64,000 bases of DNA from Marsupella aquatica (taxonomy: Eukaryota; Plantae; Marchantiophyta): the NCBI GenBank assembly GCA_973895155.1, contig OZ316895.1, positions 19,296,803 through 19,360,802 on the forward strand, written 5' to 3'. Below are positions 1 to 64,000 of this stretch, piece after piece. How positions within the stretch are numbered: position 1 is the stretch's first letter; each line of letters starts with the position of its first letter. The notes below the pieces were generated by a model. That model worked only from the letters and a program-made list of their open reading frames with translations. It made no database searches and was not told where the DNA came from. The translations under genes were made by a program, and so were the position numbers.

Positions 1-285
1 GCCTATTGGGGATCATTCCGGCGGCGGAATCCAAACATACCTAACAAGACGGAGGGGAAGACAGGGGAAGACAGGGGAAGGCCTATATTAGGCCGGCTAC
101 GTATCTCATGACCCGATGAAGGATCTGTCCAGTATATGTGTGTAAAATGTTAATAGTAGTAGTAGAAGGTTAGCAGCGTCCCATGCCGCTAAGCCGCGGA
201 AACGGCCTCGCCAAGCACGAAACCTGCGGGAATCGGCTTGAGCTGGGGGGTTTCTTGGGTTTAGGGAGCCATGGGATGCACCACA
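1..285 (+). mobile_element. Right end of a giant LTR-like element (same family as 2644-6240, 22911-27489, 51793-55381, 58774-61188), inserted into a Copia integrase
   Basis: Ends TTCTTGGGTTTAGGG...ATGCACCACA, resembling the end of 22911-27489 (TTCTTGGGGTTAGAGG...ATGCGCCACA). Contains the family hairpin ATTCCGGCGGCGGAAT (15-30). Copia coding sequence begins right after 285. The left end is outside the window. Confidence 0.7.
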
Positions 286-2643
286 CTGCACTACTAAGCT
301 ACAGACCATCATCTTTTAACTCAACCACCCCACATCAACTTGCACTAAGAAACACACCAAACGTCTCTCACTTAAGAACATTCGGCTGTAAGGTCATGGT
401 ACCCATCCTAGGACCTAAGCGCACCAAGATGGGACCCCAAAGACATGCGGGAATATACATTGGTTTTGATTCCGCTTCAATTATCAAATATATGGAACCT
501 ACCACATCTGATGTCTTTAAAGCACGTTTTGTGGACTGTCACTTCTATGAAAAGAATTTTCCCAAACTACATACAAAGCAACAAATTGACAAAGAGAAAA
601 ACTCTACACTGTCTTACTTGGCAAATTGAAGCTGGTTTTTGGAATGACCCACGGGATGGCCATGAAGAAAAGGAAGTACAGAGATTTATACATCTTGCGA
701 GGATGGTAGAACAACTACCGGTCTCCTTCATGGATGCGGCCCAGGTGACGAGGTCTCATATCCCAGCAGCAAATGCACCATCTAGAATCCAAATGGAGAC
801 ACCACCAGCATCAGTGACAGCCCCAAAAGCAAAGAGAGGCCGCCCACCAGGTTTAGGAGATAGACAACCAAGGCAGCGGAGAGCTGCCCCCCCCAAGTGC
901 ACCCAGTACATCGATCAGGAACCAAACTCCAAGACAATCAAATGCACCAGAAGACAACAAAGAGATATCAATCAATTATGGAAGAACTGGACATGTATGG
1001 GACAAAGAGGATACCACGATAGATGAAAAATTTGCATTTCACATAGCACAACAGATCAAAGATGAACTGCCCGACCCAAGAACAATTAAGGAAGCATAAA
1101 CTCAACCAGACTTGCCTGAATGGAAGAAGGCCATCCACTTAGAACTGGATTCATTAATAGCTCACCAAGTGTTTGGACCAATAACAATAGCAGAACCTAA
1201 AACACATCTTACAGGCTATAAATGGACTTTCGTAAAGAAACAAAATGCAAAAGTTGAGGTAACACGGCACAAGGCCAGGCTAGTGGCCAGAGGGTTCACT
1301 CAAGTCCCAGACAGGGACTATGACCTTTATTATTCGCCTGTAATGGACGTAATTACTTACAAGTACCTTATTACATTCTCACTACGCCACAACTTATCCA
1401 TGCACCATATGGATATTGTGACAGCTTATTTATATGGGCACTTAGACAAAGATATATATATGCAGGCCCCTCCAGAATTGGTGCAACGAGTTGAGTACCA
1501 CAGCAAAGGGAAACAAATACATCAAACTGGGAACCAGAAACAAATGGAAATATTTGATCATACAAATGCAGCCATGCTCCAGAAGACTGCAGCGGCAATA
1601 GCACTAAGAGCTCCCATACAACAAATTCAGAATCAGAGGGATCCCACCTCAAGAACTCGCTTTGCAGTACAGGTTTTTATATCAATGTATGGCCTCAAAC
1701 AAAGCGGATTGACATGGTACAAAAGATTTAAATCCAAGATGCTGGCAATGGGATTCACAAACGCTGACATAGCCCCATGTCTATTTCTGAAGCGAGAGGC
1801 AAAAGAATTTAGTATTGTGGCTATTTATGTGGACGATCTGAACCTGTTCAGATCCAGAAAAATTATGATGGAAACCATCAAGTTACTTAAACAGGCTTTT
1901 GAGATGCGCGACCTAGGGCAAACTTCTTTCTGCCTAGGCCTACAATTTGAGCATCTGCAAAATGGCATTTTACTGCATCAGTCCACATATATCAAAAAGA
2001 TTCTAAAGCAATTTAACATGGACAAGGCCACAGCAGTCAGATCTCCCATGGACATTCGATCCCTTGATAAAGGAAAGGACATCTTTTGGAAGAGAAATGA
2101 GATGGAGCCACTACTTGGTCCAGAAAAACCGTACCTATATGCCATAGGCGTCCTTATGTTCCTTTTGAACCAAACCAGGCTAGACATAGCCTTTGCAGTA
2201 AATCTGTTGGCACGCCATAGTGCAAAGCCGACCATTCGGCATTGGAATGGGATAAAGCACATTTTTTGTTATCTTGCAGGTACCATAGACCTGGGATTGT
2301 TCTACCCATCAAATGCTAACTACTTACTAATAGGGTATGTTGATGCAGGCTACCTTTCAGACCCAGAGGATGCAAAGTTCCAGACAGGGTATGTTTTCCT
2401 GATGGGACAGACAGCAATTTCATGGAGGAGTTGCAAGCAAACATTAACAACTACATCGTCCAACCACTCAGAGATAATAGCCCTTTACGAATCAAGTCGG
2501 GAGTGTATTTGGCTGCGCAATGTTATTAATCATATTCAATTCATGAGAATACTGGCATACCTACTGTGTCAACACCAACAAAAATTCATGAGGACAACAG
2601 AGCTTGCGTCGAACAGATTAAAGCAGGATTCATAAAGGGAGAC

Positions 2644-5600
2644 TGTCACGTCGTCAGCCTTGGCCTTACTCGGGCTTCGGCTTAAATAGGCACATCCTTT
2701 GTCAAAATGAGGGTTCAGGTCCAGGGAGGCACGGAATGCACCCAACTTACATCAATAGCGCTATGTGCACCTATCGTCATATATGGACACCTCCTAGGTA
2801 TGATTTGTGTTCCGCCGCCGGAACGTACCTCAATCGATAGCAGGATCGACCCTGGCTTAAGGGCTTCTAAGCCTTCGTATTGTCTGCCTTCGATCCGGAT
2901 TTTGGTGGTATGGGTGCTCAACCCGGGCTCGCAACCACGTACACGCAAGCTGCACCCCGTGCACTACTTGGGTAGTGTGTTCGGCCAAGCGTTGGCACCT
3001 ATACACGAGATTCACACACATACATACGCACAAGCATAAAATCTTGTTTTATACGAAGGAAATAACGGGAAGGGATTTTACTCCATAAGAGACATATGCG
3101 TACACTTAGTTGACCCGAATGCTCTGGAGTGACCAGGTCCGAGGCCGAGGGTGTACACTACAACGGAACCCGGCTCCGCACTCGCCCAGCAAGCTTAGTC
3201 TTACACCCTCCCCTTGGTACTCTTCCACTCCCAGAGGTCAGGACTCCCCGCACATACCGCGGATGTCCAATACTGAGACTAAAAAAACCCCCTCCCTCTA
3301 CCGAGGGGTGCACTAAATACTAAGGGCCGAGGAATGGAGTGTCCTCCCGCCCAAAGATTCTGACTATCAGGCCAAAAAACGGTTGTGTCTTATTAGAAGA
3401 TCCTAACCTACGTAGGCTGGACAGCATGGCGATGCTGGTTTAACTAGGGCAGGTTCCTGTCCCCATAGCCTGATTTAGCTATTCCTAACCCTATTCTATT
3501 CCTACTCTGCCGCTAATGCCTGGCACGCTTGCTAGAGCCGCCTGAGTGGGAGCGGCCATCCCGCTGCTTACGAAGTCTGTTGTTGTCCGCCTTGAGGAGC
3601 TGGACCTGGTCCAGCAAAGATTTGTTCTCTCGCTTCTCCGCGTCCGTCTCCTCTGCTGCCTCCTGGCATGCCTCCTCCAGCTGCTGGGCATCACTCGTCA
3701 GCTTGCCCGCCAGCTGGTCCTGCTTCTCGGCTTTGGTTTGGAGCCGCGCCACTTCGGCCTGTAGCGTGGCTATCTCCGCAGTGTCCCACTGGGCCTGTCC
3801 AGGTCTTTCTGCCAGATGACAGTTTGATTCTTCAAACTGTCAATTTGGTCTGGAGTCGTGTAATCTCGACCTCGTTCCCAGCTTTGGCCTGTTCGGCTAG
3901 GGCGGTAAGGGCGTGCGCCTTTGCTAACAACTCATCGGCGGCTGCAACTTTGGGTCGTAGTTGCAGAAGCTCAGCCTCTTGAGCCGCAACTTTGTTCTTT
4001 AAGTATACGGACTCCACCCGGTACCGCTCTATCCTCTAAAGGGCCTCTGATTGGGCCCGACCTGCCTTTACTGCGGCAACCAACTCCTGATTGAAGAAAC
4101 AGGCTACCTTCCGGGCCATGAACTCCCCGGTATCCCGGGCAATTTGATGAGAGAAATCTTCCAGAAGCCCGTTCAGAAATGTACCCGGTATGAAGAGTTC
4201 CGGGTGGTCCAGGTTGTGCCTGTCTGGAGTTGGGCACGGGCAGACGTCAACACGCGCGGGGGCTGGGGCAGTGACATCCAGCCCTGGGGACGTAGTGTTG
4301 GAAGGGGTTGGAGTGTCCTCCTGCAGCAATTTCCGGTTCTCCGAAATAGCCACCGGTGGGTCCTTGGGAGACCTGGGCTTGAGTAAGGCCTCCGCTGTAC
4401 CGACTTCTATACTTGGCCCAGCCTGTTGGATCGCATCTACGGTTGCGATAACCGACCCATCCGGTACCTCCTCGGTTACGACTATAGCTACTTGTGGAGG
4501 TGGGGTGGGTGAAGCCTGCGTGTCCGCTGGACTTCGGGCCTCGGGTTGGGGCCGTCTCTCCAAGGCCGGGAAAACCCACCTAACTGGGACCAGCTTTGTA
4601 ACGTTGACACGGGGAAGGGTTCGTCGATCAAACCGAGCGTACCACTCGAGAATGATCTCGGTGTGGCTAGCAAAATATGCCTTCCCACCAATGTATAGCG
4701 TCTTTCTTCGCCGCTCCATCTCTTCATGGAATTTCTTAGCGAAGTACGATGCCCACTTCCTAGGTCGATAGTTCTCGACCTGGATAACTTGGGCAGCGGA
4801 GATCTCCCCCGGGGTTCCATCATGTGGAGGGCGTACCTTTGGAACTCCAGTCGCTCAGCTATCTCGGGGATGAGGCAGGTCCTCATCACGAACCCGTTGT
4901 CCACTGCTCCCTCTGAGGGAAAACTCGAGGATTGGTACTTGGCTCCCTTGCCCTCGGGAGCCCGTGATTCGACTCGATGGTCACCTTTGGGTAACCTGAA
5001 GATCATCTTGAGCCGTTCTTCCGTGAGGGACATATTCCTTCCCTGCAGCCGAGTATGTTGACGTGCGTCATCATAATTCTTGACGAATTTTGTCATGTCC
5101 TCCCCGTAGTACCTGCAAGTGTTCCAGGGGAGAGAGGCGAGGTGCTCGAATCCCTGAGTCTTCAGGTACACCGCATGCTTGGGATGGAGGATGTTTTTAT
5201 GCACGTTTTCCCCCATGTGGTGCATTGTCACCTTGGCCACGGCTACCATGGCCAATGGTAACCCGGATGCAGCGGCGGGTTCCTTCCTCTTCTTCCCCCG
5301 TGACTGGCTCGGGGAGGGTGACACCTCCCCATCCTCTCGATCGGGCATAGGTAGTGCTACCGCCATTAGTATTGGGCCTGGGGCGGCCACGGTCACCGTG
5401 TTGTCTGCTGGAGCCGCTCCTTGGGTCCGAGCATGGGGAGGGGACGATGTAGTGTCGGCCCCCTGAGTGTTTGCTCCTCTGGGCCGCCTGAGCAAGGGTG
5501 GGGTAGCCTCGTCGTCGTCGCTAAGGTCCACAGTGTTGATGACGGAGCGTACTTGTACTAGCGGGGCGATCGGTGGTGGGGGTTGGCTAGGCTGAGGCTG

Positions 5601-6240
5601 AGACTGAGACTGAAGCTGAGCCTGAGCCTGAGTCTGCGTTGGTGCGGGTACGGGTACGGGTATGGGGTCGACTGGGCCGGCGCCGATGGTTGAGGGTCTA
5701 GTTCCCATGAAGCTCTGCAGGTGCTGGTAGAAGTTCTCCGAAGCAAGTGCAGACGACCTTGTCGAACGGGTAGTGCTGGACTCGCTGTTGATGATAGCCC
5801 GAACCTGAGCAGGGATGTGGTCAAAGCTGGCGCGTGGACTGATGGACTGGTGCACTACAAAGGGTCGGCTCCCTTTTTATACCTTGAGGGCTTGTTGATC
5901 CCCCGACGTCTCCTCATTGCCTATAGGCTGAACCGTTCATGCTTGTAGTGTACCGGCCACTCCGCCGGTCTGAGTCAGTGCGTGTCAGTGGCCGCTTCCC
6001 TAAGTTTGTTATACGGACCCGAGGGAGGAGCCCCTCCACGCTCGCAACCCGGGCGTGCGAATGGCGATACGCCGCCAGTCCGAACATGAATTCCCCTTAT
6101 TGACTAATGATTTTCTACTCATAATGGTTACCAAAATACTGTCGTTATGCTAATAATAGCGGGCTAAGATACCCCTAACGCGCGTGCTAAGCGCGGTCCA
6201 GACTGAATTACTCATTACTCACCGTACCGGCGGCGTCACA
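2644..6240 (-). mobile_element. 3.6-kb TG...CA insertion (giant solo-LTR-like) with 5-bp TSD GAGAC
   Basis: GAGAC at 2639-2643 and 6241-6245; termini TGTCACGTCG...CGGCGTCACA. Removing it restores the Copia RNase H (IKGD-RTKH). Confidence 0.92.
3513..5855 (-). pseudogene. Retroelement accessory protein: Pro/Gln-rich N-terminus, plant-transposon (PMD/Transposase_32-like) core, C-terminal coiled coil; frameshifted
   Basis: ORFs 4488-5855, 4036-4719, 3832-4017 and 3513-3752. Core YLKTQGFEHLASLPW...LQGRNMSLTEERLKMIFRLP...YIGGKAYFASH is homologous to ORFs at 35665-36264 and 52544-53737. The domain name is an inference. Confidence 0.7.
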
Positions 6241-8262
6241 GAGACCGAACAAAACACATCACTCCTAAATTTTTCTTTACGCATAAACAACAAGGACATA
6301 GTATTGAAGTCCATTGGATTCAAAGCTCACAAAACATTGCGGACATGTTTACTAAATTGCTTCCCCTGCACTACACCGACAACATACAATTTTTGTAGGT
6401 TTACAACACTTAGCTGAATTGTAGAATTAAAACTGTTTAGAATTACAATTGATCTGCTCGCCTTTGCTCAGGGGGAGAATCATAGAGAAGCTCGCAACTG
6501 CCAAACTCCAAGAAAACAAGATTTTAACAAATGACATTCATACACATTGCAAATCAACATCAACAAATGAAAAATACTCACCTCCAACGATGGGCGCGGA
6601 AGAGGCTTTACACCGTGCCTGGAAATAGGAAAATGATTTCCTGTTATGAGAAAATTTTTACTGTTACGAGCAAAAATGAAATATACAAAATTTCTCATTA
6701 AAACTCAAAATATTTTTAAAAATGATCATTTTTGGCTAGCGCCAGGCGCTACTATTACTAGCTTGGGGCGCTAGTAAAAAATGTCAAAAATACAAACCAA
6801 AAAAAATTTCAAAAAAATTTCAAAAAATTCTCATCCATTTGTTGTTTATTGTTTACTGTTTGCTGTTTCCTTTTAATTGTTTCCTGGCACGGTGGTTATA
6901 CCTGGTGCGGAATAGCCACGAAACAATGACCTCAAGGGGAGCAAGTCGATCTCTATTCCAAGATACTACACACCAAACGGCAAATGCAAAATCCGCACAC
7001 TACAAATACCTCATAGCTCATAGAGCCTTCGACCGTGAACTCCAATTGATAACGCCTTCGATCGCGAAGACCCCAAGGAGCTAGTCTTGTACAAATTTGG
7101 GTTTCCTGGCCTGCCTCAAGCGCTCCATAGCCCAGTGCGCACTTCACAAACTTTGCTACTAAATCGTGCGCCCTGATCTATTTTGAGTGCTCTCTATCCC
7201 CAAGCTCAAACAAATCACATCCCTTCCAAGAATCAGTAGTCGCACATAGGAAATGATAGACATTTCATTCTTGACTCCCAACACACACATTCCATCCACA
7301 TAGCTCCCGACTCCACAAGAATCCCGACTCCACGACTCCCGACTACACACAATCCTTTTAGGGCTTTTACCTTGTTACTATTCAAAGACAGATAGCTTTA
7401 CAACACTTCATTCACTAACTCAATTACTCACTAATTACATTAGATTACAGGGTTTTTAGGGATGGAATGGTAACACTCTTTCCCCAGCAAGAAAGGAGGG
7501 GGGGTTTTAATGAGGTTACATTCCCCCCAAACCATAAACCTTTTTTTAAAGAGTAGACTAGAAGTGGGTGCAATATTTTTTTCCTGGGTCATGTTACACC
7601 CAAGGAGGAGTGTTGTAACCTGAGTTAACTAGACCATAGATGAGGTTAACTAGGATAAAGCCTACTCTAGTTAGGCCATACTAACTGCCTAACCACCAGG
7701 CTATTGGAAAGCCTATATATAAAGATATGGAAGGGAATGGAAGTTTAGTCGTTCACTCTATTGCAATAGTTGTTGATTTGTCTAATCTAGGTAAAGGTGT
7801 TGAAGAAGAGGACAAGGCCTTGCTTCTTCTCAGCTCCTTACCCCATCTTATCAGGGTTTGAAGTAGGTTCTCTTGTATAGAGACCTGAAGTCTATTTCAT
7901 ATGATGAGGTGGTAAGCTCTTTGCTGTCAGATGATGCATAGAAGAAATTGGGTCAAGCCCAGACAACATCTTCATCCGGTACTACGCTGAATATAAACCC
8001 TAAGAGCCCGTTTGGGAGGTCTACGTAGTGGACGAATGGAGAATTTAACAAGTTTAGATCTAAGTCAAGGGGGAGATCTAAATCTAGAGGAAAATCGCAA
8101 GAGAGAAAGAGATTGCATGTTGGAGATGTGGCAAGCCTGGCCACATGAAGAGGGATTGTTGGGTAAAGGACTCTATCGCATCAGCTAACGCAACATCTAG
8201 CGCACATGAGGTAGATTTACTCAATAGTGACATTTTATGATGCCAAGGTTTTTCTCTCAACG

Positions 8263-8559
8263 CTCGGGGGTTTCACTTCCACAAAAATGGCATATCACGT
8301 GCGACAAAGGATGGGGTCATTTTATTGGTTCTAAGGGAAGACTTAATAATTTTTGTAGAACAACTATAGGGTCTTTTAAATTAAAATTTGAGACTTATAA
8401 GAACATTAGGGTCTTTTTAATCCAATTTTTGGAATATTCCAAGAATATTTCAACTTTATAGGGGTTAAAAAATAAAATAAAAATCTTACATTTTAGGGGG
8501 TCCGAGACCTAAAAACGTCATAGGTGATGGAGAGGTCCCCATATAGTGAGACCCCCGAG
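8263..8559. mobile_element. ~297-bp MITE with 14-bp TIRs and 8-bp TSD
   Basis: TIRs CTCGGGGGTTTCAC / GTGAGACCCCCGAG; TSD TCTCAACG at 8255-8262 and 8560-8567; second copy at 58515-61227. Confidence 0.9.
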
Positions 8560-11434
8560 TCTCAACGTATTGTCACATCTAGGTGATGATGGCATACCCA
8601 AAATTCTCTTAGCTTGCCCTAAGTCTTTCATCTTAAATTTTGCACTAAGTAGTGCCTTGAGCTTAACAATCTCAAATCTATCCTTGGCTGCGATAAGCAT
8701 GTCATCCACATAAAGTACTAAAACAATGAAACCAAAGATAACATTCTTCATCGGTTTAAGATACACACAAGGATCAAACACATGGATCTAATCGTCAAAC
8801 CGCTTATTCCACTGCCTTGGTGACTGCTTCAACCCGTACAAGGATCTCAGCAATCTGCAAACCAAATCCTCTTGCCCTTTCTTCACAAAACCTAGCGGCT
8901 ATCTCATGAAGATCACCTCTTCCAAGGTGCCATAGAGGAAAGTTGTGACAACATCCATCTGATCTAGCAGTAGACCAAATAAAACAAGTACACACAATAG
9001 CCGTATTGTAGAGTACTTAGCAACTGGTAAGAAGACCTCATTGTAATCCACACTTTTCTCCTGCGTGAATCCCTTGGCTACTAACCTAGCCTTGTAGACC
9101 TTTGATCCACCTCCTATGGAATGATCCTTCAGCTTGTAAATCCACTTGTTGGCCACCACTTGCTGGCCTTCAAGAAGCGTGACCAACTCCCAAGTCTTGT
9201 TGTTCTTTAGTGACTGCATCTCTATTTGCATTACTGCAGTCCACTTTTGCTTCTACTTTGAAGCACTTGCCTCATGATACAAAGAAGGCTCTCCTTCTTC
9301 CAAGATAAAGCCATATGATCATCTTCAGGTGCAATGTCAACATCATCTAGTTTAGATAAATCTGCCCATTGTCCATACTTGGTAGGAGCTCTAGTAGAAC
9401 GACTGAAAGTTCTCTAGTAGATAATTCAGGCTGATCTTCTACTACTGCTGGATGAATTTGAGGTACACCAACATCAATCTACTTCTCTTGTTCCATCATA
9501 GGAACTAGCTCCATACCCATAGCATCTCTTTCTCTTTTGTCATGAACATCATCATGACTTATCTCCCCCCTAACCGAGTCCGAGATAGGAGATTTTCCCT
9601 TGTCAATATGGGAGCCCTAAGAACTCTCTCCCTCCTTTGATGATCTGGATTCATTAAAGGAAACATCTCTACTGACAATTAACTTAGAGATTACTGGATC
9701 CCATAACCTATAACCTTTTACACTTTTTTGATACCCAAGAAAAATGCACTTCCTTGATTTGGACTCCAACTTAGACCAAAGCTGGGAAGGTGTAAGCACA
9801 TAAACATCACATCCAAAAACCTTCAGATGTGAATAATTTGCTTGACGCCCGTACCTCATTTCAAATGGCGTCTTGAATCCAATTGCATTGGATGGAGATA
9901 AATTTACAAAATAAGTTGCAGTGTTGATAGCTTATGCCCAAAATTCATGTGGTAAGCATGATTGGCTCAACATACTCCTCGAGCACTCCAATAGTATTCG
10001 GTTGAGCCTCTCAGAAACACCATTCTACTGAGGAGTATAACTTATTGTGAGATGGCGTGTAATCCTTTGCTTTTTACAATTAATATATTCCAAATTCACC
10101 TGAACCATATTCACCACCGTTATCGGATCAAAAATATTTTATCTTGTTACAAGTCTGATTCTAAACTTGGGTTTTTCACCCCTTAGAAGTGGCAAAAACA
10201 TCAGACTTATTATGTATTAAATAAATCCACATATACCTTGAATAATCGTTAATGAACGTGACACAATAAGCTCTTCCAGAATGTGAGGGAGTAGGGTTGG
10301 TCCCCACACATCACTATGTACATACTAAAGTATCTCCTTGCTGGTGTGACTTTCAACTCCAAAAGGTTTTCTGTGTTGCTTTCCAAGCACACAATTCTCA
10401 CAGAAATCTAACAGTTTACAAGATTGCAAATTAGTAAATAATCTTTTTTTCTGAAGAACAACCAAACCTTTTTCACTCATGTGACTCAATCTGAAGTGCC
10501 ACAGTCGGGCCATCTCCTCATGAGATAAGGTTACACCGGCTTCATCACAGACTACATTGCCCTCCAAAATGTATAGATTTTTATGTCTCTTTCCCTTCAA
10601 CACAACTTTAGTACTAGCTAAAACCTGAAGAACACCATTAGCAAAACTCCATCAATGACCATTTGCTTCTAACTTATTGCAGCCAAGGATAGGTTTGAGA
10701 TTGTTAAGCTTAAGACACTGTTCAGTGCAAAGTTTAAGATGAAAGACTTAGGGCTAGTTAAGAGGATTTTGGGTATGCTATCATCACCTAGATGTGACAA
10801 TACGTTGAGACTCGGGGGTCTCACTATATGGGGACCTTCCCATCACCTGTGATGTTTTTAGGTCTACTTTGTAGAATTGTATTGCTCAGTCTACTACAAA
10901 AGCTGAGTATGTTGTAGCAATGGAACAAGCAAAGGAAGCTATTTGGTTGGATAGACTTATCACTGAGATGGGATTGTCACAAGGGAATGTGAAGCTCCAT
11001 TGTGATAGTCAGAGTGTTCTTCACCTTGTTGTGAACCAAGTGATGGATAGCAGAGTGAAACACATCGACATCAGGTACCATGTTATCAGGTAGGGTGTGT
11101 CTGATAATCAGTTTGAGATAGTCAAGATTGATGGTAAACTCAACCCGGTTGACGCTTTGATCAAAGTGATTCCTTTGGAGAGGTTCTCAAGACACCGTGC
11201 TACTTTGCAAGTTTTGCAATTGAAGCACAAGTAGAGCTACTTAGCATTTTTGTGACTTATTGTATATGGATTCCTCGATCCTGTTAGGCTACGGCTTAAT
11301 TCTAACTAACCCTTAGTTAACCCATGGTGGTTTTTAGGGGGAAACCTATTTAGGTGATTGTCTAGAATTTCCCATTGAGGATACTACATTGTAGCAATTT
11401 GTCAAATCCCCAAGACTAGAGTCAAGGGGGAGTT

Positions 11435-11726
11435 TGTTGAGTATTGCTCATAGTCTTGTGACTTTAGGGCTAATCGCAATTAGGCTAACTCAAGTTAGGA
11501 CTTAGCTTAGGTTAGCATTGATGCATGTTGTATATAACCAGGGTTGATGTCATCCCCTGGTGGATCTTCAGTTCATTGTTGGAGTGGAGCAAGAAAAAAG
11601 TAAAGGTCTTTTGCTTTCCCGTGAACATAGCCCGAGTCGTGAGGTTAACCACGTACTTGTTGTGTCGACTACCGTGTATGGTGTTTACATGTGCATGGTG
11701 TCTCGGGATAAGGATTATCCCCAACA
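11435..11726 (+). repeat. Copia 3' LTR (~292 bp)
   Basis: TGTTGAG...CCCAACA directly after the PPT; clearly similar to the reverse complement of LTR 22293-22633. Confidence 0.8.
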
Positions 11727-13121
11727 ACCCCGCCCCCGGACCCCGGCCCGCCGTCCCGGCCCGTCCCCCGACCCCCAAGCTTTACCCCGGGCCCCGAACC
11801 CGGACCCGGTCCCAACCGGATTTGGAGCCCGACTCTTTGGACCAGGGGAGACCAGGGGACCAGGGGAGATCGGGGGGAGTGTGGGAAGTGTCCGGGGGAG
11901 TCCGGCAAGTGTCCGGGGGATACAGGGGAGTTCGAGAAAATTTTGGCAAATATATGCTAATCTTTCGATTTTAGGGCCATCATTTGACTATTTTACATGC
12001 CCAGCAAGCCTTCAAGGTGCCCATAAACGTGGCATAATGGTCAAGAAAGACACCAAGATTTGGGAAACAATGCTCAACCTCGTGCGACCAAATGATGGTA
12101 GAAATTGGTAGAAGTGCACGTCCAGGTAGACAGCTTGAGGTGAGGGAGGCTGCGAGACTTCGAGAGTGTGTTGCCTTCCCGGGGCTGCGTTGGTAGAAGC
12201 CGCGTGGGAGCGTTTGTATGGATGTACAACAGCAACAAAGTAAATGCCGAATGCCAGCCAGTGGCCGCCGGGTTTTATGAGTTCGTTCCGTTTGAGACAG
12301 CCTTTATCTTCCTTTCTTCTTTCGAGCCGAGTAGCCCTGCTCCTTGCGCCAAATTAGGCGCGCCAAAACAGGCAATTCGCATTCGCCGACTAGTCAGTCT
12401 TCAATGCCTTGCTGACTCTTTGTACCTGTCGGCTACCTGCCTGTCTACCGGACTCTCTACTGTACCCTGTACACCGCCCTCCTAGCTCTCCCATGGCGCT
12501 CCTTCCTCACGGAGATTTCGCCCCAGAATAAGGGCTCTAAGTTTGACCTGTCTGTGTTCTTCCGCTCCAATTTAGTGCATTTCCTAGCATTGGACGACCC
12601 TGCCATCCGGGTGTTACATATACTTATACGTCCTTCGTCACATCCCTCGGAAGCCCTTGTCTTGTATTCCTTGTGCCTCTGACCAGTTTAACTGCATTCC
12701 TTTTTCCGTCTCTCTTCTGCCCCTGTACTCGAGCTGCAAATGCCATCAGGATCATCGTACCCCGTGACTGTGCATCTAGAGTGTCTAGTGTCGATCAGTC
12801 CTGACTCCTGACTGAACTCTCAGCACCCGCACAGACTTTCTGGGATAGACTCTTTTGCTCGACGTAGTGTACCTAGCTCGATCGATTCGTGGACATTGTG
12901 ACTTCATATTCAATTGCGGTGATCGGAGGACCTCGAGCAGCATTATTAGTGGAAGGTTGAGATTGGTTGGGTTCATCGTATGGTGAGCTCTTGCAGTGTT
13001 CTTTGAGCTGGTAGCGTTTGGTTTCGTACTGACTCCCGTTGAAGCACAGTCGTGGGAGAAGTAGAGTGAAATAGATACGATCGATCATTCAATCATCAGG
13101 AGGGAAGACAGCAGGCGGAAG

Positions 13122-14168
13122 ATGTCCACCATGAAATCTCTTCAATGGTGTACTCTGATTGCTCTTCTCTTTCTATGCTGCATTGTAAGCTCAGTTAGTG
13201 CACAGGGAATCTCCACGAGCGAACTCTTCAACAATCAGAACGACGAGGTGCCAACATTCTCTGGCGACGCGGGTCACCTACCTCTACGCGGGCTGAAGTT
13301 CCTTGTTGAGAATCCACAAACCATTCTCGATTATCACAACGGTCCGATCCTCACCAAGCAGAACACCGCGGTGTACGTCATCTGGTATGGCGCATTCACC
13401 GAGGATCTGAAGAACACAGTAAGAGATTTCTTCGCCTCCTTCAACTATTCAGTCGCTGGCACTCCGACCGTCAGCAGCTGGTGGAATCTCACCTCGGGCT
13501 ACAAGGATAGCAGTGGACACACAGTATCTCAACATCTGAACCTCGCAGCTGAGCTCGATGACGGCTCCTACTCGCTCGGAAAGGTCTTGAACAACTCCGA
13601 CGTTGAGCTTCTGGTCCAAAAAGCTGTCAACTCGACCTTCCCAGCCGATTCTCAGTCCGTTTATGTCGTGATGGCTTCAGCTGACGTTGATGTCGGCGAT
13701 TTCTGCATGAACTCTTGTGCTTCCCACTCAGCCACCAGTCCGGCGACGACTCCCGAAGGAAAGCAGCTACCGTATGCCTGGGTAGCCGACTCCGAGACTC
13801 AATGTCCCGGAAAGTGCTCGTGGCCGTTCGCCAAGGCTCAGTATGGACCCGACACTCCAGCATTGGTGCCACCAAACGCCGATGTTGGTACCGATGGAAT
13901 GATCATTAATCTCGCCACCATTCTCCCTGGTTGCATGACCAACCCATTCGATAATGGTTTCTATCAGGGTGATGCTGCTGCACCGCTCGAGGCTGCTTCC
14001 GCTTGTGCCGGTATGTTTGGACAGAATTCGTACGCCGGCAATCCTGGGGTTCTACAAACTGATAAAATTTCTGGAGCCAGTTACAACACTGAGGGTGTGA
14101 ATGGGCGGCGATTCTTGCTGCCCGCTCTCTGGGAAGCCTCTTCTCGTACTTGCACTCCCCCTTCATAG
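13122..14168 (+). CDS. EXORDIUM / phosphate-induced protein 1 (PHI-1) family secreted cell-wall protein, intronless
   Basis: Intact 348-aa ORF with a hydrophobic signal peptide and family motifs LDYHNGPIL, VYVIWYG, PTVSSWW, FCMNSCASH, QCPGKCSWPF, PPNADVGTDGM, TNPFDNGFYQG, APLEAASAC, GASYN, FLLPALW. Confidence 0.95.
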   Translation: MSTMKSLQWCTLIALLFLCCIVSSVSAQGISTSELFNNQNDEVPTFSGDAGHLPLRGLKFLVENPQTILDYHNGPILTKQNTAVYVIWYGAFTEDLKNTVRDFFASFNYSVAGTPTVSSWWNLTSGYKDSSGHTVSQHLNLAAELDDGSYSLGKVLNNSDVELLVQKAVNSTFPADSQSVYVVMASADVDVGDFCMNSCASHSATSPATTPEGKQLPYAWVADSETQCPGKCSWPFAKAQYGPDTPALVPPNADVGTDGMIINLATILPGCMTNPFDNGFYQGDAAAPLEAASACAGMFGQNSYAGNPGVLQTDKISGASYNTEGVNGRRFLLPALWEASSRTCTPPS

Positions 14169-14921
14169 AAAGAATTTTAGAAATTGCCACGTTTCGAGTT
14201 AGTTCCGCCATTTTCATGTCTGTAAGGAGACTGCTGGGTGGTGGGGGTGGTGGCTACACAGTAGTGCGGACGTTGTTTGAGTTCATACAGTAAGTAGTAA
14301 GTCGCGGAATCTGTTTTCGTTTATGTCAAGTAGCTGCTGCACTTGGTCCAGCACGTCATTGCCTGTCCTTCACCGTGCTGATAGGAGAGACAGCGACCAA
14401 CGTTGCGAGGTCTTAGGCGTCTTCTAATGTAATTATTGGCAACCATTGAATTCCTCGGTATAATGTTGTGTCTGATTGATTTTTCTTAAGTAAACAAGCA
14501 TGCCGATTTTCCGTCCAGGATCGACCTGACTTATGATCGTCTTTCACCCTTCCTAGTTGTCGAAAAGGAGGGATGCCCAGAGTGCATCACCAACATGCAT
14601 GTGTGAGGCCTTCATTTGTAGACGGGTATGAAGGTTTTGAAGAGCGCAAAATGACCCAAGACACTGGAGGAAGCTGTAAGTTTGGCTCTTGTGACCACTC
14701 CGTTTATTCTAATTAGATTCGACAATTTCCTATCGAAGCATTTGTGTTATCGATCTGGAAGCCAGCCATTAATTGTGTCAAGTAAAAGTCCGCCACTATT
14801 ATTGGATTTGTGATACGTTGTGTTTCCCATAGGCTGTAAGGAAAGTAGATACCCGAAAACGCAAACCCACTTACCTCTGTTCATTCAATGGGCACTGTAC
14901 TCCACAGGTGCAAAGTGACAG

Positions 14922-15004
14922 ACATCAATTGTTTTCTTCAGTGGAACGAATAACTTAAATACATCAATTGTTTTCTTCATTGGAACGAAGAACTTAAATA
15001 CATC
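14922..15004. repeat. 39-bp tandem duplication
   Basis: ACATCAATTGTTTTCTTCA(G/T)TGGAACGAA(T/G)AACTTAAAT x2. Confidence 0.85.
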
Positions 15005-15334
15005 GGTTTCTAAGACTCTTAACAACATGCAAGCTACGTCTGACGTGGCCCGTATTCGTGGAGGAGTCGATTGGGCGTGCCAACTAAATTATATATTTCG
15101 AACGTGTAATGCAAGTGGAAGGTCCTACAGAAGCGGAAAGAGAGCGGGGAATGTTGTAAGGGCATTCTCACACATGGTTTCTAGTGATCCGAGTAGCAAG
15201 GCGGATGAGCAGGCAGTCGCGGGCCTGGGCAAGTCAGGTTCCCCACCCTAACCCAATAAATTGTAGCACCACATCCTTGAGCCCTCCCAATGCCACTGAA
15301 CTGTGGCACCACATGCTTGATCTGTAGGAGTGTT

Positions 15335-15970
15335 TGCAAACACTCCCCCTACCACTGAGCTGTAGCAGTTTACTACAAACTCTACATGCTTGAGCCCACC
15401 CCATCTCACTAAGCTGTGGTAGCAAATGCATGAGCTGTAGCAAACACCCCCCCTACCACTCAGCTTAGCAGTTTACTACAAACTCTACATGCTTGAGCCC
15501 ACCCCATCTCACTAAGCTGCGGTAGCAAATGCTTTAGCTTGGAAACACTCGAACCATTTAAGATCTATCAATTATCTGGATCACTCAAGTAACATTTTTC
15601 ATTTCATTTTGGTGGTTATTTATATCTGGATCACTCATGAGGTCCATCAAGTAACACTTCTCATTTTGGGGGTCTTAAAGTAACACTTCTTATTTTGGGG
15701 GTCTTAAAGTGTATCTATCAACTTCTTGATGCCAGCTTGGATCACTCATGAGGTCCATCAAGTAACACTTTTCATTTTGGGGGTCTTAAAGTGTATCTAT
15801 CAACTTCTTGATGCCAGCTTTCAAGTTCTTGAAAAGGTGAATTGATGTTGAAATCTCTTGGCTGAATGGAAGGTGAGACAAACATGAGTTAATGTTGAAA
15901 TCTCTTAACCGAATGATAGGTGAGCCAAACATGAGTTGATGTTGAAATCTCTTGGCCGAATGTAAGGTGA
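15335..15970. repeat. Cluster of local tandem duplications (~105-bp x2, mosaic 30-110-bp units, ~50-bp x3)
   Basis: CAAACAC..CCCTACCACT...GGTAGCAAATGC twice; GGATCACTCATGAGGTCCATCAAGTAACACTT repeated; GATGTTGAAATCTCTT...AAACATGAGTT x3. Confidence 0.8.
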
Positions 15971-16389
15971 GCTCTTCTGCAACCGCACATCACTCAAGCC
16001 ATTCCTTTGGTTTATGAGTGAAGATGATGGGTAGACAGTATTTACCATCTTTCTTCACTCTTCAAGCAAAATAATTGTTGAGCAACTTACACACCTTGCC
16101 AAGGGGCAAGCCCCCAACACAATGTTCACTCATGTCCCAACCCATCCCCTTCAGCAAACCGTCAGCCCACCTCACAGCCCACTGATCATTGTATTCAGAG
16201 ACTAACTTCTCCAACCTTGACCTGCTTCCTCTAAACAGGGGAAAGTCTCAATCTTGGCAGACTTATTTGCAATTGATCCTCCCTTGAGCCCAACATTCAA
16301 GCTTACATCCACTTGATCTGCATTGCTCTGTTCAATAACCTGCAGCCAAGACTCAACCTCATTGGCATCAAGCTCAACCAAAGTGGATA

Positions 16390-16501
16390 GTGCATCCAAA
16401 GAAACAGCTTCCTTATATGCCTCACTGAATGCATAGTTGTATTGAGTGCATCCAAAGAAACAGCTTCCTTATATGCCTCACTGAATGCATAGTTGTATTG
16501 A
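16390..16501. repeat. 57-bp tandem duplication
   Basis: GTGCATCCAAAGAAACAGCTTCCTTATATGCCTCACTGAATGCATAGTTGTATTGA x2. Confidence 0.85.
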
Positions 16502-18235
16502 ACTCTAAAGTTCACATGCCTCCCCATCAACATTCAAATCATCAAGGAGAAGCATCTCCCTTGTGACATCTAAATAACCTTCAGGGACAACTCTGTTGCT
16601 TAACTTTGCCTTCATCTAAATAAAATCACATGACCAACTCTCTCAAACCAGCTCCTAAGTTGCGTAACAATCACTCCAAATGACACAAGCTGCCCAGTTG
16701 CTACAACCAATGCATAGATACAAGAACTCAAGACAAGACAAGCTGACCACTTGACTACAGTGGTGGACCTAGCCACCTAGTGTCTTCACCAATCCCAACA
16801 CTCTTGCCTAAGTGTTCTTGGTGCCCAAACGGTTACATGGAATTCCTTGAGCAAACAACTTGGTGCCTCTATCACCACCAGTGACAACTCCCATACGAAA
16901 TGTCACACGTCGTTCAATGGTCTTTGTAGTCTGCACAAGCAACCAAACATCTCGATAAATAACTCAATAGAATCTAGGAACTCCAAGACCATTATCTTGA
17001 CTCAAGCTCACAGACATTGGTAAATAGGCCAGTGAATTAAACCTCCCAAGCCCACATGACCTTGCCATAAGCTGAAGCTAGAGCTGACACCCACTATTTG
17101 TTCAAAATAGTCCGTCTGTCAGATGCCACCCGAGCTTCCCCACTTTTCATCCGTCACTAGCTGACCACCTTGCCTCCAGCACATGCTCATGGTCCAAATA
17201 ACTAGCTTGTCCCTAAGCTTGTCCCAAAATGTTGGGACCGAATTGGCCCTGACTCTAGCAACCAACTCTAAAGTTCCAACTCAACTGAGTGTCTAAGGCC
17301 AAAGTGCACTCAGACCTTAACATCCACACCTACTCTAGACGTAATGTCTCCCCAATGCAAGCTCCCATGAGAAACTAAACGTGGTTTGGCTGCTATTTTG
17401 ACAAGATTTGGCAAGTGAGCAAGATAGCCCCCGCAAACCTCAAGAATCAATGGCACCCCTAGACCCAACTGAGCTCATGATGATATATTCCTCCTCAAGA
17501 GCTTTTCAAACCAAAATGATAATTCTAGTAACAAAGGTAGTGAGTATTGAGAAAGAATCAAGTGAAACTAATATACTATCAAACCTACTTCATCATACTT
17601 GCGGATCAACATTTCTCAAACTCTAGCTTTTTTACGACATATTGATCCTAATATTTCCAAGAAAAAATGAAATAGAAATATAATTTGGATTTCTATTCAG
17701 ATTCATGACTTTAATAGAGGACAAAAATAATGCACTCCTACTTCTTTTGATAAGACACTATTATACTATTGGCTACAAATTAAGCTCCAAAATGATAGAT
17801 CAAGTGTTACCTCATTGATGGTTTGTCTAAAATATGGATACTAATAAAAAATAAATTACAAAGTGGAAGATTAGAAATATATTTCTCTTTTAAATTCATG
17901 ATGACTCTTATATTTCTTTGTTGTCTAGGCAAAGGACCCCCTTCCCTAAATTTCCAAAGAGATCTTGTTCTTTAACATCTCATCTATAAATCTATCACTC
18001 ATTCATTTGTTTTTCGGGCCAAATGATGTCTCACTACTATGTTCAAGGCAAGACGTGTTTTATAATCTTGAATGATAAAATTGAGGAATGAGGGGAGAGT
18101 GCCCCTTTCCATTTAATTTATAGTGCTCATTAAGAGGGCATGGATCAAGCCCCAACACTTGGAGGAAAGCCAAGTGGCAAGCATCGAAGGTACAAAAGTG
18201 TGCCCAAAAGATAATGGAGGAACTATATACTATAT

Positions 18236-18415
18236 TGTAGCTAATGGACTTACTGTAGTTCATACAATGTAGCTAGTGGAGCTATTGTAGGCTGCACACT
18301 GTAGCTAGTGGAGCAATTGTAGTCCTGTACTATAGCTAGTGGAGCTACTATAATTTGTACATTGTAGTTTATACACTGTAGTTAGTGGAACAACTATAAT
18401 CCGTACACTATAGCC
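18236..18415. repeat. Degenerate ~32-bp minisatellite
   Basis: About 5 copies of TGTAGCTAGTGGAGCTATTGTAG...ACAC. Confidence 0.75.
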
Positions 18416-21400
18416 TCGGGGGCACTATATGTAGGGCTCTACATCACGTGCAATGTTTTAGGGTCTAGACCCCCTAACTTTTAAGTGAAAAAAAATTTGC
18501 CCACTCCCTTACTTTCTGAAAAGTGGCCATTTTTGAATTAAATACCCTTATAAAACCTTATCTAAAGTTCTATGATGATTTTAAAAATGCCTATTAAGAA
18601 AAGTAAAGTACCTCAATAGTGTAGAGCCAATTGTGCAAATTGATCCGCATTTCCAATACATTCAATGTATTTAGATCGTGAAGTTGAGTATCTTCTAAAT
18701 TGCATTCATGATTCTTGAATAGTGAAGCATGGTGGGTGCCAGATACCATGAATAGGTAACCTAACACCATGGATTACCTATTCAAGGCATTGGTTCTCTA
18801 CCTTGCTTCACAAGCTCCCAACATAATGATGTTCACATGACAAAGGGGAATTGAATCCCTAATTGAGTATAAATCTCAATTTGCCAATCCGCCATCCCCT
18901 ACTCTACTCCCTCCCACTAACCCTAAACATGCATCACATACACACACAACAAACTACTTTCAAATAAACAATACTCTATTATATATCACAATTTACTCAC
19001 ACTCTCAATGTATGTGGTCAAAGCCTGCAAGTCACTTGCATCTAGTACATGATATACTATGTCAACTATCCCAGACTTCATTGTCAAGTTCACATTTGAA
19101 ATTACCATCTCAATATCAATCCATTGTCCATCCGTTGCATCATAAGTGAACAAAGTTTTGTTGTTACCAATCGATTTGTACCAATTACACTGCAAGCGGC
19201 ACACACTTCCACTCTGTCCAACTACAGGTACATGCCTGTCCAACAGATCTATTACTTTCCGACGTTTGACCCAATGAGAGCCATAATTCTTCTGTATCAT
19301 AAACTCAATCCTACCCAACCAATATTCTTTCTTTGTAGATATTGCCTCAACAGCAGGCGCTTTTTCTCTTTCCTTCCTCTTCTTTGACTTGGATGATCTG
19401 GTAGAAGGACCAACCTCTGCAGCAAACTCAAACAAAATTGTTATATCACTACCAATGTCAATCAAACAAGTCACAGAGTCACAATTTTCCTTCTCCTTAC
19501 TAGTACTGTAATAGGTCTTTTGGGCTATCCTAGTTAGCCTATCCTTTGACATGAAAGGATTGTAGCATAATTGACTCACAAGATTGGACTTGTAGATAGT
19601 CCTTCCCTCGTAACTTACAGTAGACACTAGTGACCGGGGTGTCTGCACATCAGTTAACTCTGCTTGAACTCCAACCAAGACATGCCTTACTTCATGTCCT
19701 AGTGTCTCCATCTCACAAAATGGGTTAGTGTCCATCTCAATCTCACAATCATCAACTATTAATGGCTCAATAAAATTCTGACTGTCCAGAGTGTCCCATG
19801 AATCAATCCGATTGAGATCTTCTTCAGGATCATCAAACTTTAGAAACTCTCCAATTGGAGGCTCAGGTCTAGGGCCTACATTAGATCGATGCTCAACTGT
19901 GTCTTCAACATTATCACATATTAACACAACCTCTTTCATGACACTTGTATTTGGCCAAGTCTCTGCCTCCACCTCCCAAGGATGAACCCACCATCGTCTT
20001 TTTGTTGCTGGCAAAGAACTCCTTGGTGACATGTTCAGCTTGCACAACAAATCCTTTGCTTCCTGCAAACCTTCCTTTAGAGCATCAACAACTAGCTCAT
20101 TAGTCTGAACTGCAAAGTAATCAAATAAATTTGGAGCTTGTTCTCCTTCATCCGAAGGATGTAAAGTTTCCCAAACATGATCATGTTTATCATGTGATCA
20201 ATGAATCTTCAATCCCTCTAGTCCATACTCTAATCCAGCTAGTCTATTCAGTCCCACTACACTGTCCAATAGAGATCCAAAGTCATAATTTCTCTCATGG
20301 CCACTCATGCCACCTACCTTGTTGAAAATATCTCACAGCAATTTGATCCCAACAAGTGAAATGCAACTTGCAGAATATGGGAACTTGTCCCAAAAGGCAC
20401 AGATTAACAATACTACAAAATGACAAGACATGTTGATATCATGGAAAGCCTGCACAAAAATCATGTTCTTCTCTGTGATAGATCCAACATTTCCTGTCAC
20501 AGAATGATCACCATACCTCAACCATAGCCTCCATAATCGGAAGAAGCAAGATACCTTTGATGCCAAGACAACACGGGTTCTTAGGTCATGCTTAAAAAAG
20601 AAGAAAATATCTATGTAGTCTACACAAACCTCCAAGTATATCATGGTCCCAAAGCTTTGTCATGACGAACATCTCGTCGCTCATACATATGCTGCAGGTA
20701 GGCCTGCATTCTTCTGGAAGCTATTCGTTGTGGGCCAGCCCAGTTTTGTCTATCTATCCTATTCACATCATCCCAAATGAATGCAAACCATGCTCATGAA
20801 TTGCATAATGGTTATAAATAGATGTGACATATGACAAAGATGCATGCATGCTGATCACCAAGAACTAACATAGCAGACACTCGGTCCAATGGGTTAACTG
20901 CCTTCTTGCCATTGTGAGGTGGGTCTTGGTCTCCAAAACCATACAAATCTCCATTTGGAAGTATGGACAATGAGTATTGCCACCCAACCCATCTTACACT
21001 GTACCTAGGAAAGGAACCATTCATAGCAGTATAATCTTTCATCATCAATTTCCTACAACAAGCATCACCATCACTAGCATGGCCCAACAAAAGGACCAAC
21101 ATTGTCTCTGCAATGTGTGTCCCACATGGACTTTAGCTGCACCCAATGCTCTCTTACCCAAGGAGCTTTAAACTTGTTACATATTGGTACAACACACAAT
21201 GCCAATTTAGGCATCTTTGCATGCAAAGGATTGACAATGATTACTCTAGCATACATGCCTTTGGCACACTGCTCAAAAGTACTTACAATCTTGTCATACC
21301 CTTCAGTAGCTGCTCCAACCAGTACTTCCAAGCCAAAAGAACATGTGTGCTCTTCTAAGGGGCCACAAAAACCAATGAGAGTGTCATAGTTAGCTTCCTA

Positions 21401-22292
21401 TATGTCACACACAATACAATATAGACATCAGCTCATGATGTGAAAACTCACCCAACACATTGAAAAGAACAAGCTAATTTACTATAGAGACAAAAATACG
21501 CGGTAGCGAGGATCATCAGTTATTAGTTTTGCCGCCTTGAAATTTCTGAATCTCAGCTGAGCAGCTGAGATAGGGCCTTCGCATTTTTGTGCATCTCAGC
21601 TTGAGCAGCTGAGATTGACTCAATCTTAGCTGACCTCGCCGAGATCGGCATAAGGACAAAAAAAACGGATTTATTTTTATTTGATTATTTTTGAAAAATT
21701 CCAACCAAAAAAAATCGACACAATTTGGCATCCGTACCGTACGGACATTGAACTATCTCGGCGGGTCTTGCCGAGATGTGGTATCCGTAGGGTACGGACA
21801 CCCAATAGTGAAAAGAAATTCATTTTTTTTCTCCATCAAATTTTGAGAAAAATAATAATTTTGTATTTTTTTTTGGCGCCTCAACTTGGCGGCCTCTCTG
21901 AGATGACGTGACGACTGATATCAGGTTGATTGATGGAAAACACTGATAACTAATGATGTAGCTTTACTAAAAACATACAAACATAGGTCTCTCTTTTATC
22001 CTTGTTTCATCCTCAGCAAACATTACTGGTACATCTCCTGAAATTCCAAATGATTACTTTGATGCACATAGTACTCTCCACACCTCCTGGAATATCTCTT
22101 TTCAAATGCCAGCTCTAAAGGGTGGTAGTTTTGCTCTATCACATTTCAAGGTCTTCAAGACCACCTAGGTTTGCCTGGAAATAATGAGCCAGTTGTCTGC
22201 CTCCAAACTGGAACATTGCTTGGAAAAAGGCCTTGGTTCTCTTATTGTATTGATAACCCTTAGCATTTCTCTACAAGTTCTTAGCTACATCT

Positions 22293-22633
22293 TGTTGAGC
22301 ATAGACGACATTTGCAACGGCAAGCCCATGAACCATCCAACGCACAATAGTCAACACAAAGAGATACGTGGTTCACCTCCACATGAGGCTACGTCCACGG
22401 GAACACACAAGAGCTTTATTGCACTCTAGGCCGACCGGTCATACCAAGCATCCACAACACAAGCTCTCCCTATCTCTCAACTAGCTCCGCAATGAACCCA
22501 AGTTCCACTAGGGTCTGGCATCAGCCCTGGCTATATGCACAATAGCACTACCGCTAACATTAGCTAAGTCCTAACCCGAGTTAGATTAACTGTGTTTAGC
22601 TCATGAGTCACAAGACTAGAGCAATATCTAACA
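22293..22633 (-). repeat. Copia 3' LTR
   Basis: TGTTGAGC...TCTAACA, highly similar to 33212-33555; adjacent PPT (AACTCCCCCTTG on +). Confidence 0.95.
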
Positions 22634-22910
22634 AACTCCCCCTTGACTCTTGTCTTGGGGACTGGACTAAATGCTACCATATGGATTCCTCAGTGGGAAG
22701 TTCTAGAAATCACCAAACCAGGTCTTCCCCTAAAAACCACAAGGGTTAACTAAGGGTTAACTAGAACTAAGCCGTAGCTAAACAGGAATGAGTAATCCAT
22801 ATACAAATAGTCTTACATTGCTAAATAACTCTACTTACACTACAACTGCAAAACTTGCAAAGTAGCACGGTGTCTTGAGAAACTCTCCAAAGGAATCACT
22901 TTGGTAAAGG

Positions 22911-25900
22911 TGTGATGCCTTGCCAGGATCACAAAGTACTTAGTTAAGCCTAAAATAATGGCTAAATAAAGATTAGGTAGATAGAATAAGGGAGGAATAA
23001 GGATCGAAGCCGATTGCAACGTGTTCGGGGGAGATTGTGATAGGATAGGATCCAACGGTCGTGATTAAGTAGGATTAGGGTTATGACCTAATCTGGGCTT
23101 GATCAGGTAAGCCATCAGGAGGCGGCTTCATAGGGAGGGGACCGACACTCTATACACTTGCTCATTTGCTTGTTCGATCAACCTAGGGAGGTGGAAGCAG
23201 CTGCCGATCGATTGGGGGAGGTGGTTAGGGAATTGCTCAAGCTCTTTTCTCTTTCGTTGGAATGACCATGGTGAATCAAGCGGCCAAGTTTTGGGGTTGT
23301 TTGCTTGAAGAAGCACGACAGCTCATACCAACTTACGAAGACGTCGAGCCGGAACGAGCAGCAAGGGAACGGGCGGAGCTCGCGCGGTTATGGGGAATTC
23401 ATAAGACGGCTTTTGCGGGAATGGAAGAAGTCCTTGAGAAATTTGCATGGACTCCCACCAGTGCAGAGCTTGACAAATTGCTGATCCAACATAATCAAGT
23501 CGTTGGAATTTGGGAGGTGATTAAGAACGCTGGGCAGCCGGTGTGGGAGTTGAAGGGTTACACTTCAGCTTGGAGCAAGGAAGCCATTCTTGGAGAGTTC
23601 TCAGGAACGGAGGAGATGAAGCGTAAGGGTAGTTCGGCATCTGCAACACCAGCTAAGCGGAACCGGTCGGAGAGGCAGGCTAAGGCTGAAGCCATGCCAG
23701 TTCGTGATAGGGCAGTAGAGGATAAGTTTATGGCGGGTTGGGCGGATAGGCTACCTGCCGACTTACAACTGCAGTTTGCATGAGAAGAAGATGAGGTCTT
23801 CTGTGCTATCCAGGATAACAAGTATTCGGGATACATGAACAACACCGGCTTAGAGGGATTCATCCGATTACCATGGCAGTTAAAAGAGATACCAGATGAG
23901 GATCTGTTGGACTTTGTGGGATGCTGGGAGGCTTCTTCCAACACGACGCTACTGTATGGAAAGGTGTTCAAACTAACACCTGCGCTTATCGAAGCCGTCT
24001 TCGCTTTACCAATAGGAAGGAAGACTAAGGTGGAGAAAAGGAAGACGTTGCCGGATGACCAGTTTAGGTCATTTCCACTAAGAATGGGTTCTTCGGGAAT
24101 CAATGTACAAACCCGCATATAGGGCAGCTGATTGATTTCCTGAGAGTCACGTTGCATTGTACCTTGCCAAGAGCAGAATTCGGCAAAGCCCAGGTATTTT
24201 TGGTGAAGAATATCGATTCAAGCTGAGACTACAACGACTATCTCTTAATGCAGTTGAAGAAGGCATTGAATGAAGAGAAGCAGAGCATTGGGGAAGGAGC
24301 GGTATCCAGATTAGGGTACCATCTGCGATTACTTTGCTGATATGCAAGAAGCCAGTCTTTTCCACCAGTGTTGCCTATACAGGAGCAGATGCCGATCACT
24401 GCACCACTTGAGGAGGTGGCGGAGGACGAGCAGCCCCTGAACAAGCGACGGCAAGAGAAGAGGTTGGCAATACAGGCAGTCCAGGGATAGGAGAATTCCC
24501 CTCTCAAGGAACCAGAGGTGGTAACATATGACGTGGTGAGAAATCCGCTGCAACGGCCTACTTGTAATAGCCCATACGCAGGTATTCAACTGGTAGAGAG
24601 GAAGATGACTGCCGAAGAAAGAAACAAGATAAGCAAATGGATTCAGAGTTAGAAGATGGAAGCCGAGGCCGAAGTCCGGAGAGGCCAGTCCTTAGAGCTT
24701 ATAACTGGGCCCAAGTGGAGGAACCGATGGAGGTAAATCAACCAGTGGCAGCCCAACAATACTCAGAGGAGGAGATTGGGGGCTTTGCAGAAGAGGCCGA
24801 CATGCTCGGTAGTCAGGTTAATGTGGATGACTACGACAATGATTCTGTCGATCATGGGGAGAGACCGGTGCCGGGAGTGAGAACGTTGGGAAGGTTTTGT
24901 GGAAGACTTCCCTCAGTCTTTTATGGCAAGCCGGAGGATCATAAAACCCCAAAGTCTCCTCCACCGGACGTGACACCATTGGAATTTGACCAAATGAAGG
25001 AAGTCAAGGCAGGTCTGAAGGAGAAACTCGACGAGTGGAGGGCCCAAAATGACATGCAGGAACGGCAGCTACCAGGCGGTGATTGGCCGAAGGAAATAAG
25101 ATGGCTTAGTGAGAAGCAGGCCGAACCTCTCACTGACTTTGATCAATTACGAGCAGAAGCCTGGGGGAAACGGCCTTGTTGGCAGATGCCAGTATCACTT
25201 GGCAGATGCCAGTATCACTTGGCAGATCAAAATATGCCAGGGATCGGGCTAGGGAGTATGGAGACATGTGTGGACTGCTAGCCTTAGAAATCTTCGGCAA
25301 TTAGTTAGAATCCGGACCATTTCTTAGAAAGGAAATGGCTGACCAAACAAGGTTGGAGGAGGCAATGACGTTGGAGCGATTAAAGAAAGAAGAGGTAATC
25401 GCTCGGCTTCGCTCCATGGAAGCCAAAGTTGCTAAGACGAAGTCTGATCAACCAACTCAGTAGGATCTCCTAAGCAGCAGGAATTAGAAGTGGCGAACAA
25501 CCAATTGGAAAACTACCAATTGGATAACCAGCAGATCAAGGAAAAATTGACGAAGGTAGAGCTGGAGTTAGCCGATTCAAAAGCATAAGTACAGGGTCTA
25601 AATTTCCAAGTCGAGAAGCTCAGAAAGACGGCTAAGGATTAGGCCACCCAGAGCGAGAAGGCCTTGGCAGAAGCCCAAAGGAAGTATGACAAGTTATTCG
25701 ACCCGGTTGGAGGTCATGCGTGAGAAGCATGATGACGCCATTTTCACAACGGCCAATGATCACCTAAGCCGAGTCCAATAGATACGCAAGGAGCTTCAGG
25801 AGGAGCTAATCAGGATAAAGCAGACATGGACGGACGAGGTCACAAAGCTGGAAAGCATCAACGATTCCCAAAGAGCCGCTTTGGATAAGCAAGAGTTTGA

Positions 25901-27489
25901 GATTGTGCAGATCTTAAACGAGGAGCTCAAGACAGCCAAAGAGGAGGCGCATCGGCTTAATGAGGAGGTTGAGGATTTATCCCAAGAGCTAGAGGAGGCC
26001 AAAGACAAGATGATCGGCTTGCAGAGGCATGCGGATAATCAAACAAAGAAGTTGCAAAAGTATGCCGAAGCCGGGCACGGATCACCAACTGGACGGTCTG
26101 GGAATACTGAGGTGCCGAAGCCGACATCTATATTGTCAAGAGTAACAGGGGGTAAGGCAATGCAATTGGTTGCGGATCTGGCCAAAACATTCATGGGGCC
26201 AGCAGGTACTTCTAGGGTACCTCTTAAAGCCACGCCAGAAGAGGTCAAGAGTATGGCCGCCCACATTTGTGGGACTGTTGCTACAAAGGCAGCCGTGGTA
26301 GAGATAAGTAATGCCAATGAACTTGGAGCTGTGGTAACAGGTTCAGACACCGGTACAGCCACCATGGACTACCAGAATGTGAAGCCATGGAAGATCGATA
26401 CAAAATGTATTGGAGAGCAGGCTTGGATTGAGGAAGTGAAGGCCAACGCTATCCAAGCCGTTTCCCAGGAGGATGCCGATGCCGGGGCCGACAAACCAGA
26501 ACCCGAAGTTGAGGAGGCTGAAGGGATCAAGCCGGAGCCGATGGCAGGAGAAGGCATAGAGTCGGAAGATTCGGGCTTACCCCCGGTCATCTGACAATTA
26601 AGGAGGGCCAGTCATTGGTTGGAAGGAGGACGTGGCGGTAGGAGAAGGGCTTGGGCCAGAAGGGCGCGGCCTTTGTAGGATGGGACAGGGCAAGTAGCGC
26701 CCTGTCGGCTTAGGTAGTATTAGATGCTTGGTTCCCACAGGGTTCCGGGCTAGTCAAGTTTTTTAGGTGATAGTCTTTTAATTAGATTATCGCGGTGGAA
26801 GGCCGTGAGTTGTGGTTAGGATTTTCGCCTTTTCCCTTGAATGCGCTACAAGGATAAAAACCTGGGCAGCGTGGCTCGGGGGGCTTTTTCTTAGTCAAGA
26901 CTCTAGTGTAAGTCAGTATTGCTAGCATACAGCTCTCGGCTAAATCTAGACTGCGGATTATTAGTAAACCACAAATTCCCATTTCTGTGCAATTGTTTGA
27001 ATTGAGTTGGCTTTGTTGCCTAGTTCGTAGATTCTTGCAATCATGGCGTTGTGTGTGGTGATACTTGTCGCTTGATTGATTTAAGTCAGTTAGAGCGATA
27101 CTGTGAAGCTATACGATCGCATTGTCTTGATTGGAGACTGCCAAACCAACTCTGAGAGAAAAGTGAGGATTGAGAGTGTTTTATTGGTAAAAATGTGGGT
27201 TGAGTCGGTCTGAGAAAAACCTTCAGCTGGCTTAAGAGATTAAGCCGTAGAGGTACATTTCGGGGGCGGAATACAAACATACCCGACAAAGTCAATTGAG
27301 AATTAGATGTCACAGCAATGCACAATTTGCAAGCCTAGTGAAAGAATTGATCCAGCATACTGTGGATCGAGAGTAGATCGCGTTTCCAAGCCGAATGGTA
27401 GCCAAACCACCATAAGCCGACCATAAGTAGGGGTTTATAGCAGGTGGCGGATGGTTCTTGGGGTTAGAGGTGTTGGGAAATGCGCCACA
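22911..27489 (+). mobile_element. 4.6-kb TG...CA insertion (giant solo-LTR-like) with 5-bp TSD AAAGG, inside the Copia RNase H
   Basis: AAAGG at 22906-22910 and 27490-27494; termini TGTGATGC...GCGCCACA. Removing it restores NPADAF-TKVIP. Confidence 0.92.
23262..26594 (+). pseudogene. Accessory protein of the giant LTR-like element (conserved core plus long coiled coil), with stops and frameshifts
   Basis: YMNNTGLEGFIRLPW...LLDFV...LYGKVFKLTPALIEAVFALP aligns by eye with the core of 4488-5855; coiled-coil region ~25350-26060. Confidence 0.65.
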
Positions 27490-27494
27490 AAAGG

Positions 27495-30400
27495 CATCAG
27501 CGGGATTCACTCAATCTTGACTAGCTCAAAAGTTTTATCAGACATTGCTTGCCTTATAAAATGGTACCTGATATCAATCTGCTTCACCCTGCTATCCATC
27601 ACCTGGTTAGCAGCCAAGTGAAGAGCACTCTGACTATCATAGTTTAGAGTCATTTTGTCATGCTCTAAACCCATCTCCGCGATCAACTTGTCCAACCAAA
27701 TTGCTTCCTTTGTTGCTTCTGCTGCTGCAACATACTCTGCTTCTGTAGTAGACTAAGATATACACTTCTGCAAGGTAGATTTCCAACTGATAAACCTCCT
27801 CCAAGAGTAAATATAAATCCAGTTGTAGACCTCCTTGTGTCCAGACAGCCTCCATAGTCAGAATCTACATAGCCAACTAACGTTCTATCTGATCTCGCAT
27901 CAAATAGTAATGCATAGTCCTGTGTTCCCTTCAGATACCTAAGAATCCACTTCACAGCTTCCCAATGTACCTTCCCTAGATTTGACATGAATCTGCTAAC
28001 CTTGCCCATCGCTAGGGCCAGGTCAGACCTAGTACAAGTCATCAAATATATCAGACTGTCTACTGCCCTTTCATAAGGAATCTTAGCCATCAGACCTTTC
28101 TCCACAGCATCCGTAGGAGAGAAAGCCGATGATAACTTGAAATGTGAAGCTAAAGGAATACTCACTGGCTTACAGTTCTCCATGTTGAATCGTGCAAGTA
28201 CTTTCCTCCCATACTGGCCTTGACTCAAGCACAATTGTCCAGGGTCAGAGTTCCTAAAAATCTCCATCCCTAAGATTCTCTTGGCCTTACCAAGATCCTT
28301 CATCCTGAATTCAGCACTCAATTTCGCCTTGAGACTGTCAACCTCAGATTAATCTTTAGCCACAATCAGCATGTCATCCACATAGATCACCAGAATGATG
28401 AAACCAAATACATCATTTTTGACTGATTTCGTATACACACAAGGATCATACACCATCCTTGTAAACCTTGAGCAAACATGAAATCATCAAACCGCTTGTT
28501 CCACCGTCTGGGAGACTGCTTCAATCCATACAAGGACTTGAGCAATTTGCAAACTAAGTTTTCTTGGCCCTTCTTCATAAAGCCTAGTGGTTGTCTCATA
28601 AAGATCATCTCTTCCAAGTTGCCATAGAGAAAAGTAGTAACAACATCCATCTGATCCATCACTAGACCAAAAAACATAACAAGCTGACACAAGATCCGAA
28701 TTGTGGAATACTTAGCCACCGGTGAAAATACCTCATTGTAGTCCACTCCTTTCTCCTTAGTGAACCCCTTGTAGATCTTATCTCCACCGTCTGAAGGACT
28801 GTCCTTCAACTTGTAAATCCACTTGCTGTCCACCACTTGCTGACCTCTTGGAAGCTCTACGAGCTCCCATGTCTTGTTGTCACTCAAAGATTGCAGCTCC
28901 CTCTACATTGCTGCATTCCACTCATGCTTCTGCTTTGAAGCACAAGCCTCACTATATGAAGAAGGTTCTCCTTCTTCCAGGATCAAAGCCATATCATCTT
29001 CATCAGGTGCAATGTCAATATCATCTAGCTTAGATGAGTCTGCCCATTGACCATACCTGGTAGGAGCTCTAGTAGAACGACTGGAAGTTCTTCTAGTAGA
29101 TGACTCAGGCTAATCTGCTGTTGCTACTGGCTGAATTTGAGGTACCCCAGCAACAATCTGCTCCTCTTGTTTCATCACAGGAACCAGCTCCAACCCCGGA
29201 GCTTCTCCATCTCTCCTGTCATGAATAGCATCATGACTAATCTTCCCCTCAACCCGATCAGGGATGGGAGATTTCCCCTTGTCAGAATGAGAGTCCTAAG
29301 AACTCTTCCCCTCCTTTGATGATCTGGATTCATTAAAGGACATATCTCTACTGACAATTAATTTACAGGTTACTGGATCCCATAACCTATAACCCTTCAC
29401 ACCTTTCTGATAGCCAAGGAAAATGCACTTCTTCGATTTGGACTCCAGCTTGGATTGAAGCTAGAAAGGTGTAAGCACATAAGCATCACTTCCAAAAATT
29501 CTCAGATGTGAGTAATCTGTTGGACACCCGTACCTCATTTCAAATGGCGTCTTGAATCCAATAGAACTGGATGGAGAAAAATTTACCAAATAAGCTGTAG
29601 TGTTTACAGCTTTAGCCCAAAACTCATGTGGTAAGCATGATTGACTCAACATACTCCTCGAGCGGTCCAATAGTGTTTGATTGAGTCTCTCAGAAACATC
29701 ATTCTGCTGAGGAGTATAACTTGTTGGGAGATGGCGGGTAATCCCTTGCTCCTTACAATACATTCCAAATTCCCCGGAACTGTATTCATCGTCGGTATCC
29801 GATCGAAGATATCTCACCTTACTACCAGTCTGATTCTCTACTTGGGCTTTCCACTCCTTAAAAGTGGCAAAAACATCAGAGTTACTGTGTAGAAAGTATA
29901 TCCACACATACCTTGAGTAATCGTCAATGAACGTGACATAGTATAACCATCCAGAATGTGAGGGAGTACGGGCTGGACCCCACACATCATTATGTACATA
30001 CTCAAGTACCTCCTTGCTAGTGTGAGTTCTAACTCCAAAGGGTTTCCTATGCTGCTTCCCAAGCACACAATGCTCACAGAATTCCAACTTACAAGATTTC
30101 AAATTAGAAAGTAATCCTTTATTCTGAAGAATAACCAAACCTTTTTCACTCATGTGACCCAAACGGAAGTGCCACAGCCGGGCCGTCTCCTCATGAGATA
30201 AGGTTACATTGGCTTCATCACAGACTACACTGCCCTTCAAAACGTATAGATTGTTATGTCTCTTTCCCTTCAATACAACTTTAGTACCAGTTGAAATCTG
30301 AAGGACACCATTAGCTGAACTCCACTGATGGCTATTTGCTTATAAAACTCCAAGTGAAATGAGATTTTTCATCATGCTGGGGAATATATTTCACATTTCT

Positions 30401-31476
30401 CAACGTTCTTACTGCATCATCAAACATCTGAAATCTTATAGATCCAAGTTCAACTACTTGACATGGGATTCCATTTCCCATCAACACTGACCCGTTGGAA
30501 ACTGTGTAAGAACTGAAAAAATCTCTCCTAGAGCAAATGTGAAAAGTACATGCGCTATCTAGAATCCAGTCATCACTACCTGGATTTGACACTACGTTGA
30601 GAGCATAACCTTGCATCACAATATGTCATCATCATCAAGTAAATCTACCTCATGCGAGCTTGATGTCGTGTTAGCAGATGCAGTAGGGACCTTTACTCGA
30701 CAATCCCTTTTCATGTGGCCAGGCTTGCCACAATTCCAACATGCAAGAGGCTTCCTCTTTTGCAATTTCCCTCTGGATTTAGATCTCCCCCGTGATGTAG
30801 ATCTAAACTTATTCTGCCCATTTGTGCGCTGCGCTGGTCTTCCCTAGTTCACATTCAACGTAGTGTCAGAAGAAGATGCTGTCTGTGATTGACCTAGCTT
30901 CTTCTGAGCATCATCAGACAATAAAGAGCTCACCACCTCATTATACGAAATAGACTTCAAATCTTTGTACAAGAGCACCTGTTTCAAGCCCTGATATGAC
31001 GACGGTAAGGAGCTTAGCAAAAATAAGGCCTTATCCTCATCTTCAACTCCTTTTCCCAGATTTGATAGATCTACCGCTAGACTGTCAAACTCATCCAGGT
31101 GATTCTGCAGCTTGCTTGCTTCCTTGAGCCTGAGGCTCATCAAGAGAGACTTCTTGTACAGCCGGTCTGATGCATCTTCCCGGTAGTACTTCTCTCTAAG
31201 GGCGTTGAAGAGTGATGCACAGTCGTCATAATCATCCAGCTTCTTGATGATATGCGGCTTGAGATAAAGCATCACTGCATTGACAACAATCACCTACTCT
31301 TGTCTCCACTACTTCTCAGAAAACTCCTCCTCTCCATCATACTGCTCTCGCAAAGAAAGTAGATGAGCTAAGCCCATGGCTTGTAGAACACCCTTCACTT
31401 GCTTCTCCCACAACAAGTAATCAGTACGACCATCATACTTCTCCACCTCAAACTTCACTCCTCCAAATCTAGCCAT
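27495..31476 (-). pseudogene. Copia gag-pol pseudogene
   Basis: KFEVEKYDG (gag), zinc knuckle, WILDS (PR), LWHFRLGHMS/CEHC/DVWGP/ERLN (INT), YGLKQSPR (RT), GYVDSD (RH). Confidence 0.93.
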
Positions 31477-33197
31477 CTCCCTCTTCTTCCCCACTACTGA
31501 TAGCTCTGGTAGTAGTACAGCCTCCTCCACTGCATGCCGCACCAGTGATCATACCGATATCACAAGTTCCTCCTCAAACGATAGCAGCTCCTCCTTAGAC
31601 TCTCTATCTGACCGTTGCCATCTTGAAGCTCCATCGACGCCAATTCTTCCAGTATCCTCCGAGTCACTCATATGAAACAATCACGAAAAAACATCTTTTT
31701 TTGAAACTTCTCATAAAACTCAAAACTCAACACCGTCGCGTAGACCACGAAGCTAGGAGTCCAATACTGAAAGCCGAAATCAAAATCAAAATTTGACGGA
31801 AAAGTTATTCAAATTTTGGTCGGGGTGGGTAAAATCTTGGGCAACTCCCCCGTTTTGACCACCTCCGAGAATAACCAAAATACCTAGTACAACCCGTCAT
31901 CAAAATCACGATGTGATCAGTGCGTCGCGTTGCTAACTCTAGTGGCAACGTCCTCCCTGAAAAAGAAACAAAAAAGTTACCGTTTGGCGAACAGAATCTT
32001 CGTCGGATGGCCAAAAAATAGCTCTCTATTTTTTGGGAATATTCCCGCACAGTTTGACAGGTCTCATAGGGGGTCGTTCCCCCTGTCCAAGCGGTTAAAA
32101 CGGAGGGTCACAAGGCCCGAGATGCGGCACAACCAATGAAGAGGAGGAGAAAAAAAATTCAGAAAAAAACACTTTAAAGGGGTCTTAAAGCCCCTGGAAA
32201 AAGTGCACGTATTCGTGACCACGCGCGCATATTCACGGCCAGAATCGCGTATAAACTGCAAACAATGTGAAAAAAATGGGGTTTAAAGGGGTCAAGATGC
32301 GCATATTTGCGCGTATAAGGGCCGTATAAGGGCATTTTGGGCCGTATTTTCACCAGATAAAGCACATTTTTGCACTTAAAAGGGTGTGGGAGGTTGGGGC
32401 ACGCACCGAGGTGTATGGCAAAGTAGGTTTGTCAGGATTTGAAGGTATACAGACCGTATGGGGGCAAAAAAATGCCCTAAACTAACCTTAAAATGTGCCA
32501 AAAAATGACACAAAGGCCGTGTCACAAACCTCAGCTACCTCCGCTTCGGTTTCCAATGAGAAAAGTGATGACCCCCGACATGAAAATATTGTCGAATTGC
32601 ACTAGCATGTCTACAGCTCCACCAAAGAAGAAAAAACCTCCGCCTCATCTTACTCTCTCCGCGTCAAGAGCCAATTCCGGACTCAAAACGATCGCCTCAC
32701 CATGATCTCTCGGTTGAGCCTCAGCACTTTGCGTTTTTTCCTCTGAGTCAAGCGTCACGACGAGTAATCCGGTTCAGGAAAAACATGCACCATAGCTTGT
32801 CAAAAAACCAGAACTCAACTTTCACTCGTCACGACGCACTCGCTCCACAAATGCCAGCAAACCAGGTACCAAAATGACCAGCTCGCTTCAACCTTCAACT
32901 TGAGCTATAACATGCGACGCCTCCTACACCGCACAGCTCACACCATTGAAAAAACAATCTTTGGTCTCTCCCCCAAAATACTATCGAACACGAATAAACC
33001 CTGAATGATGCAAACTTCAATTCCTCTGCACCACGGATACCGATCAACGAGTTTTAACCACCGTTAGAAAGCCCTCTCACTAACCTATCCGCTCAGCCAC
33101 ACACATTCAAGTTTCATGCGACAAAACTCTGAATGTACCATCGACAATGAACGCTGGAAAAACCTGTCACAAAAAAACCTCGTCACCTCCCAGGCAT

Positions 33198-33209
33198 GCT
33201 CTGATACCA
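33198..33209 (-). promoter_or_regulatory. Primer binding site complementary to tRNA-iMet
   Basis: TGGTATCAGAGC on the minus strand, 2 nt from the 5' LTR. Confidence 0.95.
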
Positions 33210-33211
33210 CT

Positions 33212-33555
33212 TGTTGAGCATAGATGACATTCACAACGGCAAGCCCATGAACCATCCAACACACAATAGTCGACACAGATAGATACGTGGTTCACCTCCA
33301 CATGAGGCTACGTCCACGGGAACACACAAGAGCTTTACTGTACTCTAGGCCGACCGGCCATACCAAGCATCTATAGCACAAGCTCTCCCTATCTCTCAAC
33401 TAGCTCCGTAACAATGAGCCTAAGTTCCACCAGGGTCTGGCATCAACCCTAGCTATATGCACAACAACACTACCGCTAAAATTAGCTAAGTTCTAACCCA
33501 AGTTAGATTAACTATGGTTAGCTCATGAGTCACAAGACTAGAGCAATATCTAACA
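33212..33555 (-). repeat. Copia 5' LTR
   Basis: TGTTGAGC...TCTAACA, followed by TSD CATCT. Confidence 0.95.
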
Positions 33556-35489
33556 CATCTGTCAAGAAATCCCACAACCCTTCCTTGCCACCAAAAGCAC
33601 CACACCTATGTCCATTCACAATATTTCTCAGAAATAGTCTTAAATCTTTCCTATCATGGGCTACTCCTAATAAATCTTCTAGCTTCTTTTGCTTAACACT
33701 CAGGGCACAAATGTTTTGAGCCTGTTGTGCCAACAGCCAACATTGTTTCCTAAAGCAAGTAGTGTGGTTACCAACATGTTCCCTCGGTTTGGTTTTGGTC
33801 AAATATGCCAACCTCATTCCACCTTGTGTAGTCTTGTCTCCTCTCTACACTAATGCTTCCGCTTCCTTGTGCACCCTGCCACAAAAATCATCTTCATGTT
33901 TTATAGAATCACATAGAGTGCAAGTGAGGTTTTGGAAACCACCTCCATTAATGGACACCCTGTGACATTGCTTGTGCCTAAACCAACCCTATATACCAAC
34001 ACCTAACTAGCTAGTTACATTGAAAACCTCAGCACAGGTTGTACGGTCACAGTCCCAAACACTTCCTCCCTCTTGATCGTCAAGTATGCCCCTCATAGTC
34101 ATAGAATCCCCTACCTTTTGACCTCTGACTCCCGTAGGCCCCAACAAAGCAAACTTAAACTTGGCTCAACCGAAGAATACAACCCACCTCTACCTGAACT
34201 ACTCCCTGCAACAAAGCTGTCCTCTCTAAAGAAATTCAAAATAGAATTTTGAGGCGGAAACAGATCACGAGCATCAAGCTTCCTTGGTCTCCCCTTCTTC
34301 CCTGCCCTCAGTGCAGCTTGGGTACTGGTGACAACATTCTCAAGTGCATCCATCCCGACTGATGAGGTGTTGTCTTAAATTGTGTTCCAAATTGGATTTC
34401 TTAGGGCACATGTCAGTATGTAGCTTGCCATAGACTGTACATGTCTATGTGCAAATGTTGGATCAGTGGGAGATGGTGTGATAGAGAACAATTCTACCAC
34501 CCCACCTACCTTTACATTCAACTTTCCCACTATTTCCACACCAGCCCCTATTTGCATACTATGATCAAACAATGGTTGTTGTATAGTGTCAGCAGCCGTC
34601 ACCAAAGCTCTAGGTAAACCCCTTCGCTTACACCAGTTCTCCTTGTGTTTAGGGTTGGTCAGGTGCTTTGTCTTGGAATTGCTAAAGCAATTTGTGATGG
34701 ACTTGAGCACCTGTGAATTGGCTGCATTCCCATAAGCCTCCCTACACTTCTAAGCATTCTAGATGACCTCGACACTCCCCTCCCTCATTGATCCCACGTC
34801 CACACTCTCCACTTGTGCTCACCAAAGCCCTTCTGGTTTACCCAGGATTGTAGCTTCAACTACTCATCATACCAGGTCTTTGATGCAGCCTCAGACATGA
34901 GGTGAGACTCAAAGGAGCCTGAGACAGGCTGTACAACAGCCTATACTGGCACCCCTTGTGTTTGTCCTTGAGACAATGGAGGCATGCTTGCCACATTGGA
35001 CATAGTGGCAGCAGATGAATGAGAGGAACCAATATAGTGACCCTCTTAGTAGGCAAGGCAAGTGAGGGTAACCCTGCAAACACGTAAATTGTCCCTTGCA
35101 GTTTAGTCACCCCGACAATCTTCTCTGAAAAGCGCCGGACTCAACCAGGCAACCTCTTATCCCAAAAATCAAAGTCAAACTCTATTGCACCAACACATTT
35201 GGTACAAAAATCTGCCAGAGTCTGCCCTTCTTTGAAGGACATGACACAGATTGGCGTATCAGGCTTTCCTCCCTCCACACCCTTTTCTACCAATCTAACA
35301 GAGCTCATGCCTAGCTTTGCCATGATGGATAGTTATACAGGTTGTGAAAATAAGGGACAGGGATTAGGTAGATGAACCTATCATACAACAATGGACAGAC
35401 ATGGAAAAAGATCAGGACTCATTTCAACCATTCACAATGTACGTTCCTAATTCAATCACCTGAACACTCAATCCATTGTAGTGAATGAA

Positions 35490-35585
35490 ACTTACTTAAG
35501 TCTATTTTGTTCAACCAGATACTTAAGTCCATTTCATTCAACCAAATACTTAAGTCCATAGCATTCAACCAAATACTTATTAAGT
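35490..35585. repeat. Short tandem array (~26-29 bp)
   Basis: ACTTAAGTC(C/T)AT...TTCAACCA(G/A)AT repeated 3-4 times. Confidence 0.7.
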
Positions 35586-35699
35586 TCATATAATTTAGGT
35601 TGTCTTCTGGGTCCACTACAAAAAAGGTTGAAGTTATAAATCACTATATTCATTAAAACTGAAATTATAAAGGATATAGGGAAATTGGGTTGGGAATAA

Positions 35700-37736
35700 T
35701 TCTGGCTTTGGGCTGGGGTCGCCTTTCCTGGGCCGGGAATACCCACCGTGATGGGGTTATCTTGGGCTTGTTGAGCCAAGGGAGGCTTTGGCGGTCAAAA
35801 CGAGCATACCACTTGATGATTATTTTGATGTGGCTTGCGAGGTATGCCTTTTCGCCGAGGTACAAGGTCTTGCTTCGCCGCTCCATCTCCTCGTGGAACT
35901 TCTTGACAAAGAAAGAATCCCACTTCCTAGGCCGGTAGTTCTCAACTTGGATTACTTGGGCAGCGAATATTTTGCCCCTTGGCTCCATCAAGTGGAGGGC
36001 GTACCTCTAGAACTCCAGTCGCTCCGCTATCTCCAGGATGAGGCATGTCCTCATCAAGAATCCGTTGTCCATTGATCCTTCAGCCGGGAAGCTAGAGGAC
36101 TGATACTTGGCTCCCTTGCCCCTGAGAGCTCGTGATTCCACCCGATTTACTCCTTTGAGTAGGCCGAAGATCATCTTGAGCCATGCCTTGCTAAGGGACA
36201 TCACTCTTCCATGCGCACGGGTTTGTTGGTGGGCCTCGTCGTAGTTCTGGATGAACTCCGTCATATCCTACCCATAGTACCTGCTAGCATTCCAAGGGAG
36301 AGAGGCAAGGTGCTCAAACCCTTGGGTCTTCAGGTAGCATGCATGCTTGGGGTGAAGAATGTTCTTGTGGACATTCTCCCCATGCGATACATGGTCAGCT
36401 TGGCCACCGCAACTGTGGCCAAAGGCAGTCGAGATACAGTCGCGGGTTCCTTTCTCTTCCTACCCCAAGACTGGTTCCCAGGGTGACTTGTAGAGGGGGA
36501 CATCTCCCCATCCTCTCTATTGGGCGGCGGCAGTGCTACGACCGTAAGTACTGGTGCTAGTGGTCACCGTGTCATCTACCAGAGCTGTCACTTGAGTCCG
36601 GGTTTGTGCGGGTGGTGACGTGTTGCCTGGCTTGTGTGTGCTCACCCCTTGAGGTTGCCGGTGTAGGGGAGGGTGAGCCTCTTTGTCCTCAGAACTGATG
36701 TTCATAGCGGATCGTACTCGGAGGGGTGGTGCGACCGGTGGTGGAGATTGGCTTGGCTGAGGCCGAGGTGGTGTTGGTGAGGGCACCAATGAGTTGGCGA
36801 TGGTTGTAGCTAGAGGAGGCGCCATAAGATTCAGCAAGTCTGAGGGGAAGCTGAGTGAGGTCAGAAAGGATATCTCACCCGTATCTACGTTACCAAACTG
36901 ATAGTCTATGGAAGCCTGAACTTTGGCGGGGATATGGTCAAAGTGGTGTTGTTGCAAGTCTATCGTGCCTGGGAGTGTGAAAACCTCGTCCGAAAGCCAA
37001 AGGAGCACTTCCTGGAAGCCAATGTACTTTGGACCATCAAAGAAGTATTTGCAGATCTTGTCGGCTTGACAAAGCTCGCTCTGGAATGGGAGGTTGAAAT
37101 TGCCGTTATAGTGAGAGCGCCCAGCTAGGCAGATGAGTTGTTCGTATTGCCTTTTGGTTTTGTATCAACGCAAGTTGACTTTGGCCAGCAACTTTGCTAA
37201 ATGATTTCCGACGGATAGAAATTGAAGCCAAAACCGAAGGGCCAAACTGGACATAATCGTGACAGACATACAAGAAATGGCGGTGGATGACTAAGGAGCA
37301 AATGAGCAAGTTGGGATCAAAGCTGGTGCAAGGAGTGAAGTGTTGATGCTTTGAGAGAGAATGGCCCGCCTTTTATACCCTGAGGGCTCGTCGGCCGAAC
37401 GACCCCTTCCTCTTTCCGATAGGCCGATCCCTTCATGCTTGCAGTGTACCGGCCACTCCGCAAGTCCGGGTCAGAGTGTGTCAGCAAGCCGCCCCCTTGA
37501 GTTGTTGTACAGACCCGAGGGGGCTTCCCTACACGCTTGCAACCCGGTGGTATAAATGGCGCTCCGCTGCCAGCCCGAGCGTAAATGCTCCTTATTGACT
37601 AATGATGCCCTAGTCGTGTTTACTACCTACTTTAGTGTCGTTATGCTAATAACTACGAACTACTATGTCCATAGCGCGCATGCTAAGCACGAATTAGACC
37701 GGATCAGTCATTAACCGCCGTGCTGGCGGCGTCACA
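35700..37736 (-). mobile_element. Truncated copy of the 2644-6240 element family
   Basis: Similar to ~4535-6240 (e.g. RVESRA..GKGAKYQSSSFP..DNGF.MRTCLI.EIAERLEF), with the same right terminus GGCGGCGTCACA. The left part is missing. Confidence 0.88.
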
Positions 37737-38518
37737 ATCATCATCACGGGCAGAACCTGGATGTGTCCCACCACAAACACAATCATTGATGAAATGACAA
37801 GTATTCCATGCTAGGCAATTGCCCCATGCCATTCTTGCCATGTACTGTGCAAAAGTCTGCACTATGTTTGAGTGACCTCCCCTGCAACGATCACATGTTT
37901 GGGTGTGACAATGGAGACAAGCCTCCAAGAAGACACAGTCCTCATCCAATACCCCAAGTGTTTGTTTAACTAGACGGATACTGTTTGGGACATTTCAGCC
38001 CCCTGTAATGGTTGCAAGGCAGACTTGGATAGCCCCAGGTCACAGCATAGTTTGCAGGCACGACCCCATTGTGAATCATGTTCGCACGGAATTGCTCACC
38101 CTTCTGTTGATGGTAAGTACTCAGACAATGCACTGCGTGTCACAACCATCTTCAGTGCACCTAGACTGAGATTGTGCTTGCTCCAACAAAATGACAAGGC
38201 CCAAGGCCACAACTAACAGGGTACAGGGGCCGACCTTTGCTCAAACCCTAAACTTCCCCACTTTCTGCCTTGTGCTAGAATGTCCCTGCAAAAAAAAGAG
38301 AAGCAACTAATTTTTAAAAACCTACATAAACCAAAGGAACTACACACTACTCCAAGAACCAAACAGTGGATCTACAAAGAATTGCAGCAGACAAGCAATG
38401 CTTTATTAAATTGCTCCAAGATTGAGCAAAGGTTACATTTACAATAAGCTACACACATTTACATTTTGGCATGATCAAGTTTACACCTCTCCAAACTGCA
38501 CCTGCCAGGTTATCCTAT

Positions 38519-38920
38519 TTAATTCTTTTCTACTTTTCTCTTAGCAGAGTCTACCTCAGACTCTACCTTAGTCAACATTAAGTTGAAAGGGCCTTCTTCC
38601 AGTAGGAATTCTACTTTGAGGGATTCGCACATCCATTCAAATGAGACAACTTTCAATGCCTGGTCTTGAATGAGGGAATTAACACCAAACCATGTCCACT
38701 TGGACATGATTGCTCTCCAAGAACCAGCAACAATGTGAGTGGTGTTGCTGGAAGCAATAGTGCAAAGCTCACCATGACGTTGAATTAGCTTTCTATGGAA
38801 AACTTCAAAACGAGCTCTTGAAAATTCATTTGGAACTAAGAAGGCATTCACACCCTGAAAAGTTGGCTTCAAAACTGAACAGGGCAAAACCGTTGGTGCA
38901 GAATCATTTCTACAACCCAT
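38519..38920 (-). pseudogene. BRCT-domain-like exon/fragment (resembles the X-family polymerase lambda BRCT)
   Basis: FQGVNAFLV...RARFEVFHRKLIQRHG...TTHIV...KVVSFEWMCESLK fits the BRCT pattern (F.G..F, G, THxV, WxxxS). Confidence 0.6.
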
Positions 38921-40336
38921 GGCACAGTCAACCCTAAAGCTAGAGGCCCTATTGTCCTCTGCAACAATGTGGAGCTTACTTGGATCCTAGCCTCCCCACA
39001 ACTTTTGTAGTCAAATGAGAACCCAAACTTCTGCTCACCACCTATTATTGAGTGAATTTGCACATTTCATAGTGCACAATTAATATATATTAGCGACTGA
39101 CCAGCGCACTAAAAACAAGAGTAAAAATTTGTATCCATGAAACAAGTGTTATCAAGCCTTAAGCCAGCTAGCCAATGTTCGCAAACAGAATAGACATTGC
39201 AAAGTCCACACAAAATTCTACATTTCTAACATGCCAAACAAAGCACATGGCAATGCTCACCAATAATGCCCAAGCCCAATCCTTCTTGACCAACAATTTT
39301 CACCCACATTCACCTAGATCGGTCCACTATCCTGTCTCTGTACATTCAAATCAGTCACACAGTTGAATAATACTGCACAACTTCAACTATAGTACATACG
39401 CGACCAGCCCATAATTGAAAAGAGGGGAGATTCACACCTGGAGTATGCTGTCTATTGCACAACACTGATATAGAATCCAACCCTAAACAACACGATTCGA
39501 GACCCACCAGTAAGTGAACTCGCCCTACAAAGACAACAATGGAGCAAAAAATTCATAATGTAGCCCTTGCACAATAATGTTGACCTGCACTGTGACATTG
39601 TTCACAGTCTTACTACCAACAAGCTTTCTCAACACTTTCTATGATGCAATCTTGGGATAACGTACATGGCCAAACACAAAATGCAAGTAGATGCCTATGA
39701 TCTTAGAAATAGCAACAAACTCCAACAAATGACAATGTAATTCTAGATGAACCAAGTGAAAATGGTAGGCAACAGTGAACAAACCTTGACTTTCCGAACA
39801 TGGCTAGCAGTAGCAAATGTCAATCAAGCTCCTGAAAATGCCATGCAATAGCTTGGCAACATGTAAACCTATGGCAGCAGAAAATAGCACAATCAAGTAT
39901 CGAGGTCGAGCCAAACTGCAGTCAACAATGAACCCCAACTTGAAGCCATGGCACACAACAAGCAATTGGCAACAATGATGAGCAGCAAGCACACAAGAAT
40001 GGCAAGCACAGGTAATAGCAACATTCATACCTTCATAGGACAGTTGTCGTGCATATACACATCGCTACACAACATACATCCAGACATAGTTACACTGCCA
40101 CATCACAAACACAAGAGAATGAAATACAAGTGGAACTCATGTCCACACATGTCCAAAACCTATTGCCCCCCTAGCTGCGAGTAAGGTCCCCTTACTCTAG
40201 CTAGCCATGAGTTCTACAAGGTTGATATACACCTTGTTAGGTGTGAAGATCAGGAGGCCGAGTGCAAGTGAGCCCCATCAATCACCTACCTGCAATCCAT
40301 ATCTTCCAAGAGAACACAACTGAGAACTAGTCGGAT

Positions 40337-40489
40337 TCACCGACACTGGGGACACAACCATGATCCACTAGGAATCACCTGCAATGGTGGTGTCAAACAT
40401 GACATGTGTCATCCTCTAGAATACTTATCACAAATCAACATAGTAGCTGCTCCCTGAGCAAATCCACACAACATACATTTCAAGCCAGC
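40337..40489 (-). pseudogene. PHD finger at the C-terminus of the Gypsy integrase
   Basis: Hand translation: CMLCGFAQGAATMLICDKYSRG*HMSCLTPPLQVIPSGSWLCPQCR* (C4HC3 pattern, one Cys degraded to Tyr). Confidence 0.85.
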
Positions 40490-40559
40490 ACGAACATGTG
40501 CCAGGCTTGGATCTACTGTACCATCAATTAATGTTGGGAAGGTGACATGGTGCACAGTT

Positions 40560-43353
40560 GCGCACATGATCCTTCCAAACCATACTTTCGCGCCCCTCCA
40601 ACATCAAGACACTAGAAGGCAACACTTCATGCACATGTAAGATTGTCCGGCCTGCGGTCACATCAAGTGTTGTGGGTGCTGTCTGCTGCAAATAAACATA
40701 ATCACTAGGATAAAATCATCGAATGCTTGCACGGTAACCTCCTCCACGAATAGTGGCATACCTCAAAGTATCACAATGTTGGGCAATGGCAAAGTTGTCA
40801 AAAGCCATGGACATCACTTGCTAAAATACCCGTGCTTTCTCTGAACACACCTTGACCCAAACATCAGGATCATTCAAGTTCACAACTGATGCAACATTGA
40901 TCACGACGAATAGTTACTGGAAAATCTGGCTCTCTACCATAGAGCAAAAAGTAAGGTGAGAAGGATGCAAGTGATGCTTGCCGACTGAAACGGTAGCCCA
41001 TAGCTAACCAAGGTAGCTGGAGATCCCAATCTCCCAGATGACCAACCTGCAAGCCATACTTACGCAATCCTCTCTTCACAATTTGCACAACTCTCTCAGC
41101 TAATCCATCTGCCTTAGGATGATCATGAGAGGTAGTACAATGATCAATCAGAGCTTGTTCACACAAACTCTCAAACTCTCCACAGAACTCAGTTCCCTAA
41201 TCAGTCAACACCTCAGCTGGTGCTCCAAAATGACTGAGTACGCGATCCAAAAATGTAGCAGCAACTCCTTCACTGGCTTTATCTGGCAATGCCACTAGCT
41301 CAATCCACTTGGAGAAGTGCTCCACCATGACCAAAACATACTGATTATGACGTTGGGTAAGAGGTAATGGACCAGCAAAATCCAAACTCCAACAATATCC
41401 CAAACCCATGATCGGCAACGGATGCAACTGGGGAGTGGGAGCATTAAATGATGCTCTCACTCTATCACATACTACACACTTAGCTATCAACTGCTGGACA
41501 TGAGTGTGCATACCACGCCACCAATACTGTGTCTGCAACAAGCTATAAGTGCGCTTCACACCAAAGTAACCCAACTCCTCGTGCGCATGTCGCACCAAAT
41601 GTACTCGTTGTGATGGTTTTGGTACCACCAACACCCTACCATCATGCAGTACTCTCAGAAGATGGTTTCCCTCCCATCAAAACCTCTTGGCGCTTTGTAG
41701 AACCCTGTCACGTTCCTTGGCATCAACACTGCCAACAATAGAGCCACTGCGCAGATATTCCAACACTCTCACATCATTGTGAATATCTTGCTTTCCAGAA
41801 GTTACCTCACCAACATCCACATTTGAAGACTCATCATCCACTCCATCCAATGAGGTAGAGTCCATAGATCCACTATATGCTGGCACCCAACAAAGAAAGG
41901 CAGATGCATGCCATCCTGACACCATCTCCTTATCTGACTCATCATGCCATTTGGCTCCAGTCTCATCCTTCTGACTGGTACATGGGTTGCGGCTCAACCC
42001 ATCTGCATCCAAGTTCACCTTTCCAGGTCTATGTACAACCTGGAAATCATACTCCTGCAACAACAATGCCGATCTTGCAAGCTTCCCAGTAAGCTTGTCA
42101 GACTCCATTAACCACTTGAGAGGCTGATGATCAGTGATCAAAGTGAAAGGATTACCAAGCAAGTAACAGCGGAAGTGTGCCACAGCCCACACTGCTGCCA
42201 AACACTCTCCCTCATAAGAGCTATACTTAGCCTCTGCTGAATTGTTTGATCTATTGGCATATGCCACAACAAACTCATGCCCTTCATCATCTTTCTGAGT
42301 CAGCATTGCTCCAAATCCTACTCCACTCCAATCAGTGTGTAGCTGAAATGGTCTGCCTGAAATGGGTCTTCTCAAAATAGGGGATGATGCCAACCTTTGC
42401 TTCAACTCGTGAAAGGCATGCTCATAGTCATCACCCCAAGTCCATTCTTGATCCAACTTAGTAAGTATGGTTAAAGGTTTAGCAAACTGGCTAAATTCTT
42501 TAACATACCTCCTGTAATAGCTCGCCAATCCCAAGAATGCACGAACTCTGCTCACATCAGTAGGATGAGGAATCTGTGTAATGGCCTCCACTTTAGTCTA
42601 CTGTACACCCAATCTCCCTGGGTATATAGTGTGACCCAAATACTCAATCTGGTCTTGGAAGAACTTACACTTGCTAGGATGGAGCTTCAACCCATGTGCT
42701 CTCAATCTCTCCAACACAATCTGCAAGTGTTGCTGATGTTCTTCCACAGTACAAGAATAGATCAAAATATCATCAATATAACATCTGACAAAATCCAAAC
42801 CTGCAAGGATTTGATCCATGACTCTCTGGAACTCAGCTGGTGCATTCTTGAACCCAAATGGTAAGAACAACCATTGATACAAACGATCTTTGCCATATGA
42901 ATCAATCCCCCAGAATGTTGTCTTGGACCTGTCAGCATGCCTAATTGGAAGCTGATGGTACCCTGCCCTCAGATCCAATGAATTGAAAACCTTTGCATGC
43001 CCCACAGCATCAAAGATCTCCTCAAGTGTGGGCATGGCATATCAATCAGATTTTGTCTGGCGATTAATAAGTTTGTAATCACCACACATGCGTCTATCTA
43101 TGTAATTGCCATGCACATCTTTCTTGGCTGGCATCATTGTGGCAAATGCATACTCCCCATATGAAATCTCCACCAATCTAGCCTCCAACAAATCTTGAGT
43201 TTTGCTTCGAATCAGAGCTCTCTCCATGTCACTATAATGGTATGGTCTATGAAAGATTGGCGCATCACTAGCCAATTCAATCTGAATACCAGGGCCCTTC
43301 AATGTCCCCAAATTCTTCACGATGCATGCAAAACAATTCCAATAACTCTTCAA
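40560..43353 (-). pseudogene. Gypsy RT, RNase H and integrase (interrupted by stops)
   Basis: ORFs 43042-43353, 42598-43035, 41677-42591, 41197-41634 and 40870-41166. Confidence 0.95.
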
Positions 43354-43669
43354 GAATCAATGCATGCACCGTCTCTCCTCCCCTGTCAACTTAGGACCAA
43401 TTTGTGGCTCCCAACTCTCCACCAGATCCCTAATGTCTTTTTGTAGGGTAGAAGAGATAGCCGATGATTGCTATTTAGCTGTAGATTGAGCAGTCCCTTC
43501 CTGCTCAACAATCTGTCCAGCCTTGGCCAATCCTGCCATAGGTCCATGGACTGTCTGCTCGCCCCTAACTATGGTCATCACTGTCTCAATGAACGGCAAG
43601 CTCACCAATGGACGATCAATAACACTAGTAGAGCGCATTCGCAACTGTTCAACTACTCCCAAGCTAATA

Positions 43670-44600
43670 ATCCAAGTCAAGCAATTCAAATCCATGACTT
43701 GACCAAGGACCTAGCGGCATGAACTCTCTGACACCGAGGCAACTGCAATGGTGCCTATCAAAAATCATCAGCAATAGGTTCCACTAACTGCTGGAGAGCT
43801 ATGTCCCACACAAGTCCAGGACCACCTGCTCTGAATGCATATGAAGCAGAGTGGCTCACAAGAGTGGGTAATGCACAACATGGGCGCCCAACTACATTGA
43901 CCACTGCCAATGGAGGTCTATCAGGTTGGGTCACACCCTGTGCACGACACCCTAGATCCAAAATATCATCCACCACTAAGGCTGGTGAGCGTGGAATGCT
44001 GTCAAATATGCACTTCAGCACCTCACATGGGATCAAATTAGTCCATCACAAGCATGGACGATGTGCACAAGAACCCACCCGTGCAGCATCCAATAACACA
44101 GCAGATTCAATCCAAGACCTCACCTGGTGAATACTGGCAACAATCCGACAATAATCATCACCTAGCAATGGCAAATTCTCCAAAATATATGTAGGGGACT
44201 GTGTCTGATGTAGCTAGAGATGATGCAGCACCCGTAACATCTCCCAAAACAATGCAGAGCGTGGATCATGAAGTCCATGCCCAACGCCAGCTCTAGATTG
44301 GCCTTGACATGGCCAACTAACAATCACCAAATCAGTGGGACCAACACAATGCAGATGATCCGCCCCCAACAATGAAATATCAGCAAGTAGTGCATGCTAA
44401 TAACCTTGAACAGCATCCACTGGCAGCAATTGTGGATATCTATCCACCAACATAGCCATATGTTGGAATGAGACCCTCCGTGCTGTCTCATCTGTCTCCA
44501 CATACAAATAACAACGCACAGGAATTCCTGCCTGAAGAACAACAGCCAATCCAGTGCTAATCCCACCAAATAGATCCAACAAGAAAATACCCTCTAGTGG
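43670..44600 (-). pseudogene. C5 DNA-cytosine methyltransferase domain inside the Gypsy pol
   Basis: Motif I LLDLFGGISTG (LDLFGG at 44562-44579); II YLYVETD; III DI; IV DLVIVSWPCQG (WPCQG at 44301-44315); V GLHDPRSALF; VI YILENL (ENL at 44172-44180); VIII LDAARVGSCAHRPCL*WTN; X VLGQVMDLNCL. Motifs I-VIII lie in one frame broken only by stops. Confidence 0.9.
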
Positions 44601-47600
44601 ATACTGCCAAGCAATAGGAGTGGTATCCAATGGTGAAAGAGTCACCGGTCCATTTGCACGAGACTACTCTGCTCCTGACTATGGTGTAAAAGCATGACGT
44701 AATGCGTCATGTACCAATCATGTTGTTGCTTGTGGCAAGGCCTGTCCAGTGCCCCACACTGGTGGTGTCACACTACCAACAGGGTAATCCCCGCATGATC
44801 TGCTCCTCATGTGACACCTCCAATCGTGGAACATCTGTTGCATGTGCATTACCCTCAATCAAAATCATCGGGTCTAGTAATCACACCACTTAATGCTGCC
44901 AAAGACAGTGGTGTAGATTTAGGGCCTCCCACAGGTCCACTAAATCACACTGGCAATTTGCTCAATCGAGCATCTCCTGACTGCCAATCAGGTCTATATG
45001 ACACTGATTCATCCCAAAAATCAAGAATAAATCCCATGGGGTAGAGCATTGTACATCCCACCAACACATCATATGACAATGCCTTAGTCAAAATAGCTCG
45101 TGCCTATATCTATGAGCTATTTGTCGCATGACCTTCCTGAATTCTCAAATCAAGTGGTCTCCTGGTGATATGCTGTGTAGGTGTAGGTCCCCCCAATGAA
45201 ATCTCAATGGGAAAGGGACAATCCTCCAAATCCTCTGGATGCAATCCCAACCCACGTATGGTAGATTTTCCCAACATCAAGGGCTGAGCACCAGTATCCA
45301 ATTATTATAACACTCTCTTTGGCCGGTATACTGCTCCAAAAGGCCCAACTAATCGGAAGATACCACTCCGATTATCCATGGATGCAACACTAGGTTTAGA
45401 CCTAGTCCTCTCAAATGCAGGGCGTGCTGGTAAATCCACCAACCTCATTGCTGCTGCATGCCATGTCTCACTAGTAGCAGTAGATGGCATGGTCTTCATT
45501 GCTTCAACACTGCAAGCTGGTTCTGCATGGGAAGCAACAATCGGAGTGTCCTCATAGAGTGTAGCTGCCAATCTGAACACTTCTGCAGGACCAATTCCCA
45601 AGTTCAACATGTCTATTGCTAAAAATAATGGGGTGCGCACTATGGTAGTAACCGCCCCCAGCAAGGTACCTGTCATCCCTCTACATCACTACCTGATTCT
45701 GCCAACTGAATCACCTCTCTAAGGATCCAACTCTACAACTGCTCCACGGGGCTCAAGAACTTTGGCTGCCCCACATGTCAAAGCTGTTGTGCATCAATAT
45801 GTGTAGTGCCACACATGAATCCCATGGTGGCAAGGTCTCCATCAGCTCCATAAGATGTGGAAGGACCATGGGATGTGGAAGGTCCATAGGATGTAGATGC
45901 CCCATCACCAAAAGTAGGTCTCACTTGGGAACTAGCCATGGCAGCTAGCTGTTGCTCCAATTGAGCAATCTTAGCATCCTTTGGATCTATGGTTACAGCA
46001 GGGGTAGCGTCATCTCCCTGTCTCCCTACATGTGGCATGCCACGACCACGTCCACCACCTCTACCTCCTCCCCCTCTTCCCTGATCATGTGTACGGGATC
46101 CTCCTCTTTGTAACTCAGGGTGGAGTGAGAAACACTTATCCTTGGTGTGTTCAGGAGCTCCACAATGATCACACTGTTGCTGATCAGGCGCTGATGCTCC
46201 CCCTGATCCTCTATGATTTGCGTAATATCTCTGTGCATGATCTCCACCACAGGTCCAACATCCTGACTGCGCGTTGTCTAGCATAAGAGGGCACAGGTCT
46301 CTGGCTGGTAGACTCTCATGCAATAGGCTTCTCCCTTTGGCTCTTTTGTGCAGTAGGCTATGGTGTGGATGTAGATGCAGCCTTTGGTGCTTCCTTGGCA
46401 AATCCAAAAGTCACCACCTTCTCATTCACCATATTGAGCTCAATGCGCTCATAAAGGGTAAAAACAACTGCTAATATAGGATCTACATCCCTAAGCAGAG
46501 TGACATCTCTCACTCTATGTCGCAACTCTCTGTCCAAAATTGTGTACCAAAATTGGACTGCCTGAGCCTCTATCACTCCCTTGGTGACAATGATCAATCT
46601 ACACATATGACTGTATGCCTCCCGTAGACTCTCTCCAATCTTGCGCTGAAAGTCCTGGAGACCCTTCAACTTATTAGTTCTCACACCCTGATAGTTTTGC
46701 TTAAGCACCTCAAAGAATTTCATCATAGGGTTAAATGTTGGTGCAACTCTAGTTTCAGTCATAATCACACCGGCAAGAGTAGCGGTGGATGCTGTTGGAG
46801 TGCTATTGGTGGATGGTGTGCCACTTTGGCTAGTGCTGCTAGAAGCAACAGTTGTGGCAATGGGTTGGGCAGCCGCACTAGTGCCATAGGTGATGGACAC
46901 ATAATTAGGCGACCAATGCTGCCTCCATGCCTCAATTTCAACCAAATGAGCCTTCCAAAACTCATGGTAGTCATCCATGGGTGACCCCTCCAAATACTGA
47001 AATAATCCCTTGCATGCCATGAAAGGGGTAAACAACGTGGCATTACGGAATGTCTGCATATCACACCACGTATCAAACTCCTGGATGAAGTCATCCAGAT
47101 CAATCGTGTCAACTACACCAGAGTATTGTCGTGGGCCCTTTGTAGCCCCGTACATCTCTTCCATATCCCACAACAAAGGTGCAATCACCTGATGATGAGG
47201 AGAATTGGTCATAGAGTCCTCGTCAGAATCACTGTCTAAAGCTGTGCTGCTGACTGCTACCAATGTCACTGGCCGACACTGCGCCCCACTTCGAGTGAAT
47301 CCGGTCCGTCGTCCATTGGGTAACCCAGCAGCACCAAAAGGATCCATGGTGACCAACCTAACCTAATCTATATGCTAACCCTAAGGGCAATCTGTCCCTG
47401 TCAGCAACACAAGCACTCACCATGGTGTGTTGGGCATCACTCCAACATCACCAAGAGAGAAATACGTAGCACAACTAGAATGTCCAGTTGCAAACCCGGA
47501 TCACTCCTATAGAATCAAGCGCCCAAGCTGTAGTTTGCTATGAAGAACCAAAAACACACTTAAAAGGTCTTCAAACTCGGTATTCGTTCCCGTAAAGAAC

Positions 47601-47894
47601 AAGATATATGGGGTTGGTTTGATAGATTTAAACAACAATAATAGACTTAAACTATTTTCTACACATAGTAATCAAGTTTGATTACTTTACTAAGGTATTT
47701 TGAAGATCGCTCCACAGCGGTGAGAAGTTTTCAATGATATCTCAGCATCATGTAACCATAAATTAATGAAAAGGGAATGATTAACAAAATACACCAAAAA
47801 TATCTTAAAGTATGCTAAGGGAGTCTGGAATTGACCAAGGTTGCTCCTTAAACATGAGTCAAAATGAAAAGACTTAAGGATTCATCCACAAGAG

Positions 47895-50380
47895 AATTGG
47901 ATCCTATGCGGTGACTTCAACATGACAGAACGGAGAGAAGATTCCATCGGCAATTCTCCCCTAATCAAAGGTAGGGAAGGCGAGTTCTGGCGGTTCCTTA
48001 AAATGAGGTTTGATTTGACTGATGCTTGGGAGGTACGTGGTGGGGCTACTGGCCCCCGTTTTACTTGGAGGCGAACGCGGAATGGGGACCTGATGCAGTC
48101 AAGGCTGGATCGATTCTACTTAAGTGAGCAGGGATGGTGGACAGGCAAAATTATGGAGCTCCTACACGATGGAGGGTCGGCTCTGTCTGACCATGATCCG
48201 GTGATACTGACTTTGCAACTCACAGGGACGGTGCTGGCAGGAGAGAGGGGGAAATTCAGGTTCTTTAGGGCCAATCCGGCTCTTTTGCGAAGGGAGGAGG
48301 ACTTGCTACTCTTGGAGGGTGCCTGGAAGGCTGGCATTGTGAGCGAGGACCCCCATTTGCGCTTTGCCCTAGCCAGTGGAAGGCTACGGAGGAGGTACAT
48401 TCAGCTACAAGCTAAACCTCGAACGGGTGAGGAAGAGCTAGCTTTCCTAAGGGCCAAATTGCGTTCCCTGAAACTATCAATCTTGGACTCTCATTCGGAG
48501 GATGCAATTCTGGAATACATGGATGCTGAAGACTCATTGCATGCATTGGAAATTGAGGAAGCTCTAAGAGGCCGAAGATTGGCCCGAGTGAAATGGCTGG
48601 GTGAAGGAGACGAATCCACCAAGTTCTTTTTTGCCACTGTGAAAGCAAAACGCTTGAGAGAGGCAATGTCCTCTCTGGTCAAAGATGATGGTAGCGTGAT
48701 TACTGATCCTCGTTGCATTCTGGAGGAAGTGGAACGTTTCTGTAAGGATCTTTACTCGCCTCCTGATCCTTCACAGGCTGAGGTGTCTAAGCAAACAAGA
48801 GAACGAACGAGACTTTTGGGTCACACACGATTTTCCATTTCAGCTGCTGAGATATCACAAATGGAAGCACTGCCATCCGCACAGGAGGTGAAAGATGTTC
48901 TATGGATGCTACCCTGCGACAAATCCCCTGGTCCGGATGGATTGACAGCGGAGGTATACAGAGCCTATTGGGAATTCACTGGTAAGGACCTAATTGAAAT
49001 GATCCAAGCATTTTGGCTCACTGGGGTGCTTGATGCAGAGATTGGTGACGGCATCATCAAATTCATCCCTAAGAAATCTGATAAGCGATTTCTTAAGGAC
49101 TGGCGGCCACTTACAATGCTAAATACCATTTATAAAGTCATTGCTGAGATCCTTGCTCTGCACCTGAAGCCTATCTTGCATAAGATTATAAGCCCACAAC
49201 AAACTGGCTTTATCCCAGGATGACATATCTTGGAGAATATATCACTTGCTTGGGTCACATGCGACTGGGTGCACAATAGGAAGATAGAAGCATTGTTTTT
49301 GAAGCTCGATTTTGAAAAAGCTTTTGACAGAGTCAACCACAATTATATCTGGGAATGTATGCATCTACTAGGGATTAGTGGATGCTTCATTATGCTTGTA
49401 CGTGCCCTGCTTGCTCACCCATCATCCAAAGTCCTGGTGAATGGCTTCCTGTCGGGCCCAATTGTTCTCAAGCGAGGAGTGCGACAGGGCTGTCCACTAT
49501 CACCACTGCTCTTTGTGATCTCCACTCAGCCTCTAATGGATTTCCTGGACGCTGAGATGGATGCGGGGCGACTCAGCGGCTTGAGAATCTTAGAGGTGCT
49601 CACAGTCTGTTACAGGCTTTTTGCGGACGACGTGGGAATGTTTATTCTTGCCTCTGAGGAGGCCTTTGAGGAGGCCACCCAGGCACTGGGATGCTATGAG
49701 ACTGCATCGGGAGCGCGGCTTAACTTAAAGAAATCGGTGGTGATCCCCCTAGCAATGGATGAGATCCCAGAGTGGCTCTCCAACACTGGTTGCAGGGTTA
49801 GCAAGAAAGGAGAGGTGCAAAAATACCTGGGGGCGCCCTTAGGTATCGGCCTGCATACAGAGCAGTTGCATCAATTCTGCCTTGACAAGATCAGTTCTAG
49901 ACTCTCGACCTGGTCTAACAAGCTTCTTTCCTTTACTGGCAGAATGTTACTAGTTAAACATGTCCTGCAAGCTATCCCTATATATCATGCAATGTATCTC
50001 AAAGCACCTGTTGGGCTGGCTAAGAAGCTGATTGCTCTTAGCAGAGATTTCCTGTGGGGTTACAATTCCGAGGGGGGCAGGAAGGTACCGCTGGTGGCTT
50101 GGGCCACGCTTGCTCTTCCCAGAGTTGAAGGGGGTCTTGGCTTCAAAGACTTTCAAAGCCACTCTGATGCCTTGCTATCTCAATGGTTCACCAAAGCTCT
50201 GAATTTCCCTAACCTTGAATGGGCAAGAATGCTTGAGGCCAACCTGTCACTGATGGGATGGATGAATTACAAGGCAATTAGACGTAATGGCTACACCTTT
50301 CAAGATAAACTTCTTCTTTGCACCCCTCGTTCATTTGGTGGTCTATCCTATACAGGTGGTCTGTGGAAGAGCTGGGAGCT
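47895..50380 (+). mobile_element. L1-like LINE ORF2 fragment (endonuclease C-terminus and RT), truncated at both ends
   Basis: WILCGDFN, SRLDRFY, SDHDPV (APE); KSPGPDG, WRPLTML, KLDFEKAFDRV, RGVRQGCPLSP, LFADD, KYLG; one internal stop at ~49221. Confidence 0.95.
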
Positions 50381-51792
50381 AGTAAGAAACTTAACGAATT
50401 CAACTATTCCTAACTTTCTACTCCTGGCTCAGAAAACTCTAAAATTTTGCCAACAAGTTTTCCTAGGTACAGACTACCTACTAAAGAAGTCTCATAACTT
50501 TTAAAGCTCTAGAACTTATTTAGAAAAATCAGAAAAGATGCACTATTCTTAAAAGACTAACTAAAAGGACTTAGACTCTCCTTCAAGCTTGTTGTCGGAT
50601 GTCTTCTGGCTCGAGTAGCTCCACTACTGTGACAATCCGATTCTGTGTAACTTCCATCAGCTCAGCCTGGCGTGGAGATCCTTGAGAGTAGGGTAGGCAT
50701 CTCAATTGTCTTTCAGGATACATCAGGGGCATTCTCTTAGATTAATATGTCTATTCGAAGAGCTTCTCTATACATCCCAATCACATCATAGTTATTACAA
50801 GTAGCAGCATATACTTGGGATAATGGTATAGGAATTCATCAGAATTCAGCATCCTAGAATAGAAAGGTCAAAGCCTTCATTTGACATCTCTAAAGTACCG
50901 GTTGAAACTGGCCAGAGTTTGAGAGGTGACATTGTTCCATATTCTCTGTTTCTCAACTAATGTGTTGGTTGAAACAAGTACGACCTTAGGCTCTCAAGGG
51001 ATGTAAGTTTTGGGGAGAAGTAGATTTCTTACTCTGCATGTGAAAAGAAATCACAAAGTCTAGAACATAAGCTGCAAAATTCTCAAAATATGCCAGAACC
51101 AAATCTGGATCCTCCACCTCCACATCTCCTTGAAGTAGCATCACAGCAAGGTGGGTCGGAAATAGATAGAGTCAGTCTAGAACTCATCAAATTGTGCCAT
51201 CTCCACTCTGGAAGTTCCAAAATACATGAGATCGAAGATATAACTGGCCTTTGTCTTCTTGAGATAGTAGTATCTCCAGAACTCTCCAACCGGTGGTCTG
51301 TTGGCCTGCATTATCTTACAGGTCTCCACATACCTATGCACTTGGGACTCTGGATGTCTCGGGTATCTGCTCTCGATGGTGGCATTCCGGGGTGTCTGAA
51401 TAGATGAGGTGACAATTGCTACTAAGTTTGGATTGGATCTTAAGGCAGTATCAACATCTTCAAATCCCTGCCTTGGGGATGACTCAAGAGAATTATCATA
51501 AGATCTATAAGTTTCACCATCTGAGGGTGGATCAGAGTCTTCAGGAAGATCCTTCCTAACAAAAGGGTACTCATACTGAGTCTGGGTGTAGGTGGGTCCT
51601 TCCGTAGGTTCATAACTAGAATCAAGACTGTAAGACATGCTAGCACTTGGGCACTGTTGTATCAAGTTGTTGACCACGGATACTATTTGTCGAGGTTCAC
51701 ACTGTAGTATCTCTAGCAAATCATCCACAATAGCTATACAACTGATACTTTTTGTCACTAGAACAGGTTCACTTGATTCTAAGAGAGGGGCT

Positions 51793-54700
51793 TGTGACAC
51801 GGGTAACGTGTCACTTAACCGAACGTAGGTCATAGATTAGGTCTTATACGATCATTAGGACCATAGCCGTAGCGTAGAATAGCACGAATAGCCGTCTTTT
51901 GCCATTATGAATAGATTAGGAGTAGGTTAGTTGACCGAATGATTACAAATTAAGGAAGAGGATTATTACGCTCGACCAAGATACGGTGGCGGCGGCGGAG
52001 TAAAAATCCGTTAGAGGAATCACGCTTGGACTGAGACGCCAACTTCAGCTCATTATCAATGACCAAACGGCCTGGCCCTCTCACGCTCGAGCTCACCCTG
52101 TCACCTCCATAAGAGAGGAGTCGATGGCGTTGCGGGCCATTTGCTCATTTCTACCTTTCGGAATTTGCGGACGCTGCCATTTTCTCGCCTTCTTGCTTGA
52201 ATCAAGCTGACCTTTACGAGGAGATCAACGAGGGATAAGAGCGGGTTGTGGCAAGATTTAGTCAGGGCGAGGAAGGCCTCCACCAGTAAGCGGACCAAAC
52301 AGCGGGAACGCGGACTCAACGAACCGGACTACAAAGGTTAGTATGACCCTTACAGCCTTGGGATTTTGGACCTTGTTTGGCGAGGTAGGTGCTAAGTTCT
52401 CCGAGACTTACTGGTACTCTTGTCCCGAGAAAGCCGCTTATGAACAAAGATATGCAAAGCTGGTGGCCAAGGTAGCACAGGTTAATTGCAAGAAGACAGC
52501 CATCACCAGGGATTCTAGCTACAACGAGCTGTGAGACTGGGATATGACTACACCGACACCACCAGTGCCTCAGCCGATGACCATCGGCGTACCTTCGAAC
52601 CGGTCCCAAGTCCGTCCCATGAACAACACCGAGTGTTCTTTGGGTTCCGAGCAAGTTAGTCCGCATCTTGAGCAGCGTTCTCGTAAGCGGGCAAGAATGA
52701 TGTCGGCCCCCGAATCGACAACACGAACCAACGCCGCTCCTGCACCTGCCCCAGCAAACCCCCCGGCCAATCAGACCCGACGGCCCCCGGATAATCCCAA
52801 GTCTAACTTATTACAGGTAATCCGCGTTCCCGAGGTAGTCTGGATCGCGATCAAGAAACTCAACCACGCGGACTATCTTAAGGAGCATCAGTTGGAGCAG
52901 TTCGCTCACTTGCTATGGAGACCGTGCGCGGCCGGGCCAAAGGAGATTATTGAGTTCATCTCCAATTTTGATACCGACGCATCGACCACCAAGGTTTCAG
53001 GGCAGACCTTATCACTCACGGAGCATCGGTTAGCATAGATCTTCTGCTTGCCAACCGGGCTGGTGCCAGTTGAACTCCAAATTTGGGATAAGGAGTATAC
53101 ACCTCGGCACTTCAAACCCGAAGGTAAGACGGACAATGGATACAAGCAGGGGTCGTGCACCAACTTAATCTGCATGGAGCGGCTTAACTTCATACGGACT
53201 ACCCTACACATGATTGAGCCACGATCCGAGATCTCCCTCTGCACAATCATGCAGGTGGAACTGTACAAACGGTGGAACTGGGCCCAATTCTTTTACCAAA
53301 GATTCTCGGTAGAGCTTAAGCAGGCTCAGGGAGGTATGGCTATTGGGGGGAAGACTTACCTGAGAAGTCATATCGCCATCATCCTCGCCTGGTACAAGGC
53401 ACGGCAGGAGGCCAGGGGAAAGAATATGGCCACCTCAGCCCCGACTAATGTCACCCCCGCTATGGAGGAGGCTACCTCGCCTCTGGCAAACCCCGAGCCG
53501 GAAGCCCCGACTAATACTCCGTCACCTCCCCGGGTTGAAATTCCGCCGCCCCCTTCCGTCGAGCCTCTGCTACCCCCAGTACAACCACCTCCAATCCCTC
53601 CACCACCTGAAGAAACCTTCCCCTCCCCAGCGCAGACTACGGAGGAGCTCGTTGCCCCGCCCGAGGAACCATCGGTACCCGAGAGGATGGAGGACTACCA
53701 AGTAGCCCCAGGGACCATGGCCTACGACCTGGTCTAGAAGTTTAGTCAGACTCTATCAGGGGAGCTGGCGACGTACATCGGACAACAAGTCTCGGCGTAC
53801 TTTCAACCAGCCTTCTTCATGTTAGAGCACCAACCACGGATCATAAGCCGCTTGGAAGAAGAACTCATGGCGAAGGGGAATGAGATTGGGCGCCTCCAAA
53901 TGCTGGTAGAACACCTCGAGGAGGAGGCCACTACCCGCCATGAGGAGTTAGTCCGCACCGTTGAACAGCGGGATGGACTAACCTAGGAGTTAAGCAGGGC
54001 GCAAGCGGATCTCAAGAAGATGGACGATATAGTGCTTCAATTGCGCTCGGAATCCTCGGCCCGGGTTACCAGCCTGACCGACCTCAACAACCAATTCCTA
54101 CAAACAGCTCAGCAGGTAGCTAGTCTCTCCGCTGAACGGGATAAATTGCTGACGCAGGACCAGACCCATCGCGACTCCATTAACCAGCTCAACCTGGAGG
54201 TAGCACGACTCCAGACAGAGGCCAATGAAGCTACAAACGAGGTTGAGGAGGCGGTGCAGGACAACAAGGCCTTGCAGGACCGCATTACCCTGCTCGTCCT
54301 CCAGCGGGGAAGACCTGGGCCCACCTTTGATCAAGGCGGCTCGAGGTCTCGCCCCGACAGAGGGACAAACCCTGGTCCAACCACGGCTCGCACGTAAGGG
54401 GTGGTTAGCAAAGGGAGGAAGCAGGCGCTGCGCAAGGCGGTTGAGTCTACGGCATCTTCTGGTTAGGCATAACTACAGAATAGCTATCATTAGGCGCCGA
54501 TTAGCAGCACAGTAGGATGAATTAGGACCGGATCAGTTAGGATCAGCCAACGTAGGATAGAGTCCATCAACGGACTAGATTTTGGTCAGTAGACAGCTGC
54601 TGCCATTCCGGTCAGCACCCTTGTCGTCAACGGTCAACCGGTTAGAGGAGTGCGGCCGGCTAGTCAGAGGGTATTTAGTCAGTAGGCATTACCCCGGAAG

Positions 54701-55381
54701 GTAGTATCTTCCGGTTCCTTTCCGCAATCTAGTATTTAGGCTTTCCCTTCTGCTGTGGGAAGGGGAGAAGGCGTAGTTATCTCAGCGTAAGGAAAGGCGA
54801 GGCACGGGGAGTCCCGGCCTGAGCAGGGTCAGAGCGCACCAAGGAGTGAGAGCCAGAGTCGAGCTTGTTGGGCAAGTGCAAGGCGGGGCCTCGTAGAGAC
54901 TAGGCATCAACTGCCGTTGGGCCCGCTGACCCCCTTAGAAGTCGAGTCAACTATGTAAACTGATTCTTCGCTGAGTAAATGTAGTCTTTTCCCTCTAATG
55001 TTTTCGCGAGTAACTGGTGTGGTGTGTATGCTTTGTCTGGGCAAAGGCGCCATTTCAAGGGACGTACCGGGTGCGGACTAATGGTAGGGATTGCCACCCA
55101 TTGCATGTCACAAGGTTCTGTCGCGTCGATGGCTTGAAAGCCCCAAGCCGAGAGTTAGTCCGAGTCACTAACTATGGGAATATTCCAGTGGTGGAAAACA
55201 AATATACCTATGACTAGTATGAGTTGCGTGAGTGTTATACCAGTAAGTATATTGCCTTAGCCCGACTTAGGGTCAATCGAGGCCACTACACACCTCCTCG
55301 CCCGAACCCTCACCCCTATTGGTGGTCAAGGTCGCCCCATGGAACTAAACAGGATTTAAGGCCCGGATTAGGGGCGCGACA
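51793..55381 (+). mobile_element. 3.6-kb TG...CA insertion (giant solo-LTR-like) with 5-bp TSD GGGCT
   Basis: GGGCT at 51788-51792 and 55382-55386; termini TGTGACAC...GCGCGACA. Confidence 0.92.
52343..54397 (+). pseudogene. Accessory protein homologous to 3513-5855, in a single frame broken by stops
   Basis: YLKEHQLEQFAHLLW...IIEFISNFD...VSGQTLSLTEHRLA*IFCLP...ERLNF...WNWA...GGKTYLRSH, Pro-rich linker, coiled-coil C-terminus. Confidence 0.75.
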
Positions 55382-57875
55382 GGGCTTGTTGGGTAGCAGG
55401 GGTGAGAGTCAAAAATTCCATTGGTGCTGATTCTCCTGGGGGAGGCCATCCTGATAGGGCTTAACTGGTCAGGGAATGGTGACTTCAAACTGACAGCTTC
55501 CATTCTCAAATCATTAATAGCATCATAGAGTCCATCATCACTACAACTGAGAAGAGATGTCAACTTATCAATGAGTTGTTGATTCAATTCAGCTTTCGAA
55601 GGAGTGGACAAGCTGGTCCTTAGGATGATAGCAGTAGTTGGTTCCGCAATATGCTCTTGTTGCTCACAGAGGTCTTCATCCTCTTCATCTTCTTTAGCTA
55701 CAGGTTGTTCTCCCATGCTGACTTCTCTTGAGTACACCTGGTTATTTAGAGGATGTTGGACAAGCTCCAAGTTGTGTTTAGGCGAAGCTTCAAGACCTCA
55801 CACAGATATATTTTCTATATCCATATCAATATCCTCATCATTGGATTTTAGGGAAATGGCATCCACTGGTTCTTCCACATCAATTTCTTCCTCAATGCCC
55901 ATCTCGATCAGAAGTAATCCCCTTTCTGTTCTCTCCTCGAAATGTAAGCAATCATGGGCATAATAAAGCTGAGAGAGATAATTCTGTAAGTAAGTGGTCC
56001 TCCCTGCTTCCAAGCTCCTTACTTGATCTTTCATTACATTAAACAGAAGTAGGGCCCAATTTACTTTTATAGCTCCACTGTGAGCAGCTACAATAGTATT
56101 AGCCAAGGCCACAGGATAGAGAGTTGGCTTTTTTGGATGAAGAATTGGTACCAGAAATTCCATGAGCACTCTCAATTCAGGATAAGTACACTGGGACAAG
56201 TTCCAACCATTCTTGAGATTTTGAGTTCCTGAGAAGTAAGGAGTGGAGATATCTTTCTCTTGGAGTATAATGCCTCTCCTTCTGATGGGCAGCCAAAGGC
56301 GTAAGCAATCTGGTCAACAGTCCATAGGCTGGGACAAGCTCAAATTGTTTGTCTGAATTCAACAGGGATGATAGTCCCTTTTACAAAATCCTGCAAGTAT
56401 GAGTCGAGCTCGACATTCTAGGGAATCTTGAGCAAGCGCTCCAATCCTAAGTGCTATAAAGAATTATGTAGATTAGCAAAACTATCAGGCGCTCGTGGTA
56501 TGCGATCTGCCACCACTTTAGGAATTGCCAGTGCATCAAACTTGGTACTGCTCCTCAACACCCAGGTCCGCCATAGCTTTGATAATAATTTTGCGTGCTG
56601 AGAAGGTTGCGTTCGAAGGGGGAGAGCAAGTGAATCGGGGTGGGGAGTAGACAGGAGTGAGCGCCTGAACTCTGCGCTCTGTTCCTATCAAGGCGTGAAG
56701 ACCCCGTTCCATTGCTAAGGCCCGTTGCAAAGTTAGCCATAGCGCCGTAACGTGAACTTTCCTTAAATGTGTAAGGCGTAATCCCGTATCGGTGTAAATG
56801 CATAACATCGTAAACCCATAAACCTGTAACGCTTATACGCATAAATGCGTAAATGCGTAAGCCCATTATAAAGTATACCTGTAGCTTTAGTAAGTCAGTC
56901 AAAACAAGGTTTACTTGGCACTTAATAGCAACAGCAGGCTTAAACACCTTAAAAAGTTTAAATTTTTTCAGTAATTTCAGGTTTTCGGTATTACCCACTA
57001 CTAACATGGCGCATAAACAGGAAGCATATGTGGAGAGGATTCAATCAACAAGAAGAGATCCACAATAACTGGGAATGGTAATGGTAATGGTAATGTATTA
57101 TAAGCTCCGGGACCATGAAAGTCAAAGGAGCTACCACAAAAAGTAAAGTACAATGCAATCAAAGAAAAGAGCAACCAAAAGAGATTGCTCAGAAGAGGAC
57201 AACTATGTCCTCAAAGAAACTATGGACCTAGAGAGCCCTGAAAGATTTTCCAAACCTATTCTCCTTTCCCTATCCACCGCAAAGATATATCTTCCAAGTT
57301 GCTGAGGGGGCAGACCAAACAATGCATACAAATCTTTCACCAAGATTTGAGATGCCAGATCAACTCTCCAGATCAACAATGATCATACATCAATCAAACA
57401 ATGTTCATAATATTCAATGTAGGGCCTTCATAATAGGCCTCTCAATGTTCAATGTCGTAGCTAAGGATCCATGCACAATTGGTTCAATCCATGCATCTAC
57501 ATGGATTCAGAAGCATCAAAAACCCTGAAAGAGTTTATGATTTGGCCCAAAATGACAATCTAAACAAACCAGAATGTGTATAAAATGCCTAAGTGCTCCT
57601 TCCATTAACATCAAAGTGGAAAGGAGTGTGTGTACACAAAAGCACTTAAGAACCACATAGTTAAGCTCCTCACGTACCAGCAAGCTGGCTGGCCCGCCCG
57701 CTCCTATTCCGCCCTCATGCCCCTCGTCCCGAGTAACCACGAGTTGCCCAGCTACCCATTCAACAGCAACAACTCCGCAACACATCAGGCTAGGTCGGAT
57801 CATAGCACGCAAAAATGACTTTGTAGCGCGATTACGCTTCTATTGTTGGCTTCGCATCAGCTGCGCAGCACATCA

Positions 57876-57967
57876 ATTGACCTCCAAATCTCAAAACATT
57901 CAATTCCTTTGATAGCCAGCCATTGACCTCCAAATCTCAAAACATTCAATTCCTTTGATAGCCAGCC
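57876..57967. repeat. 46-bp tandem duplication
   Basis: ATTGACCTCCAAATCTCAAAACATTCAATTCCTTTGATAGCCAGCC x2. Confidence 0.9.
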
Positions 57968-58234
57968 CATGATAATGTCCGAACTCAAAACCTGTCACCA
58001 ATCATAGATCTGTACATCGATCGGGCAGTAGGCCGATCGGACAGCAACTCAACATTGCTACAGATCGAGATACCAACAATCTGTTTGATAACAACACACA
58101 ATCCAAGCTACCACAAACCGTCGACAACTCAATCAATCGAACTTATGTCCGCACAGTCCGTACAACAAATTTTGAATCTGATCTTTCAATGTAATCTTCA
58201 CAATAACGATCTTGGTCAACAATACCCCATCGAT

Positions 58235-58493
58235 CTCGCACCGATTCGATCACATACATATGTCAAGCCAACGCACCTTGCACTACTCAAGGAATCCACG
58301 TTACACAAGCGGAGCTCACAGCCACCATAGCCACACTTGAGCTTCTCTCTCTCCAATGCTCAACATTGAAAGATAACCTTTCAATGCCTCACAAGAGAGA
58401 ACTACCCTCTCACACAAACCTAACGGAACCTTATCGGCTCATATAGCATACATACCAAACATACAGATCTAGATAGTACGATACACTCCAACA
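58235..58493. repeat. LTR-like repeat, similar to 61236-61490
   Basis: Shared blocks CTCAAGGAATCCACG, GCTCAACATTGAAAGATAACCTTTCAAT, CACAAGAGAGAACTACCCTCTCACAC, GATCTAGATAGTACG. Confidence 0.7.
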
Positions 58494-58514
58494 CTACCTA
58501 GAATGGTGTGACAC

Positions 58515-61227
58515 CTCGGGGGTCTCACTATATGGATGCCTCCCCATCCCTACGACGTTTTTAGGCCTTGGACCCCCTAAAATGTAAGAAAAAAATTATT
58601 TTCAACCCCTACAAAGTTGGAATATTCTTGGAATATTCCAAAAATTTGGTTAGAAAGACCCTAATGTTCTTATAAGTCTCAAAATTGAATTTAAAAGACC
58701 CTATTGTTCTTCTACAAAAATTCTTAAGTCTTCCCTTCAAACCAATAAAACAACCCTATCCTTCGTCGCACGTTGTCACGCGATTGACATGGGTCTTAAC
58801 ACCAAAAACGTCACTATGGGTGCCAAAACCATCTCCTTGTACCTGAGGATCATGAAGGGATGTTGTGAAGGCCGGTAAACACCAATTTGTGCCCTTAACA
58901 CTTGACTATCATAACAAGACTCTGTCACACATCACCCAAGCTCAATCCCTAAGAACCAAGGTTGGGAATCAGATCCGTGCTCATGATAGTTCTGGTGATA
59001 AGGGGTCTTCATATCGGGCCCGTACACACAGGGCCTAGCGCTACGATGCGCATATGTCTATACGTATGCTTACTGTCATAGGTATGTTTCTATTCCGCCG
59101 CCGGAATGTACCCATAAACCAGTGACTCCTGACTGATTCCCGGCTTAGGGACTTCTAAGCCATTGCCCCACCACTCTGCCATTCCACTCTCAGCAATCAG
59201 AGCTATGACAGTCCTCACCCAGCCCGCTTCAATGCACCCTGTACACCTCTGAGTGGCGCTGCTAGTCCCATCATACACTCAGATTGCCTCACACACACAC
59301 ACATCCATGAGAGAAATGAGGCTTGAGAGGAAAACTCAATTAGATTCAAAGATGTGCACAATAGTTCACTGAGAACACTTGATCCGAACACTAGGGCCGA
59401 AGGCTGTCTCCTCCAGATTGTGACGTGCTTGCCCTGCAAGCCCCATGCTTGCCATTCAAGCTCAATCCTGAACTTGAGCCCGACTCACTCCAGATTGCGA
59501 CGACAGATTGGACTCAAACGAATCCCGTACTTGCCTTGCAAACTCAATCCTGAACTCAACCTCCTTCACTGCACTTCATTTTTGGGGGCACATACAGATC
59601 TCACACCTCCAATTCAGAACGTCGAGTTACGCATGCATAGTTGACTCGACTTCAAAGCTGGTACCAGGCCTAACGGCGATCTACCCCAGACTGCAATGAG
59701 GCCCAGCCTCATGCTTGCCTTGCAAGCTCAGCTCTGGTCATAAATCCCTTAGTGCTCTCTACCAGACAAAGGCCGGGACTCCCCATGGATCACGTAGCCT
59801 TGCCAGACCGAACTGTAAATGCTCCTTAAGCTGCCCCTCAATCAATATCTCAGCCTCCCTAATGTGCTCACCACAAATCAAATTGACATCCTTCCCACAG
59901 TTTACAATCACCAATACATCACCTATCACCAAGGCTCTATATCGGGGGAAAAGAACCCAGTTGTGTTGCCTACTAGAAAGAGCCACAATCCAGCTTGCAA
60001 ACCTGGCCAACTGTTGCTGTGAAGCGTGGCTGATTACTCCCTGAGTAATAGCACAACCAAGCTCTCCCCAACACGCAGCGTCCAAGTCCAGCCTTGTTTG
60101 CACAGAGCCCCTCCCTGTTGCTCAGTCTAAGTGAGATCACACAACTGAAGTCCCCCCTGCCTCTACCGGGGGGTGCTCTATATACTCTCATATTGAGCCC
60201 AAATGGGTGGATACTACACTGCTGGAGCCCCATCCCAGCCCTAACAGAGCCGCCACTATCTCTAACTACTGAACCCTAACTCGCAACTTTATTTCTCTCT
60301 CGAATTGGCTATGTACTTCGGATTTGGCCCTCCTCCATGGTTTTTCCGAGCTTGCGCCTCCTCTCCCGATTTCTCTATTCAACCATTTGCTGCGTGGATA
60401 GCAGCGTTGGAAGCGGCTTGAGCTCCTCTTTCCAACGAGGTCAATTATAGCCGATTTGGGCAAATACAGAGAAAGTTATGCCCCCGCAACCGAGAGGGGG
60501 TACTCATTGCTATGCTAACCCGAGTTACATTGCTAACCTGAGTTTGGCTAATCTAGCTATCTTATCTAACCCGAGTAGAGCTAACCCGTGGTCTCGGATT
60601 AGACCGCTACCCGCTGTCCACTAACCTAGGCTAAGTTGAGCCCGAACCTGAGCTTGCCTATGCTAACTCGAGCCCGAGTTTAGGCTAACCCAAGTTCAGT
60701 CTAACCCGAGATCAATCTAATCCGAACCCGGGTTAAGCCTAAGCTGAAGCTGTGCTGACCTGAGCTAAGCTGAAGCTGTGCTTACATGAGCTAAGCTGAA
60801 GCCGTGCTCACATAAGCTAAGCCATGGCCGAGCTTAGGTTAACCCGATACCGAAGCCGAATCCGCTAATTCCGGCCACAAGTTAACCCGTCACACTAATC
60901 AGGCTGTATTTTCCTTAATACACCTCCGTTTCCCGAGTGTTTTATATCGATTTTACTCGCCTTGACCAGATCTTTCCAATGCTCTTTACAGATCCGGATT
61001 CGGTGACGTATTGAAAGAGATATGGTCACCGACCATCCACGACATAGTTTTTATTTCCCTACTCAATGCCATGATTGCCCTTATTCTTGCCATCTTGCTA
61101 ATTGTTATGCAATATCAATAGCTACTCCTTGTATATAGCAACCTACTTACTCAGATTATAGAATAAGGACCATGTCATCGGCATCACACACGTGATGTGC
61201 CATTTTTGTGGAAGTGAAACCCCCGAG
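58515..61227. mobile_element. Second copy of the 8-bp-TSD MITE, interrupted by the 58774-61188 insertion
   Basis: TIRs CTCGGGGGTCTCAC / GTGAAACCCCCGAG; TSD TGTGACAC at 58507-58514 and 61228-61235; matches the reverse complement of 8263-8559. Confidence 0.9.
58774..61188 (-). mobile_element. 2.4-kb TG...CA insertion (solo-LTR-like) with 5-bp TSD CACGT
   Basis: CACGT at 58769-58773 and 61189-61193; termini TGTCACGC...GCATCACA; carries the family hairpin motif at 59080-59161 and a degenerate GCTAAC/CCGAG array at ~60510-60900. Confidence 0.9.
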
Positions 61228-61235
61228 TGTGACAC

Positions 61236-61490
61236 ATTCAATCCTGTCCGATCCGATCACACACGTATGTCGAGCCAACGTACCTTGCACTCAAGGAATC
61301 CACGCTACATAGAGAGAGCTCTTAGCCACCATAGCCACCACACAAGCTCCCCTCTCCAAGGCTCAACATTGAAAGATAACCTTTCAATACCTCACAAGAG
61401 AGAACTACCCTCTCACACAACCTAATAGAACCTTATTGGCTCATATAGCACACATACCAAACATACGGATCTAGATAGTACGGTACCACA
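61236..61490. repeat. LTR-like repeat, similar to 58235-58493
   Basis: See partner feature; no flanking TSD found. Confidence 0.7.
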
Positions 61491-61983
61491 ACTACATTTT
61501 TGCATTTCAAGACCAGGTTTAACCTAACCCAAGACGACGTTCCTTCCATTTACGACGGACTATACATCGTTAAGCTCCGGACTGTTGTTGGATGTCGTCC
61601 GGAGTTCCGACGGGATCGGATAACGTCAACTTGTGTGACGTTAACTTTACGTCCTTTAAGACATGATAAGTTACCTCGTATATAACGTTGTACCTTACAT
61701 TACGTCTTACCAGACGTGGTAACTTACCTATTCCCGGAAGACATAAATGAGAACGATGTATAGGACGACATTCTGAAGTTTAGGCGTTTGAAACGACGTA
61801 TCTTCAGATGCATCGTCATAGAATACCATATGTGCATCGGGAAAAACGACGTTAATTCCACATATCAGCGGAGGACAGATTGAACTATAGGCGGGAGGCT
61901 CACTATAGCCTACATTCCCGAGTGAAGACATCAAAGGTCCTCAGTGTAGAGAAGTTGAACCGTGGGAGGCAAAGTGTTCAGCT

Positions 61984-62544
61984 ATGGTGCAAAAGTTCTT
62001 TGCAAATGTGCATTGTTGTTTCCTCCCGCTTGGTGAGGAGGAGAAGATGGTTCGAGGGTTCTTTGGCCATGGAGGGCTTGTTGACAAGCTATGTACCTCA
62101 CAGACCGATTTCTTGATTGCAAATACGCGGAAACAGGCCGTGGAGCACTTCAGTGACTATGCTGGCTTGATCGAGCATTTCGCTGAAACCGTGCATTTCA
62201 TCTCTACTCGGTGGGTAGAGTGCTCCATTCTTGCCAACAAGCAGTTGGATCCAGGAGAGTTCTTGTTGCATCCGAGTAGTGATCATGGTCTAGAAGATTC
62301 GCCCGAGGATGATGATGGTGAGGCCTACCCTCCCACCTTGTCTAAATGTGACCTGTCACCCACTGAACTTCAGATTGCTATGTTTGATTACAAGGAAAGT
62401 TGTGCAGCCGAGGTGGAGGCTCAGAGGCTACAGGCCGGTGAAGCTATTGTGCGGAAGAATTGGAATGCCAGCCAAAGGCGTGCTTCGTACAAGAAGAGGA
62501 AAGTGGACAAGGAGTACTACTGGTCTGGAGAAGGGACTCCTTAA
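61984..62544 (+). CDS. Small intronless BRCT-domain protein with a basic (NLS-like) C-terminus, probably transposon-borne
   Basis: Intact 186-aa ORF: FFANVHCCF...FFGHGGLV...TDFLIA...FISTRWVECSILANKQLDPGEFLL; ends YKKRKV. Confidence 0.62.
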   Translation: MVQKFFANVHCCFLPLGEEEKMVRGFFGHGGLVDKLCTSQTDFLIANTRKQAVEHFSDYAGLIEHFAETVHFISTRWVECSILANKQLDPGEFLLHPSSDHGLEDSPEDDDGEAYPPTLSKCDLSPTELQIAMFDYKESCAAEVEAQRLQAGEAIVRKNWNASQRRASYKKRKVDKEYYWSGEGTP

Positions 62545-63193
62545 TCAACATCAGTCTGGAGGGAGGGTGTAGAGGGATGACCATGACTCATGTAGGCTAC
62601 ATTTGCAGTAGAAAGGATAGTACAGCTATTGTGTATCTCTATTTGGTCTATGTGCAGCAATAAACACATCCATGAGTGCTATTTGTCGCAACAATTGTGT
62701 GGTTTGAATGTTGTATCTTTTTCCTGTGATTAACGTCGAGGAAAATTTAGTACGTTGACTGAACCGTCGTATCTAGTTATTAACGTCGTTCTACTTGAGG
62801 TAATATATTTTCGTTGCGCCATCATCGTTAAGAACGTCGTTTTCACCGTGTTACGACGTATAGAAGGACGTTAATAAACCCTTATAACGTCGGCTGATGG
62901 TTCGGTACACGACGTTAACTACCATTACGGTGAATTGGCGTAGCTATAAACGACGTTAGAGAATTTGGTATCGACGTAAATTGTTTTGGACGACGTTAAT
63001 GATAGTTATCCCTTGTAGCAAAAGGCCGAGGGATCATGTCCATAAATGTATGGTTATTACTTGTTTCTTTACCAAGTGATTAACAAGCCCATCCCACTCT
63101 ACAAATTGACAGATGCCTAGGCCATGAAATATGTCTGTTTATATGCGAACCGTGACAACAGTCAATACAAATGGGGATAGTGAGTCTATCATG

Positions 63194-64000
63194 TCAATCC
63201 TCCTCGTCTACAATAGCTGATGGCATGAAGCCCTTCCTGCGGCGTGGAAAGATGGGAATCACAATGGACCATCCTCCCATGCTGTGCATCGGAACCATAA
63301 TGCATTGATCCACTTGGCTAGGAAAAACTATAGTGTCACTAAACTCAGTCCCGCTTGGTGCAACACGGGTCGTGTCCACACGATAAAATCCACACTCATC
63401 CTTCACCATGGTAGCTCTTGCTGGAGGTGACATGATGGACTTGTGCCACCTCACCTCTAACACCGTGGTGGTAAACGAGCCAAAATTAACATCCAAAATA
63501 TCCAAGACAATGCCACAATAAGGAACCTCAACATCACCTACATCGGTCACCATATATACTCCAGAGTTACAAGTACTCTTCTTCATATGGTCCGTCCTCC
63601 AAGTCCGAAAGTGGTGCCCTGACTCATACATGTGAGTATGACTCATAGCCCACATCGAAGGCCCCCTAATGATGTTATGTACATCAATGGGAATGAATGT
63701 AGGGCCATGCACTGCAAGGAGCCCCTCCATGCGCTCCAAGGCCCATATGCGAAATGATGCATGAACACGGTCTTGTGCTGCCCCTATCCGCTGCTGCTCC
63801 ACCCATGCCTTGCAAGTATTGGGTCACATATACATTAGATCCCAATATGTGCCAACCACCTTGAATGTACATTTCAAATCTAAGTAGGACTCAACATGAA
63901 GGATTACGTCCCTACCTATACAACTCTCTCCAATCTGACATCTCGGTGCGGTTCTCCAACACATAATTGTGGATCTATCGGTGAAAAATGTCATCATGTA
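63194..64000 (-). mobile_element. CACTA (En/Spm) transposase C-terminal region (DUF4216-like)
   Basis: TCNSGV...YCGIVLDILDVNF...VLEVRWH...DECGFYRVD...IVFPSQVDQC. Confidence 0.8.

What the first reader, a model, noticed from the sequence alone, without database searches (positions are those of the whole stretch)
2796..2873. Conserved multi-hairpin motif shared by five otherwise diverged giant LTR-like elements
Seen, in ORF-sense orientation and always ~150-310 nt from the downstream terminus: hairpin GGCTT(A/G)-loop-(T/C)AAGCC, then a variable hairpin, then GG(T/A)A-x-[TTCC(G/A)-4 nt-(C/T)GGAA]-A/C-rich bulge-TACC. Copies: 8-41 (+, partial), 2796-2873 (-), 27229-27283 (+), 55131-55209 (+), 59080-59161 (-). 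The middle hairpin changes sequence but keeps pairing (TCGAT/ATCGA, AGTTAGT/ACTAACT, CAGT/ACTG; absent at 27229). The 27229 copy has a GAGA (GNRA) tetraloop and a U-G wobble that only work in ORF-sense RNA. Inference: an undescribed cis-acting structured RNA (packaging, dimerisation, R/U5 element, or ribozyme). Caveat: some compensatory changes could be CpG/CHG decay.
Basis: partly seen in the sequence, partly recalled or inferred. Interest (0 to 1): 0.75.

Follow-up and report, generated by a model that had tools for sequence, protein, structure and literature searches.

The report
Conserved hairpin signal in giant LTRs
Five distantly related giant end-repeats of a plant jumping gene all keep the same small hairpin motif near their downstream end while the DNA around it has drifted apart, and it is likely an undescribed RNA signal that marks the element's full-length RNA for packaging or copying.

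Summary
The motif is real. All five copies lie where stated, 153-307 nt from the 3' end of solo-LTR-like elements (TG..CA ends; 5-bp target duplications in the 4 complete ones; 2.4-4.6 kb). Three complete elements carry a homologous ORF whose synonymous sites are saturated (7 of 24 identical, A vs D), yet the core keeps 19-23 of 26 bases. In two public runs, contig depth at the core is 16- to 250-fold above the near flanks, so the 'flanks equally conserved' refutation fails. Evidence for RNA rather than DNA is moderate: G-U-preserving changes dominate on the ORF strand and the middle hairpin changes sequence but keeps pairing. Covariation among five copies is not significant, and the GGTA/TACC stem is broken in 2 of 5. 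No Rfam family matches; hairpin and hammerhead ribozyme tests fail. A GT-rich tract 114-181 nt upstream in 4 of 4 elements suggests U5. Best reading: a U5 cis-signal for packaging or reverse-transcription start (about 0.45); untested. Side results: a second structured block upstream, and a predicted VANC21-like fold for the LTR-borne protein, whose named homologues are liverwort.

The parts
2797..2873 (-). Motif copy A: hairpin 1, middle hairpin, core stem-bulge-stem
8..41 (+). Motif copy B, core only (upstream part outside the window); lower stem reduced
27229..27283 (+). Motif copy C: GAGA-capped hairpin 1 directly before the core, no middle hairpin
55131..55208 (+). Motif copy D; core differences match CpG decay
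59081..59161 (-). Motif copy E, in an LTR with no long ORF
2644..6240 (-). Host A: 3597-bp solo-LTR-like element, TG..CA, target duplication GTCTC, inserted in a Copia RNase H region
22911..27489 (+). Host C: 4579 bp, TG..CA, target duplication AAAGG, inserted in a Copia element
51793..55381 (+). Host D: 3589 bp, TG..CA, target duplication GGGCT
58774..61188 (-). Host E: 2415 bp, TG..CA, target duplication ACGTG, no ORF of 150 aa or more and no protein likeness to the ORF of A, C, D
1..285 (+). 3' end of host B (end position inferred)
35700..37736 (-). A': 5' half of a relative of A, truncated before the motif
3013..3036 (-). GT-rich tract upstream of motif A (counterparts start at 27048 +, 55017 +, 59303 -), the strongest such 24-mer of each element; inferred to follow the poly(A) site
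   Evidence: PMC3601003 passages
3094..3255 (-). Second conserved, predicted structured block (also 54800-54966 + and 59625-59790 -); not found in C
4570..5264 (-). Conserved domain of the LTR-borne ORF in A (broken into two frames); homologous to 52826-53401 (+), 23784-24071 (+), 35782-36387 (-)
5876..5881 (-). TATA-like box 359 nt from the 5' end of A, same offset in A' (37377); initiator-like TTGCTCATTT in A', C, D

Best explanation
The motif is a strongly conserved hairpin cluster near the 3' end of giant solo-LTR-like elements, and it likely folds in the ORF-sense RNA as a U5 signal that an element protein (Gag or reverse transcriptase) would recognise to package the full-length RNA or start copying it. 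Shown: position, conservation against saturated flanks, pairing potential, absence from Rfam. Inferred step 1: the hosts are solo LTRs of a non-chromovirus Ty3/gypsy lineage (no PBS or gag-pol seen). Inferred step 2: transcription starts 250-430 nt from the 5' end and poly(A) addition falls just before the GT-rich tract, so the ORF messenger would end before the motif and only read-through RNA from a 5' LTR would carry it, 150-310 nt before the primer-binding site. Inferred step 3: the near-invariant parts (core stem with its G-rich loop and the A/C-rich 3' strand, which stays fixed even where its partner changes) are read as sequence by a protein, while hairpin 1 and the variable, dispensable middle hairpin are scaffold.
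For: Core 19-23 of 26 identical in all 10 pairs while fourfold sites are 7 of 24 identical for A vs D and ORF protein identity is 26-43% between subfamilies; the core is the only DNA likeness of B or C to the others. Summed contig depth 361,000-459,000 at 2787-2828 against 1,800-23,000 at 2745-2765 and 2892-2933 in runs X1 and X2. Non-standard positions in the stems: 7 G-U against 1 A-C in ORF sense, 5 other mismatches, 70 Watson-Crick. At the two stem CpGs, wobble-making C>T is 2.5-3.7% of depth, pair-breaking G>A 0.4-1.5% at 2819 and unlisted at 2813. Loose ends of contigs show further middle-hairpin versions with G-U pairs in ORF sense. Strongest GT-rich 24-mer lies 114-181 nt upstream in 4 of 4, a feature placed downstream of the poly(A) signal in LTRs (PMC3601003 passages). 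E has no ORF yet keeps both blocks, as expected of a replication signal rather than a 3'UTR element of the ORF.
Against: Covariation does not exceed shuffles. The 7 G-U cells are about 5 independent sites (5 of 6, p = 0.11). Lower stem broken in 2 of 5 with no two-sided change. The MFE fold of A does not show the full structure. Run X5 shows no depth peak over the upstream flank, X6 and X7 are too thin; depth is not copy number and X1 may be the window's own source. One search's variant table is not exhaustive (the 2803 variant is missing from it). Spacing to the LTR end varies two-fold, which fits direct primer-site pairing poorly. No full-length element, PBS, transcript end or binding partner was seen.
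Confidence: 0.45

Rival explanations
1. An RNA element that controls expression rather than packaging: it would help read-through past the 5' LTR poly(A) site, export of the long RNA, or internal translation of gag behind a 3-kb ORF-bearing leader.
For: Position between the LTR ORF and the inferred gag start. The A/C-rich 3' strand finds its best duplex in the upstream GT-rich tract in A and D (-8.7 kcal/mol each).
Against: That duplex is not the best in C or E (2 of 4) and follows from base composition. E keeps the motif without an upstream ORF.
Confidence: 0.2
2. A DNA-level site: the palindromic core is bound as double-stranded DNA by a host factor or by the LTR's own protein, whose predicted fold resembles the DNA-binding anti-silencing protein VANC21.
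For: The best-conserved part is a perfect CG-rich palindrome. Model of a liverwort homologue matches only VANC21 among 48,161 chains (Z 7.9, rmsd 4.0, 183 aligned); model of the window's A' domain ranks VANC21 first of 28 rows (TM 0.48, E 1.7; others at most 0.17). Covariation is not significant.
Against: VANC targets are short, many-copy, tandemly repeated and differ between families (PMC5735166 passages); this motif is single-copy and shared by subfamilies whose proteins are 26-43% identical. A DNA site does not explain a middle hairpin that changes sequence and keeps pairing, nor the G-U bias.
Confidence: 0.15
3. A self-cleaving ribozyme of an unknown class, placed in the LTR as hammerheads are in retrozymes.
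For: Letters matching five of the seven invariant hairpin-ribozyme positions (A22, A23, A24, C25, A38; PMC8216279 section 12) can be assigned in C and E. Multi-stem layout with a conserved unpaired strand.
Against: In that assignment helices 3 and 4 pair at only 1-2 of 3 positions in all 5 copies, the A38-like base is Watson-Crick paired, and no loop-A partner occurs at a shared place. No hammerhead core on either strand in 5 of 5 regions. No Rfam ribozyme hit down to E 10. Cleavage just before the primer site would cut R/U5 off the genomic RNA.
Confidence: 0.07
4. No function: leftover homology plus chance palindromes reshaped by methyl-C decay.
For: D's core change and C's wobble are reachable by CpG/CHG decay; folding z-scores are modest.
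Against: Synonymous sites are saturated while the core is 73-88% identical; depth peak of 16- to 250-fold in two runs.
Confidence: 0.04

Closest known systems
Retroviral and retrotransposon R/U5 leader stem-loops (TAR, poly(A) hairpin, U5-IR, packaging signals)
   Same: Hairpin cluster near the LTR 3' end, downstream of a GT-rich tract; PMC3601003 (passages) links residual R-region conservation to stem-loops. Roles of TAR/Psi are from my own knowledge and search listings.
   Different: No sequence or Rfam match; sits more than 3 kb behind the inferred promoter and behind an ORF; no self-complementary loop.
Non-chromovirus (Ogre/Tat/Athila) Ty3/gypsy elements with very long LTRs and extra ORFs
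   Same: LTRs up to about 5 kb, 4-5 bp target duplications, extra ORFs with plant-mobile-type domain plus coiled coil (PMC6317226, PMC4408406 passages); weak Transposase_32 hits in 5 of 44 family members; liverworts hold Tat Z1/Z2 (PMC10508981, PMC13468544 passages).
   Different: The passages read place extra ORFs in the internal region; here the ORF lies between the TG..CA ends. No conserved RNA motif was mentioned in the passages seen.
Sirevirus conserved non-coding motifs (RM boxes, inverted repeat at PPT/3'LTR)
   Same: Short motifs conserved across otherwise divergent plant LTR elements, with a CGG-CCG signature (PMC2829016 passages).
   Different: Ty1/copia; RM boxes are many-copy and upstream of the promoter; this motif is single-copy and near the 3' end.
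Retrozymes (hammerhead ribozymes in plant LTRs)
   Same: A structured RNA motif is almost the only conserved part of the LTR (PMC4918200 passages).
   Different: Retrozyme LTRs are 300-400 bp, non-coding, with a hammerhead core; no such core here.
Cassandra, Helenus, Ajax (5S rRNA- or tRNA-derived LTR parts)
   Same: RNA-like structure inside an LTR (PMC10886601 abstract).
   Different: No tRNA and no 5S or tRNA model hit; hosts are 10 times longer.
VANC21 anti-silencing protein of VANDAL21 (for the LTR-borne ORF, not the motif)
   Same: Predicted fold matches; an Atlas lead to DUF1985 at 0.84, a VANC domain.
   Different: 8-10% identity, no sequence-profile hit, Z just under 8; VANDALs are DNA transposons.

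Membership tests
Solo LTR of an LTR retrotransposon | TG..CA ends with short inverted repeat and 4-5 bp target duplication | tested here: met
   4 of 4 complete elements, 5-bp duplications
Solo LTR of an LTR retrotransposon | No internal terminal direct repeats, no gag/pol inside | tested here: met
   first vs last 400 nt align at score 19-22 only; no RT/integrase Pfam hit in the host ORFs scanned
Solo LTR of an LTR retrotransposon | Same sequence flanks a full element, followed by PBS and gag-pol | not testable with these tools
   no genome held; no related loci found
OTA (Ogre/Tat/Athila) Ty3/gypsy | RT/integrase phylogeny and PBS type | not testable with these tools
   no internal region available
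OTA (Ogre/Tat/Athila) Ty3/gypsy | Very long LTR and extra ORF of plant-mobile type | tested here: inconclusive
   length fits (2.4-4.6 kb); window ORFs have no such Pfam hit; 5 of 44 relatives hit Transposase_32 below its cut-off
Retroelement packaging / RT-initiation signal | Lies in the full-length RNA near the PBS | tested here: inconclusive
   153-307 nt from the 3' end and after the GT-rich tract; transcript ends not mapped
Retroelement packaging / RT-initiation signal | Conserved secondary structure with significant covariation | tested here: inconclusive
   pairing 91-100% but shuffles reach it in 120-133 of 500; G-U bias
Retroelement packaging / RT-initiation signal | Binds Gag or RT and is needed for packaging | not testable with these tools
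   bench test
Kissing-loop dimer initiation site | Self-complementary hairpin loop conserved in all copies | tested here: not met
   loop self-duplexes weak or unfavourable in C and D; no contiguous palindrome
Hairpin ribozyme | Invariant A22, A23, A24, C25, A38 | tested here: inconclusive
   assignable in C and E, not fully in A, B, D as they stand
Hairpin ribozyme | Helices 3 and 4 framing loop B | tested here: not met
   1-2 of 3 pairs in 5 of 5 copies
Hairpin ribozyme | Loop A with G8 and G+1 between helices 1 and 2 | tested here: not met
   0 candidates in B, C; one each in A, D, E at unrelated offsets
Hammerhead ribozyme / retrozyme | Conserved catalytic core | tested here: not met
   0 of 10 strand-regions; Rfam none
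tRNA- or 5S-derived LTR (Helenus, Cassandra, Ajax) | tRNA or 5S rRNA similarity | tested here: not met
   ARAGORN 0; Rfam 0
VANC target motif | Short motif in many tandem copies, specific to one family | tested here: not met
   one copy per element, shared across subfamilies
VANC-type anti-silencing protein (LTR ORF) | VANC21 fold | tested here: inconclusive
   sole match at Z 7.9, rmsd 4.0, 183 aligned; rank 1 at E 1.7; not listed
VANC-type anti-silencing protein (LTR ORF) | Sequence-specific DNA binding and demethylation in trans | not testable with these tools
   bench test

The most novel reading that the evidence does not exclude
These giant LTRs are self-contained regulatory modules: each encodes a protein with the fold of the VANC21 anti-silencing factor and carries two conserved structured RNAs, and the protein reads the U5 hairpin motif on RNA to switch the LTR from making its own short messenger to making packageable full-length RNA, a Tat/TAR- or Rev/RRE-like switch in a plant retrotransposon.
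Probability: 0.08. Interest if true: 0.88.

Novelty: new variant of a known kind. Interest (0 to 1): 0.56.

Why it matters
How plant LTR retrotransposons pick their own RNA for packaging is poorly defined: the one recent review I searched (PMC12786077, passages) names no cis packaging structure in the passages seen. A compact 35-80 nt motif that survives synonymous-site saturation gives a direct handle for SHAPE, Gag/RT binding and deletion tests, and a probe to find this lineage's LTRs across genomes. The host anatomy adds value: an ORF inside the LTR whose predicted fold resembles VANC21 would, if confirmed, extend sequence-specific anti-silencing from DNA transposons to retrotransposons.

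Tried and rejected
No genome held. Pattern scans for more copies: viral contigs 0 and 3 chance hits with a loose pattern, best 14.5 bits and not pairing; metagenomes 0; prokaryote genomes 0. Protein-based locus search in metagenomes: 592 pattern matches, none confirmed; a broader alignment was too divergent to search. Word-based protein searches found nothing; only the profile search did. No RNA holder listed among 8 runs: no evidence on expression either way. Rfam: 0 at gathering level for the whole window, only chance rows at E up to 10 around A, C, D, E; B's region was scanned at gathering level only. Hairpin-ribozyme, hammerhead, kissing-loop tests negative. A tRNA A/B-box likeness, judged by eye from recalled consensus, was dropped (ARAGORN 0). 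No shared long-range partner for the A/C-rich strand. A splice-donor role was dropped because GT at that place is absent in B and D. Foldseek with the P0005 model found nothing at E 0.001 in PDB or viral libraries; the VIA search with the window's own model could not be run. The ATG list was mis-indexed and not used. Earlier scan notes: none for this genome or these sequences.

Full report
Setting. The window is repeat-rich land-plant DNA: a Phi_1/EXORDIUM gene, Copia, Gypsy and LINE pieces. No genome is held for it. A profile of the host ORF found 73 homologues among 1.84 billion proteins; of the 20 looked up, 5 are named by NCBI as proteins of the liverwort Calypogeia fissa and the other 15 carry no organism. 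A liverwort host is therefore likely, by inference.

Observation. A core pattern built from them finds 5 matches and no sixth at up to 3 mismatches; a covariance model scores them 58-63 bits against at most 13 bits for 4 other rows. Hairpin 1 pairs in 24 of 24 cells, the upper core stem in 96.7% of cells, the lower GGTA/TACC stem in 84%, broken in B and D. The middle hairpin folds in A, D and E with different sequences and is missing in C.

Hosts. Four complete elements begin with TG, end with CA and are flanked by 5-bp duplications: A 2644-6240 (-), C 22911-27489 (+), D 51793-55381 (+), E 58774-61188 (-). None has terminal direct repeats. A and C interrupt Copia sequence. This is the anatomy of solo LTRs; the PBS and gag-pol could not be seen. 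LTRs of up to about 5 kb and extra ORFs are typical of non-chromovirus Ty3/gypsy elements (PMC6317226 and PMC4408406, passages), and Tat lineages exist in liverworts (PMC10508981, PMC13468544, passages). A, C, D and a truncated relative A' share one ORF domain; E has none. A TATA-like box lies 359 nt from the 5' end in A and A', and an initiator-like TTGCTCATTT at 247-427 nt in C, D and A', so transcription likely starts near the 5' end and runs through the ORF to the motif.

Conservation against flanks. Between subfamilies the ORF domain is 26-43% identical in protein and fourfold sites are saturated (A vs D 7 of 24), while 19-23 of 26 core bases are identical in all 10 pairs. The core is the only plus-strand DNA likeness of B or C to any other element. 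Contigs of public runs laid on A at 80% likeness give summed depth 361,000-459,000 at 2787-2828 against 1,800-2,500 at 2745-2765 and 4,400-23,000 at 2892-2933 in X1 and X2 (two organisms, two studies). Limits: depth is not copy number, X1 may be the source sample, X5 has no peak over its upstream flank, X6 and X7 hold 3 and 1 contigs; 5 of the 8 listed runs were laid.

RNA or DNA. With five copies, covariation is not significant: 2 two-sided changes in 11 core pairs (133 of 500 shuffles reach this) and 1 in 6 for hairpin 1 (120 of 500). D's core change can come from two CpG decays. Strand bias is the better evidence. Of 83 stem cells, 70 are Watson-Crick, 7 G-U, 1 A-C and 5 other in ORF sense; counted as independent sites this is about 5 of 6 (p 0.11). 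In the runs, C>T at the two stem CpGs, which leaves a G-U pair, is 2.5-3.7% of depth, while pair-breaking G>A is 0.4% and 1.5% at 2819 and not listed at 2813; neutral decay should be symmetric. That table is incomplete, since the 2803 variant is missing from it. Loose ends show more middle-hairpin versions with G-U pairs in ORF sense. Sense folds are more stable than antisense against shuffles in 5 of 5 copies, by small margins. I put ORF-sense RNA function at about 0.7.

Position in the LTR. In 4 of 4 complete elements the most GT-rich 24-mer of the whole element lies 114-181 nt upstream of hairpin 1. [quoted passage not shown] This places the motif in U5 by inference: an ORF messenger would stop before it, and only read-through RNA from a 5' LTR would carry it next to the primer site. 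E lost the ORF but kept the motif.

Known classes tested. Rfam gives nothing at gathering level in the window and only chance rows at E up to 10 around A, C, D, E. The core carries letters like the invariant loop-B positions of hairpin ribozymes (PMC8216279, passages and section 12 part 1 of 2), but helices 3 and 4 do not form in that register and no loop A exists at a shared place. No hammerhead core, no tRNA, no conserved self-complementary loop; a loop 1 to loop 3 pairing is possible in 3 of 4 copies at -2.3 to -4.8 kcal/mol.

Mechanism. I commit to a U5 cis-signal recognised by Gag or reverse transcriptase for packaging or the start of copying (0.45). Shown: conservation, position, pairing potential. 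Inferred: LTR identity, transcript ends, RNA folding, protein partner. Rivals: expression control (0.2), a DNA binding site (0.15), a new ribozyme (0.07), no function (0.04).

Two side results. First, a second conserved block of about 160 nt lies upstream in A, D and E, with its own depth peak (86,000-276,000 in parts of 3165-3227) and 21 of 48 predicted pairs changed on both sides in a three-sequence fold that may be overfitted. Second, the ORF domain folds confidently (pLDDT 84 for homologue P0005, 93 for A' read with X at two stops). The P0005 model has one match at Z 2 or more among 48,161 chains, VANC21 bound to DNA (Z 7.9, rmsd 4.0, 183 aligned), and Foldseek ranks VANC21 first for the A' model (TM 0.48, E 1.7). 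Against: Z under 8 can be commonplace, Foldseek with the P0005 model and a sequence profile did not list it. VANC targets are many-copy, family-specific motifs (PMC5735166, passages), unlike this motif.

Literature. Ten full-text searches showed no description of this motif in listings or in the passages read; the library lacks most subscription papers and no supplement was opened, so absence from print is not proven. Also seen: PMC10085705, PMC2829016, PMC6431247, PMC4918200, PMC12786077 (passages), PMC10886601 (abstract), PMC7264820 (part 1 of 3). Roles of TAR, RRE and Psi are from my own knowledge.

Verdict. A real, selected, probably RNA-level motif with no family in Rfam, in an unusual ORF-bearing giant LTR; a new variant of a known kind of retroelement leader signal, function untested. 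Interest 0.56.

Noticed in passing
window 3094-3255 (-), 54800-54966 (+), 59625-59790 (-): Second conserved block of about 160 nt behind the ORF stop: small GC hairpin plus a long stem closing two adjacent 3-nt-loop hairpins, many two-sided changes in 3 sequences; not found in C; partial echo at 59414-59470.
   Followed up: partly
window 4570-5264 (-), 35782-36387 (-), 52826-53401 (+), 23784-24071 (+): LTR-borne ORF domain without a Pfam family; predicted fold matches only VANC21; followed by a proline-rich linker and a coiled-coil-like tail.
   Followed up: partly
window 60480-60830 (-) in E; dispersed in A, C, D: Each LTR has its own enriched CG-containing hexamers, and E has short tandem repeats where the ORF would be; these, not the motif, could be VANC-like target arrays. 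The CpG-poor background inflates the enrichment.
   Followed up: partly
window 55801-56313 (-), continuing at 51180-51790 (-): The sequence that D inserted into encodes a stretch that looks by eye like the same ORF domain, but no blastp hit at E 0.001 and no motif nearby.
   Followed up: partly
window 35700-37736 (-): 5' half of an A relative (72% DNA identity), cut off before the structured blocks.
   Followed up: yes
window 40200-47362 (-): A separate Gypsy gag-pol with a cysteine-rich tail after integrase, no motif nearby; probably another lineage.
   Followed up: no
window 13065-14165 (+): Intact-looking Phi_1/EXORDIUM gene amid the repeats.
   Followed up: no
window 38522-38986 (-) and 61909-62541 (+): Two ORFs with BRCT-like look; weak Pfam BRCT hit for the first (E 0.017).
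   Followed up: no
window 174-2635 and 6241 onward; 8297-11578; 22291-33555; 58241-61486: Four of the hosts sit inside Copia elements or Copia-like LTR sequence, which may hint at nesting preference or only at local repeat density.
   Followed up: no

Follow-up and report, generated by a model that had tools for sequence, protein, structure and literature searches.

Our analysis confirms the presence of a Ty3/Gypsy retrotransposon with its own DNMT3-type C5 cytosine methyltransferase (DNMT) between protease (PR) and reverse transcriptase (RT) in a stretch of 64,000 nucleotides from Marsupella aquatica (GenBank assembly GCA_973895155.1, contig OZ316895.1, positions 19,296,803 to 19,360,802 of the forward strand), the whole of which we call the window. 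Comparison with relatives establishes the identity of the domain, its slot, its co-inheritance with RT, the purifying selection on it, and the conservation of an in-frame stop codon, followed by CAA-YY, between DNMT and RT. Taking the evidence together, we consider it probable that the window holds a dead, 5′-incomplete copy of an element in which the DNMT ends ORF1, the conserved stop is likely read through rarely, and the DNMT, made at the level of the coat protein, likely methylates the cDNA.

Table 1. Features of the retrotransposon, in window positions
Feature	Positions	Strand	Details or basis
Gag-like region	45886..47347	(-)	start ATG 47347; two CCHC-type knuckles at ~46260-46130
Aspartic protease	44954..45433	(-)	DTG 45298-45290; contains stops
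DNMT3-like C5 cytosine methyltransferase domain	43666..44582	(-)	motifs I-X, canonical order; 4 stops
Variable linker, the C-terminal tail of ORF1	43474..43665	(-)	ends of relatives' proteins
Conserved in-frame stop in readthrough-type context	43465..43473	(-)	TAG-CAA-TCA (CAR-YYA); relatives' loci
Possible long-range RNA stem 3′ of the stop (tentative)	43365..43460	(-)	prediction
RT + RNase H	41959..43413	(-)	RVT_1 E 2e-34, RT_RNaseH E 2e-33
Integrase (H2C2 zinc domain + rve core)	40900..41620	(-)	Integrase_H2C2 E 1e-14, rve E 5e-13
PHD finger, end of pol	40343..40477	(-)	PF00628 E 8.8e-10
Polypurine-tract-like G run	40166..40178	(-)	common to relatives
Repeat segment B, ending CACGACA	40045..40160	(-)	element end or internal B/A junction

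The order Gag, PR, RT, RNase H (RH) and integrase (IN), with an integrase of the DDE type, is that of Ty3/Gypsy elements and is found across the window copy and its relatives (Table 1). The gag-like region is collinear by tblastn with the N-termini of proteins P0006, P0008 and P0015; a Pfam search of this region of the window gave no gag match, and a Retrotrans_gag match in the relative P0010 is weak. The window protease matches Asp_protease_2 with E 0.079, short of the cut-off, and is further identified by tblastn. RT-RH is in frame with motif X of the methyltransferase and the linker that follows it, and similarity to RT begins at ~43413. A first-pass annotation, made from the letters of the DNA, had placed the DNMT collinearly between the protease DTG (45298) and RT on one strand, and this is where it lies.

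The same annotation had read C5 methyltransferase motifs, including the catalytic PC, from a minus-strand translation, a reading borne out by a PF00145 match at 44690-43761 (E 9.7e-7; score 29 bits, cut-off 22; X placed at stops). On the minus strand, motif I (LDLFGG) starts at 44579, the motif IV PC is at 44312-44307, the motif VI ENL at 44180 and motif VIII (HRPC, with the second Arg replaced in this copy only) at 44063-44052; motif X (GQVMD) starts at 43704, shifted by one frame. The motifs are not permuted as in DRM, and PCQ, ENV, HRxR and motifs IX and X are preserved in most of the 20 intact relatives listed. When a profile of 16 relatives was searched against PDB sequences, DNMT3A/3B/3C entries ranked first and made up ~27-29 of the 32 matches (best E 1.9e-12), with a plant methyltransferase entry, M.HaeIII and DNMT2 behind them. 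An AlphaFold model of the relative P0002 (pLDDT 86.6) gave the same picture in Foldseek, where all 32 listed matches were DNMT3 (best E 2.7e-18, to DNMT3B/3A; TM ~0.8 by target length). By sequence and predicted fold, the domain is DNMT3-like, with DNMT3A/3B as the nearest solved structures.

The window copy is dead, as had been proposed at first pass. Four in-frame stops (44399, 44216, 44048 and 43713) fall within the DNMT domain, and five stops within RT-IN. A frame change before VLGQVMD had been reported; it is present, at 43764, but what had been taken for a single frameshift is a deletion of ~6 codons, in this copy only, that removes motif IX (P0001 residues 623 to 630), and it is not the only one: there are further frame changes at ~44861 and ~44780 in the PR-DNMT interval, and others near 46300 and 45790 in the gag-like region. 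Contigs from four public runs (two studies) number in the hundreds to thousands across the whole element stretch; they differ from the window mostly by transitions, which is the pattern that deamination of a decaying window copy would leave. Of 248 variant places, 40 are listed, and none of those listed lies within 43465-43473. The copy is also 5′-incomplete, and no LTR pair, left element end or second copy of repeat segment A or B was found in the 64-kb window. A 5′-truncated LINE (endonuclease and RT; 47868-50501, plus strand) begins ~520 bp upstream of the gag ATG, and may mark the loss of the left end.

Elsewhere in the window, the sole clear host gene seen is an intact-looking EXORDIUM/Phi_1 gene (13065-14165, plus strand; PF04674 E 1.5e-102), which points to a streptophyte host. 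An open frame downstream of the element (38522-38986, minus strand) has a weak BRCT match (E 0.017, short of the cut-off) and could be a gene exon or a fragment, and two diverged repeat copies (4039-6240 and 35668-37736, minus strand; 73-77%) contain long frames with no Pfam match. Three stretches, at 8500-10870 and 27500-31300 (minus strand) and 1100-2632 (plus strand), are presumably Copia-type elements, judging by their motifs; one Copia-type copy lies between 193-nt inverted arms (8505-8697 and 10673-10865) that are 92% complementary.

The many stops and frame changes of the window copy might invite the reading that the DNMT is an independent insertion, or a captured host gene, peculiar to this copy, and that the stop at 43473 is ordinary decay. 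Comparison with relatives makes this extremely improbable. We found 32 longer homologues, 20 of them from named sources (Marchantia polymorpha, 16; Calypogeia fissa, 2; Sphagnum, 2), that are collinear with the window over gag, PR and DNMT; the closest, P0001, has 76% identity across the domain. The DNMT occupies the same slot in these three named bryophyte genera and in metagenome loci, for which the best 80 of 94 stretches were retained; wherever flanks are present in those 80, the order is Gag-PR-DNMT-RT-RH-IN-PHD, and only a few rearranged or deleted copies differ. The contigs of the four public runs span the DNMT and the start of RT alike (30/30 bins), the DNMT and RT trees are congruent, and the stop recurs at the homologous codon. 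Slot conservation and the recurring stop thus refute independent insertion with a decay stop.

The first-pass proposal that this lineage occurs in land plants is confirmed by the named relatives, and its view of the DNMT as part of the polyprotein rather than a separate insertion stands in so far as slot and trees make the domain integral to the element, but DNMT and RT do not simply form one polyprotein, since a conserved stop separates them. The relatives compared keep the domain; the loci were gathered by DNMT similarity, so that sisters lacking a DNMT could not appear among them. In Marchantia polymorpha there are uninterrupted Gag-PR-DNMT gene models (e.g., P0006, Mp_4g09160); Mp_8g17980 is another annotated Gag-PR-DNMT model. 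The Marchantia models P0005-P0026 appear to be ORF1 of the element, although their annotation is either hypothetical protein or DNA methyltransferase.

Between lineages, the DNMT domain has a dN of ~0.28 against a dS of 1.6-1.8, the latter near saturation, and on these estimates the domain is under purifying selection. The wider superfamily comprises 1450 representatives at E up to 0.001, and among the best 150 of these many carry the domain between RNase H and integrase instead. Trees were built with FastTree from retroelement sequences only and midpoint-rooted; they took 30 (DNMT) and 20 (RT) RH-slot proteins, and domains covering at least 240 residues only. The window, L015, L062, Marchantia P0012 and the main metagenome family form one clade for RT (support 1.0), and the same grouping forms one clade for DNMT (support 0.953), with the window domain nested among liverwort and moss sequences, which points to a bryophyte as the probable host. 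The two trees agree, and by this comparison the domain is co-inherited with RT. Proteins with the order RT-RH-DNMT-IN-PHD (P0040, P0063, P0118 and others) lie apart from the PR-slot group in both trees. Continuous PR-DNMT-RT proteins are seen in outgroup proteins such as P0067, P0193 and P0211, and in Closterium models; a cluster look-up gave species for 6 of the 20 proteins queried (Closterium 5, Marchantia 1). Named matches in the wider protein search include Cymbomonas and Haematococcus, and the viral contigs searched contained two distant methyltransferases only and no family member.

The stop that separates DNMT from RT, which the first-pass annotation did not mention, is a TAG at 43473-43471 in the window, in the context TAG-CAA-TCA (43473-43465). 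Uninterrupted proteins of the relatives end 78-100 residues past the start of motif X, and P0001 ends at the position of the window TAG; because the intact relatives' proteins end at the stop, the DNMT belongs to a Gag-PR-DNMT ORF1. Merging near-identical loci left 66 clusters, 50 of them with a junction stretch; 47 of these 50 belong to the main family, and 41 of the 47 cover the site by alignment. These 41 read TAG-CAA-CCC (28), TAA-CAA-CCC (11), TAG-CAA-CCT (1) and GAG-CAA-CCC (1), so an in-frame stop is present in 40 of 41 distinct copies, and it recurs in two further lineages, L015 and L062. We conclude that the TAG at 43473 is not decay. The 41 main-family loci are closely related and count as one lineage, which makes about four lineages at the DNA level, Marchantia being known through protein ends alone. 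Eleven further Gag-PR-DNMT proteins with ~50% identity (P0194-P0204) end, at the protein level, 90-149 residues past the domain without RT.

The codon after the stop is conserved as well, with CAA directly 3′ in 42/42 aligned main-family columns. L015, which is about as far from the main family as the window is, reads TAG-CAA-CCA, and has 2 stops in total within 2064 codons of one frame. L062 reads TAG-TAG-CCA, without the C after the first stop; one guess is that its second TAG derives from CAG by C-to-T change. The linkers between domain and stop are 74, 96, 110 and 135 codons long and differ in sequence, and all leave RT in frame. No other in-frame codon carries a stop in more than 26% of copies, if we set aside a stop in 23/27 copies at codon 533, which we attribute tentatively to the frame of the ruler locus L018 with its anomalously divergent RT. 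Among 966 decay stops, CAR-YY follows in 16 and CAR-YYA in none.

Judging from this pattern in the sequence, RT-RH-IN likely needs readthrough of the conserved stop. The tobacco mosaic virus readthrough consensus, UAG-CAR-YYA (PMC3159437), is matched by TAG-CAA-TCA in the window and TAG-CAA-CCA in L015; the CAA-CCC of the main family differs at the last base, and L062 does not fit. A predicted RNA stem 3′ of the stop appears in 4 lineages in differing registers, and we keep it tentative because its z-scores range from +1.3 to -3.0, in 1-8 of 39 windows shifted controls score as high or higher, and covariation is weak (-0.38 kcal/mol). Alternatively, the stop could be real and RT-RH-IN could be reached by reinitiation at a downstream ATG, by a splice that skips the stop, or from a separate transcript, all of which we think distinctly unlikely. 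Reinitiation is possible in the main family and in L062, which have an in-frame ATG two codons (+6) and four codons (+12) after the stop, respectively, but there is no in-frame ATG within 75 nt of the stop in the window or L015. Gene predictors do splice over the junction in the Marchantia/Sphagnum models P0012, P0018, P0025 and P0031, and a PR-RT spacer is spliced in Ogre elements; donor-like and acceptor-like sites, however, differ in place from lineage to lineage. Neither these routes nor a separate transcript sit well with four linker lengths that all keep the frame, or with a CAA that invariably follows the stop in the main family and is found again in two divergent lineages. We therefore prefer readthrough.

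The ends of the element are described from relatives. Inserted relatives begin with TGTC and end with ACA, and among 10 independent insertions with both ends, an exact 4-bp target duplication is present in 8 and one with a single mismatch in 2. Two layouts occur, A-coding-B-NN-A-B and A-coding-B, and neither these nor the window, which has no repeat pair, show two full LTRs flanking the coding region. The DIRS-like A-coding-B-A-B layout is found in L032, L050, L053, L055 and L059. The A/B junction is precise in L050, L053, L055 and L059; 15-19 extra bases, like an end-joining scar, are present at L032:10838-10857 and L039:12441-12456. Self-priming has been defined by at least 10 bases just past the 5′ repeat that are complementary to a site in the repeat (PMC6317226). 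In 5 of 11 relatives, the sequence that directly follows the left A is clearly complementary to a site ~30 nt past a TATA box; in 1 the match is partial, and in 5 none was found. The window is without the region that would hold such a site. The polypurine run sits before B in relatives, and the window retains both the run and the B end at 40045. With the run before B and a site of the self-priming type, reverse transcription should yield LTRs of B+A. In relatives, however, it is at the near-palindromic B-NN-A junction that insertions end, which suggests integration of a circular cDNA cut inside the LTR. Under this circle model a mirror form, A-B-A-coding-B, should also exist, but 0/25 of the left flanks listed (some of them duplicates) show it, and the short form A-coding-B could also come from B-B recombination.

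If readthrough operates as we propose, most ribosomes would terminate after the DNMT to give Gag-PR-DNMT, and readthrough of the tobacco mosaic virus type would yield the fusion with RT-RH-IN-PHD a few per cent of the time. The protease would then free the DNMT within the particle, where it would far outnumber RT and IN, and the DNMT would methylate the cDNA before integration, probably at CG by analogy with the Symbiodinium DIRS Dnmt3 domains in yeast. Priming may be of the Tf1-like self-priming type, and the circular cDNA may be cut at an internal palindromic site for integration, as relatives suggest. A bolder version, which we offer tentatively as falling short of probable, is that recoding in this lineage shifted to a point behind a captured DNMT3, that readthrough of a stop of the tobacco mosaic virus type rations RT and integrase, that its particles carry a methyltransferase at Gag stoichiometry, and that methylated circular cDNA is inserted by the DDE integrase at an internal palindrome.

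The same expression scheme could serve a different end, with the abundant DNMT having host chromatin, target sites or RNA as its main substrate, or simply binding DNA. We think this rather unlikely, and it draws on several considerations. Output at the level of Gag would exceed the need of one cDNA, pol carries a chromatin reader in its PHD finger, and the Klebsormidium domain showed no activity in yeast (PMC5890265). There is also no element-specific CpG loss: CpG observed/expected is 0.30 in the element, against 0.27-0.39 in the three neighbouring Copia-type stretches and 0.45 in the LINE. Since the loss is no greater than in the Copia-type neighbours, there is no self-methylation signature, and we rejected CpG depletion as a mark of self-methylation. 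Fusion to Gag, on the other hand, would package the DNMT with the RNA and cDNA, and the catalytic motifs are retained under purifying selection in most of the relatives listed. Methylation of the cDNA is thus the role that we favor.

Among described systems, the element resembles KnitGypsy-Dnmt3 of Klebsormidium nitens (de Mendoza et al. 2018, PMC5890265) in its Gypsy domain set, its unrearranged Dnmt3-type domain, purifying selection and DIRS-like split repeats, as far as these are given in the published account. The DNMT of KnitGypsy-Dnmt3, for which no activity was seen in yeast, is described as sharing an ORF with RT and RNase H; unlike this single ORF, DNMT and RT of the bryophyte family share a frame but are split by the conserved stop. 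No Klebsormidium nitens sequences were among the homologues retrieved. SymbioDIRS-Dnmt3, for which the same account reports de novo CG methylation in yeast (PMC5890265), shares the Dnmt3-type domain and split direct repeats with the bryophyte family, but has a tyrosine recombinase and an RT of an unrelated class, whereas the bryophyte family has a DDE integrase. EpiLTRs of Cymbomonas and Euglena, like the bryophyte family, combine a cytosine methyltransferase and a chromatin reader in an LTR retrotransposon; their methyltransferase is DNMT4-related and accompanied by DAM and a chromodomain, and the preprint describes it as distinct from streptophyte Gypsy-DNMT3 (bioRxiv 10.64898/2026.05.21.726589).

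An in-frame stop regulates Gag-Pol in MuLV, with 5% readthrough, and MuLV and SIRE1 are stop-codon readthrough retroelements (PMC2194720), as are Tj1/Tosmo/Tcry1 (10.1101/2022.12.06.519325). The bryophyte family shares with such elements, as they are described there, one conserved in-frame stop in a conserved context of the leaky type, which in those elements sets the Gag:Pol ratio; some of its copies also have a candidate site for self-priming of the kind seen in the Tf1/sushi group. By these accounts, Tj1, Tosmo and MuLV have the stop between Gag and protease, whereas in the bryophyte family it lies after protease and DNMT, so that both would be made at Gag level. The end domain also differs, being a PHD finger and not a chromo domain as in Tf1/sushi-Tcn1 elements. 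In the literature covered, mostly outside subscription journals, we found no description of bryophyte copies or of the conserved stop, and came upon the family only from algae (KnitGypsy-Dnmt3). The accessible text of later papers says only 'streptophytes' (bioRxiv 10.64898/2026.05.21.726589; PMC12344493; PMC11244446), and their supplementary trees might contain bryophyte sequences.

What DNMTs do in retrotransposons has been under question since 2018, and working with the algal hosts is difficult; the family is present in Marchantia polymorpha, a genetic model, which makes the question directly testable. A readthrough site past the protease is unlike the Gag/PR sites of the published elements compared, as these are described. 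If readthrough holds, the DNMT would be a product at structural level rather than a one-per-RT passenger, with consequences for cDNA methylation and for leakage onto host chromatin. In annotation, ORF1 gene models may wrongly be counted among host DNA methyltransferases, and the stop may wrongly be put down to decay. Should the bolder version hold, mosses and liverworts would have in this element a mobile source of de novo CG methylation at high dose, and several Marchantia 'genes' would turn out to be ORF1 of the element.
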